The notes beneath the pieces are model-generated. The model saw nothing but the letters and a program-made list of their open reading frames with translations, had not been told where the DNA came from and ran no database searches. This document shows, in pieces, positions 1 through 29,882 of a stretch of DNA of 29,882 bases. This DNA is from a bacterium (lineage in GTDB: Bacteria; SAR324; NAC60-12). Where the stretch lies: the NCBI GenBank assembly GCA_965233585.1, contig CBDDTI010000079.1, forward strand, positions 1 through 29,882. The letters are read 5' to 3'. How positions within the stretch are numbered: position 1 is the first letter of the stretch; every line of letters starts with the position of its first letter. Position numbers and translations under genes: made by a program.

Positions 1-928
1 AATGGTCGCTCGGTGTTCCTGAGAGTAGGAGGTATCCAAAGAAGGTGCCGCTTGTTTCTGACCTCGGCGATCCTCTGACCCACTGTCAGTGTCGGGCGCA
101 GTATCAGTCGTGGATGGAACCGTGTCCGTGGTCGAAGGAGCCGTAGCAGTGGTGGACGCGGCCCGGCTGGGTCGTGGTGATGGGGACGGCATGAAGATGT
201 CATCCCTCAATTCCTCCAAGGCTGGTGGTAGGATACTCACTTCAGGTTCCATCACCGGACTACTGTCCGGGCGCACCAGAGCGCTCTGGTTGACCGAGAA
301 TTGCATTCTCGGCGCTAACCAAGTCCTCGAGGGACTGAGTGCCGGCTCAGTGGGAGCAACCGGATCAAGATCAGTCATGGTGGTAGAGTCGATCCGTGCG
401 GCAGAATGTCGAATCGCGCCAGGCTGCTCAGGACCAACAAAACTAGTGCGTTCATGATGCACTACAATGGGAAGAGCCATGTCCTCCGGATCCTTGTATC
501 GGCTGAAAAGACGGGGCGCCGGTTGTGGCTCAGCGGCAGAGATAGACTTCTCCAGGAAACTGGGTGCATGGACGTCCCCTGCCTCTTGGTCGAGTGCCGG
601 CACGGAGGCGGCGCCTTCGTCGGTGACCCATGCATTCCTCGTAGGGCCCTCTGCATTGTCTTCGGCATCTTCCAGTCGGCAAAGATCATGGTCAACCTTT
701 TGAGGCACCCAGCTCTCGCCGTAGCAGCACTTTACTCGCAGCAAGACGGTGATGTCCTTCGGTTGTCGACACCAATCACCTTCGGGCCGGTCCTTCTCAT
801 TCCCATACCTACAGCTGGTGCGTTGGAGAGCGCGGGCGAGCTGAACCTGCACAGCACGATGTGCACGGAGCTGGTGGTCTTTGAGTCGTCGCACATAAGT
901 GTTGGCTGTTAATGGAGTACCTGGAACC

Positions 929-2353
929 TTACTCACCAAGTCCAGCGGGGTTGCTGGCTCCCGTCCATACAGGCACACGGATGGAGTGACTCCCGGGCTC
1001 TTGGGGACAGCGCTGCGGAGGGCGAGGAGCGCGGCAGGTAGCACTTCCTCCCAGTCGGCAGCGCTGTCCCCAAGAGCCCGTCGTGGTCCGCAGTAGCACT
1101 GAGGCTCCGGTGCGACGCGGGGAATGGAGCTGCAATGACAGAAGGGGGTGAAATGAGCACAACGGCATATCCTTCCTGCTTAGCCGCAAGACGTTCTCGG
1201 CGTGGCTCCGACTCATTCCCGTCGGTTGTCCGGAGAATCCATAGACGTTCCTTGGGTACCGCAGTCCTTGTGGTGTCAACGGGCGGATCAGGAATTCGGC
1301 AGTTTGTTGTCCTAGTAGACATTGGTGCCGCGGGGTTCGTCCAGGAATCGTCATCCTCTTTTCGTTGATCGTGATCCCCACGGGGAATTGCAGAGCAGGA
1401 TTGCGATGGTAGGTCATGATGGCGGGGACGATGATGCTGGCAAACGTTGTTGACTTGTAATCCGGTGCTCGGTCGAGCGGAAGAGCGATCTCCGCAACCT
1501 GAGTACCGGTTTGAGCTACGGCTGCAAGGAAAAACAAAGCATCAATGGGAGGTCTTGAGTGCACTTGCAGTCGGGGGAGTTCCGTTTCTGGGGGACGGGT
1601 CCTGTGAGGAAACGGACGGTAGGGGCGGACCCTGGCATCTACCGTCCGGGACGGAAAATCCTGATCTTCCTTGGGCTCCGGGGTGAGAGAACCCGGGTCT
1701 CTCTGGTCCGGGAGGCTGTCGTCTTCTGGCCCACCGGGACGAAGTCCTGCTTGTTCAAACAAGATCCTGTTCCGGATGTCCTCAGCGCTGGGTGCCGGGG
1801 TGCCATCCTCTTTCTCTCTGAGAAGGGCTCGTGTCCGTTCGAACAGGACTCGTCGGCGGAGTTCTTCCACGTTGGGAGGTAGAGTGACCTCTTCTAGCCG
1901 TCCTCCTGGAGTTTCGATCCGAATCACACGGCCGTTGATCTCCGGCAACGGAGAAGGTTGCTGAGTGGAGGGCACCTGGCTACCACGCGTTGGCCGTGGT
2001 TTGAGGAGGCTCCTTCGTCCCATCTCGGATTGACTTTGGCGTCGGGGGTCCTGGGATAGCTCTTCTCCTTGTAGGCGGAGTATCCTTAAGTCTTCGAGCA
2101 GTTGGAACCTGGTCCCATAGGCGTCCAAGAATTGAGTGAGACTCTCCGGCCCGTAGTAAGGGATGTCCATCACGGCCTCTGTGGCCGAGTCCCTCATATA
2201 CGCGAAGGCAAGTGGTTTAGCGACGCTGTCCGGCCATTGTTGGTGTTCGCAAGGGGCCTCAAATTGTACCCTCCAGACGGTGAAATCTTCCCCTGGATAG
2301 TAGTACGCTCCTCCTAGGATCGGGTAGGAGCGGTATTGGTTAACGGCTGGCAT
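929..2353 (-). pseudogene. gag-like ORF of copy A (ATG at 2353), probably read through past its original stop
   Basis: YYYPGEDFTVWRVQFE...VAKPLAFAYMRDSATEAVMDIP is homologous to the ORF at 9810 and sits in the gag position. The gag assignment is by position and helical character, not by a diagnostic motif. Confidence 0.5.
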
Positions 2354-4187
2354 TTCTAAAATGAAGAGGACAATGAAGAGGACAATGAAGAGGACAGATG
2401 GGGTTATTCTATGGCCACAAGAGCCAGGGCTCAAGGTCTGAGGTCGCAGTGGCCAGCCACTAATAAGGGAGAGACTCCCTTATTCCCTACGGAATTTCAA
2501 TGAAATGAAGTTCGTGGCTTGTTGCTGAACCAAAAGACCAAGACTTACCCTCCGGCTCACAGCCGGTAGCCCGGGAGGGGCTACTTACCCAACAATTTAG
2601 ATTCACAAGAACTACTATGTAAGCCCACTCCGGGTTGATGGATTAAAATCAAAATAAAAAGAAATTCGGACCCTGACAGTGGATGTCACTAAGTTTTAAC
2701 ACCTACTGTAGCTTACCTTATGGGGGTTTCTTTTCAAAAGAAGATGAAATGATTTCACTAAGATATTGTGGGAAAAGATGAAAAGTCAGAAGACTCTTTG
2801 GACTTTCTAATTGAGGAGGTATCTTCACCTTACCTTAGAGTGAAGAGGTAATTCAGAGGAGAGGTCTGACCCCAGAGTTCCCCTTAAATGTTTAAGGTTA
2901 AGGCTTACCTTGATGATGAAGATCTCTAGAGTTGGGGAAGATCAACTTATTTACGTCACAAGTTTTTGGGATTATTTGACTATCAGTCAAAGAATTTGAA
3001 AATATTCCAAGTGTTGGAAGGTGTTGTCGAGGTAGAGGTCGATAACAGAACGATTTGATACCAGGTTTGTTGCTCCAAGGTGGTGACTGGACTGCTGTCC
3101 AGGTGATGTCAGAAAGGGGGGAGGGGACTTCCTCCCATGTGGTCTCTTTTTCCTAATTTTATGACCCTGAGAATTTCCGGCTCAATTTTTATTACCCTGT
3201 GAATTCCAACTTTTATGACCCTGTGAATTTCTCCACCCCTTGTGGATTTCTCTTATCAAAATTTCCTAGACCATATGACTTCTTATTGCTGATAATTCCC
3301 CATAGGTTCTAACTGCTATTTCCCTAGTCTAATTCCTTGAGTAGCCTCTGCTACGTACACTGAAGTACACTGATAACCCCCCAGCGCGTTTGGTTTGGTC
3401 AAAACAACTCTCTCACGACTGTGGTGAAGCGTCTCTCCCGATGTTCCCGGGCTTGGAGTCCCCCCAAAAGGGATTGTCCAGCAGATGTCACAATGTGGCC
3501 AGTTGCAATTGTGTGTGAAATTTCCTTATGACAATCATTACCCTGTGATTTTACAACAGGATGCAAATCTCATAATTTTACCATTGTGGGACACATTTTG
3601 TGCACATTAACTCCTTCCTGTGGTTTTATGACAGGATGCGAAATTCACACTTTTATTACTCTAACTGGCTGCGATTCCTGGCCACATGTGATGCCACCAT
3701 CTGCTCTTGGACAGAGGCTGCCAAGCTGGGGAATTCGCGGAGTCCCTGACTTCGTCCCACCCCCGGGACCTGCCACAGCCTCGCGCCTACAGGCAAGGCA
3801 TCCAGCTCCTGTCTGGGAGTAGCTGGACCCTGATCTCGCTCCCTCGAGACCCCAACACACTAGAGTTGCGTGCTTACCGTAAGGAACCCGACCCTCATGA
3901 CATCGGTGATCCCAACCCTCTTCCAGGGCCCTCACACTTAATGCCCGCGCTGGGCGATGTTCTCCGGCGCTCTAGCCTCCTGCTCAGAGCCCAACATCCT
4001 TAAGTTACCCTGCCAGACGCTTTGACGGCAAGGAGCCCCAAACCTCTTGGCTTGGTGACCCGACCCCGGCTTTGTTGGCTCAGAGCCCCAGCGTCCTATG
4101 AATTCCTACCAATTTCCTTATTATTGCTAAATCCTGAATGAACTCTTAAACCCTAATGAAATCTTATCTGAATATTGCTGTTGCTGT

Positions 4188-4273
4188 TGATGATGATGAT
4201 TGGGGGACGATGATGGCGATTGGGATGATGATGGATGATGATGAGGACGATGATGGTGATTGGGATGATGATG
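4188..4273 (+). repeat. Imperfect (GAT)n microsatellite within copy A
   Basis: Visible GAT runs; a shorter (CAT)n counterpart occurs at ~8532-8551 in copy B. Confidence 0.8.
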
Positions 4274-4805
4274 AGCCTTGTTGCAACATTCCTGTATCAT
4301 TCTGCACCGGTTCCTCTACCTCCTCTTAGGCCGTTAGGCCATGGAGGTGACTTCTGTGCACCTGTAACAACTGAACAATTTAATTCTGAACAAGTCTTAT
4401 ACGAAAAAGGACGAAATGGTACCTAATGGCGGATGAATTTTGGACAAAATGAGCGGATTATTCGATTAAAATTTTGGACAATTGAACGGATTACCAGGAT
4501 TAAGACTGATCAAACGATACTTAGTCTTTTGGTTGGTAGCATGGAGCGTGCAGTGGCGTTCTCCGGTGACGGGGTACGCCCTGTACACCTCCCCCCCGGA
4601 AAAGAAGAGGAGGGCACAGCGCTGCCACCAGATGAACCGAACCGGCCCTTTCCGGTTGGTTCTGGGGCGTAGACGAGTCCGGCCTTATGGGTTCCGGATG
4701 AGTGAACTTGGCTGAAAAGACAAAGAGAATGAAATCCGGAACCTACTGCGAAGGCCGGTCCTCCGTGGCCTTAAGGTGTGCTTAAGCACGGAGGAATCGG
4801 CTACA

Positions 4806-7800
4806 CCTTGAGTAACTCGATCTCAATCAAAGGTTTCCGAATGAATCGTATTCCTGATGAAAGAGGATTTAGTCACAGAACAATCACCAAACAATCACAA
4901 GATAATTGTAAGAATTATGAAAGAATTCTGAAAGTCAATTCCTTCTGTTGAGACACGTCTTTCCTGTTTCCTGTCCGTGAATCAACTCATTTATTTACAC
5001 TACAATTACACAGGAAATCAGAGACCATGTGGTCAAACAGGAATTCCCAATATCAGTGTGAGAAGAATGTTAAATCCATTATGTACAACAGAAATGAAGA
5101 GGGAATTCCTGCTTCAGTGTAAGAAGGGTAATCAATTATGTACAACGGAAATGGAAAGAAAATAGAATGGTGGTGGCGTGAGCTAGGGTTGCCACGTGAG
5201 TTAGTGTTGCCAGAGTCTTGGGCTTTTCGGTTCACTAGACAGTGCCAACCCGCATTAATTGTCTCCGTAGTCAAGATCAGCCTAGTCTTCACACCTCCAC
5301 ATGGTGTTCCTCACCTCAAATCCTCACCAAGGCTTTAACATGCTTCAACGAGTCTTCCTGGACAAGGATTTCCGTGATATCCAGGTTGGTTGATTACCTC
5401 GAATGCGGATTTCCTTGCCATTTTCCTTAAGGTCTTTCAGAATTTCCGCGAGTCCAGGTTGGTTGAGTATCTGGAACTGTACAGCGCAACGATTCCTGGA
5501 CAAACCCAGCGGCACGAATTTCTACAAGGACAACAACCGTTGGTGCCACAAGGGCTGGTGTACCCAAGGAACGTCTGTGGGCTCTCCGGGCAACCGACAG
5601 AAATGAGTTGGAGTCACTCCGAGAACATCTTGAGGCTGCGCAGGAAGGATGTGCCGATGTGCTCGCTTCACCACCCCTAGTCATTGCAGCTCCATTCCCC
5701 ACGTTGCACCGGAGCCTCCGTGTTACTGCGGAGCGACCCAGAGACCGTCGCCTCCCCCGGAAACAACCACGCACGCGGAGTTCGACACTCTCCCTCAAGA
5801 CGCCAAGAGTGAGTGGCTAGTTGCACAGTCACGGCTCAATTCCTCACCGCTGTTGCAAAGAGACTCTCGCCTCCGCTACGTTATCCGGACCCTCTTCCGG
5901 TTCACCGACGTGATTTCAATCGGGGGCTACGGTTAAGACTAACCTCATCTCTCACACTATCACTGTCAACCCAGGCACCACCCCGATCAAGACGAAACAT
6001 CGGCCGCTGAATCCTGTGAGGGAGGAATTCTTACGGCAACCAATCGACCAACGGATGGAACAACGGGTGATGGAAGAAGCGGACTCGCTGTGGTCTTTTC
6101 CGCTCATTCCAGTCCCAAAGAAGAACAGCCGAGAAGTCCGTTGGCTCATCAACTACCGGTGATGGGACACCATCACCGAGAAAGATGCCGTCCCCTTGTC
6201 TAACATCGCAGACAATCTATCTCGTCTCACCGGCAGCCGCGTCATCTCTGCCCTCGACGGGGCCGGAGCCTTCCATGATCTGCCCTCCTCTGAGGTCCTG
6301 TGCTACCTGGACAACACCGCCTCCCACTCTGAGGATGCCTGGGGCCATCTTTGGATCCTACTCAAGGTCTTAGCGGCCTCCCGCGCCAAGGGTCTCCTGA
6401 CTTCCCCGGAGAAGGCTCAGTTGCTCCGGGATCACATCAAGTCCCTAGGACAAGAGGTCAGCGCCCACGGGACCAGCATCCCCCAGGAATACACCTCCGT
6501 CCTCAAGGACTGGCCGATCCCGGGACACCCGGAAGACCTTGCTAGCCTTCCTGGGCAAATGCGGATACTACCGGCGATTCATCGCGGATTATGCCACCAT
6601 TTCCGCGCCCCTGATCCAATATACCCAGAAGGACCAACCAGAGGAAATTCCATGCCTCTGGCAGGATGCGGCTGCTGTCAAGGCCTTCCAGGCTATGAAA
6701 CAGAAACTGATGTCCGCTCCCATCCTGGCCTGTCCACAGTTTCATGGGAAGCCATTCATCATTGACACGGATTTCAGCGTCGACCCAGGAGCCATCGGTG
6801 GTGTTCTCTCCCAGGAACAAGAGGGACAAGAACGGGTGATTGCCTGCTGCGCCAGACGCCTCTTGCCGCGGAAACGGAACTATGCCTCTACCAAAGGAGA
6901 GCTCTTGGCGGTAATCTTCTTCCTGCAGTACTATAAATATTACCTCTTACACCGGCTGTTTATTTTATGTACTGATAACCAGGCACTCACCTGGATTAGA
7001 TCTTTAGAGTCCCCAACAGGAATGATTCTTCGCTGGCTGGCAATTTTAGCCAGCTTCGACTTCACCGTCAAACACCGAAAGGGCACTCTCCTTGGAAATG
7101 CCGACTCCTTGTCCCGGACAACACACGCCGTGCTTCCGTCACCTGTTGAAGAGGAGATCTTAGTGAGTGATAAAGCCGCGGTAGTCGCAGTCCTACTAGC
7201 GCCTCCAGGATTCCCCACGGTGGAGATCAAGGGACACCAAGAGAGGGATGATTATCTTCACGAGGTTCAACAGTGGGAAGAAGGAGCCGCCTTCCGAAAT
7301 GGAGAAGCAGATGTAGTATTTTGACCAGAGGAACCTGCTTGCCTTCCTGCCCTCTTTGCACCAAGACCCTTCCTCTGGGCTGTGGAGCCTTCAGAGCCGG
7401 GAGGACGGGGTCCTCTGCGATCGCCTCTACGTTCCTCATGCCTTACGGCACCGGATTATGGAGGCTGCCCACCAAGTCCTGGGCCACGCCGGCACCAACT
7501 CAACATCCCACTTATGCCGAAAGAGAGCCTCCATGTTCCGTCTGGTTCCTGAGCTCCACGGGGTTCTACAACACTGCCGTTCCTGCCAGGTGAAGAGCCA
7601 GAAGGTACCAACACAGAAGGATGTTCACCGCCCGAGCATCCAAGCTGAAGGTCACCGGGCATACCCGGAAGGACCCCTTTTCAGGTTTGGAGTATGGATG
7701 TGCTAGGTCCCTTGCGCGCCAGTTCTGAAGGTCACCGGTACCTGCATACCCGGAAAGATGTCTTCAGCAAATGGTTCGAGGCCATACCCCTCAGCAACAC

Positions 7801-8043
7801 GGCATCAGGCCGTCCAGGTTCCGCTTGCCCGCGTCATCCAACGCACCCGCCGGGGATATGGTGACGAGAAGGACACCATCAAGCCCATGGAAAAGGTATG
7901 GTTGTTTACATCTAAATCCTCTGCCGACAGGAAATGGGCGGTCCCCTACACTGATCTTGGACGAGTCGTACAACAACTCTCCGGTACTCTTCACACCTTA
8001 CGGCCAGAGGGCAACTGGTGCCGACAACCAAAGGACATAACGT
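4806..8043 (+). mobile_element. Internal remnant of a Gypsy element (copy C) retaining pol
   Basis: ~5470-5750 is homologous to copy A ~1350->1010 (IPGQTQRHEFLQGQQ...YPRNVCGLSGQPTEMS vs IPGRTPRHQCLLGQQ...YPRNVYGFSGQPTGMS) and is followed by pol motifs. Confidence 0.65.
5981..8043 (+). pseudogene. pol: Ty3/Gypsy pol pseudogene (RT, RNase H, integrase) with frameshifts, stops and deletions
   Basis: RT: WSFPLIPVPKK...RWLINYR*, LDGAGAFH, CYLDN (degenerate YxDD), FLGKCGYYRRFI. RNase H: FIIDTDFS..AIGGVLSQ..NYASTKGELLAVI..TDNQAL. Integrase: HHCC (AHQVLGHAG..CRSCQ) and WSMDVLGPL..DVFSKWFEAIP. The RT-RH-INT order is that of Ty3/Gypsy. Confidence 0.92.
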
Positions 8044-10480
8044 TGTCACGTTTCTTTCAGGTTTATGCCTGTCTTAAGCCAGGATGACCTGCCTTCGCAG
8101 TTGGTTCCGGAACTCGTTCATCTCGTCTTTCCTGATGAGTTCACTCGTTCGAAACCCATAAGGCCGGACTCGGCTACACCAGGGGAACAGACCTGGAAGA
8201 GGCCCGGCCCGGTTCACCTGGTGGCAGCGCTGTGCCCTCCTCTTTTTTGCGGGGGAGGTGTAAAGGGCATACCTCAGTCTCCGAAGACACGCCACTGCAC
8301 GACCACTGCTACCACCAAAAGACTAAGTATCGTTTGACCATAAGTAGTACTAGTCTGTCATCCATTATTCTTTGAATTGTTCGCCATTAGGTACCATTCA
8401 GTCCATTTTTCGTGTAAGTTTTGACCTGGAATAGTTCTAGTTGTTTCAGTTAGTCGCCTCCATGGCCTAACGGCCTAAGAGGAGGTAGAGGACTCGGCTC
8501 AGAATGATCCAGGAATGTCGCAAAGAGGTACTCATCATCATCATCATCATCCCCAGGCCAGAGTTGGCCACATCAACATTCATGCAGTCGGAGTTTAAGG
8601 AGAAAAATATTAGAAGGACGCGAGGCGTCGGCAGGGTAACCTTGAGGTGCTGGACTCTGAGCAAGAGAGGCTAGAGTGCCGGGAGAGCACAGCCCAGCAT
8701 GGGCAAGCAGTGTGAGGGCCCTAGGGAGAGGGTCAGGAACGCCAATGTCTCGGGGTTGTGTTCCTTGCGGTAAGCACGCAACTCTAGTGTGTTGGGATCT
8801 CGTTGCCAGAAAGGGACGAGATCAGGGTCCAGCTGCTCCCAGACGGAGCTGGATGCCTTTACCTGTAGGCGCAAGGCTGTCTTACCGGCAGGTCCCCGGA
8901 GGAGAGGGGACGAAGACGGGGCTTTCTGGATTCTCGAGCTTGGCGGCCTCTGTCCCAACGTGGCCCCAGCAGATGGTGAGATCACACATGGATGCCATTG
9001 CAACAGGAAAGGGTTGTAAAAGTGTGGAATTCGCGTCCTGTCATAAATCGCAGGAAGAGAGTCATCAATGCGAAATTCACACATTGCCAACGTGTGGGAT
9101 TCAAATCCTGTCGTATATCGCAGGAAAAGAGACATCCAATGCAAAATTCACACATGGTTTCAATTGGCCAAATGGTGACATCTGTTGGCTAATCCCTTTT
9201 GGGGGGACTCTGAGCTCGCTACCATCAGAAGAGACCGCTTAAACCACAGTCGCGCGCTGGGGGGGTTATCGAATTAATGAGAAATCGAGGAATTAGCGAT
9301 AAAACGATAAAGAGAAACCACATGAGGTGGAGAAATTGAGAAACCATGTGGGGAGGAAGTCCCCTCCCCTTCCTGTTATCATCCTGGACACATGTCCAAC
9401 CCCTACCTTGAAAGCGACAAACCTGATATCAAATCATTCTGTTCTCGACCTCTACCTCAACAACATCTCCTATCTTGAAAAACTTTAGGGAATTACTTGG
9501 CTTGTAGCCCCATAGAACTAAAATCTTAGTGAAATCCACTACCAATTGTTCCATTCCTCTTCCAAATTGAACAGTCATCATCAGGTAAGCCTCAGTCGTA
9601 GCTTTTGAACTTCTTTGATCTTTGGGAGCCCGCCCCAGGCTACCGGCCCCAGGCCGTGAGTAAGTCTTGGTCTTTTGGTTCAGCAATAAGCCACCACTTC
9701 ATTTCATGGAAACTCCGGTAGGGAATAAGAGGATTTTCCCCTTATTACGTGGCTGAATAACCGCTACCTTGTCTTGACTCTACTCATCCTCCTATTTTCT
9801 CCGTTAGCCATGCCGGAGCAGAGCCAACAGCTTCCCCACTTAAGCAAGGTCCGGGGCTCCTACTATTACCTGAACCATGACTTCTGGAGATGGAGAGCCC
9901 GTTTCGAAAATCTTGTGGACCAACATCGGTTGGCGGACCCCGTAGCCAAACAATTTGCTTTCGCCTGTATGCGCGATCTGACCACCCAAACCGTTATGGA
10001 CATCCCACTCTACGGACCCGAAACCCTGGGCCAGATGCTGAACGCCTACCAAAACCGGTTTTGCCTAGTTGAGGACTTGGTGCGTCTCTGAATGCGAAGG
10101 GGAGGAAACTTTCGCGATCCCCGCTATCGACGCCGTGTCAGAAGGAGGAGGAGCCTCTTTAGACCACTACCAAAAAGAGGAATCCAAGCGCCGATCCCGA
10201 CACCGCCCACTGAAAGGGTAGTCCCCATCGATACCGATGGGGGGGGCAGCTCGCCGAGATCATCCTGCCCCCTGACGCCAAAGACACTGAGGCAGAAAGG
10301 ATTGCCAGAAGAACAAAACTGACGATTGCTGTGACGGAGGACCTCCCAGTCCCGCACCAAGAGGGCCCAATTCGCCGTGGCAAAATTCCATCGGAAGGGT
10401 CTCAGGATTTTCCGTCAGGACAGTAGCTGATAGGGTCCACCTCTACTGTCCTTTTCCCCACCGGACCCGTCCTCCCGAAG
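8044..10480 (+). mobile_element. Decayed Gypsy-family LTR retroelement, copy B (5' part), abutting the end of the pol remnant
   Basis: Starts TGTCAC at 8044, exactly where the integrase-tail frame breaks. Colinear with the reverse complement of 4805->~1570. A candidate LTR end GTGACA lies at 9175-9180 (unverified). Confidence 0.7.
9810..10426 (+). pseudogene. gag-like ORF of copy B, interrupted by an in-frame TGA (10089-10091) and a frameshift
   Basis: YYYLNHDFWRWRARFE...VAKQFAFACMRD..VMDIPLYGPETL is homologous to copy A; it ends QDFPSGQ*. Confidence 0.55.
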
Positions 10481-13400
10481 CCACTACCATATCGATTGAG
10501 CGACCCTCTTCGCAGGCCACTAATATCTTGTACTGTTTTGCAGTCTCAGTTCCCCTGAGAAGAAGGATGAGCACGAACGACCAACCGCGCAACATCAGGT
10601 GGGAGTTCCCAGCCCTTGCCCTCCACAATTCCTCTAAGGCTTCAGTCAACCCCGTGGAGAGCGACATCAGGGAAGAAACTCGAGTGGCCCCTCACCGACC
10701 TGGGACCTCAAAGCGGAGACTCCAACCACCAAGGGAGCCTTCCACCGGGGCGAGGGATGCCGTTCCCAGAACCATATCGCCCACTAGACCCAATGGTCCT
10801 GATGCCGACGGTGCCAGCAGAATAGGCGTCGACACCGATCAGAATCACTTCAGCTATACTCGGGGGGGGGGGGGCTACGGCCGTTATGGGACCGGAGGTG
10901 GATTATTTGATGACTACTCTACACACCGGGTCGACCGACAAACGGAATGACAAGCATGGTTGACGAGGAACCCGTTGCTCAGTCGAGCTGAGTAGGACCT
11001 CCCACAACTGCACATGGCTCCTAGCCCAAGGCCAAGAAGGTCTACTGAAAGGGCTCTCGCCAGGAAGAAAAGATCAAAGAGCTCTGCATGGGAAGAGTCA
11101 AAAGCTGAAGACGGTACCCATGACGAAGTCACCCTGGGTGAGGAGAGTGATGGAGATTGTTTTGTAGAACCACCCGATGCTAACCTTGGCATCCAGGCAT
11201 TCGACGCTACAAACCCGAAGATCCAGGGATCCCCTGTGGAATTGTCCCCACCAGAGTCTTCAAAGGAGATGAGCCTGCTCCAGGGACTCCATGTTCCACC
11301 CATGACATTTCCCAAGAAAAACCTTCTCAAGCGGGACCTGATAAGAGACATTTCACCTTCAGAATCTCCAGACTCCGACGTTGAAGTGGTCGGACCCCTC
11401 ATTATAACCACCGACCCGAAGGCCAAAGAGGGAAACACCACAGCAAACCCGAAGAATCCCTCCCCTCTGGTTGTGGTCATTTAAACAGAAAGATTGGGGA
11501 TGGAGAAGAAATTGCCGAAGGGGCATTGGGCGGATTCCGATTCTAACGAATCCCTTCTGAGAACAGTCTTCCGGTCCAGCATGAGGGAACACTCTCCCTC
11601 CAGCGGCAGTCCATCTTCCAGTACCTCCGCTGTCAAGAGTCAGGACGATCTTGTGGAGTTGCCCTCCATCTACTGGGACGCGCCCTGCCCGGCTCGTGTT
11701 CCCAACATAAAGTTGTCGCCGGACCGGCACGCGAGCACCCTGTTTTGGTCGCAATGTAGGAAGACCCTGTAGACTTGGAAACCAACAAAAGTGATCTTTT
11801 CCGTGACGAAACCGGACGACCCGTGGTTGCCAGGTGAGGCAGTGTTGTCAGAGCCTTGGAGGCTGAAAACAGTGATCTTTTCAGTGACTAAACTGGACAA
11901 CCCACGGCTACCAAGTGAGTCAGTGTTGCTAGAGCTTTGGGCTTGGAGGTCGAATGAAAAATTAATGATTCGGAATACTTTGGGAATTCGGGACTTGCAA
12001 ATGATTCTTCCCAATTTGGATGTTCAGTTTGTGGGGAAGTCAGGTGACGCCTGTAGGACTGCGGCTGCCGCGGCTTCACTCCCCCCTTGAGGGCTTTCCG
12101 TAGGGAATGCCGGGGGAATTAATCATCGGAGCTTCTCCCCATAGGATTCGGAACCAAGACTCTGAACATTGGACAGTCGAAGAGTGGATTCAGGCTCCCC
12201 ACAACCCGATCGCAGGTACCACCGGCCCGTGACTACCTCTTCCTGGCCTCCCGTCCTTCACCCACGGATGCCCCGCCAGACCAAATAGCGACCCTGTCAA
12301 CAGAGGCCTCTACGAAGACAGATCACTACATTATTAATGGTGCCCTTTTTCACTTTGAGTGTCTCTTACACTGTGCCATGCTTGTGGTTAAGTGGTCACC
12401 AGCGTGTCTCCTGGTCAGCGGGTCTAGGAGTAAACCTGTGACATCTCTGGCCCCGTCCCGGTCACGCATCCCAGCCACCATTCTAAGGCCAGTCTGGTAT
12501 TTCGCCACCTTCCGGAGGAGCGCTACACCGACGGCAGGGACTTGCCCTCTCTGGAAGAAGATCCCACACCGCTCCTTGAAGGAATGCTGCCCACCGCACA
12601 GTTGTAGTGACCTGAGCCCTGTCACCCTTGTCATTGTCATGCGATATGAACGAAACAATCCAGTAAGTTCCTGCTCCGGCTATAACATTTATCAGTTTCC
12701 CTTTTACACAGATTCTGATATGGCTACCACCCTGGAGATGAACGAGATAACCCAGCTCTGTCCATGGAGCCCCCTCGAGGGAAATGGCTTGCCATGACAG
12801 GTTTTTGAACAGGTACGCCGTGGAAGGACGACTCCCAGCCACGCAGACAGTTGAGTCTTGCCGACAGCCGCGATTCTTCCGGGCGTCGAGGGCGCGAAAC
12901 AAGGGCTGCCGGCCCTCCCGACTCGGTCGGTCCTAACAGCTGCTTCCTTGTCCAGATCAACACCCCGACTAGCTCATCCATGTCCGGAGGGCTTCACCTC
13001 ACTTCTCCATTCGCTTCTACACGGACCCCTCAGTACATCATCTTAGGTTCGCTTGCAGGACTCCTCCCCGTCGCCACGGCCAACCGCTTCACCCTCAAGA
13101 GTGGATATGGCACGTTGAAGCCTGGTATCACCTCACGGCGGACTGCTCCGACCCTTGGAAGTACAGGCCTACTGCAGCGTTCCAGCCAGCCACTGCAGCA
13201 TCCGGGCTACCCCCGTCCAAAAGGATCGACCACCACAGTTCCAACTCTTGCAAAAGGAGAAGAAAAGGTATCTCACCGCATACGTTTGTTTCATTTTTAA
13301 GATGGATATCAGCTACAACTGCGGAGCATACGGACACCCGGAGCTGGATCCCTTGCACTGGTCTTTCTCAGTCAGAATGGTCTCATTCGAACAGTAATGA

Positions 13401-13528
13401 TTATCTTTTAGTGTTGGGTCAACACTTCAAGAAAATATTTACATGTTATGACAGCGCTATTTCCACACTTTAAGAAAATTTAAAAATCTAAAATCTTCCA
13501 AAAGTTTATGAGCGTGCATGTGTTGTAG

Positions 13529-13578
13529 AGAAATGTACCTACATCAGGCTCTTTCGAGCTTGATGTAGGCACATTTCT
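13529..13578. repeat. 23-bp-stem imperfect inverted repeat near the presumed element end
   Basis: AGAAATGTACCTACATCAGGCTC-TTTC-GAGCTTGATGTAGGCACATTTCT. Confidence 0.85.
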
Positions 13579-13702
13579 TCTCAAAACACTCTCAAAACAC
13601 CTTAAAACAGTCTAAAACGGGCTTTTAACCATCCGTTTACGCATGAAAACCATCTTGATGCGCTCTCAAACCACCTTGATGGCATCTACATTGAGTCTGT
13701 TG

Positions 13703-14050
13703 CAGGCTCAATCGAGCCTGTTTTCGTCTGTAATCGGCCTGCAACCGGCTTGTTTTCGTCTGCAATCGGCTTGCAACAGGCTCGATCGAGCCTGTAATCG
13801 GCCTGCAACCGGCTTGTTTTCGTCTGCAATCGGCTTGCAACAGGCTCAATCGAGCCTGTTGCAAGCCGATTACAGGCTCAATCGAGCCTGTTGCAAGCCG
13901 ATTACAGGCTCAATCGAGCCTGTTGCAAGCCGATTACAGGCTCAATCGAGCCTGTTGCAAGCCGATTACAGGCTCAATCGAGCCTGTTGCAAGCCGATTA
14001 CAGGCTCAATCGAGCCTGTTGCAAGCCGATTGCAGACGAAAACAAGCCGG
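13703..14050. repeat. Subterminal palindromic repeat array (32-bp unit x6 plus inverted flanks)
   Basis: CAGGCTCAATCGAGCCTGTTGCAAGCCGATTA at 13841, 13873, 13905, 13937, 13969 and 14001 (last copy ends ...GATTG). Extra CAGGCTC-N4-GAGCCTG cores at 13703 and 13777. 13809-13847 is the inverted copy of 14012-14050. Confidence 0.95.
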
Positions 14051-14337
14051 TTACAGGCTTGTTGCAACATCTATTTTTCTCCATTGTCAAATTGTTCTCG
14101 ATTTAAAAGCGCAAAGAAAGGTTCTAAGAATGAAAAATGTTTAAAAATTCCGTCCTTTTTGCTCCAAACCCGCTCAAATGTAATTTTTCAAACTCTAAAT
14201 TTTAAAAAGAAGAATTTCCAAAGTTGTTTCTGATAAGACAAAAATTTGATCGCGCGTATCAAAGTTTTCATCCAATCCTGTTAAAAATTCAACTCACAGT
14301 CGTTTTCAACCGTTTCAATTATCAAGACATCTATTTT

Positions 14338-14923
14338 CTCATAGTTTTTTGATAAATGTGAGGGGTTAAAATTTTTTAATTATAATTTATCTCTCACATT
14401 TATTTTAAAATTGTGAGTTTTTACTACACTCAAAATAACTCCGAAGACCATCTCTATTTCTCATGCTTTTTTGACAAATGTGTGTAGGTCTAAATTTTTT
14501 AATTAAATTTGACCTGTCACATTTGGCATTAAAATTGTGAGCTATTACTCAACTCTAAAATCCGGACACTGCTTATCATCTCATGCTTTTTTTACTCTTG
14601 TACGAGTCTCATAATGTTTTATCATATATGACACTCGCCACAAGAGTAATTAAATTGTGAGCAATTATTTAGCATAAACATCGTTAAATCACAGTCAACC
14701 TTCATCACATTTCATCATCAAGATCAACGTCTTACGCTTTTTTAACTTTTGTGCGCGATTTAAATCTTTAATTTTAATATTTGAATCCACATAAAAGTTA
14801 CAAAATTGTGAGCAACTACTTCACACCGAAAATGTTAACATCTAATCTTCATACTTTTTTGGCACTTGTTTAACTCCAAAATTTTTATTTATTTGGATTT
14901 GCTCAAGTACCATTAAATTGTGA
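14338..14923 (+). ncRNA. Putative cluster of five pri-miRNA-like hairpins
   Basis: Hairpins at 14338-14417, 14460-14541, 14580-14661, 14731-14812 and 14849-14923. They share a basal stem CTCAT(G/A)-TTTT...AAATTGTGAG, have different self-complementary upper arms, and contain G-U pairs favouring the + strand. The structure is seen directly; the RNA function is inferred. Confidence 0.6.
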
Positions 14924-14984
14924 TCACCAACTCATCCAAATATTTGCCGAGCACGCTTTTATTTATTAGTTGGGTCTATGTTAA

Positions 14985-15389
14985 ATGTTGTTTCAGTCGT
15001 GCAGCATGTGTGGGCAAGTCAACAACCAACCAACATCAGGATCGCCGCATAATTCTGACTGGGATTCTGGTCCTGACGAAGCCGGTATTTACAATACTTC
15101 AGATCCAACTCACATCGTGCATTGTATGCGTCGCATTTCTGCTCATCTTCGCAGAATCAACGAGTCTTTGGAATCATTGGACAGTGAATTGGTAAACTAC
15201 AGGACCTGTTTCAAAGACAAACTTCTTGGAAAACCTAATATTTCTGGCGACTCAGCTACCAGGTTGTGGTGGTATCGTGAAATCCAAAACGAACTAAAAG
15301 TGTTTCATTTTTATGCGTCTTTTTGCATGAAATTGTTGTGCAAAGATTTTTGTTTGGAACAACACTCAGTTGATGGAGAAGAAGTATGA
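14985..15389 (+). CDS. Hypothetical protein (134 aa), N-terminal CxxC
   Basis: ATG ORF in AT-rich DNA; its stop overlaps the next start (ATGA). No recognisable family. Confidence 0.6.
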   Translation: MLFQSCSMCGQVNNQPTSGSPHNSDWDSGPDEAGIYNTSDPTHIVHCMRRISAHLRRINESLESLDSELVNYRTCFKDKLLGKPNISGDSATRLWWYREIQNELKVFHFYASFCMKLLCKDFCLEQHSVDGEEV

Positions 15390-15697
15390 ACAACACTATT
15401 CGACCAAATACGTATCAACGCTCAGAACCAAACCATCGTTTTGAAGAATTGGATCAATTTCATCAAGATTTGCCAAGATCTCCTAGCCTCAACCGTTTTT
15501 ACTCTGACCCTTGCACTGATTTTTGTGCTGTGATTGGAATGATCTTTACTATTATTATCTCTATTTGTGCTTGTATATGGTTGATATCGGTATCAACTTG
15601 TAACGCTCTAAAATCGCTTGCTTTAACAAATCGTACTTTAGAACTTTCTTTAGTAAATTTTACCAATAATTCATTGTTTTTAAATGATACGTTTTAA
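15386..15697 (+). CDS. Small single-pass membrane protein (103 aa)
   Basis: Hydrophobic segment FCAVIGMIFTIIISICACIWLISV; C-terminal sequons NRT, NFT, NNS, NDT; AATAAA at 15701. Confidence 0.65.
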   Translation: MNNTIRPNTYQRSEPNHRFEELDQFHQDLPRSPSLNRFYSDPCTDFCAVIGMIFTIIISICACIWLISVSTCNALKSLALTNRTLELSLVNFTNNSLFLNDTF

Positions 15698-15708
15698 TAG
15701 AATAAAAT

Positions 15709-17455
15709 TTAAATTGGGTTTTTAATTACAATATTTAAAATAACACTTTTTTCGTTGTCGAATTCAATTAAGTCTCCGTCTAATCTCCTTAATTCAATCT
15801 TCATGTTGTCTAAATAATCAACATTGCATTTGATAAATTCTAAATGCTCGAAATGGATCGAGCAGTAGTCATTTTGTTTTGACTGTCCGATCGTGGGAAT
15901 AATTCTAAGTATTGGGTAAAATTTGTCTCCGACAATAGAATGCTGAACAAAATTGGCATAACAAATCATAACACCAGGATACAGTTTGTAAATGTCTATC
16001 GGTTGTGGTGCTTGATAAACTGAGTAATTTCTCACAGCAAAAAAATGGTAGTTGTTTTGATCACTAACTCTTTGTTTTTCTTCCATTGGGGTAATCGTAC
16101 ATTCCTAAAATCGGACAAAAGCTTTGTGGAAATCCAATTATAAAAATTTGTTCAGTTTTAGCCGTAATTCTTAAATATCCATTGACGTTTTCAAAATATA
16201 CTAGTTCCTTTAATTCTTCTGTCAATAAATCATTCATTGCCGTTGTTAAATCGTTAGAGTCACAAAAATAATTTTTTGGTATATTCAATTTGTGTTCTTC
16301 CTCTCTGTTTTCATCCTTAATCAGTTTTATAATTATTGGTTCATTAGCGATTGATTCTGGAATGCTACATATGCTGTCGGGAAAAGAAATATCCATCAGG
16401 GCAATTTTCGCGTTTGGATTTAAATGCAGTGGATGTTTTAAATGCACCCAAAAGCTACTATTTGTATTTTCGTAATCCAATTTGGCATCTACTTTCGAAT
16501 CGATTCGCACGTGTCTCAATTCGTGATCCATGTTTTTTTCTTTCTCCCTCAAATGGTAATGAATTAGAGACGGTTGACCTTCGTTTAAGCTCAAAAGATT
16601 TCCAAAAGCATCTGTGAATTGAGAGTTTATCGTCTCAATATTGGTTTGCCGCACTTGATAATATCTGACCTTTTTTACATTATGGTAAAAATAATGACCC
16701 TCCATTTGCTTAGGTAAAGTTGTTGTAAACATAATTGTGGAATAATTATCACTGTTAGGAACGTCGGAAATAATATTTGATTTTACGTGAACTAAACCAG
16801 GTTTCAAAACGGAAGTCACTTTATTTGCAATGGTTTGAAACCTAAAATTTTTTTGTAACGGATAATATACATATTCGTTACCAAAATATTTAATTGATTT
16901 TTCTCCAGAAAATAACACTCCATCTTTATAACATCTTAACTTTATAATTTTTATTAAATGTTGATGAATTAGTAAGTATCTATTATAATTTTCATTTTCC
17001 GTCTCATTTTCGGTTTCTTTTTTAGGACCTTCTTCAATTATGTAGAATCTTTTAGTTTCACCGTCTGATTCGAGGTCACCACTAGCCATTTTCATTCCTT
17101 CCTTGTAAATATATTGCATCAAATTTTGCATTAATCTAAATACTGTCAGATCTTCTTCATCTAAATCAGGCAAAACCCAAACAGATTTTGTCTGGTTTAA
17201 AATCTCGGTCTTTATCTCCTCTTCTGAAGAATTTATAGATGTTAATTCGTTTTTTAGCGTTATGACACCGATTTGACCTTTTGTCATGGTTAATTGGTTG
17301 TAATTATAATGTAACCCCATAGATACTATTCCAATTTCCCATTCTCTATTTTTCAAATCTAAATTTTGTGGAAATAAATTGGTAAAGGAATTTAAAGTAT
17401 TTTTGACGTCCGTATTGGAACCAGCGTTTGACACGCAATAAATGTTATAATCCAT
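15709..17455 (-). CDS. Minor capsid (penton-like) protein with two tandem domains; 1-bp frameshift at ~16090 splits it into 463 + 125 aa ORFs
   Basis: A penton-type N-terminus (YCVSN..NTLNSFTNLFPQNLDL..EWEIGI) recurs at residue ~309 (RIDS..NTNSSFWVHLKHPLHL..KIALMDISFP). Penton-type C-termini occur twice (IETINSQFTDAFGNLL; SIVGDKFYPILRII..MKIELRRLDGDLIEF). Confidence 0.8.
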
Positions 17456-17461
17456 TCCACG

Positions 17462-18544
17462 TTATTGTGACACATCAACTACATCTTTCTCATATGTCCA
17501 ACTAGGGTTTTTATACCCTTTCCATTTCACCAAAACCATTTTTTCACCTGTTTTTTTATCTTTTTTTGTTCGTAAAACCTTTTCAATCATAAATAATTCC
17601 GGCTCATTCACGGGAGTAAGTTCACTCTCATAAAAATTTCCTTCCAGAGTTTCATCCTGTTCTAAAGTTTCCAATTCATAAGTAGGTTTAGGCAAACGAG
17701 TAAAAATTGATTTTATTTTAAAAATTTCTTCCTTAAATTGTTGTGTAAAACCTCTGTCAAATTTTCCCTTCATTATGCTAATGCGCACGGTTTGACCAAT
17801 TTTGTATTTTGGTCTTTTTCTTTTAAACTTTGAATAATGCAATTCCTGTTTTCTTCTAATAAAATAAGTCCGACCGGGGAGCTCAGCTTCAGCGGGTGAC
17901 ATCCCAATCATACGATGTTTACGATGGTTGTAGGTATGAACAAGAAAAGGTAATGCGTCGATGTACCTATCTGTATTTTCGTGAGTCATGTATTTAAACA
18001 TCAGATTTTTTAAAGTTCGGTTAAATCTTTCCACAAAAGGGGCGTGCACAAAATTGTTGCTGTGTAATAGAAGAATGTTATTGTTTTTGCAGTAGGCTTG
18101 AAACAATTTATTCTTTATTTCTGCGCCTTTATCAGCTAAAATTCTACGAGGAAACTTTTTTGCTCTTTTCATAATAGACTCGAATCCCTCCATAAAAGTT
18201 TTTGCTGTTTTATTTTTTAAGGGTTCTACAAACGCGAATCGTGTAAAAATATCAATAGCTGTTAAAAGGTATCTATTCCCGTCATTTTCTTCGATCAAAT
18301 TTCCTAAATCTATAAGATCAATTTGAAATTGATATCTCTTATGATAAGCAAATGTCGGATTTCTAGGTTTAGGTAATTTTGGTTGTTTATGAAGTGTGTA
18401 AGAATCAGTTCCCTTTAACCATTCTTCAATTGTCGTTAAAGGAATTTTTTTTCCATAATAATAATAAATCAACGCAGGAGATGCAAAAGCTATTGGTGAG
18501 CCTGGTCTTGCATATTCTTTTAAAAAAATCTCTTTTGTTGTCAT
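17462..18544 (-). CDS. Retroviral-type (rve, DDE) integrase with C-terminal chromodomain
   Basis: FQIDLID, LTAIDIFTR, ILADKGAE, VERFNRTLK; chromodomain FMIEKVL..VLVKWKGY..SW. Confidence 0.97.
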   Translation of the reverse strand: MTTKEIFLKEYARPGSPIAFASPALIYYYYGKKIPLTTIEEWLKGTDSYTLHKQPKLPKPRNPTFAYHKRYQFQIDLIDLGNLIEENDGNRYLLTAIDIFTRFAFVEPLKNKTAKTFMEGFESIMKRAKKFPRRILADKGAEIKNKLFQAYCKNNNILLLHSNNFVHAPFVERFNRTLKNLMFKYMTHENTDRYIDALPFLVHTYNHRKHRMIGMSPAEAELPGRTYFIRRKQELHYSKFKRKRPKYKIGQTVRISIMKGKFDRGFTQQFKEEIFKIKSIFTRLPKPTYELETLEQDETLEGNFYESELTPVNEPELFMIEKVLRTKKDKKTGEKMVLVKWKGYKNPSWTYEKDVVDVSQ

Positions 18545-18550
18545 TTCTTT

Positions 18551-18952
18551 TTAAAACAAGGGTTGTTTAGTTATTCTCCGTCTTTTTTTCCTAGATTTAG
18601 CAATTGACGGGGTTTTCCTCTTTCTGCTCGAATTTTGAGCTCGATATTCGTTGTTGGTATCTGCTTGTCTAGCAGCGTTAAGCAAAATACCGCGAGTAGC
18701 TGATTTTAATCGTTGTTTAGCTTTTCTACCGACCGGTTGACCCTCCAAAGCCTCTAATGCAGTTTCTACCGCCGCCTTTGTCGCCTCTTTTTTTAAAGCT
18801 TTACCTGCGGATCTTATCGGTGCGCTTCTAGCCACTTTTCCAATAGTTTTTACCGCTGATCTTGCTACCGGCATTAAACCGCGAAAAATTCCGGAAAAAA
18901 GTGATCCGATTCCCGAGCCTCGTTGCCAACGTAAGCCGCTGTGGTAATTCAT
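18551..18952 (-). CDS. Basic virion core-like protein with QRGSG protease site and amphipathic helix
   Basis: QRGSGIGSLFSGIFRGLMP is a motif typical of small Polinton/adintovirus core proteins; Lys/Arg-rich tail. Confidence 0.75.
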   Translation of the reverse strand: MNYHSGLRWQRGSGIGSLFSGIFRGLMPVARSAVKTIGKVARSAPIRSAGKALKKEATKAAVETALEALEGQPVGRKAKQRLKSATRGILLNAARQADTNNEYRAQNSSRKRKTPSIAKSRKKRRRITKQPLF

Positions 18953-18960
18953 ATATTTTC

Positions 18961-19680
18961 TTATTGCTCTAGACTTTTAAGACATCTGTATAAAGACATA
19001 ACACTGACGCCTAAAATACGAGCCGTATTTTTGACGCTCGGATATAGTGCTCTTGTTTCTTTTAAAAAGGCATAAGCACATGCTGCTAATAAAGTCCTAG
19101 GAGCAAAAGAACTATTTTCATTTTTATTTAGTTTCTCTTTTATAGTTGTCATCTCTTGATAATTTAACTGTAGAGGCTGTAAAAAATATTCTGCCATATC
19201 TTTTGCTTTTATAGAATTTTCTGTTTTAATTGTGTTGGTCGAATCTTGTCTGTATAATTTTATCCATCGCCATACCGTTTTTGGGCTAATACCAATTTCC
19301 TGACACAAGTGACTTATTGGGCGGGGAATTTTTTCCTCTATTAAACTTTGATACAATGCCATAGCAATTAAGCCTTTTGGATTAATTTTAATTTTTCCAT
19401 TTTTTTGATAATGCCACGCTGCTATTTCTGACCACAAATTAAAAATAGTGTTTGTAACATCATTATTTAAATGTAATTTATTACATAAATTTTTTAAAAT
19501 ATTTTTTTCCTTCTTTAAATGTTCGCTGTTTTGTTCAAATTCTTCATTTAAATTTTTTATTTTTTCCCATTTTGTTTCTAAATTTGGATCACAATATATT
19601 TTATCAATAACTAAACCACACTCGGTGCACACTACGTCTCCTTGTCTGGTGTCTTCTATTATATATTGATGAATGCACAT
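18961..19680 (-). CDS. TFIIB-like transcription initiation factor
   Basis: Zn ribbon CIH...EDTRQGDVVCTECGLVID, close to the TFIIB D..GD.VC.ECGLV motif. Two cyclin-fold-like repeats end in HTH-like segments (LCQEIGISPKTV, ARILGVSVMSL). Confidence 0.9.
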   Translation of the reverse strand: MCIHQYIIEDTRQGDVVCTECGLVIDKIYCDPNLETKWEKIKNLNEEFEQNSEHLKKEKNILKNLCNKLHLNNDVTNTIFNLWSEIAAWHYQKNGKIKINPKGLIAMALYQSLIEEKIPRPISHLCQEIGISPKTVWRWIKLYRQDSTNTIKTENSIKAKDMAEYFLQPLQLNYQEMTTIKEKLNKNENSSFAPRTLLAACAYAFLKETRALYPSVKNTARILGVSVMSLYRCLKSLEQ

Positions 19681-19786
19681 TTTAATCCAATCTAATTTTT
19701 GAACATAATTTCATTGTTTATTGCACGAAGTTCAAAATTTAACTGATTTTACAAATAATCCGACGTAATCTTTTATTATATTGAAT

Positions 19787-20329
19787 TTATTCAGTTTTAT
19801 ATTTTTTCAGCAATTCAGAAATAATTTTTATTCCTTGTGTAGCGTCTTTTTCGCAGGAAGCTCCAATTATTACTATTTTTCCAGACGAAAATATTAAAGC
19901 AGAACACTTTTTTAATGTTAAAAACATTCCAGGAAATTTCTCAGAGTCGTATCTCTTTTGGATAATTTCAAAATCTACATTTAATTTCAAATTGTTGTAA
20001 AATGTTAATAAATTGATTTTTGATGACATATGACACAAACAAGTCATGTTTTCTATTTTAAACTTTTCAGTAATAAATTTACTACTTATAACAAGTTTTA
20101 ATTCGTCTAATGCTTTTGGTATATGCTCTGTGGAAGGGATTTTAGTAATATTTACGTGGAAATTTCGATTTTGCTTTGTTTTAGTAAACACAATAAAAGA
20201 ATATTTTTTTTTAACAACAGTAAAATTATTATAATGTTTTAGTACATTATCGGTATTAAAAGAAATTTTGTCACTGTCGATGAGACGAATTTTGCAACTG
20301 ATTTTAACATTGCTGACCATCACTTCCAT
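19787..20329 (-). CDS. TATA-binding protein-like (180 aa from ATG 20329)
   Basis: Two-repeat layout VSNV.../IENM...; YDSEKFPGM and ALIFSSGKIVIIGA match the TBP YEPE.FPGL and LIF.SGK.V.TGA motifs. Confidence 0.92.
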   Translation of the reverse strand: MEVMVSNVKISCKIRLIDSDKISFNTDNVLKHYNNFTVVKKKYSFIVFTKTKQNRNFHVNITKIPSTEHIPKALDELKLVISSKFITEKFKIENMTCLCHMSSKINLLTFYNNLKLNVDFEIIQKRYDSEKFPGMFLTLKKCSALIFSSGKIVIIGASCEKDATQGIKIISELLKKYKTE

Positions 20330-20335
20330 CTTGGT

Positions 20336-21685
20336 ATGGGCTTGCCCGACAAAAGCGGAATTGCTGGATTGGCCGTGGAACAAAACGATGGCACAGAAAG
20401 TGGTTTAGCGCTTCACGCACCCTTAGAAGTGGAAACGGGTCTATTGGAAGGGGCTCACGTTATTTACAATAGCGTGGCTTCTATCACCAACACCGGTCCG
20501 GTAGAATTTCTTGTTCCTCGCGACAACGAGTGTTCTTTTATACTGAGTCAAACCAGACTCAGTGGGCATTTTGTAGTGACAAATGATGACGGTGGCTTTG
20601 TCACGGACGCAAGTAAAACCGCGTTGGTAAATCATTTTGCTGCTTGTTTATTCAGTCAAGTAGAAGTGTATTTGAACGGTGTTCAAGTAGCTGATTTAAG
20701 TTCGGCGGTCACCTACCCCTGGAGAATGTTTTTACAATCATATTTAAGTTACAATATTGACGTAAAAGACACTTATCTGGCTGCCGAAGGATATTATCCC
20801 GAAACTATAGACGAAGTTACCACCACCAAAATTACCGAAGAAGTTTCCTCTCATTCTTTGAAAAAAAGAAAGAATTTGATTTTAAACGGGAAAAAAGTAT
20901 TTTTTAACTCGCGTATAGCTGTTGATCTGTTTGACACTGATCGATTTTTACCACCAAATGTGGATATCAAGATAAAATTGGTTAGATCGGCTGAAACATT
21001 TGGTTTGCTTCAAGATCCTGCAGCAGCAAAACCTTTCAAAATTGTGTTGAAAGATGTCAAATTGCATATGAGAAAAGTGTTGCCCACGTTGATAATACGA
21101 GAAAGTTTCAAAAACAAACTTTTAAAAGAACCGTGCTACCTGCCTTTCAGCTCTACACGTTTAAGACATTACGTTATTCCTCAAGGCGTGTCGTCTTTTA
21201 ACATCGCTAATATTGCTAATGGAACATTACCCAAACAAGTGTTTTTTGTGATGGTTCACAATCAGGCTATGTCGCATGCTCCCGACAAAAATCCTTTTAA
21301 TTTTCAACACTTTAATCTTTCCTCGTTTAATTTAAAAAAGAACGGGCAATGCGTATTTCCCAAACCTTTTCAACCTAACATAGAGGAAGGGGACGTTGTT
21401 GACTTATATCGGCATTTATACGACAGTATAGGCATTTCGCACGGCAATCAGTCCATTGGCTTGACGTATGATGCTTTTATAAATGGAAGATTTTTTCTGG
21501 CGGCCGACTTGACACCAGATCAATGTAATTCGTACCACACACATCCAGAAAATTATGGAAATTTAGATTTAGAGTTGGCTTTTTCCCAAATCACTCCCCA
21601 TCCAATATACGTTCTGGCCTTATCTATTTTTAACTCCGGTATTAAAATAGATCAATTTCAACAAGTCATAAAAGGAACCAATTAA
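20336..21685 (+). CDS. Major capsid protein (double jelly-roll, Polinton type)
   Basis: 449 aa; GPVEFLVP, LFSQVEVYLNG, FLPPNVDIKIKL, LPKQVFFVMV, NPFNFQHFNL, DLTPD, GNLDLELAF are characteristic Polinton MCP motifs. Confidence 0.93.
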   Translation: MGLPDKSGIAGLAVEQNDGTESGLALHAPLEVETGLLEGAHVIYNSVASITNTGPVEFLVPRDNECSFILSQTRLSGHFVVTNDDGGFVTDASKTALVNHFAACLFSQVEVYLNGVQVADLSSAVTYPWRMFLQSYLSYNIDVKDTYLAAEGYYPETIDEVTTTKITEEVSSHSLKKRKNLILNGKKVFFNSRIAVDLFDTDRFLPPNVDIKIKLVRSAETFGLLQDPAAAKPFKIVLKDVKLHMRKVLPTLIIRESFKNKLLKEPCYLPFSSTRLRHYVIPQGVSSFNIANIANGTLPKQVFFVMVHNQAMSHAPDKNPFNFQHFNLSSFNLKKNGQCVFPKPFQPNIEEGDVVDLYRHLYDSIGISHGNQSIGLTYDAFINGRFFLAADLTPDQCNSYHTHPENYGNLDLELAFSQITPHPIYVLALSIFNSGIKIDQFQQVIKGTN

Positions 21686-21688
21686 AAT

Positions 21689-22171
21689 ATGGAGGGTGGG
21701 TTATCAAATATCTTTTTAAACAATTACATTCGACCCAGATGTAAGAATTTCATCGGAGTATTTTCGGTCGACGACTTGCCATCTGATCCGCTTTCATTGC
21801 CTTGCTGTCTGATCGCTAACTTATCCAAAAGAAATCAAGAAGGATCTCATTTCGTAGCAATGTACATTAACAAGAAAAATCAACTCTATTATTTTGATTC
21901 TTTCGGTTTTTTACCACCGATATGGAACAAATGTTTGATGAAGTTTTTACGACCCTGGATAGAGAAAAACTCCTTCAAAATTATCTTATCTCACTCAATT
22001 CAGAGTTTCCGTTCTTTGTTTTGTGGATGGTACACGTGCGCATTTTGTTTATCTGTGGGCAACAATTTAATGACCCCTCAACAATTTGTTAAATTATTTG
22101 TAAAAAATCCCAAATCAGAAAATGATAAAATTGTAACTCACTTTATAAAAAAAATTGAAAATAAATGTTAA
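21689..22171 (+). CDS. Adenain-like cysteine maturation protease
   Basis: FIGVF, GSHFVA (His), YFDSFG (Asp), IQ....FCGWY (Gln, Cys). Confidence 0.95.
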   Translation: MEGGLSNIFLNNYIRPRCKNFIGVFSVDDLPSDPLSLPCCLIANLSKRNQEGSHFVAMYINKKNQLYYFDSFGFLPPIWNKCLMKFLRPWIEKNSFKIILSHSIQSFRSLFCGWYTCAFCLSVGNNLMTPQQFVKLFVKNPKSENDKIVTHFIKKIENKC

Positions 22172-22184
22172 TATATTTTTACTT

Positions 22185-23645
22185 TCATAACTTTGGATAT
22201 TTTCCTGAAAAAAGTTTTTTAACAGAATCTACTTTAGCTTCTGATTTAGACATTTTTCTTGTTTTTGATCTGGTTTTTGCAGGAGACACACCAGCTTCAA
22301 TAGGGTCCCTGTTTATTGGGCTTTTAGATTGTGACATTTTCATTGATTTTGATCTGGTTTTGGTTTGTGCAGGAGTCATGTCAGCATCAGTGGAATTTCT
22401 TTTTGTTGCACCCTTCGATTTAGCTTTTCCGGCTGAAAATCGTATTTTAACAGGTGTGAGTGGAAATGAAGGAGAAGAGCTTCCAATTCCTCTTAATCTT
22501 CTTTTTCGAGGGGTAGAGGTCATTCCAAAAATTTTATCTTGATTTCTTACAGACAATTCTTTATAATGATCTTTCATCATATGTTTGGCAAATTGTGGAA
22601 TGCCGACATATTGCTTCCCGCAATTGGGAAAGGGACAAACTATTTTGCCAGCCGCATTCTTTTCTTTCACTGCTTTTGCAATAGGTGTATTTCGCCAATT
22701 TAACACAACTGGAGATTTTATTGTGGAAAGTGCGTATGAGTAATCCGTTTCATTTGAGCTGTTTCTTCTAGCGTAAGGGCTGGAAATCATTCCTTTAATG
22801 GTCTTTTTGTCTTTCAAAGCTATATCTTTAGGATGATCTTTTAGCAAATGTTTGCCTAATTGCCCTTCATCAACATATTGCTTCCAACAATCAGGAACTG
22901 GACAAACTAATTTGCCTTTTGAATTTCTTTTCGTCATCGCTTCTAAAACAGGTGTTTCTCGCCATTCTTCTCGTTTGGTAGTAACAGGAGTTGAATAAGC
23001 TGATTCGTTCGGACTTTTTGTTTTTTCAGGACTAAGAGATTTTTCTGCAACAAATTCTCTTTCAATAATGGGGGTACTAGGTAAATTATTTTCTTCTTGT
23101 TGGGGAATTTCAGTGGGTGTTCTGTAAAGAGATACGTCCGTGAGATCCATATTGGTATCAATTCGAGCAGGTGTTAGTGCATTTGGTATTTCTTCTCGTT
23201 GCGTTATTTGGGTGGATGGTGATCTTAAAACCGGGTGGTAAGCGCGGTCAATACTGCTACCTTTTTGGGTAACTCGACCAGGAGACATTACATTCTGTAT
23301 TTCTTCTCGTTGAGGAATTTGAGTGGATGGTGATCTCGAAAGAGATTGGTAAGTACGACCCATGCTATCAGATTGGGCAATTGATGTGACATTCGGTAAT
23401 TTATCAGACCCAAAACGAAGTAATTTATCCCCAGTTTGGATTATTTTCTGTCTGTCTTGTAGATTTTTAAATTTAATGGCATTTTCAATATAGTTGGTTG
23501 TTTCCGGTTTTTCATTCATAGAAATAAGTTCCTTTTTTGATTCATCGTCTTCCGTATTTTTTATTAATGAATAATATAATCTTTTAGGTACTAAAAACAT
23601 GGAATACATTTCATCATGTGGTTTTATTTTTACTCCTGAGCTCAT
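22185..23645 (-). CDS. Protein with two C2H2 zinc fingers, S/T-P-rich repeats and a basic tail (486 aa)
   Basis: CPVPDC..QY....LGKHLLKDH and CPFPNC..QY....FAKHMMKDH; internal repeats RSPSTQI.QREEI. Confidence 0.8.
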   Translation of the reverse strand: MSSGVKIKPHDEMYSMFLVPKRLYYSLIKNTEDDESKKELISMNEKPETTNYIENAIKFKNLQDRQKIIQTGDKLLRFGSDKLPNVTSIAQSDSMGRTYQSLSRSPSTQIPQREEIQNVMSPGRVTQKGSSIDRAYHPVLRSPSTQITQREEIPNALTPARIDTNMDLTDVSLYRTPTEIPQQEENNLPSTPIIEREFVAEKSLSPEKTKSPNESAYSTPVTTKREEWRETPVLEAMTKRNSKGKLVCPVPDCWKQYVDEGQLGKHLLKDHPKDIALKDKKTIKGMISSPYARRNSSNETDYSYALSTIKSPVVLNWRNTPIAKAVKEKNAAGKIVCPFPNCGKQYVGIPQFAKHMMKDHYKELSVRNQDKIFGMTSTPRKRRLRGIGSSSPSFPLTPVKIRFSAGKAKSKGATKRNSTDADMTPAQTKTRSKSMKMSQSKSPINRDPIEAGVSPAKTRSKTRKMSKSEAKVDSVKKLFSGKYPKL

Positions 23646-23647
23646 TT

Positions 23648-24022
23648 TTAACGACGACGTCGCGAACTCTTATTTGCAATAATTTGAGCCAAAAGAGGGA
23701 TGACGGTGCTGGCGATCGCTGATAAAACTCCTAAAATTCCGCCCTTTTGTAATATTTTTCTTTTTTTTGAAATGTCGGAAGAACGACGCGGCGGTGCAGC
23801 AAGACGTCTAAATTCTGTCAAATGAGCTCTTATCTTTTTTTGAAGACGTGTTCGTACTTTGCCATGTATGGGCAAGTCACCGTTCAACACGTAATGTAAT
23901 ATACGACAAAGCAATTCAACTCCGCGATCGTCCAAATGACTTAAAAAATTGGCACAATCCTGATGTTTTAATTTTTTTATTACATAAAAAAGTGAACTAG
24001 CTTTTCCTAATGTTTTAGACAT
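23648..24022 (-). CDS. Adenovirus pX-like core protein precursor
   Basis: C-terminal QKGG|ILGVLSAIASTVIPLL resembles the adenoviral pX xxGG|ILPLLIP end; basic protein. Confidence 0.7.
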   Translation of the reverse strand: MSKTLGKASSLFYVIKKLKHQDCANFLSHLDDRGVELLCRILHYVLNGDLPIHGKVRTRLQKKIRAHLTEFRRLAAPPRRSSDISKKRKILQKGGILGVLSAIASTVIPLLAQIIANKSSRRRR

Positions 24023-24070
24023 TTTGACAGTTGCAATTTTTTATTTTTCTTAAATAGATATGAAAATCCT

Positions 24071-24766
24071 TTAAACGGTAACGTAAGCTTTCATCAGTCC
24101 CTCGTACGGAAAAATGTTGCTTCGAATTCTGACTTTATCGTCTTGTTGTTGATGGAAATCTAGAAGGAGATATCCGTGACTTCGACCGTTAACAGCTTCC
24201 CTGTATGCTTTATTTAAAATTCCGACTCGTCCGGGGAAAATTTGTTTAGCCAAATGCGCAACCGCACTTCTGTCCCGAGGATTGTTAAAAAGAACCATAT
24301 ACTGTGTGTTTATGCTTAATGTCCGCAAATCACCTTTTTTATCAAATAAATTTTGACACAGAAAAACGGTGAAACAATTGTAGTGATGAGTCAAAACCGT
24401 AAAAAAATGTTTTAATATTTGTCCAACATCGTCTAAATAATCATCAAAAACAACTAATTTGGGCATTTTTCTTGGATATGATTCCAAAATATCTTTTAGT
24501 TCTTCAATCGAATTTGGAATACTTTTAAATTTACGAAATGTTGGAAAGCGAGAGTTTGAACGTTTGTCTCGATTCATATCATCTTCCATGTATTCATAAG
24601 CTTTTTGTGGTTCTTTGTAGAACAACAACATTGTTTCTGGTGGAGTTGCAAAATATTCATGCCTACCAACCACTAAATGTTTAAGCCACGTTGTTTTTCC
24701 ACTCGATGTTGGGCCAACAATTAACATGTTGGAAGGAATACTGAACCTTAAATCAAAACCATCCAT
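24071..24766 (-). CDS. FtsK/A32-like genome packaging ATPase
   Basis: Walker A GPTSSGKTT, Walker B LVVFDD, FLCQN, RTLSIN..Y, HGYLLLD. Confidence 0.96.
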   Translation of the reverse strand: MDGFDLRFSIPSNMLIVGPTSSGKTTWLKHLVVGRHEYFATPPETMLLFYKEPQKAYEYMEDDMNRDKRSNSRFPTFRKFKSIPNSIEELKDILESYPRKMPKLVVFDDYLDDVGQILKHFFTVLTHHYNCFTVFLCQNLFDKKGDLRTLSINTQYMVLFNNPRDRSAVAHLAKQIFPGRVGILNKAYREAVNGRSHGYLLLDFHQQQDDKVRIRSNIFPYEGLMKAYVTV

Positions 24767-24829
24767 TTTGCTAGTTTTTGAAAAATATTTAAAAATTTTT
24801 TCTTAAATAAAAGTAACAATATGTTTTAT

Positions 24830-27800
24830 TTATTTACAAATAGGGCATTTAGATGATTTGTTGTTGACAATAAGACAATTTCCTAGTGATAAAGTGTGAT
24901 ATCCGCAATTCAAAATGTGTCTTTTGGAATCCATTGCTGATAACGCAATCTTTCTTTGAAAACATGTCCGAATTTTATGATTCTTTGATCTTAAGTTTTT
25001 GAAAGATTTGTAAATTAGAACAGTCCGTTTCAGACATTTTTTGTAATCGTTATAGGTTAATTGCTTTTTTATGCTAGATTTTTTTAAACCTTTGCAAATT
25101 TTCTTTTCTTCTGTTTTGTTTTTGTCTGAAAAATCAGTAATTTTCATAGAATAACATTTTGGACGTAAGCCTATAAAGTGAGTAATAGCTGCTCTGCCTT
25201 TTAGTTCGTCTTTGAAATAAAAAAGCTGATTGGCTCTACTGTCATCGAAAAGAGGATGTTGTTTGGGGTACTTTGAAAAATCAAATATGTGCTCCAATTT
25301 TTTCATTTCCCTTTCCAAGTTGTTGCATCTTACTTTTAAAAGAAAAGAATCCGTGTCTGAGAAACATAAAGACACATTTTCTTCGCCAAAATGTTGTTGA
25401 ATCGTGTCATAATACGATCTGTACATAAACAACTTGGACAATTCCAAAATAGAAAATCCAACAGCTAAAGGCTTCCTGAGCTCTATTATTGCCGGCTTCT
25501 TGTTGACAGCCACCAAGTTTTCATTGATGATTTGAAAACTGTTGATGTGTTGACCAAGACTGGCTTTCCTTAAGCTCTGTTCATCACCACAAAGGACCAC
25601 TTCAGAGTAATTTCGAACATTTTCTGAAATGCAGAATAAGATTTATTTAATAAAGAAAATTGATTATGTGCGCAATCACCTCAGCTAACTAGCCGTCCCA
25701 TATCACATTTCATTTTCCTCTGTAATTAGCAATGTACTATAATTTACTTCAATTTGAAATCATTCCTTTTTTAAAGCCCGACATAAACGGACATCAAAAA
25801 TTCCAACAAAATAAACACTAAGTCAAAATGGATAAAAAAGATCAGGAAAAGAGCAAAGCTTTTTGGTTAAAAGTAATAAAATCAGCCCAGGAGGAGGCAA
25901 CTTCAAGTCCGACTTCTGGCAGTAGCTCTACCGGGGCTGCGGCTGGGGGAGCATGGTCATCTACTAAAACTGAGGGAGCATGGTCATCTTCTGGGGCTGC
26001 GGGTGGAGGATCATGGGCATCTTCCGAGCGTCCCGTGGCACCTGCTTGGCCATCACGGACTCCGTACAAGTCCGTCCCACAAAAATCAGGGTCGGAGTCG
26101 TGGAAGAGCGCATCTACTGCCGGGGTCGGGGGCGGAGGAGCATGGTCATCCACTAAAACCGGAGGAGCATGGTCATCTTCTGCGGCCTTGGGTGGGGAAT
26201 CATGGTCATCTTCCGAACGTCCCGTGGCACCTGCTTGGCCATCACGGACCCCGTACAAGTCCGTCCCACAAAAATCAGAGCGGGAGTCGTGGAAGAGGCA
26301 TCTACTGTCGGAGCCGGGAGTGGGGGAGCATGGTCATCCACTAAAACTGGAGGAGCATGGTCATCTTCTGGGGCTGTGGGCGGAGGAGCATGGTCATCTG
26401 CTAAAAATGAGGGGGCATGGTCATCCACTAAAACTGCGGGAGCATGGTCATCTTCTGCGGCCTTGGGTGGGGGATCATGGGCATCTTCCGAACGTCCCGT
26501 GGCACCTGCTTGGCCATCACGGACCCCGTACAAGTCCGTCCCACAAAAATCAGGGTCGGAGTCGTGGAAGAGCGCATCTACTACCGGGGCTGGGGGCGGG
26601 GGAGCATGGTCATCTACTAAAACTGGAGGAGCATGGACATCTTCTGGGGCTGTGGGCGGAGGAGCATGGTCATCTGCTAAAACTGAGGGGGCATGGTCAT
26701 CTACTAAAACTGGAGGAGCATGGTCATCTTCTGCGGCTTTGGGTGGAGAATCATGGGCATCTTCCGAGCGACCCGTAGCACCTGCTTGGCCATCACGAAC
26801 CCCGTACAAATCCGTCCCACAAAGGTCGGAGTCAGAGTCACGAAAGCAGACCTCTCATCGCGTGTCATTTGATTTGTCTTCACAATCAACACAAAAATCT
26901 AAACCACAACCCTATACTCACGTGGAACCTTCACCAACACCAGAAGTGCGTCAAGTAACGGCATTTCCATCAGTGTGGTCTCCGTCTACAGCTCGAAAAG
27001 TTACAAAAAAAAATTAAAATTTAAATTTGATCATTTTTCTTTTTCTTTTTGATTACAAAATAAACACATCATTTTATAAAAATTGATTTTTCAAAAGTTT
27101 GCGTACTTGATTAATTCATTTTGCGAATTTTTAATTTAATATTGATTTAATATTATGAATATTTATGAGATAATTTGCTAATTAATATGTGAAGGTTTGG
27201 AGATTCATTTTCTAAAATTGACAAAACCATGCGGGAAAATTCAAAACAAATTTAGAGAAGGAAGAGGAGAAGGAGAAGGAAAAGGAAAATGGACAAGGTA
27301 AAGTTAGGAAGGATGAGGAGGGGGAAATACGAGGTGTTGAGGGCGAAATGGACGGAAGAGGAGGAGGAGGAGAAGTTCAAGCTGCTGCCGGACCCGCCAT
27401 TGAGCGAGACACCGCCGCGTCCACCACTGATGTGGGGCGGTGGCCGTTTTAGACGGCTTGCCAGAGGCTTGATCATGATGATCAGGACGGCCGCCGCCTC
27501 CGTCGCCGACTTTGTTGCCGGTCGTCCGGACGTCATCCCCACCGACGTCATCCCCGCCAACGTCATCCCCACCGACGTCAGCCCCGCCGACGTCATCCCC
27601 GCCGACGTCAGCCCCGCCAACGAAGCCGATGTTTCTGAAGATGACGATTTTGATGAGGCTAAGTGTGTGGTTGGTGCCGGCAGGACGTACTGCCGCAACT
27701 GTCGCCGGTACCACCACGCACTTGTGCCTCAAAATTAAAGAAAAATACAAAAAATGACCCCAAATTCGTTTGAGTATTTAACAAATTCATTTTTTACAGA

Positions 27801-29882
27801 AAAATGGACTGCGTCAAATTACGCTTTTGCGTCTTTTACAATCTCAACATCATTAAATTATCTTATCTCAAAACTTACCAATAAATTTTCCAAAAGTAGA
27901 GTTGGCAAAAAGTTTAAAAAGCCGGAGTTCAAAGTCATTGCGAGCATTTGATCGCAGCTTTGTGACCTTTTCGATGAACTCCTTCAAAAAAGCTTTTTGT
28001 CGAAACTTCATGACTCTTCTTATCTTCAGCAACTTCATGCCCTTTTTCAAGTAGTACTGCAGGTTTTCCAGATGCACCACGTACTTTTTTCGGTCATAAA
28101 AAGTGCTCAACAATTTCTTGCTCCGGTATCTTTTGTTCCTATAATCTCGAGGACAGTGATGTTTCAGTAAACGGCGATTGTAAGGAGATAGATGTTTAAA
28201 AGAAACCGTGTCTGTATACGGAGCCAGCGGAAATTGATCGTGTGCCTGAAAATGATATCATGTAACTTGTCAAAACAATAAATAACGTATCACAACAAAG
28301 ATCGGATTTACCTGGTGAAGATGAGAAGGATAATGCAAATCAACTTCGAACGCATATCCAGTATCGTCTTGCGAAGGAATGTTGATAATATCTTCGGCAG
28401 TCCATTTTTTAAATTCTGTTTTTGAAACCCATTGGAAATCAGAAACTGGTAATTTTAAAGTTTCCATACTCCCGTATAAGTTGTTGGCTGAAAAATTGTA
28501 CGGATCATAACAAAAATGATTTCATCAGATAATACAGTATAAAATTACCATCAATGTATAACAAGTGATCGCCGCTTTTTCTAGGATTGCTATTCCCTTT
28601 GGCATAACGCTGAGCGATAAAACTTTGCCCACCTCTGATACCCTTTGTAAAAAAACGCTCCATTTCAGGATCGGAATAGACATCTAATGATCCGAGGGGT
28701 TTGGAGGTTTCAGATTCGGATGTGAGCTTATTATCTGATTTAGCTTGTTCTGAATTTTGAAAGAACATAAGCATGACATCAAAACTCAAGCCAGGAATTC
28801 CTAATTTAGGTAGAATAAATTTAGTATTACGATACATCCAACAGTAAAGATTAAAGTTTACCTAGATAATAAACAGGATCCAATTGAAAATGTTCCATAA
28901 CCATTTTCCTGTACTGAAGAAATGCTTCACACAGCAAAACAACGTCTAAAGAACAATAGAGCATCATGTAATCCACCACATTCTTGCATTTGAACGATTT
29001 AAAGACTTCTTGAGCATGGGAATAATCCGCTTCCGTAATGTGTTCTTCGTTTAATTCAGAATAAAAAGAGTCTTTGGACGGAAGGTTTCGACTTTTCTTC
29101 ATCTCTTGTAAAGATTGGAAATGTTCGTAACAAAAAACGCCTTTTCTTTTTAAAAGTTTTAAAGCTTTTGATTTTTGACGAACAGGAATTTTTTTATATC
29201 TTTCCATTTGTTGTAAAATGGGAAAGGTAAAATTTGAGGTCTGATTCAAATCTTGAACAAGTGCATCTAGACTGCCAGAAATGTGCTCTAACGAATCTTG
29301 AATTTTAAATTTGCCCAATGTAAGAGTGCGAAACTTTTCACTGTTTTTTGCTAAGACTTTTACATTTTGCTTAAATTTGGAAACATTTAACTCTTCCACG
29401 ATTAAATGCAAATCGTATCTGAAACGCGTACATAATTTGTGTTAGTTTAATAAATAAACCCAATTAAGACTTCTTACCCTTGAGCGTTGTGGAAAAAAAT
29501 TGGTGTGTGAAAGGGGCCGGATCTCGTCAAGTTACACAGTGAATGAGCTGCGCCCATTATTTTCCCTGTCACGTGATCATGATCTAGAACTTTTCTGTAA
29601 TTTCTAGAGTACTTTTTGAATTGACCACCACAAATATGACAAACTTTTGCTTTTTGATACATTTGCCATTCTTGCGGACTAGATTGATTTTTAACAATAT
29701 GTCTGAATTTTTGTTTTCTTTCGTCAACAACTTTTTCATAGAAATGCATTCGATCCAAAAAATGTTTGGCTGCATCCTCTCCTACATATTCTTCTTGAAA
29801 AAATACCTCATCATTCGAATCCACAAAAAGCAAGCTATACCCCACTGGTCTATGCACGTTTATATCGTCACTGGTAGGAAAA
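24830..29882 (-). CDS. polB: Protein-primed family B DNA polymerase, spliced and 5'-partial. Exons: >29881-29478, 29418-28862, 28800-28549, 28487-28312, 28245-27879, 25623-24830
   Basis: Splicing at GT-AG sites gives one open frame of 849 aa in the window. It restores motifs across every junction: FHNAQG/YDLH (Exo II), YYLG/IPGLS, YID/ANNLYG (motif A), LHQ/AHDQFPLAP, KLFANSTFGKFI/ENVR (motif B). SDTDS (motif C) is in the last exon. Confidence 0.95.
25828..27017 (+). CDS. Gly/Ser/Trp-rich repeat protein (~396 aa after repairing a 1-bp deletion at ~26297), nested in the polB intron
   Basis: ATG in CAAAATG context. Four copies of a unit made of GGAWSS repeats plus SERPVAPAWPSRTPYKSVPQ. Unit 2 has AAGAGGCATC where units 1 and 3 have AAGAGCGCATC. 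Confidence 0.75.
27289..27738 (+). CDS. Hypothetical protein with DVIP(T/A)/DVSPA pentapeptide repeats and a Cys/His C-terminus, nested in the polB intron; start uncertain
   Basis: GC-rich island in AT-rich flanks; 15-bp tandem repeat at ~27529-27621; ends C..GRTYCRNCRRYHH. Confidence 0.5.
   Translation: MDKVKLGRMRRGKYEVLRAKWTEEEEEEKFKLLPDPPLSETPPRPPLMWGGGRFRRLARGLIMMIRTAAASVADFVAGRPDVIPTDVIPANVIPTDVSPADVIPADVSPANEADVSEDDDFDEAKCVVGAGRTYCRNCRRYHHALVPQN
28246..28311 (-). other. polB intron (66 bp)
   Basis: CAG|GTAAAT...TTTTCAG|GCA, phase 0. Confidence 0.9.
28488..28548 (-). other. polB intron (61 bp)
   Basis: G|GTAATT...TTTTTCAG|CC, phase 1; splits motif A. Confidence 0.92.
28801..28861 (-). 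other. polB intron (61 bp)
   Basis: G|GTAAAC...AATTAG|GA, phase 1. Confidence 0.85.
29419..29477 (-). other. polB intron (59 bp)
   Basis: GG|GTAAGA...TTTCAG|A, phase 2; splits the Exo II motif. Confidence 0.92.

Follow-up and report, generated by a model that had tools for sequence, protein, structure and literature searches.

The window, a stretch of 29,882 nt, is contig C79 of a 12.0-Mb, 747-contig assembly that is filed as a prokaryote genome. Up to position ~13,500 its G+C content is 46–60% and it carries a retrotransposon open reading frame (ORF) for reverse transcriptase/RNase H; from 13,520 on, it is occupied by an element with 28–37% G+C, except for one G+C-rich block at ~25,800–27,700. 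This element recurs across many contigs at 79–99% identity and, judged from one copy, is roughly 24 kb long. The earlier note had placed it among the Polintons, an assignment that is borne out by an rve integrase (2.5e-9, above cut-off) with a chromodomain-like tail, a lead to a double-jelly-roll (DJR) capsid, terminal inverted repeats, and weak matches to an adenain-like protease (E 0.0064) and an A32-like ATPase (E 8.5e-4), both below Pfam cut-offs. The capsid lead consists of a feature match to DJR-like clusters from animals, together with animal homologues. An ORF with a DTDS motif at 24830–25426 is a candidate polymerase fragment; the DTDS-motif PolB ORF fragments had no match in PDB or PHROGs, and the protein-primed polymerase profile PF03175 had no match on contig C79. 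The same profile matches in related family C elements, beside a stretch that aligns to window positions 24243–25537. Polintons, also known as Mavericks, are widespread in animal genomes, where they are both transposons and viruses, and they are evolutionary relatives of adenoviruses.

The named relatives of the capsid protein, ~30% identical to it, belong to an annelid and a beetle, and closer relatives (73–76% identity) occur in public metagenome assemblies. A search of 63 further genomes from the bacterial order of the bin found the capsid gene in none. Given the animal relatives of the capsid and its absence from those 63 genomes, we read contig C79 as animal DNA, carrying a Polinton/Maverick, that was binned with a bacterium. 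The carrier host is probably a marine animal, the placement as 'animal' coming solely from the capsid relatives. Both the annelid and the beetle groups possess Drosha and Pasha.

In this multi-copy element the array of interest follows a terminal inverted repeat of ~690 bp and precedes the first gene, 800–1400 bp from the element end and in the same sense as the next two ORFs. The features of this region are as follows.

~13504–13599, terminal palindrome, folding at −45.6 kcal/mol
13520–14206, left terminal inverted repeat of ~690 bp; homology among copies starts at 13520–13523
13716–14058, palindromic 32-bp tandem repeats (TRF)
14207–14337, plus strand, AT-rich leader holding an initiator-like TCACAGTC at 14294–14301
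14338–14418, plus strand, hairpin unit A1; −30.8 kcal/mol, z −8.8; minus strand −13.4 kcal/mol; covariance-model match 77.7 bits
14460–14542, plus strand, hairpin unit A2; −25.6 kcal/mol, z −5.1; covariance-model match 88.3 bits
14580–14662, plus strand, hairpin unit A3; −31.0 kcal/mol, z −8.0; minus strand equally good at −32.0 kcal/mol
14731–14813, plus strand, hairpin unit A4; −24.6 kcal/mol, z −6.2; minus strand −15.0 kcal/mol, z −2.9
14849–14924, plus strand, hairpin unit A5; −19.5 kcal/mol, z −5.1
14419–14459, 14543–14579, 14663–14730 and 14814–14848, plus strand, four C/A-rich linkers with CNNC just 3′ of the hairpin bases
14959–14969 and 14994–14999, plus strand, a TATA-like box and a TCAGTC initiator, both candidates read from the sequence
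14985–15389, plus strand, frame of the first ORF with its ATG at 15006, the downstream boundary of the array

In contig C288, which has a complete copy, the ~690-bp terminal repeat recurs in inverted orientation at the opposite end of the element. That end, in this one A-family copy examined, has no scaffold hairpins, which makes the array unique to one end of the element; an interpretation of the array as part of the terminal repeat or of an origin was rejected for this reason. The initiator-like TCACAGTC of the leader is 40 nt before the first hairpin and recurs at 14688, and the array of a sister family, described below, is also preceded by an initiator-like motif, in a CACAGTC form. The leader may hold a promoter or the start of a hairpin transcript. 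A promoter role is likewise conceivable for the TATA-like box and TCAGTC motif before the first ORF, and the region 14959–15389 is conserved in the sister family.

From 14338 to 14924 the plus strand forms a row of five hairpins of 76–83 nt each, and all five that the earlier note had described were recovered at their places. When each unit was folded on the plus strand, none of 200 dinucleotide shuffles gave as good a fold for any of A1–A5. In a fold of the whole 661-nt stretch all five hairpins were kept (z = −9.2; matched by 0 of 20 shuffles) and the linkers were mostly unpaired. A covariance model built from the five units found only these five sense sites in the 29.9-kb window, at 78–88 bits, together with weaker antisense images of the same hairpins. 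A2 is a tandem duplicate of A1 (TRF: 123-nt period, 80% matches). No ORF of at least 80 amino acids occurs within 14338–14919, and coding sequence was rejected as a reading of the array on that ground.

The units share a basal stem of ~11 bp in which CTCATGCTTTTTT pairs with AAAATTGTGAG, as had been noted; in the window units the lower stem is formed by CUCAUGCUUUUUU with AAAAUUGUGAG, and the upper arms differ. The earlier description of the arms as variable is right in that the upper arms differ and yet stay complementary, but it is overstated, since the units also have in common apical AAA/UUU pairs, a loop that begins U-rich and a UGU:ACA at the centre, and only ~15–18 bp of mid-stem truly differ. 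G-U pairs make up 16 of the 150 consensus pairs on the plus strand, and the four linkers contain 6.5% G versus 26.5% C; on both points, G-U pairing and G-poor linkers, the first impression was accurate.

Twenty-one left-end copies of the element are present in the assembly. Nine of them are near-identical (93–100% in the flank just downstream of the array), carry five units each and belong to family A, whose more distant copies include C224, at 79%, which has five units with many changes, and C592, at 84%, which has four units. Another copy, C212, retains unit 1 alone. Sister family B comprises nine copies, the genes of which are ~80% identical to those of family A. In the same place, family B has nine hairpins that follow this design but differ in their arms, and beside them one or two decayed units; some of the family B units are decayed or partly deleted. 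Units are thus gained or lost between lineages, with 5, 4, 1 and 9 or more units per array. All nine B units fold well on the plus strand (z −4.3 to −8.3; 0 of 200 shuffles as good for each), so that the 14 distinct units, five from the window and nine from the sister family, span z −4.3 to −8.8 with 0 of 200 shuffles as good in any case. The A and B arrays cannot be aligned by blastn and have diverged faster than the surrounding genes, which fits diversifying guides and, equally well, a constraint on structure only. The design is nonetheless recognizable across the families, as the covariance model of the five window units finds 7–8 of the 9 units in each B locus. Throughout the 12-Mb assembly, with 150 of 6,966 candidates scored, all 66 matches at E ≤ 0.001 fall in A or B arrays, which argues against a dispersed miniature element; with the additional observation that the unit interiors differ, miniature inverted-repeat elements were rejected. 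One copy (C47) of a third Polinton family in the bin, with a capsid 52% identical, has no array.

To ask how far pairing has been preserved, 19 units (A1–A5, the five of C224 and B1–B9) were aligned by MAFFT from sequence alone. The alignment contains 13 consensus pairs, 10 of which show compensatory double changes. Paired cells reach 88.5% versus a shuffled mean of 71.0%, cells with both sides changed number 48 versus a shuffled mean of 17.0, and the covariation score is 0.561 versus 0.256 for shuffles; in each case 0 of 500 shuffles reached the observed value, and partners slid along the alignment scored at most 0.192. The compensatory changes that had been sought in sister elements are thus present as strong covariation over the 19 units. 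Within family A, 150 pairs are 98.1% paired and 5 show double changes (0 of 500 shuffles); compensatory changes appear in the upper stem of A5 in copies C224 and C288b. Within family B, 263 pairs are 99.4% paired, and the covariation in this family alone is not significant, its 2 double changes being reached by 110 of 500 shuffles; the copies within each family are young.

Rates of change point the same way. Variable columns account for 58 of 300 stem positions in family A and 36 of 526 in family B, versus 87 of 245 and 68 of 503 linker positions, respectively, so that stems are about half as variable as linkers (p = 3e-5 for A and 4e-4 for B). The lower stems are the least variable part (16 of 130 columns in A, 11 of 229 in B). 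In the upper stems of both families together, 45 of 324 columns vary in the 3p arms versus 66 of 328 in the 5p arms (p = 0.037). These results support the conclusion that the hairpins are under selection for pairing. Chance palindromes are contradicted by the strong covariation and by the greater conservation of stems and basal stems relative to linkers.

The sequence changes also distinguish the strands. Of the variants that alter a single partner of a pair, 32 preserve the pairing on the plus strand only (C to U, A to G) and 11 on the minus strand only, with 18 preserving it on both strands and 19 on neither. Because mutation of duplex DNA is strand-symmetric, a split of about 1:1 would be expected in the absence of selection, and the 32 versus 11 split departs from it (binomial p = 0.002). 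The plus strand gives the better fold in 11 of the 14 distinct units, the minus strand in 2, with 1 tie, a tally in which the units are related by duplication and therefore not independent, as also holds for the CNNC counts below; A3 in the window and B1 in the sister family are the units in which the minus-strand fold is as good or better. G-U pairs number 43 of 421 on the plus strand versus 16 of 377 on the minus strand (p = 0.002), and the summed folding energy is −379.6 versus −293.1 kcal/mol. The bias in wobble changes, the G-U content and the fold stability agree with the RNA fold on the plus strand to which the G-U pairs had first pointed, and, taken with the G-poor linkers, they point to an RNA of plus sense or, less likely, to a single DNA strand.

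The dimensions of the hairpins were compared with those of primary microRNA (pri-miRNA) transcripts, and the geometry of a Microprocessor substrate that had been proposed for them fits: a basal stem of ~11 bp, mostly unpaired flanks and a CNNC motif. The stem spans about three helical turns and is flanked by single-stranded sequence. The arms are 32–38 nt long in 13 of the 14 units, those of B7 being 45 and 48 nt, and each unit has 25–36 pairs. CNNC starts 3–9 nt past the base in 12 of the 14 units, which are related by descent; shuffled 3′ flanks gave a mean of 4.4 units, and 0 of 2,000 shuffles reached 12. The same test on the 5′ flanks, read outward, gave 7 of 14. With an assumed cut 11 nt up the stem, CNNC would stand 14–20 nt from the cut. 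Passages of PMC6004053 place CNNC ~17 nt 3′ of the Drosha cut, with 15–21 nt still working. In the same passages, the basal UG and the apical UGU are each found in no more than about one in four human pri-miRNAs (PMC6004053). In the array, the basal UG is absent from the junction, where A1–A4 read U|C, and UGU is absent from the apical junction; a conserved UGU is instead found at positions 20–22 from the base, ~8 nt above the presumed cut. A search of the window against Rfam 15 gave 0 matches at gathering score, the best sub-threshold match having 26.8 bits versus a cut-off of 118; 17 of the 22 sub-threshold matches are to miRNA precursor families, which reflects the hairpin shape only.

Runs of T bear on the transcribing enzyme. 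Each window hairpin has a run of 6–7 T inside its 5′ basal strand, a run of 4–6 T is found in 8 of the 9 family B units (B1 has only TTT), and TTTT occurs near the hairpin start on the minus strand. RNA polymerase III would stop at the runs inside the basal strand, before completing a hairpin, which makes RNA polymerase II the likely enzyme, as far as the sequence allows this to be judged. A search by eye found no internal A and B boxes of polymerase III, and polymerase III units were rejected on account of the internal T runs, whichever direction is considered.

We consider it somewhat probable, at roughly 55%, that the array is an element-encoded, pri-miRNA-like cluster. The small-RNA cassette suggested in the earlier note thereby stands in part. 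In its favour are hairpins under selection of a kind that fits a plus-strand RNA, Microprocessor geometry, a Polinton carrier and turnover of units; against it are the missing basal UG, the misplaced UGU and the lack of a match to a known miRNA family. Processing in particular is favoured by dimensions like those of a Microprocessor substrate, by where CNNC stands, by a lower stem that is very strongly conserved and by 3p arms that are conserved somewhat better than the 5p arms. Against this reading, one copy of the third Polinton family and a distant viral relative lack the array.

Transcription, the polymerase, the cut sites, the production and loading of small RNAs and their targets are all predicted here from sequence, and the mechanism would run as follows. 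The array would be transcribed on the plus strand, most likely by RNA polymerase II, either as a non-coding unit of its own or as the leader of the first gene's transcript. Its RNA would fold into a row of pri-miRNA-like hairpins, in which the constant ~11-bp lower stem and the single-stranded, C-rich flanks with CNNC would serve as a processing scaffold. Above this scaffold would stand a middle of ~15–18 bp that differs from unit to unit and a semi-constant apical part. Host Microprocessor and Dicer would cut out duplexes of ~22 nt, in which the 3p strand may be the guide, the 3p sequences following from the assumed cut. The guides would act on transcripts of the host, of rival elements or of the element itself, and new units would come from tandem duplication, after which their arms would diverge through compensatory changes. 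A stronger form of this idea, which we put forward only tentatively and with clearly less confidence, is a natural modular RNA-interference cassette, in which the scaffold is fixed, units are added by tandem duplication (5 in one lineage, 9 or more in its sister and 1–4 in derivatives) and guide arms are rewritten quickly by compensatory change, giving evolvable small RNAs. The targets of the small RNAs, in that form, might be the defences of the host, competing Polinton lineages that share the genome, or a switch in the element's own gene expression.

The arms were searched for targets. All 28 arms were compared by blastn-short with the 12-Mb bin, which lacks most of the host genome, for near-perfect as opposed to seed-type matches, and no near-perfect targets were found in it. 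Matches of at least 17 nt with at most one mismatch number 0–9 per arm, about the estimated chance level outside B6 and B8; the 8–9 matches of the B6 and B8 3p arms are to a segment that is common to these duplicate units.

The outcome of this search is in keeping with a structured plus-strand RNA that carries no guides, the leading alternative, which we judge unlikely. Such an RNA could be a decoy or sponge for double-strand-RNA-binding proteins or small-RNA machinery (Microprocessor, Exportin-5, Dicer or PKR-like sensors), or could stabilize or localize its transcript. As only pairing and scaffold would matter to a decoy, its arms would drift, and the arm sequences do turn over fast between families A and B with pairing kept, a turnover that is equally compatible with a constraint on structure only. 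The structural, strand and scaffold evidence applies to a decoy just as it does to a processed cluster, a decoy that acts by stoichiometry would be well served by one shape in many copies, and Polintons are related to adenoviruses, whose VA RNAs act as decoys. However, the greater conservation of 3p over 5p arms (p = 0.037) is not predicted by a pure structure constraint, and Rfam shows no match to a VA family. A generic double-strand-RNA decoy, moreover, would need neither pri-miRNA geometry nor CNNC, although a decoy for Microprocessor itself would suit both.

A role at the level of DNA is less probable again. The hairpins could act as cruciforms or single-strand hairpins in protein-primed strand-displacement replication or in packaging, or as half-sites for a protein; in the latter case, constant inverted half-sites would bind a protein of the element, such as its TBP-like/TFIIB-like pair or its integrase. 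The location 800–1400 bp from the end, adjoining a highly palindromic terminal repeat, would suit such a role, as would the inverted repeat formed by the constant parts, of the kind that a dimeric protein recognizes, and the minus-strand folds of A3 and B1, which are as good or better. However, the array lies outside the terminal inverted repeat and is missing at the other end, and protein sites need no complementarity of variable arms. Strand asymmetry and G-poor linkers are unexpected for duplex sites and weakly expected for single-strand DNA.

Least probable, and only barely credible, is a by-product without function, either an amplified tandem palindromic repeat or nested miniature inverted-repeat elements, which would account for the A1/A2 tandem duplication, the variation in unit number (5, 4, 1, 9 or more) and the decay or partial deletion of some sister units, but not for pairing that is kept over 19 diverged units through compensatory changes, stems about half as variable as linkers, a design kept in two families with unalignable arrays, or the absence of solo units among the 66 matches in 12 Mb (150 of 6,966 candidates scored).

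Several known systems offer a comparison for the favoured pri-miRNA-like cluster. The hairpin clusters of large DNA viruses such as herpesviruses are assumed to be processed by the Drosha and Dicer of the host. Bovine leukemia virus has about five hairpins, each of which is transcribed singly by polymerase III and ends at a T run. The VA RNAs of adenoviruses are structured, non-coding RNAs of ~160 nt that engage the host double-strand-RNA and miRNA machinery; they are encoded by one or two genes with internal polymerase III promoters and have a complex fold. We know of no RNA-level tools of this kind in Polintons/Mavericks, and the statement in the earlier note that such an array had not been described in Polintons agrees with the literature, in which no description was found, judged by titles and abstracts.

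Other virus groups do have miRNA clusters of their own (PMC3534370; PMC3911700, which mentions that of bovine leukemia virus). Polymerase II miRNA clusters of herpesvirus type likewise line up several hairpins along a single strand within non-coding DNA of the viral genome; by contrast, the present array is carried by a Polinton/Maverick and consists of paralogous units with a common scaffold, and its expression is only predicted. The polymerase III pre-miRNA cluster of bovine leukemia virus is likewise a compact hairpin cluster of a small integrating element, but the T run in the present units lies inside the 5′ basal strand and not after the hairpin. Unlike the VA RNAs, the array consists of simple hairpins of 76–99 nt with no Rfam match. 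Comparable in design are polycistronic animal clusters of paralogous miRNA hairpins and engineered shRNA arrays of miR-30 type, in which a single backbone takes exchangeable arms. Like the present array, they keep the lower stem and the flanks constant around a duplex region that varies, expand by tandem duplication and have CNNC 3′ of the hairpin base. The array differs from both in being natural and on a mobile, virus-like element, in lacking a basal UG and in showing no similarity to a known family.

What stands out is a design of one backbone and many arms in a Polinton, with units gained and lost between sister lineages. If small RNAs are made from it, virus-encoded miRNAs would be extended to the Polinton lineage; as an RNA-interference cassette, it would be the first arsenal of small RNAs to come from the part of the virus world that is related to Polintons and adenoviruses. 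It would then also be a rare natural instance of a single backbone serving many guides and a clean system for the birth, duplication and re-aiming of miRNA genes, and it would hint at how such elements cope with silencing by the host or compete against sister elements within one genome. Were the hairpins no more than decoys, a structured-RNA array under selection in a Polinton would still be new biology.

Relatives of the array were sought more widely. No relatives of the capsid protein were found in viral or metagenome contig collections, and a distant viral contig, found at 26% identity in a search with a seven-sequence capsid alignment, has no hairpin array. The scaffold pattern gave 3 matches in metagenome, 6 in genome and 0 in viral collections, of which 8 score 17.5–22.5 bits and the ninth (L030) has no match to the model; as the scores are low and none forms an array, these matches are taken as chance. 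The viral, metagenome and prokaryote-genome collections yielded no relative that has an array.

Seven of eight public sequencing runs contain part of the stretch, none of them on record as RNA. The four that were examined consist of contigs that cover the array and the genes evenly; they look like genomic DNA, from two organisms, and give no usable information on splicing or transcript ends. The eight best-supported base differences listed in these contigs between 14300 and 14960, several of them on one contig, all fall in linkers or flanks, which lends weak support to the constraint on the stems.

The 12-Mb assembly to which the window belongs is filed as a single bacterium with 2% contamination, and it holds animal-type mobile-element DNA, on the window contig and on many others. 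At least three Polinton families are represented, alongside a retrotransposon and exon-like pieces of actin. The gene for the double-jelly-roll capsid-like protein of the window's Polinton was found in none of the 63 other genomes of the bin's bacterial order. The third Polinton family (contigs C47, C401, C435 and others) has a tandem pair of capsid paralogues that share 52% and 40% identity with that protein, together with clear PF03175 polymerase matches; no hairpin array was seen in the one copy of this family examined.

At 13504–14058 the end of the window's element has a strong palindrome at its terminus (−45.6 kcal/mol) and, after it, tandem repeats of 32 bp that are themselves palindromic; both belong to the terminal inverted repeat of about 690 bp. 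On contig C77, a paralogue of the first ORF with 36–40% identity is found at 3510–3755, some 0.5 kb in from the other terminal repeat. The paralogue is also present on contig C30 (2015–2260), and seven contigs beyond C77 carry it. If the C77 arrangement holds for the family, related small genes begin both ends of the element, with the hairpins at one end only.

The motif TCAAGA is repeated 10–20 nt upstream of many hairpins (14288–14301 and 14688–14724, and in the sister array L021), and units 1 and 4 (at the same two window positions) are preceded by TCACAGTC. TCAAGA and TCACAGTC could each serve as a start site or a processing signal. The array was also observed in two forms with deletions. 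The copy on contig C212 (48633–49045) retains unit 1 alone. In contigs of the public sequencing runs X5 and X6, from a second organism, position 14411 is joined to 14869 through 29 other letters, and this form is deeper in coverage than the full array in those runs.

The Polinton also contains, side by side, two genes resembling general transcription factors, identified by Pfam and PDB matches:

18961–20329, − strand: TBP-like and TFIIB-like genes

The TBP-like gene matches the Pfam TBP family (1.1e-16) and TBPs in the PDB (1.9e-13), and the TFIIB-like gene matches a zinc ribbon (4.3e-8) and human TFIIB (2.1e-6). The Polinton may supply its own promoter-recognition factors, which could affect transcription of the hairpin array. 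A literature search on Polintons and TATA-binding protein returned no paper that, judged by title, concerns a Polinton-encoded TBP/TFIIB-like pair.

Between the polymerase-like ORF pieces, the element (about 32% G+C) is interrupted by a block of about 56% G+C (25828–27700), which carries repeats within it, each about 275 bp long, as well as long ORFs of low complexity that gave no Pfam match. The block is found in nearly all copies of the element. At the window edge, adjoining the polymerase region, lies one further ORF:

29474–29881, − strand: ORF encoding a recombination endonuclease VII domain (6.7e-7)

Follow-up and report, generated by a model that had tools for sequence, protein, structure and literature searches.

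TBP and TFIIB homologues are known from cells and from several DNA viruses. The cellular TBP inserts phenylalanines into DNA at four positions, and its C-terminal stirrup is the side bound by TFIIB, the N-terminal stirrup being the TFIIA side. The Zn ribbon of TFIIB docks on the polymerase and its cyclin folds clamp the TBP-DNA complex; the cellular TFIIB also requires its B-reader and B-linker for DNA opening and start-site selection. Some of the nuclear Nucleocytoviricota are without a polymerase of their own, the poxvirus and asfarvirus factors act in the cytoplasm, and an origin of giant viruses from ancestors resembling Polintons is widely assumed. For the transcription of their genes, Polintons (polintoviruses) are commonly taken to depend entirely on the host. 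Among the viral systems, TFIIB was listed as a hallmark gene present in chloroviruses (PMC11847008, in excerpt). The TBP mimic of the beta- and gammaherpesviruses (ORF24/BcRF1/UL87) was described to act on late TATT-type promoters (excerpts of PMC12529657, PMC7498053, and PMC4893493), and the poxvirus VITF-3 and asfarvirus B263R-type factors were described as atypical viral TBP/TFIIB-like pairs on viral promoters (PMC12917281, in excerpt).

In the Polinton-like viruses, the label "TBP" was found in the MELD-virus maps of Starrett et al. 2021 (PMC8502044, Fig. 5 legend; preprint 10.1101/697771, legends of Fig. 5 and 6). According to these excerpts, a TBP-like gene had been noticed in one or more midsize Polinton-like viruses from a non-animal dataset. 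The excerpted text of PMC8502044 contained no mention of TFIIB ("tfiib" 0 times), and no analysis, conservation or synteny accompanied the label. Our literature search found no paper listing a TBP + TFIIB pair in the Polinton gene set and no TFIIB in Polintons. The initial annotation had placed the pair outside the standard Polinton core set, and the bare figure-legend label is all that the literature, as far as these excerpts go, sets beside that view.

Our data support the presence of a Polinton-type element carrying a TBP-like and TFIIB-like pair in the window, i.e., the whole stretch of 29,882 nucleotides that was analysed. The element was AT-rich, embedded in repeat-rich eukaryotic DNA, and contained an rve integrase, an adenain-like protease, an A32-type ATPase, and fragments of a protein-primed PolB. 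The GC profile dropped from about 0.5 to about 0.32 at the left terminal region (13716–14060, no strand), which contained palindromic 32-bp tandem repeats (tandem repeats from 13719–14035, self-inverted matches from 13716–14058). Only this left end was present in the window; in a sibling copy on contig C288, both ends were present as inverted repeats some 460 bp long (13057–13516 vs. 36584–37023), with 91.5–91.7% identity and about 24 kb apart. A conserved gene of about 580 aa without Pfam match (15709–17455, minus strand) was divided here by a frameshift into ORFs of 463 and 125 aa; it was a single ORF of 577–583 aa in 18 of the 20 near-full-length intact matches of the assembly. It was followed by a retrovirus-type integrase with a C-terminal chromodomain (17462–18544, minus strand; PF00665 rve, E 2.5e-9, 37.7 bits, cut-off 32.6), whose Chromo match had an E of 1.2e-4 in the window and was above the cut-off in the relative L011. 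The 133-aa basic protein p133 (18551–18952, minus strand), with no Pfam match, was always found between the TFIIB-like gene and the integrase, its position being conserved in the assembly and in the environmental loci.

On the other side of the pair, a conserved 449-aa protein, a candidate capsid, was encoded on the plus strand (20336–21685), divergent to the TBP-like gene with the two ATGs 6 nt apart, and it was divergently upstream of the TBP-like gene in 54/54 environmental loci whose upstream sequence reached 400 nt or more. Like the roughly 580-aa protein, the other conserved protein considered for the double and single jelly-roll capsid proteins of Polintons, it had no Pfam match, and its profile gave 0 matches at E ≤ 1 against the PDB sequences. 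The adenain-like cysteine protease (21689–22171, plus strand) matched PF00770 with an E of 0.0064, below the cut-off in the window, and its homologue in the relative L012 reached 23.7 bits, above the cut-off. The pair had been placed by the initial annotation among virion genes; this was verified only in part, through the protease, weakly adenain-like here and above the cut-off in L012, the 449-aa neighbor being a candidate capsid protein. The minus strand further encoded a 486-aa protein with two C2H2-type zinc fingers (22185–23645; zf-C2H2 and FOXP-CC matches just below the cut-off), a C2H2 protein being present in L011 too, and the A32/FtsK-type packaging ATPase (24071–24766; Pox_A32 E 8.5e-4, below the cut-off in the window, and 36.9 bits, above it, in L012), followed downstream by a conserved 124-aa ORF, p124 (23648–24022). 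A C-terminal fragment of the protein-primed family B DNA polymerase, homologous to the PolB ORFs of relatives, was found from 24830–25426, and other pieces of PolB, among them an endonuclease VII-like domain (PF02945, E 6.7e-7), from 28505–29881, where they run off the window end, all on the minus strand. The window fragments matched PF03175 weakly (E 0.072), whereas the PolB ORFs of relatives reached 39.5–60.6 bits (cut-off 25.8), and the domain order with the endonuclease VII-like domain was repeated in L012, L022, and L067. As the window copy is degraded, with PolB split and the 580-aa gene frameshifted, function is argued here from the family and not from the window locus. No RNA polymerase family was matched among the 24 window ORFs and the 12 ORFs of L011 that were scanned, in keeping with the first impression that no such gene is visible.

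The TBP-like gene (19787–20329, minus strand) was an uninterrupted ORF of 180 aa. The protein matched Pfam PF00352 with an E of 1.1e-16 and 60.8 bits (cut-off 22.9), in residues 89–177 only, and its L011 homologue matched with 51.8 bits. With the family profile A1, built from 23 sequences, the PDB yielded 35 distinct sequences at E ≤ 0.01. Every one was a TBP or a TBP fusion (best 2.6e-21), and the matches were confined to the C-terminal half. No similarity was detectable between the profiles of the N- and C-halves (hhalign, probability 0.1%), and in the hhalign comparison of A1 with the distant match P0036 the C-repeat alone was aligned and the N-repeat was not. In the AlphaFold2 model (pLDDT 90.9), the S1-H1-S2-S3-S4-S5-H2 pattern was present twice, and the top 44 Foldseek matches in the PDB were TBPs (about 190 columns, TM 0.62–0.73). 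Identity to solved cellular TBPs in the structural alignments was mostly 17–21% and at most 28% (archaeal TBP). The S2-S3 loop of the N-repeat contained 3 residues against 7 in the C-repeat. Among 68 unique TBP-like proteins, some from loci that share as little as about 22% pairwise identity, F48, F132, and F147 were conserved as F in 68/68, F36 was F in 60 and Y in 8, and the stirrup residues P133 and G134 were invariant. F132 and F147 aligned with the F of "EEFPG" and "LIFSSGK" in the archaeal TBP (HMM alignment), and F36 and F48 would be their N-repeat equivalents as judged solely by strand positions in the model. The protein is thus a two-repeat saddle with a canonical C-repeat and C-terminal stirrup, and its N-terminal repeat and stirrup, the latter shortened, are remodelled relative to the cellular TBP.

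The TFIIB-like gene (18961–19680, minus strand) was likewise uninterrupted and encoded a minimal protein, 239 aa long, in which a short and variable linker joins a Zn ribbon of the CxH...CxxC type (about residues 1–28) to two cyclin folds (about 53–239). The ribbon matched PF08271 (E 4.3e-8, 33 bits, cut-off 29), and the cyclin repeat matched PF00382 below the cut-off of 23.6 (E 0.002, 18.5 bits), the L011 homologue reaching 42.9 bits for this repeat. The family profile (A2, 41 sequences) matched human TFIIB with an E of 3e-27 over the ribbon and both cyclin folds (core E 3e-20 to 3e-27), with a large gap opposite human residues ~46–105, i.e., the B-reader and B-linker; among its members, 26/41 matched the PF08271 ribbon family and 18/41 the TFIIB repeat family. 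The top 20 Foldseek matches of the model (pLDDT 89.0) were all TFIIB, with an rmsd of 3.5–3.8 Å over about 185 columns of the TFIIB cores and 13–20% identity to solved TFIIBs in the structural alignments; entries of TBP-TFIIB-DNA and Pol II PIC structures such as 1VOL, 1AIS, 1C9B, and 5IY6 were among the matches obtained for the pair. The Zn ligands C2, H4, C18, and C21 were invariant in 66/66 TFIIB-like proteins. The linker between ribbon and cyclin folds was 15–30 residues long, gapped and unconserved across these 66 members, with a pLDDT of 59–62 in the model, and no conserved B-reader or B-linker was found in the A2 alignment with human TFIIB or in the 66 members. A tryptophan at residue 38 was considered as a B-reader remnant and rejected, since it occurs in the window's own lineage only and 39/66 sequences have a gap there. 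The protein ended with the second cyclin fold and contained no Brf-type C-terminal extension. In a representative search, canonical-length TFIIBs surfaced only at an E of about 1e-6, after many short relatives, and among the clusters of 10 family members one was named ("TFIIIB Brf1 subunit / TFIIB"). The initial annotation had described tandem TBP-like and TFIIB-like ORFs of 180 and 239 aa, a near-canonical C-repeat next to a highly diverged first repeat, and a TFIIB with Zn ribbon and cyclin folds lacking a recognisable B-reader. All of this was borne out by the searches, the sequence matches of the first protein lying in the C-half only while its model has both repeats, and the structure and profile check that it had proposed recovered the TBP and TFIIB folds by Pfam, PDB profile, and AlphaFold2 with Foldseek.

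Compared with the cellular TBP-TFIIB and archaeal TBP-TFB systems, the pair shares the two-repeat saddle, the canonical C-terminal stirrup, and the Zn ribbon with two cyclin folds, and it has aromatics at four positions that may correspond to the intercalating ones. It differs in that both proteins are minimal, the N-repeat is unrecognisable by sequence, the B-reader and B-linker are missing, and the genes belong to a mobile element some 24 kb long. With the Nucleocytoviricota, among them chloroviruses and other algal viruses of the nucleus, it shares virus-encoded homologues of both factors. Of the viral structures, those closest to the TBP-like model were the giant-virus TBPs of Heterosigma akashiwo virus 01 (E 8.6e-10), Terrestrivirus, ChoanoV1, and EsV-1-53, and the nearest ESM-Atlas clusters were viral TBP-domain clusters. 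However, the genomes of the Nucleocytoviricota range from 100 kb to Mb, identity to the giant-virus TBPs was 8–19%, and in the element the two genes are adjacent, co-oriented, and set in an invariant block with integrase and protease. The viral pre-initiation complex of the herpesviruses resembles our proposal in that a nuclear DNA virus without polymerase brings in the host Pol II through a viral TBP-fold protein, as far as the excerpted sources describe it. BcRF1, UL87-type proteins, and U58 were weak fold matches to the TBP-like model (E 1e-4 to 8e-4), but they are large (577–1005 aa among the matches, against 180 aa), do not indicate membership, and contact the Pol II CTD directly, not via a TFIIB homologue (PMC7498053, in excerpt). 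A B263R homologue was also a fold match (E 7.5e-6); the VITF-3/B263R-type factors, however, serve a virus-encoded multisubunit polymerase (PMC12917281, in excerpt), whereas the element encodes none.

Promoter motifs were scanned in the upstream regions of environmental relatives with the strict pattern TATAWA-N17–30-CAGT (TATA+Inr). This pattern was found upstream of the TBP-like gene in 11/41 unique upstreams (shuffle mean 0.2, maximum 2), of PolB in 4/14, and of p133 in 2/34, with a TATA-to-A spacing of 31–35 nt. It was found in 0/40 upstreams of the 449-aa gene, 0/26 of the protease, 0/14 of the ATPase, 0/43 of the TFIIB-like gene, 0/32 of the integrase, and 0/15 of p124. By the strict pattern, the promoter of the TBP-like gene was found in only those 11 of 41 relatives, and it is missing in the window's own lineage, where neither TATA nor CAGT was present upstream of the TBP-like ATG, 6 nt from the divergent 449-aa ATG. 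The 106-nt spacer between the two genes (19681–19786, minus strand) contained TATA-like boxes, a CAGT, and AATAAA motifs. Across 8 lineage representatives, TATAAA (TATAAG in one) was kept in this spacer, followed by CAGT in 7/8, and these motifs lay in different reading frames or outside an ORF. For the non-canonical (late) promoters to which, in the initial annotation, the element may redirect the host Pol II, this promoter evidence is indirect. No shared "late" motif was established among the element upstreams. TATTTAA was found upstream of the ATPase in 5/14 (8 of 1000 shuffles as high), a weak signal noticed post hoc; it is no more than a hint of a TATT-type box like that of herpesvirus late promoters.

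We consider it probable that the real, selected pair forms a minimal virus-encoded promoter-recognition module, likely recruiting the host Pol II. With no RNA polymerase gene in the element, the nucleus is the most likely place of action for the pair, and use of the host Pol II is the likeliest reading. DNA binding, pairing of the two proteins, the choice of Pol II, and an early-to-late logic, which we infer, would run as follows. The two-repeat saddle of the TBP-like protein would bind a TATA-like box in the element promoters, the TFIIB-like protein would bind its C-terminal stirrup and the flanking DNA, and the ribbon would recruit the host RNA polymerase II, so that initiation would be TFIID-independent and element-specific. 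In the environmental relatives, the promoter in front of the pair is of host type, with TATA at −31 to −35 and an Inr (CAGT); the pair is therefore probably made early there by host factors and would then act on the genes without a TATA+Inr promoter, i.e., the 449-aa/protease and ATPase units. Since B-reader and B-linker are both lacking, it is not assured that the TFIIB-like protein by itself could bring about productive Pol II initiation.

Conservation of the pair was high. The TFIIB-like gene was directly downstream on the same strand in 41/41 TBP-like copies of the same assembly, with gaps of 79–136 nt, and likewise in 58/58 environmental loci whose downstream sequence reached 300 nt or more. 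The block PRO<-449aa<-|->TBP->TFIIB->p133->INT was kept down to about 22% (TBP-like) and about 15% (TFIIB-like) identity, and its order was conserved in contigs of about 17–20 kb in which PolB, ATPase, protease, and integrase were present too. The pair thus belongs to the core of a whole clade and is no peculiarity of one element. The pairwise identities of the two proteins co-varied (Mantel r 0.97, 0/999 permutations as high). The median dN/dS, computed on intact ORFs only and from non-independent pairs, was 0.14–0.20 for the TBP-like and 0.15–0.26 for the TFIIB-like gene, compared with 0.13–0.24 for the protease and 0.09–0.18 for p133; 39 of the 42 genomic matches had no internal stop. Being similar to those of the neighboring genes, the values of the pair (0.14–0.26) indicate selected genes and not a stray host capture. 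A PF00352 search of the assembly gave 41 matches, all over the cut-off and all element copies, with no host TBP among them. A search of sequencing runs for window positions 17400–22200 gave 6 entries, all of them Logan contigs of unspecified kind from 2 studies, with no RNA run listed. The idea that the TBP and TFIIB genes were taken from a host recently and without selection, which the initial annotation had itself named as one threat to its reading, could draw on the preprint 10.1101/697771, where the MELD-virus maps, in excerpt, place "TBP" under "homologs of host proteins". It conflicts with the dN/dS, with synteny held to such low identities, with the low identity to solved cellular TBPs and TFIIBs, and with the canonical-length TFIIBs appearing behind the short relatives. 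We give it, like chance ORFs, almost no credence; chance ORFs and dead captures were rejected on dN/dS, synteny, and divergence. The pair is supported as selected and ancient within its lineage.

The remaining alternatives accept a selected pair and differ in what it does. The missing B-reader and B-linker, with a linker unconserved across 66 members beside a strictly kept ribbon and DNA/TBP-binding core, would speak for the pair being a decoy or repressor that occupies TATA promoters or ties up Pol II without an open complex, leading to host shutdown or element silence, and its place in a co-oriented block with the integrase would also suit such a role. We regard this as unlikely, because both proteins keep every feature for assembly on DNA and for reaching the polymerase, they are conserved like core genes (58/58 and 41/41), a simple competitor would require one protein and not two, and activation by a viral factor of such an atypical TBP/TFIIB type has been described (PMC12917281, in excerpt). 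The co-orientation with integrase and the small basic p133, the palindromic repeats at the termini, and a diverged N-terminal repeat that could carry a new DNA specificity fit an architectural role as well, in which the TBP-like protein would bend terminal or origin DNA in protein-primed replication, integration or packaging, with the TFIIB-like protein as its clamp. This is improbable in our view, as an invariant Zn ribbon of the polymerase-docking type (66/66) has no obvious use there. We also know of no TBP/TFIIB pair acting outside transcription. Service to Pol III or Pol I in a Brf-like or Rrn7-like manner, e.g., for small non-coding element RNAs, appears very improbable: TFIIB-family factors do serve all three nuclear polymerases, and Brf1 and Brf2 were matched by profile (E 3e-11 and 1.2e-10) and by the fold search, but TFIIB was by far the best match (3e-27; top 20 fold matches), the Brf-type extension is absent, and the cargo of the element consists of protein-coding genes. 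The module acting with the host Pol II is thus the reading that we retain.

A conserved pair in polymerase-less elements of about 17–24 kb would represent a very small self-encoded promoter-recognition system working on a cellular polymerase. It offers two small proteins and a defined promoter set that can be tested directly, a natural experiment showing how far a TFIIB gets without B-reader and B-linker, and a new data point on how giant viruses assembled their transcription apparatus. A wider reading, which we hold to be doubtful, is that the pair is the ancestral core of a widespread Polinton clade, in which Pol II would be shifted from TATA+Inr early promoters (the pair and PolB) to distinct, possibly TATT-type, late promoters of the virion-side genes, and that it may have a common origin with the TBP/TFIIB of giant viruses. 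In that case, control of transcription initiation by viruses would predate viral RNA polymerases in the Bamfordvirae lineage.

The assembly that contains the element contigs had been rated a near-complete genome of a prokaryote, and a relative was filed as a giant-virus bin. Given these two placements, the pair could mislead marker-based classification.

The TBP-like gene (19787–20329, minus strand, 180 aa) and the TFIIB-like gene (18961–19680, minus strand, 239 aa) were found to be adjacent, as described in the initial annotation; both ORFs were uninterrupted, with a gap of 106 nt between them. The pair was present in an AT-rich stretch (GC approximately 0.28–0.37 in the GC profile), extending from near 13.7 kb to beyond the end of the window, and the DNA to its left had a higher GC content (0.46–0.60). 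This GC-rich left flank contained a Ty3-type RT-RNaseH fragment of an LTR retrotransposon (6449–7324, plus strand; PF17917, E 6.6e-24), which points to repeat-rich eukaryotic DNA as the context. In the direction of transcription, the minus strand carried the TBP-like gene, the TFIIB-like gene, a gene for a basic protein of 133 aa, the gene for a chromodomain-bearing rve integrase and a further gene of approximately 580 aa. The last gene was conserved and formed a single ORF of 577–583 aa in most sibling copies; the window copy, split into ORFs of 463 and 125 aa (15709–17455, minus strand) overlapping by 23 nt, therefore carries a frameshift. The plus strand encoded, divergently from the TBP-like gene, a protein of 449 aa and an adenain-like protease. 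Farther to the right, the minus strand contained genes for a C2H2 zinc-finger protein, a protein of 124 aa and an A32/FtsK-type ATPase, together with a protein-primed PolB present as fragments. Several of these assignments were weak by Pfam in the window; the homologues in relatives exceeded the curated cut-offs (PolB 39.5–60.6 bits, protease 23.7 bits, ATPase 36.9 bits). No capsid gene was confirmed by Pfam on the window ORFs or by searching the profile of the 449-aa protein against PDB sequences. A sibling copy had terminal inverted repeats, each about 460 bp long and separated by about 24 kb. The element is of the Polinton/Maverick type.

The TBP-like protein matched the Pfam TBP family at residues 89–177 (E 1.1e-16). 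When 23 family members were combined into a profile, it matched 35 distinct PDB sequences (E<=0.01); every one was a TBP or a TBP fusion, matched through the C-terminal half only. Profile-profile comparison found no similarity between the N- and C-terminal halves of the family. The AlphaFold2 model (pLDDT 90.9) contained the TBP strand-helix pattern twice and was aligned with solved TBPs across both repeats (TM 0.62–0.73). Among 68 unique members, whose pairwise identity between loci was as low as about 22%, Phe was invariant at three aromatic positions out of four and the fourth was Phe or Tyr, and the F-P-G of the C-terminal stirrup was invariant. The S2-S3 loop of the model contained 7 residues in the C-repeat versus 3 in the N-repeat. 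Cellular TBP faces TFIIB with its C-terminal stirrup and TFIIA with its N-terminal stirrup; the TBP-like protein therefore retains the side that the product of its neighbour should need.

The zinc ribbon of the TFIIB-like protein passed Pfam (33 bits against a cut-off of 29), and its cyclin repeat was below the cut-off; the homologue in the IMG/VR relative L011 passed with 42.9 bits. An exhaustive search of representatives gave 249 clusters at E<=1e-3, and most of the 150 listed were 200–290 aa. A 41-member profile matched human TFIIB (E 3e-27) over the ribbon and both cyclin folds, and all top fold matches of the model (pLDDT 89) were TFIIB. The four zinc ligands were invariant in 66/66 sequences. 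Opposite the human B-reader and B-linker the profile alignment contained a gap, the linker between ribbon and core being 15–30 residues long, gapped and unconserved. The profile and fold searches thus recovered both TBP and TFIIB, and they agree with the initial annotation in its near-canonical C-terminal and diverged first TBP repeat and in a TFIIB that keeps its ribbon and cyclin folds without a recognisable B-reader.

In the assembly of the window, all 41 TBP-like copies were followed by a same-strand TFIIB-like gene 79–136 nt downstream. Relative to the window protein, the TBP-like lineages were approximately 100, 86, 75, 39 and 34% identical, and 39 of 42 matches were devoid of an internal stop. 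This assembly (747 contigs, 12.0 Mb) received a prokaryote-genome completeness score of 92.5%; it is evidently a mixed bin, because it nevertheless contained 41 copies of a eukaryote-type element on 36 contigs and a retroelement fragment in the window flank. Beyond it, relatives of 28–40% identity were encoded on 67 metagenome contigs and a single IMG/VR contig. Among these loci, the TFIIB-like gene was next in all 58 that had 300 nt or more downstream, and the 449-aa gene was divergent upstream in all 54 that had 400 nt or more upstream; L050, a locus without a callable TBP-like ORF, was left out. Contigs of these relatives of about 17–20 kb contained the complete set of PolB, protease, ATPase and integrase. 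The divergence of the two proteins was strongly correlated (Mantel r 0.97; 0/999 permutations as high). Median dN/dS, taken from intact ORFs only and from non-independent pairs, was 0.14–0.20 for the TBP-like and 0.15–0.26 for the TFIIB-like gene, within the range of the protease and the 133-aa protein and above the integrase and ATPase. Across a whole clade, the pair is a core module that is inherited vertically. In the own-assembly lineages of 34–40% identity (e.g., contigs C47, C58, C98, C93 and C593), the 449-aa gene was found as two tandem paralogues, with 38–44% and 52–55% identity to the window protein.

The canonical signal TATAWA-N17–30-CAGT was found, in the environmental relatives, before the TBP-like gene in 11 of the 41 unique upstreams (against a mean of 0.2 and a maximum of 2 in shuffles), before PolB in 4/14 and before the 133-aa gene in 2/34. 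The distance from TATA to the A was 31–35 nt and from the A to the ATG 10–20 nt. In the same relatives it was absent before the 449-aa gene (0/40), protease (0/26), ATPase (0/14), TFIIB-like gene (0/43), integrase (0/32) and 124-aa gene (0/15). This distribution fits an early unit read by host factors, with the other units read differently, and lends indirect support to the mechanism proposed below. A TATAAA box (TATAAG in one) was kept upstream of the TFIIB-like gene in 8 own-assembly lineage representatives, followed by CAGT in 7/8; the position of this TATA box, either outside the TBP-like ORF or in varying reading frames, argues for constraint at the DNA level. The tidy promoter picture is weakened, since in the window the TBP-like ATG was 6 nt from the 449-aa ATG with neither TATA nor CAGT upstream, and no late motif was established in the upstreams of the relatives and the window. 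Two patterns were noticed post hoc: TATTTAA, 16–51 nt upstream of the ATPase ATG in 5/14 relatives (shuffle mean 1.2; 8/1000 shuffles as high), and TATTTAAGAAAAA, upstream of both the ATPase (24767–24829) and the 124-aa gene (24023–24070) on the minus strand of the window. They hint weakly at a TATA-type box of non-canonical form. The 449-aa and TBP-like genes of many environmental relatives (among L011 and L012–L078) were separated by 40–60 nt, where a TATA box lay within a few bases of the 449-aa ATG and CAGT 10–20 nt ahead of the TBP-like ATG, compared with a spacing of 6 nt in the lineage of the window; in these relatives the 449-aa gene must therefore have its promoter inside the TBP-like coding region or far off.

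No RNA polymerase family was matched among the 24 window ORFs, in keeping with the initial annotation, or among the 12 ORFs of L011; if the pair acts in transcription, it must therefore use a host polymerase. Host Pol II would be the likeliest partner, because TFIIB was clearly the best match of the 41-member profile, with Brf1 and Brf2 next at about 1e-10 to 3e-11. The viral TBP would bind a TATA-like box, the viral TFIIB would clamp it through the C-terminal stirrup, and the zinc ribbon would recruit Pol II, giving TFIID-independent initiation at the promoters of the element. Work with one of the other polymerases, Pol III or Pol I, we consider very improbable. The missing B-reader and B-linker make a decoy or repressor role plausible, although we regard it as unlikely, and an architectural role at the element termini is less likely, with little probability. 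That the genes are a dead or recent, non-selected host capture is practically excluded by selection (dN/dS 0.14–0.26) and by the conserved linkage of the pair. The earlier interpretation, in which the element may redirect host Pol II, is thus supported in part: the module itself is real and conserved, and its mode of action is a proposal.

Giant viruses are well known to encode homologues of TBP and TFIIB, and their TBPs were the nearest viral structures to the TBP-like model, at 8–19% identity. Chloroviruses carry TFIIB as a hallmark gene (PMC11847008), beta/gamma-herpesviruses bring Pol II to late promoters by means of a TBP mimic, and poxviruses possess an atypical TBP/TFIIB-like factor serving their own polymerase (PMC12917281). 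The searchable text of the adintovirus paper (Starrett et al., 2021; PMC8502044) and preprint contains a bare 'TBP' label in MELD-virus figure legends, without TFIIB and without discussion. Searches of the openly readable full-text literature gave giant-virus papers and no description of a TBP and TFIIB pair in Polintons, Mavericks or adintoviruses. What appears to be new is that this known viral strategy, a self-encoded TBP and TFIIB, occurs in a genome smaller than any known to use it and with a reader-less TFIIB.

The IMG/VR relative L011 (20.6 kb) carried a giant-virus-MAG-type (GVMAG) label yet contained a full Polinton-type block (PolB, protease, 444-aa protein, TBP, TFIIB, integrase and ATPase); its TBP and TFIIB genes may have contributed to this filing. 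A protein with C2H2 zinc fingers was encoded at 22185–23645 (minus strand) in the window and at 17411–19084 in L011, and could be a sequence-specific regulator alongside the pair. The PolB of the clade contained an endonuclease VII-like domain (PF02945) directly upstream of the polymerase domain (window 29474–29881, minus strand; metagenome relatives L012 3480–5978, L022 1974–4514 and L067 1047–4007), and some relatives possessed an additional N-terminal C2H2 finger. Between the PolB fragments of the window, a GC-rich block (25828–27020, GC about 0.56) contained tandem repeats of 87–276 bp. The GC profiles of the sibling copies on contigs C523, C411 and C288 also contained a GC-rich segment beside the PolB C-terminal fragment, and the block may therefore be older than the amplification of this subfamily.

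Follow-up and report, generated by a model that had tools for sequence, protein, structure and literature searches.

A tryptophan-repeat gene nested in the polymerase B intron of a Maverick/Polinton-like element and its resemblance to Argonaute-hook proteins

The polymerase B intron and its nested genes

The window analysed here, a stretch of 29,882 nucleotides, is eukaryotic DNA from a marine eukaryote that was binned into a bacterial assembly. This assembly is filed as a bacterial genome and holds many eukaryotic repeat contigs. The window carries a Maverick/Polinton-like element, with matches to DNA_pol_B_2 (protein-primed family B polymerase, E = 4.8e-6) and rve (retroviral-type integrase, E = 2.6e-9) that both pass the Pfam cut-offs. 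Matches below the cut-offs were obtained for an integrase chromodomain (E = 1.2e-4), the packaging ATPase Pox_A32 (E = 9e-4) and the adenain-like protease Peptidase_C5 (E = 6.4e-3). The contig end falls inside the element.

On the minus strand, the polymerase B gene is interrupted by an intron of 2,255 nt (positions 25624–27878) with canonical GT-AG borders. The exon encoding motif B (KLFANSTFGKF; 27879–28246, minus strand) was identified by its translation and by the DNA_pol_B_2 match, and the 3′ exon encoding motif C (SDTDS; 24830–25623, minus strand) by its translation; diversity among copies is 0.010 and 0.017, respectively. The donor reads GTAAGT (27878–27873), the acceptor TTTCAG ends at 25624, and codon phase is preserved across the junction of the two exons. 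The acceptor is kept in all 11 copies, as is the donor GT (ten GTAAGT, one GTGAGT). The first-pass annotation had described the repeat gene as intron-nested, and these borders, the kept phase and the shared splice sites bear this out, at the sequence level only. Contigs from the four public runs compared with this region are of DNA type and contain no spliced joint.

The intron holds two genes, both on the plus strand and thus antisense to the polymerase. One is the tryptophan-repeat gene (25828–27017) that is the subject of this analysis. The other, ORF2 (27289–27738, 149 aa), combines a hypervariable repeat with a conserved Cys/His-rich C-terminus and is present in all Maverick lineages examined in this assembly; a homologue search returned only unnamed proteins from the same sources. 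The assembly also holds Maverick copies that are more distant; of 14 such copies, 12 lack the tryptophan-repeat gene, and similarity to the window family ends at the intron boundary in 12. The tryptophan-repeat gene is best explained as a lineage-specific accessory gene of the element, placed antisense in the polymerase B intron. Two fast-evolving genes nested antisense in a polymerase intron represent an unusual genome organization for Mavericks/Polintons.

The tryptophan-repeat gene starts at an ATG at 25828, in an AAAATGG context common to other genes of the element, and ends with a stop codon at 27015–27017; a possible polyadenylation signal, AATAAA, can be read off the plus strand 42 nt past the stop (27059–27064). 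A segment encoding a predicted helix (25834–25899) is followed by the tandem repeat array that encodes the evenly spaced tryptophans (25948–26823), in which Tandem Repeats Finder (TRF) resolves 27-nt short units nested in large units of 189 and 276 nt. A 19-residue motif, ERPVAPAWPSRTPYKSVPQ, is encoded four times on the plus strand, at 26026–26082, 26215–26271, 26490–26546 (in the post-shift frame described below) and 26766–26822. The gene closes with a non-repeat C-terminal tail (26928–27014), the most conserved part of the family, with invariant columns in both alignments, A1 and A2.

The Gly/Ser/Thr/Ala-rich tryptophan-repeat protein reported by the first-pass annotation is present on the plus strand, and the string that it quoted, GAWSSTKTGGAWSSSGAVGGGAW, is read in frame at 26169–27017. 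Its description of 25828–27017 as a single gene does not correspond to one open frame in the window: the interval spans 1,190 nt, which is no multiple of three, and the frame is broken near 26297. At 26293–26298 the window is one base shorter than each of the aligned sister copies, with the alignment gap in the window row only; read straight through, the tryptophan frame turns into EHGHLL-type text and then reaches a stop at 26778. Contigs from public runs that cover the site near 26297 have one base more than the window in every case, in three of four runs, the fourth having no cover. Because sister copies and the contigs of three of the four public runs carry the extra base, the window copy is either broken or mis-assembled, and the common form of its family is intact. 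Of the 11 full-length sister copies that the assembly contains, nine have an intact frame of 389–396 aa with 26–27 Trp. At least 11 copies show 89–100% identity, which suggests a recent spread in the host.

Constraint on the tryptophan frame

Comparison of the sister copies shows that the tryptophan frame is coding and under purifying selection, with a pooled pN/pS of 0.32. Variable sites fall 40/35/86 over the three codon positions, and indels among copies, two frameshifts aside, are multiples of three (27, 18 or 15 nt). Where a CpG straddles codon positions, its silent side has changed in 22 of 49 cases and its replacement side in 4 of 49. The tryptophans are the most constrained positions: 1 of 81 Trp-codon sites is variable, versus 160 of 1,110 sites elsewhere (Fisher p = 1.4e-4), and the sole Trp-codon change was found in a frameshifted copy. 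Nonsynonymous diversity is 0.028, close to that of the flanking non-coding intron (0.026–0.042), and constraint apart from the tryptophans is therefore weak.

We considered whether no tryptophan protein is made at all, in which case the open frame would simply result from a GC-rich minisatellite, or an antisense frame of DDHAPP-type repeats, on the same strand as the polymerase, would give the real product. Three frames are open through the array in the window, and so is the antisense frame whose third codon positions coincide with those of the tryptophan frame (337 codons in an intact copy), with an equally low pN/pS of 0.29. No RNA run is among the six public runs listed, which come from two studies. 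However, stops in this antisense frame are impossible given the amino acids of the tryptophan frame, as a matter of codon logic, and it has no ATG anywhere. Transitions that turn TGG into a stop are silent in the antisense frame, and they number 0 of 25. Of the transitions that leave the protein unchanged in both frames, 64 of 284 occurred, and the chance of this difference is ~0.002. Only the tryptophan frame runs on into the non-repeat N- and C-termini; the other five frames have stops in these regions, whose protein sequence is conserved in diverged members. In the tail, variable sites fall 4/4/10 by codon position. Conservation among sister copies does not favour another reading frame, an outcome that would have spoken against the first-pass annotation. 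The absent stop-creating changes, the missing ATG and the closure of the other frames at the termini lead us to reject the antisense frame as the real product, and we regard the absence of any tryptophan protein as very improbable.

The predicted protein and its relatives

Protein features were measured on an intact natural sister copy (P0001), which encodes 396 aa and is rich in Ser (22.7%), Ala (13.1%), Gly (12.9%), Thr (8.1%) and Trp (6.8%). Of its 27 Trp, 25 lie within residues 36–345, in agreement with the approximately 25 counted in the first-pass annotation. The spacing given there, mostly 9–11 residues, applies to 18 of the 26 Trp-to-Trp gaps, which measure 11 (ten times) or 9 (eight times); the rest are longer, at 14 (three times), 18 (three times), 30 or 63 residues. 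This spacing is far more even than in residue shuffles, with a coefficient of variation of 0.25 versus a shuffle mean of 0.90 and none of 10,000 shuffles as even. The regularity arises from tandem duplication and is therefore no independent sign of function. The four larger units reported at first pass were recovered as well: the 19-residue motif recurs at residues 67, 130, 222 and 314, and the TRF periods are 189 and 276 nt, with a 27-nt sub-period. In the window lineage, the residue before Trp is Ala 18 times and Ser 7 times, the residue after it is Ser 15 times, and none of the 27 Trp forms a strict GW or WG dipeptide, as the first-pass annotation had cautioned.

AlphaFold2 predicts disorder throughout, with a mean pLDDT of 35, no residue at or above 70 and values of 28–39 over the Trp region. 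The sole predicted secondary structure is an N-terminal helix at residues 3–24 (alignment A1, block pLDDT 55–59), which includes the stretch AFWLKVI. The protein is basic (pI 10, net charge +19), has a Lys-rich C-terminus and contains little Asn (0.5%) or Asp (0.8%). Only four Phe or Tyr residues occur in the 310-residue array, each being the Tyr of a PAWPSRTPY motif. A secreted or glycosylated repeat protein was rejected, as the N-terminus is charged and helical, unlike a signal peptide as judged by eye.

The family is tiny. A search of 1.84 billion representatives gave 19 matches, each a short protein belonging to this small family, and members beyond this assembly are short metagenome proteins from the European Nucleotide Archive (ENA) only. 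Searches of metagenome, viral and genome contig collections returned no relatives with DNA context. Neither half of the window frame matches a Pfam family, a PDB sequence search gave no chain at E up to 10, and the ESM Atlas gave no usable match.

Diverged sister lineages have strict WG motifs, uniformly offset by 11 residues. Gly follows Trp in 8 of 11 cases in P0008, and the C224 copies read AWGSS, a true WG. P0012 has no short GAWSS-type repeats, and its only Trp lie in the PAWPSRTPY motif, of which it has three copies; part of the family can therefore do without the array. The number of short repeats ranges from none to about 20 across lineages. From these comparisons, the short repeats turn over fast between lineages, and the Trp and their spacing persist. 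The most conserved parts of the family are two non-GW linear motifs rather than the short repeats, and PSRTPY-SVP is invariant among diverged members. Net charge is positive in every member (+12 to +22), and Asp plus Asn amount to ~1%.

Candidate roles of the tryptophan array

Evenly spaced Trp in a disordered protein form a layout best known from proteins that grab Argonaute. The resemblance to Argonaute-hook proteins proposed at first pass holds, and is stronger than first seen, as seen in the predicted disorder, the composition apart from Asn and Asp, the near-invariant Trp and the strict WG of sister lineages. A hyper-variable low-complexity context around conserved Trp is given as the hallmark of Argonaute-binding domains in the available text of one study (PMC4615383), and here 25 Trp are placed in a disordered low-complexity region. 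According to the part of a second study available to us (PMC2910046), WG/GW domains prefer W, G, N, S, A and D, also Glu, with L, I, M, Y and C least expected; by these criteria, preferred residues (W, G, N, S, A, D) make up 63.2% of the array and disfavoured residues 2.3%. [quoted passage not shown] Trp in Argonaute ligands adjoin Gly ‘often, but not always’ in the accessible portion of a preprint (bioRxiv 10.1101/2025.10.18.683247), an adjacency seen in P0008 and the C224 copies and at none of the 27 Trp of the window lineage.

Disorder and Trp conservation fit an Argonaute-hook platform, composition and spacing do so in part, and the basic charge does not. The net charge of the family and its scarcity of Asn and Asp stand against WG/GW domains that favour Asn, Asp and Glu (PMC2910046, as far as its available text goes). 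The missing GW/WG dipeptides of the window lineage, its eight 9-residue gaps and the lack of short repeats in P0012 also argue against a hook. Positively charged residues surround the pockets of at least one Argonaute, according to a published abstract. Strong conservation of the Trp pockets is limited to metazoan AGO-clade proteins, with variation in the PIWI clade, according to the section of PMC12477606 that was accessible; the target may not exist in this host. A Pfam Piwi search of the assembly found no Argonaute gene.

Compared with the Argonaute-binding domain of animal GW182/TNRC6, the predicted protein shares many Trp in a disordered, hyper-variable Gly/Ser-rich region, Trp pairs about ten residues apart and a multivalent design. 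It differs in having no homology to GW182/TNRC6, no Pfam match to the folded parts of those proteins (UBA-like domain, RRM, silencing domain), no GW/WG dipeptide in the window lineage and a basic rather than Asn/Asp/Glu-rich composition; it is also encoded by a mobile element, with 25 regular Trp in 396 aa derived from recent tandem duplication. The plant platforms NRPE1 and SPT5-like/KTF1 consist almost entirely of short tandem repeats in which Trp, small neighbours and composition are kept among relatives, as the available part of PMC2910046 has it, and the sister lineages described here likewise have AWGSS with true WG. Those platforms are acidic or neutral C-terminal extensions of polymerase or elongation-factor subunits, whereas the present protein stands alone, is basic and has another two conserved linear motifs. 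As in viral WG/GW silencing suppressors such as P1 of Sweet potato mild mottle virus (PMC2904775, available text), a parasite protein would engage host Argonaute through Trp. Those suppressors are RNA-virus proteins with few motifs in larger proteins, whereas this would be a DNA element with a dedicated array of ~25 motifs.

In the best reading, which we hold only tentatively, the protein is a decoy that would offer host Argonaute a multivalent set of Trp hooks; a condensate scaffold is a close rival. The hooks of the array would fill Trp-binding pockets on a host protein, with an AGO-clade Argonaute, whose PIWI domain has three such pockets, as the foremost candidate. By competing with a host GW partner or soaking up loaded Argonaute, the protein could dampen the silencing of the element by small RNAs. 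Anchoring or localization through further partners may fall to the conserved tail and the PAWPSRTPY motif. High-identity multicopy repeats are probably the kind of sequence that small-RNA pathways usually target, which may supply a motive for counter-defence. A dedicated Argonaute sponge, in which ~25 hooks draw loaded AGO-clade Argonaute off its GW partner and the array expands and contracts in an arms race with host silencing, seems rather unlikely.

The scaffold reading, which we consider somewhat unlikely, requires no specific pocket-bearing receptor: Trp would drive self-association or co-condensation, perhaps with nucleic acid, and so provide the element with a compartment for replication or assembly. 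Phase separation is favoured where aromatic residues are uniformly patterned, and an assembly protein of adenovirus functions in this manner. The very uniform spacing, the full predicted disorder, the high positive charge and a repeat number that varies among lineages, as expected for tunable valence, are consistent with such a scaffold, and even aromatics in a Gly/Ser-rich disordered sequence are shared with aromatic sticker-and-spacer domains. Known low-complexity scaffolds, however, mix Tyr and Phe, and Trp is the only aromatic in the repeats and would be the sole sticker; Lys, not Arg, supplies the charge, and the sequence is not rich in Gln/Asn. Strict Trp conservation suits a pocket ligand at least equally well, and P0012 has no array. 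A pocket ligand need not bind Argonaute, as the same Trp grammar would serve another receptor, such as the CCR4-NOT or PAN3 deadenylase modules, which Trp motifs of GW182 recruit, or nuclear transport receptors, and so redirect mRNA decay or aid nuclear entry. Trp pockets exist on CNOT9 and PAN3, and the binding of FG repeats by nuclear transport receptors offers an aromatic-repeat analogy. The Trp-containing regions of GW182 serve non-Argonaute partners too, at least in the available text of PMC4615383. The invariant proline-rich motif followed by R-T-P-Y-K in each large unit could, like the Lys-rich C-terminus, act as a docking or localization signal. Nothing specific indicates any of these receptors, however, and the motif readings are by-eye pattern matches; we judge this alternative distinctly unlikely.

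A quite improbable alternative is a virion or maturation protein, with a disordered core, cement or membrane-active role comparable to that of adenovirus minor proteins. Those proteins have an amphipathic helix at the N-terminus, disorder in the middle and a functional peptide at the C-terminus, and the predicted N-terminal helix with AFWLKVI, the long disordered middle and the highly conserved basic tail follow a similar plan. The element also encodes a putative adenain-like protease, by a weak Pfam match (E = 0.0064). However, the gene is missing from most of the more distant Maverick copies and is therefore not a core structural gene, and the protein has no homology to a solved structure or Pfam family. 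Adenain-type Leu-x-Gly-Gly sites vary between lineages, and processing into peptides at these candidate sites is not supported, as they are not conserved.

Virus-like elements of the Maverick/Polinton type are widespread, and for most of the accessory genes that they carry no role is known. If the sponge reading is true, the protein would be the first RNAi suppressor described for Mavericks/Polintons and the most multivalent parasite-encoded hook mimic, as far as a limited literature search shows. If it does not serve counter-defence, it would still be a clear natural case of an evenly patterned, Trp-only disordered protein, with a valence that differs among close lineages. A lineage-specific gene that is under selection and carries the Trp grammar of Argonaute platforms is a concrete counter-defence candidate for such an element.

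A eukaryote-type contig carrying a Maverick element

The assembly (12 Mb, 747 contigs), from which the 29.9-kb contig C79 was taken whole as the window, scores as a prokaryote (92% complete, 2% contaminated). C79 itself consists of eukaryote-type DNA. Maverick loci with spliceosomal introns number at least 25 in the assembly and are spread over more than 20 contigs, and retrotransposon remnants are present as well; eukaryotic repeat contigs of this kind escape marker-gene contamination scores. The left 14 kb of the window (1–14000) is GC-rich (about 0.55) and carries a Ty3/gypsy-type RT–RNase H retrotransposon remnant at 6449–7324 (RT_RNaseH, E 6.6e-24). Numerous overlapping open frames occur on both strands of this block. 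Near 14000 it meets AT-rich DNA, and the right half (GC about 0.33) is a Maverick/Polinton-like element. For the analysis it was taken to be possibly an animal provirus, and all copies used were natural ones.

The element has an rve integrase and a protein-primed polymerase B (Pfam). Pfam matches are weaker for an A32-type ATPase and an adenain-like protease, and that to an integrase chromodomain falls under the cut-off. On the minus strand at 18961–20404, a TATA-binding-protein-like ORF (Pfam TBP, E 1.7e-16) lies beside a TFIIB-like ORF (TFIIB zinc ribbon, E 3.1e-8, and helix-turn-helix matches). It is unusual for a Maverick/Polinton to carry its own pair of basal transcription factors. A 486-aa ORF (22185–23669, minus strand), whose weak matches to C2H2 zinc fingers and the FOXP coiled coil all miss the Pfam cut-offs, is possibly another regulatory cargo gene. 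At the contig end, upstream of the polymerase exons, an Endonuclease VII-like domain (29474–29881, minus strand; PF02945, E 6.7e-7) may belong to the polymerase gene as its N-terminal portion or represent a gene of its own.

Two genes nested in a polymerase B intron

The Trp-repeat gene (plus strand, 25828–27017) had been proposed to lie within an intron, and at the sequence level it does. On the minus strand, GTAAGT comes directly after the exon encoding polymerase motif B (KLFANSTFGKF...), which ends at 27879; the acceptor TTTCAG ends at 25624, and the next exon, encoding motif C (SDTDS), continues with codon phase unchanged across the junction. The acceptor is kept in all 11 aligned copies, as is the donor GT (ten GTAAGT, one GTGAGT). 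Diversity is 2–4 times lower in the exons than in the intron contents (0.010–0.017 versus 0.026–0.083). Further upstream, the polymerase gene is divided into several frames (28257–29441), with at least one further TTTCAG-type acceptor near 28246 (28246–28260, minus strand), and thus seems to have several introns.

The 2255-nt intron contains two plus-strand genes, the Trp-repeat gene and ORF2 (27289–27738). The Trp-repeat gene shares its start context, AAAATGG, with most other genes of the element, and an AATAAA follows 42 nt past its stop. Among public sequencing runs listed for the region, none was of RNA. ORF2 encodes a hypervariable acidic/proline repeat (DVIPTDV... in the window, PTESPIEMLIEA... 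in other lineages) and, at its C-terminus, a conserved region rich in Cys and His that contains ...TYCRNCRRYHHALV.... It is the most diverse segment (pairwise difference 0.083), is found in every Maverick lineage examined in the assembly, and has homologues in the same metagenome sources only. In the database protein P0017, the N-terminal half of a Trp protein is naturally fused to an ORF2 C-terminal half. Of the more distant Maverick copies in the assembly, 14 were examined (86–90% identical in the ATPase and polymerase 3' exon); 12 of these carry an ORF2 homologue alone in the intron; the other two, on contig C224, carry diverged Trp-repeat genes, both broken. The Trp-repeat gene is therefore accessory and lineage-specific, not a core gene.

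Integrity and selection of the Trp frame

Gly/Ser/Thr/Ala-rich text with regularly spaced Trp is indeed encoded on the plus strand at 25828–27017, but the first-pass annotation had read this interval as one protein, which its length of 1190 nt does not allow. Near 26297 the window lacks one base that all aligned sister copies have; read straight through, the frame yields different text after the shift and stops at 26778. Every contig covering this site in three of four public runs has one base more there than the window; the fourth run is without cover at this point. Among 11 full-length copies in the assembly (DNA identity 89–100%), the Trp frame is intact in nine, with 26–27 Trp each (396 aa in seven, 393 aa and 389 aa in one each), and frameshifted in two, the window copy and that on contig C476. 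The window's own copy of the gene is broken.

In the intact 396-aa sister copy P0001, a 19-residue motif at residues 67, 130, 222 and 314 bears out the four larger units described earlier. About 25 Trp in the repeats, mostly 9–11 residues apart, had been noted earlier; P0001 has 27, and 18 of its 26 gaps are of 9 or 11 residues, the rest being of other lengths. This layout matches tandem-repeat (TRF) periods of 27, 189 and 276 nt. None of 10,000 shuffles of P0001 was equally regular; since the spacing stems from tandem duplication, it is not an independent sign of function.

Variable sites fall at codon positions 1/2/3 of the Trp frame as 40/35/86 (11 copies), and pairwise dN/dS is 0.09–0.62 (28 pairs, 8 intact copies). 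Over the array, pooled pN/pS is 0.32 in the Trp frame and 1.09–1.56 in four of the other five frames. The antisense frame sharing third positions is also open, with pN/pS 0.29. Such a frame cannot gain stops where the sense codons are Gly, Ala, Ser, Thr, Trp, Lys, Glu, Pro and Val, so separate tests were needed. Transitions silent in both frames had occurred at 64 of 284 possible sites; those silent in the antisense frame but turning TGG into a stop in the Trp frame, at 0 of 25 (chance about 0.002). The 337 codons of the antisense frame include no ATG. In the non-repeat ends, the Trp frame alone stays open, with stops in the other five, and variable sites number 4/4/10 by codon position. These three observations favour the Trp frame over the antisense frame; conservation among sister copies, which might have pointed to another frame, supports the one originally read.

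As an internal control against plain mutational bias, CpGs straddling codon positions had changed on the silent side in 22 of 49 cases and on the replacement side in 4 of 49. Constraint is strongest at the Trp codons, where 1 of 81 sites varies; at other codons the figure is 160 of 1110 (Fisher p 1.4e-4). The one Trp-codon change is in the frameshifted C476 copy. Constraint outside the Trp codons is weak, nonsynonymous diversity being 0.028 against 0.026–0.042 in flanking non-coding intron.

Across the gene and its sister copies, silent CpG transitions (22/49) are about twice as frequent as silent transitions overall (64/284), and CpG observed/expected is 0.70, which hints at CpG methylation by the host.

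A predicted disordered Trp array and its possible partners

AlphaFold2, run on nine natural sequences, gave a mean pLDDT of 35, with no residue at or above 70 and a single helix at residues 3–24. The protein is basic (pI 10.0, net charge +19), with no Pfam family match, no relative in the PDB and no look-alike in the Atlas. When 1.84 billion representatives were searched exhaustively with HMMER, 19 matches emerged, all of them short members of this family; many are frame-hopping gene calls on broken copies. Searches of three DNA collections yielded no related loci. Diverged intact members (P0008, P0011, P0012 and P0013) conserve a Lys-rich N-terminal helix with one Trp, a PAWPSRTPY-SVP motif region and the C-terminal tail (PEVRQVTAFPSVWSPSTARKVTKKN in P0001). 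The short repeats are GGAWSSTKT/GGAWSSSGAV in the window lineage; P0008, P0013 and the C224 copies have AWGSSGAAGG-type repeats in which WG is strict and the offset is uniformly 11 residues, and P0012 is without any short repeats.

The protein had been likened to Argonaute hooks, whose Trp residues are described as lying in disordered, hyper-variable low-complexity sequence (PMC4615383). The likeness stands for predicted disorder, Trp density and hyper-variability. WG/GW domains are reported to keep just the Trp/Gly pair and overall composition, with W and G highest, then N, S, A and D, and L, I, M, Y and C lowest (PMC2910046); the array mostly agrees (63% preferred, 2.3% disfavoured residues), but the protein is basic with almost no Asn or Asp. 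The spacing agrees in part with that of TNRC6, in which each site is described as having at least two Trp, ten or more residues apart, opposite three PIWI-domain pockets (PMC9262622). WG/GW adjacency is absent from the window lineage, as the original caveat about a non-strict motif recognized, whereas sister lineages do have strict WG; a Gly beside Trp is reported as common, not required (bioRxiv 10.1101/2025.10.18.683247). The protein is not a GW182 family member by homology, and no Piwi-domain gene was found in the assembly.

By analogy, Argonaute binding is the best single mechanism offered for the Trp array, and a tentative one. An aromatic sticker-and-spacer scaffold would account for the same features nearly as well and is considered somewhat less likely. 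That the array is a ligand of other Trp-pocket receptors appears improbable, and a virion role for the protein slightly more so. Among the titles returned by full-text literature searches, none described a Maverick/Polinton-encoded Trp-repeat or Argonaute-binding protein.

The Trp-array protein, predicted to be disordered, is real and under selection in a young Maverick lineage, encoded antisense within a polymerase intron. If it does act as an Argonaute hook, its target would be AGO-clade rather than PIWI-clade proteins; the Trp pockets are described as strongly conserved among AGO-clade proteins of metazoans and as varying in the PIWI clade (PMC12477606).

Follow-up and report, generated by a model that had tools for sequence, protein, structure and literature searches.

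Spliceosomal-type introns divide the protein-primed DNA polymerase gene of a eukaryotic Polinton element

In adenoviruses, nuclear dsDNA viruses with a related protein-primed polymerase, the E2B products (polymerase and terminal protein) are expressed from spliced nuclear mRNAs, in which short upstream exons are attached to a polymerase sequence that is itself uninterrupted. In the element described here, by contrast, introns fall in the catalytic core of the polymerase, inside or next to Exo II, motif A and motif B. Early descriptions of Polintons may have drawn introns in some genes, and earlier priority is possible. The core genes of nematode Mavericks are described as intronless by Widen et al. 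(bioRxiv 10.1101/2022.07.12.499685), and surveys of integrated Polinton-like viruses state that the genes lack introns and used prokaryote-style gene callers (PMC10120064; bioRxiv 10.1101/2022.05.02.489867). Punuivirus, an endogenous giant virus of Chlamydomonas, possesses host-type GT-AG introns in 61 of 506 genes that were overlooked by the first annotation (bioRxiv 10.64898/2026.10.09.758095), and dinoflagellate Polinton-like proviruses carry introners (PMC12166617).

The window, the whole stretch of 29,882 nt that was analysed, contains most of an integrated Polinton/Maverick element. The element belongs to a eukaryote, probably an animal, whose DNA was wrongly assigned to a bacterial bin. 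Among named polB relatives, the nearest come from a nemertean, a beetle, and an ant. The element carries pPolB and an rve integrase together with candidates for an A32/FtsK-like ATPase, an adenain-like protease, and a double-jelly-roll-like capsid protein; they are packed into 15-20 kb, and the unit is repeated many times in the genome, as in animal Polintons/Mavericks (polintoviruses, adintovirus-like elements). It differs from them in that five spliceosomal-type introns interrupt its core replicative gene, and in that members of its clade code for TBP- and TFIIB-like proteins and have further genes located within an intron. The left end lies at ~13520-14035, placed solely by where copies cease matching, and the right end is outside the window. 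The uninterrupted genes with domain matches are as follows:

17462-18544: integrase (rve and chromodomain), PF00665 E=2.5e-09, reaches the Pfam cut-off, single ORF
18961-19680, minus strand: TFIIB-like gene, PF08271 E=4.3e-08 (zinc ribbon), above the Pfam cut-off, unbroken
19787-20383, minus strand: TBP-like gene, PF00352 E=1.3e-16, above the Pfam cut-off, unbroken
24071..24766, minus strand: packaging ATPase-like gene, weak A32/FtsK matches, unbroken

The ATPase and protease matches in the window fall under the Pfam cut-offs, and the ATPase-like gene gives one full-length HSP in every family. The candidate major capsid protein (449 aa, single ORF) has no Pfam match and resembles eukaryotic double-jelly-roll clusters of 428-457 aa (Atlas score 0.98; PF21738 in 15-24% of cluster members), a resemblance that serves as a lead only. 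The other core genes had been reported as uninterrupted, and they are single ORFs in the window and unbroken in all six families of the intron-bearing clade.

The polymerase gene lies on the minus strand and consists of six exons separated by five GT-AG introns of 59, 61, 61, 66 and 2255 nt, the last of which encloses two ORFs on the opposite strand:

29478..29882, minus strand: pPolB exon 1, truncated by the edge of the window so that only its 3' part is present (coding sum from 29881), open frame
29419..29477, minus strand: intron 1, 59 nt, phase 2, GTAAGA...TTTCAG, splits Exo II between HNAQG and YD
28862..29418, minus strand: pPolB exon 2, open frame and homologue match
28801..28861, minus strand: intron 2, 61 nt, phase 1
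28549..28800, minus strand: pPolB exon 3, open frame and homologue match
28488..28548, minus strand: intron 3, 61 nt, phase 1, in motif A between YID and ANNLYG
28312..28487, minus strand: pPolB exon 4, open frame and homologue match
28246..28311, minus strand: intron 4, 66 nt, phase 0, in-frame stop codons
27879..28245, minus strand: pPolB exon 5, motif B at its end, PF03175
25624..27878, minus strand: intron 5, 2255 nt, phase 1, GTAAGT...TTTCAG
27289..27738, plus strand: nested antisense ORF2, 149 aa, conserved C-terminal Cys/His motif that ends two residues before the stop
25828..27017, plus strand: nested antisense ORF1, repeat-rich orphan, with a length of 396 aa in 7 of 11 copies from family A
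24833-25623, minus strand: pPolB exon 6 with motif C (DTDS), stop codon at 24830-24832

An earlier note on this DNA had described the same intron lengths, GT-AG termini and consistent phases, and the same five introns were recovered here, with introns 1, 3 and 5 positioned within or beside the three motifs that it named and exon lengths that sum to its spliced frame (2547 nt, or 849 codons, by arithmetic from the coordinates). Intron 1 lies in HNxx(x)YD, which is taken to be Exo II; intron 3 falls between YID and NNLYG, taken to be motif A, and intron 5 lies one residue past NSTFGKFI, presumably motif B, with local conservation seen in the homologue alignment. All five introns start with G/GTAA and end with YAG, mostly TTTCAG, and 5/5 in the window exhibit the U2-type traits of GT...AG termini and a pyrimidine-rich 3' end. 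Since GT and AG at one fixed site pair are expected in random sequence at only ~1/256 (by arithmetic), five exact frame-restoring pairs are not due to chance.

Exon 1 holds an Endonuclease VII/HNH-like zinc module (PF02945 E=6.7e-07) and the first half of Exo II. Its remainder, read on a sister copy, is a single 420-aa ORF, and the intron count previously given as at least five can be set at exactly five for this family's polymerase ORF. In this family a separate ORF, upstream of the polymerase ORF, encodes the pPolB N-terminal domain. A sixth intron upstream of the window was rejected, given that the N-terminal domain ends in a stop codon kept in 9/9 aligned copies, a conserved ATG ~55 nt past that stop opens the polymerase ORF anew, and a conserved GT is absent. 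The gene is identified as a protein-primed family B polymerase by PF03175 on exon 5 (E=4.8e-06, 26.2 bits against a cut-off of 25.8). Exon 6 as query gave 7047 library matches, proteins of 1200-1300 aa among them, and a scan of viral contigs found no relative of this exon. The 'longer' protein search with exon 2 gave 7 proteins (best 42% identity), and the protein collections queried with this exon held no near-identical spliced form.

The interruptions behave as spliceosomal-type introns of a functional gene. Given their conservation, the selection on the exons and the continuity of the joins, nuclear transcription and splicing, already proposed in the earlier note, are the best inference from the comparative evidence, and pPolB is very probably a normal nuclear-type split gene of a eukaryotic Polinton. 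Host RNA polymerase II would transcribe pPolB and the major spliceosome would remove the five GT-AG introns, which would yield one reading frame of ~1134 codons in which every exonuclease and polymerase motif is restored, and the one or two orphan opposite-strand ORFs of intron 5 would not form part of mature polB mRNA. To produce its replication enzyme, the element probably relies on the host nucleus.

Continuity with pPolB homologues had been set beforehand as a check, and the homologues are continuous across every join. By tblastn, seven full-length homologues are collinear with the gene and break at the predicted sites only, with HSPs at the end of exon 1 stopping at 29477-29486. In uninterrupted homologues, the join of exons 1 and 2 corresponds to exactly one residue in 10/10; that of exons 2 and 3 exhibits the expected residue count in 5/10, the remaining five alignments being uninformative; that of exons 3 and 4 corresponds to exactly one residue in 8/10, that of exons 4 and 5 to zero residues in 8/11, and that of exons 5 and 6 to one residue in 10/11, which is E in nine and matches the split codon G/AA. 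Exons 5 and 6 are fused in the metagenomic relative P0001/P0154, with the predicted junction GKFI-E-NVR. The database relatives P0160 and P0154 begin or end at intron-like boundaries, which bears out the claim that ORF-based annotation misleads by fragmenting such genes, and intron-like breaks are present in 45 of 80 distant metagenomic pPolB loci. The earlier description of polB as normally a single ORF in Polintons is true of nematode Mavericks (bioRxiv 10.1101/2022.07.12.499685) and of a second Polinton clade in the same assembly, in which polB is without introns, but the metagenomic breaks limit it.

The intron-bearing polB loci form one clade (41 rows, SH-aLRT 97). Families D, at 50-73% amino-acid identity per exon, possess introns of 55-96 nt at the same sites, and the intron at the site of intron 5 is 55-73 nt in length. 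Intron 2 is precisely missing from family D2 (seven loci examined) and intron 4 from family D4, with the exons fused exactly in both. The introns are evidently older than the split of at least six element families, and the elements that carry them kept on multiplying. All families of the intron clade have TBP- and TFIIB-like genes; among contigs of the intronless-polB clade, 0/7 have them.

Splicing or intron retention could, as proposed in the earlier note and as an extension of the split-gene explanation, act as a regulated control point for polymerase production and, through it, for replication of the element, although this is considered unlikely. Intron gain confined to an early gene, the other possibility raised in that note, is likewise speculative. 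Retention of any one intron would truncate pPolB, given that introns 1, 2, 3 and 5 would put the following codons out of frame and intron 4 contains stop codons, and polB holds five introns where ~10.4 kb of other coding sequence holds none, a distribution with a chance of ~0.001 by length alone (ORF-length arithmetic). In the giant endogenous virus of Chlamydomonas, latency genes are enriched for introns (bioRxiv 10.64898/2026.10.09.758095). However, polB is also simply the longest gene, and the absence of one intron each from D2 and D4 and of intron 5 from the P0001 lineage indicates that no single intron is indispensable. A broader and similarly doubtful proposal is a clade-wide host-like nuclear programme that combines its own TBP/TFIIB, a spliceosome-dependent polymerase and an intron cargo bay, with a switch between quiescent and replicative states. 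Antisense cargo transcription would collide with polB transcription and leave mature polB mRNA untouched; cargo on and polymerase off would be the quiescent state, and the other state would be replicative. As part of this proposal, intron-bearing polymerases might be the rule in a large overlooked part of the Polintons, given the proportion of metagenomic relatives with breaks.

A second possibility concerns the 2255-nt segment, which may not be an intron if exons 1-5 and exon 6 are two genes of a split polymerase that flank an inserted cassette. The segment has conserved ORFs of its own, and a precedent for division exists in the separate N-terminal ORF of this family. This arrangement is nevertheless very unlikely, given that GT and AG are retained at the two ends of the segment in 25/25 copies, the sister families possess a short intron at this codon, rejoining the two parts of that codon yields the E present in 9/11 homologues, and no start codon lies near the beginning of exon 6. 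The segment described earlier as a 2255-nt intron therefore stands as an intron, but one that was short originally and, in three families, became the site for extra antisense genes.

The view that pPolB is a decaying pseudogene, with interruptions that are insertions never removed, draws on the division of the gene into six pieces by ORF calling and on the presence of decayed copies (a stop in the exon-6 part in 4/51 rows). It is highly improbable. Copies of the element that are 96-99.6% identical lie in different flanks and represent separate insertions. Introns 1-4 occupy identical sites in 27/27 paralogous copies, with GT at 107/108 donors and AG at 108/108 acceptors; the exception is intron 2 (GT in 26/27, AG in 27/27), which has GA at the donor in one copy. 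Intron 1 varies between 58 and 61 nt and intron 4 between 57 and 67 nt. The earlier suggestion that intron positions be compared across related elements is answered by these copies, by the 25 copies for intron 5, and by the same sites in sister families at ~50-70% amino-acid identity. Compared with 11 family B copies, the exons of the window are 80-89% identical and differ by 11 indel events of 3 nt only, whereas the introns show 61-72% identity and differ by 107 indel events, of which 81 are not multiples of three. Exon dN/dS is 0.04-0.12 in each exon, with stop codons absent in six comparisons (exon 2 against family B: dN 0.066, dS 0.82), and all 12 one-base length differences listed among public contigs lie in introns 3, 4 or 5. 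The boundaries are canonical GT-AG with pyrimidine tracts, and the assembly contains no intact intronless master copy with this sequence. Fragments of actin, a host-like gene, are present on two contigs of the assembly.

Removal of the intervening sequences from DNA, as with internal eliminated sequences of ciliates, or by self-splicing would suit segments that are short, AT-rich and precisely bounded, but is likewise highly improbable, given boundaries of GT...AG and not TA...TA, frames open in the standard code, short introns of only 59-66 nt, and no group I or II match in Rfam to E=1 over 24700-29882 (the sole match being a chance miRNA). Six public runs from two studies were listed as containing the sequence, none recorded as RNA; contigs from four runs contain the introns and exhibit no joints at the predicted splice sites, which weakly opposes an intron-less DNA form because contigs drop rare forms.

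If pPolB is a spliced nuclear gene, as preferred here, it would not be expressible in a cytoplasmic virus factory, and nuclear expression of the replication enzyme would therefore be obligatory for the clade, as it is for adenoviruses and unlike in virophage-like relatives. Prokaryote-style pipelines would cut pPolB into six pieces, a problem that may extend to the 45 of 80 related metagenomic loci. Because some introns are shared, some lost and one enlarged in a nested pattern, they provide a datable record of intron change in a mobile element. Punuivirus likewise has a dsDNA genome, is integrated, and contains host-type introns in only some of its genes, but belongs to another virus phylum and host and has introns confirmed by RNA-seq, whereas in the window one gene only is affected and the evidence is comparative alone. 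Dinoflagellate introners are multi-copy transposons; in contrast, introns 1-4 of the window match only polB loci of the same families and not one another, and their positions are conserved across deeply diverged families. New here are the antisense ORFs in intron 5, the TBP- and TFIIB-like genes confined to the intron clade, and the breaks in metagenomic loci.

Intron 5 has a GC content of 0.48 in the window and 0.48-0.55 overall, compared with 0.33-0.40 in exons. It thereby resembles nematode Maverick cargo, described as a GC-rich, fast-evolving segment with accessory genes in an AT-rich element (bioRxiv 10.1101/2022.07.12.499685). That cargo is placed there between the left terminal repeat and the integrase and itself contains introns, whereas the cargo of the window is antisense within a polB intron and the introns are those of polB. 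A literature search found no description of antisense genes within a polymerase-gene intron for Polinton-type elements, and the nested ORFs match no Pfam family and nothing in the Atlas. Intron 5 appears to carry one or two conserved antisense ORFs under purifying selection. ORF1 is longer or broken in the remaining family A copies of the 11 examined, and in the window copy its frame shifts between ~26296 and 26402. Its pN/pS is 0.32 in frame compared with 1.06 and 1.73 in other frames, a signal that stems from tandem repeats with multiple-of-three periods and could imitate a codon rhythm; a value of 0.35 is obtained for the complementary frame whose third positions coincide with those of ORF1. 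The Cys/His motif of ORF2 is present at 26 loci, every one within polB intron 5, and in family B the C-terminal 95 codons of ORF2 are open in 11/11 copies with a pN/pS of 0.18.

The protein-primed DNA polymerase gene (polB) of the Polinton element lies on the minus strand and consists of six open pieces, exons 1-6, of which exon 1 is cut by the window end. The GT-AG segments between them, introns 1-5, measure 59, 61, 61, 66 and 2255 nt and fall in phases 2, 1, 1, 0 and 1. The donor reads G/GTAA in 5/5 introns and the acceptor TTTCAG in 4/5, and the spliced frame comprises 849 codons up to the stop codon at 24830-24832. When read on the minus strand, the window agrees with the intron coordinates and lengths of the earlier note, and with its placement of three introns within or beside the Exo II, A and B motifs. 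Exon 1 also contains, directly upstream of Exo II, an Endonuclease VII/HNH-like zinc module (29516-29683, minus strand; PF02945, E = 6.7e-07).

A library-wide search with exon 6 retrieved 7047 relatives, among them uninterrupted proteins of 1231-1298 aa. Seven uninterrupted homologues were aligned to the window by tblastn and their alignments broke only at the predicted splice sites; for one of them, P0006, the breaks fall at residues 592/594, 783/782, 847/844 and 1025/1026. In a separate test of the joins, each exon peptide was aligned on its own to as many as 11 uninterrupted homologues, and the homologue residues lying between exon ends were counted; a split codon predicts one residue and a phase 0 junction none.

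Homologues with the expected residue count at each exon join
Exon 1/exon 2: 10 of 10
Exon 2/exon 3: 5 of 10, the other five alignments beginning too late to tell
Exon 3/exon 4: 8 of 10
Exon 4/exon 5: 8 of 11
Exon 5/exon 6: 10 of 11

At the exon 5/exon 6 join, nine of the homologues have E, the residue that the split codon encodes. The earlier note had named homologues that are not continuous at the joins as evidence against the introns; on the tblastn breaks and residue counts, this objection fails.

In the same assembly, 27 copies of polB align over exons 1-5. Family A, to which the window belongs, accounts for 13 of them (94-100% identical to the window) and family B for 11 (about 82%); two further copies belong to family C and one to family B2. 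The comparison of intron positions across related elements, proposed earlier as a check, places introns 1-4 at identical sites in 27/27 copies, with lengths of 57-67 nt, AG in every acceptor and GT in every donor but one. Between the window and family B, identity is 80-89% in exons, where all 11 indel events are of 3 nt, and 61-72% in introns, where 81 of 107 indel events are not multiples of three. Per-exon dN/dS is 0.04-0.12, with zero stops in six comparisons and dS of up to 0.86. Since a gene with four frame-breaking inserts is still under such selection, the inserts must be removed before translation. Flanks differ between copies, so intron-bearing elements went on inserting. These comparisons give good support to a functional polymerase gene whose expression would pass through nuclear splicing.

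Deeper relatives in the assembly, families D1, D2 and D4, were compared using the exon peptides of the window as probes. Family D1 (2 loci) possesses five introns at homologous codons, of 64, 77, 70, 88 and 68 nt. Exons 2 and 3 are exactly fused in family D2 (7 loci examined), which retains the remaining four introns, and exons 4 and 5 are exactly fused in family D4 (1 locus examined). On a phylogenetic tree of the exon 6 part, all loci with introns group in a single clade (41 rows, SH-aLRT 97) and D1, D2 and D4 cluster together (SH-aLRT 98); a second Polinton clade of the assembly (10 rows, SH-aLRT 97) lacks all five introns. The simplest reading is that D2 and D4 represent two precise intron losses; since recombination with spliced cDNA would yield such losses, they would lend indirect support to the exact junctions predicted. 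In the database relatives P0001 and P0154, from an ENA-derived lineage, exons 5 and 6 are fused, and these sequences form the sister branch to the rest.

The N-terminal domain of the polymerase is encoded in families A, B and C by a separate ORF of 239-245 aa with C2H2-type zinc fingers, which matches residues 2-197 of full-length homologues (E = 4e-11). It ends at a conserved stop, followed about 55 nt downstream by the conserved ATG of the polymerase ORF. This region lies beyond the window end and is represented by a sister copy, L018, on contig C523:

L018:6091-6810, minus strand, N-terminal-domain ORF
L018:4776-6038, minus strand, polymerase ORF

In family D1 and the database relative P0160, the N-terminal domain and the polymerase form one ORF.

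Intron 5 is GT-AG in 25/25 copies and varies widely in length: 2254-2322 nt in family A (1583 nt in one copy), 2018 nt in C, 941 nt in B2, 1077-1351 nt in B and 55-73 nt in the D families. Its GC content is high and tandem repeats abound, every period being a multiple of three. Two plus-strand ORFs lie within it, ORF1, which begins at 25828, and ORF2:

27289-27738, plus strand, ORF2, antisense to polB, with a C-terminal Cys/His motif

The Cys/His motif occurs at 26 loci in the 12-Mb assembly; every one lies within intron 5 of polB, in family A, B or C. Families A and B share the motif even though their intron 5 DNA is not alignable. The last 95 codons of ORF2 in family B are open in 11/11 copies, with length differences only in multiples of three and pN/pS of 0.18, versus 1.56 and 2.17 in shifted frames. 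ORF1 encodes 396 aa in 7/11 family A copies examined; the copy in the window has a frameshift somewhere from about 26296 to 26402. For ORF1, pN/pS is 0.32, versus 1.06 and 1.73, a signal that repeats could inflate. Across 11 family A copies, indels are multiples of three in 11/16 cases inside ORF1 and ORF2 but in only 2/17 elsewhere in intron 5. No match to either ORF was found in Pfam or Atlas. Given its short form in the D families and its conserved antisense ORFs, the 2255-nt intron began as a short one that one or two orphan genes have since colonised.

For the integrase, capsid candidate, protease, ATPase, TBP and TFIIB genes and two small ORFs, tblastn gave a single match spanning the whole length of each in families A, B, C, D1, D2 and D4. 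These genes are therefore unbroken across the clade, which upholds the claim that the other core genes are uninterrupted. If introns were placed by length, the chance of all five falling in polB, about 25% of the coding length, would be about 0.001, although the events may not be independent. TFIIB-like (zinc ribbon and weak cyclin repeat) and TBP-like proteins are encoded at 18961-20383 (minus strand), and their genes occur, at 31-100% identity, in 6/6 families of the clade that bears the introns and in 0/7 contigs of the intronless-polB clade of the same assembly at tblastn E<=1e-5, a threshold that distant versions could escape. A literature query on Polintons and TATA-binding protein gave no paper that was on Polintons by its title. 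Genes nested antisense in an intron, and TBP and TFIIB genes confined in this same-assembly comparison to the intron-bearing clade, go beyond the earlier description and make the finding more interesting than first described. A 486-aa ORF (22185-23645, minus strand), whose matches to C2H2 and FOXP coiled-coil are weak, is diverging much faster than the genes around it: it is 65% identical in family C, 36-44% identical over parts only in family B, and was not found in the D families.

Metagenome contigs were scanned with an alignment of the exon 6 part, and 80 loci at 33-45% identity were kept, a sample biased by the search pattern and with break calls made automatically. Relative to uninterrupted P0006, at least one break is present in 48/80 loci; in 45 of these, either a GT-AG pair that restores the frame fits the break, or the insert is in frame and contains stop codons. 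Breaks recur at P0006 residues of about 696, 847/848 (motif A), 1014-1018 (motif B) and 1087/1088, and some loci possess three, such as L068 (317, 82 and 192 nt). Locus L053 has an intron that matches intron 1 of the window in place and phase. In these metagenomic lineages, the motif A introns lie 5 nt from the window's intron 3 and the motif B introns about ten codons from its intron 5. Even with the bias of the sample, interrupted polymerase genes are clearly no rarity among such elements.

In nematode Mavericks, according to a preprint, core genes are intronless and the cargo is GC-rich with introns (bioRxiv 10.1101/2022.07.12.499685), whereas in the clade of the window the introns lie in a core gene, polB. 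Two surveys describe the genes of integrated Polinton-like viruses as lacking introns (PMC10120064; bioRxiv 10.1101/2022.05.02.489867), and other studies report introners in dinoflagellate Polinton-like proviruses (PMC12166617) and 61 intron-bearing genes in an endogenous giant virus (bioRxiv 10.64898/2026.10.09.758095). In the literature searched, no Polinton was found whose polymerase gene is divided by conserved spliceosomal introns; the founding Polinton papers may hold an earlier account.

The element extends from about 13.5-14 kb to the window end and is AT-rich (GC 0.28-0.37) with dense genes, and its GC-richer flank contains retrotransposon remnants. Pfam matches in the window exceed the cut-offs for an rve integrase that carries a chromodomain, for TBP and for the zinc ribbon of TFIIB; ATPase and protease matches are weak, and DNA_pol_B_2 matches one polB piece. 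The assembly (12 Mb, 747 contigs) is scored as a 92%-complete prokaryote and contains 63 polymerase loci on 50 contigs, which fall into about seven families and represent two or more Polinton clades; its eukaryotic repeats are therefore contamination and make up much of the bin. Given that the nearest named relatives of polB are animal proteins, and that the capsid candidate is similar to arthropod and echinoderm clusters, the host of the element is probably an animal.

Among the flanking remnants is an LTR-retrotransposon pol at 6196-7324 (plus strand; RNase H E = 5e-24, reverse transcriptase weak), similar pieces of which are present on contigs C212 and C523. A segment of about 500 nt (13520-14035) on the left margin of the element is found again where other copies end, in some cases doubled and in both orientations, and may be a terminal repeat. 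Contig C577 carries consecutive actin fragments (L014-L016; Pfam positions 255-296, 321-355, 353-387 and 384-409) spaced 1.7-2 kb apart; they may belong to a host gene whose introns are long.
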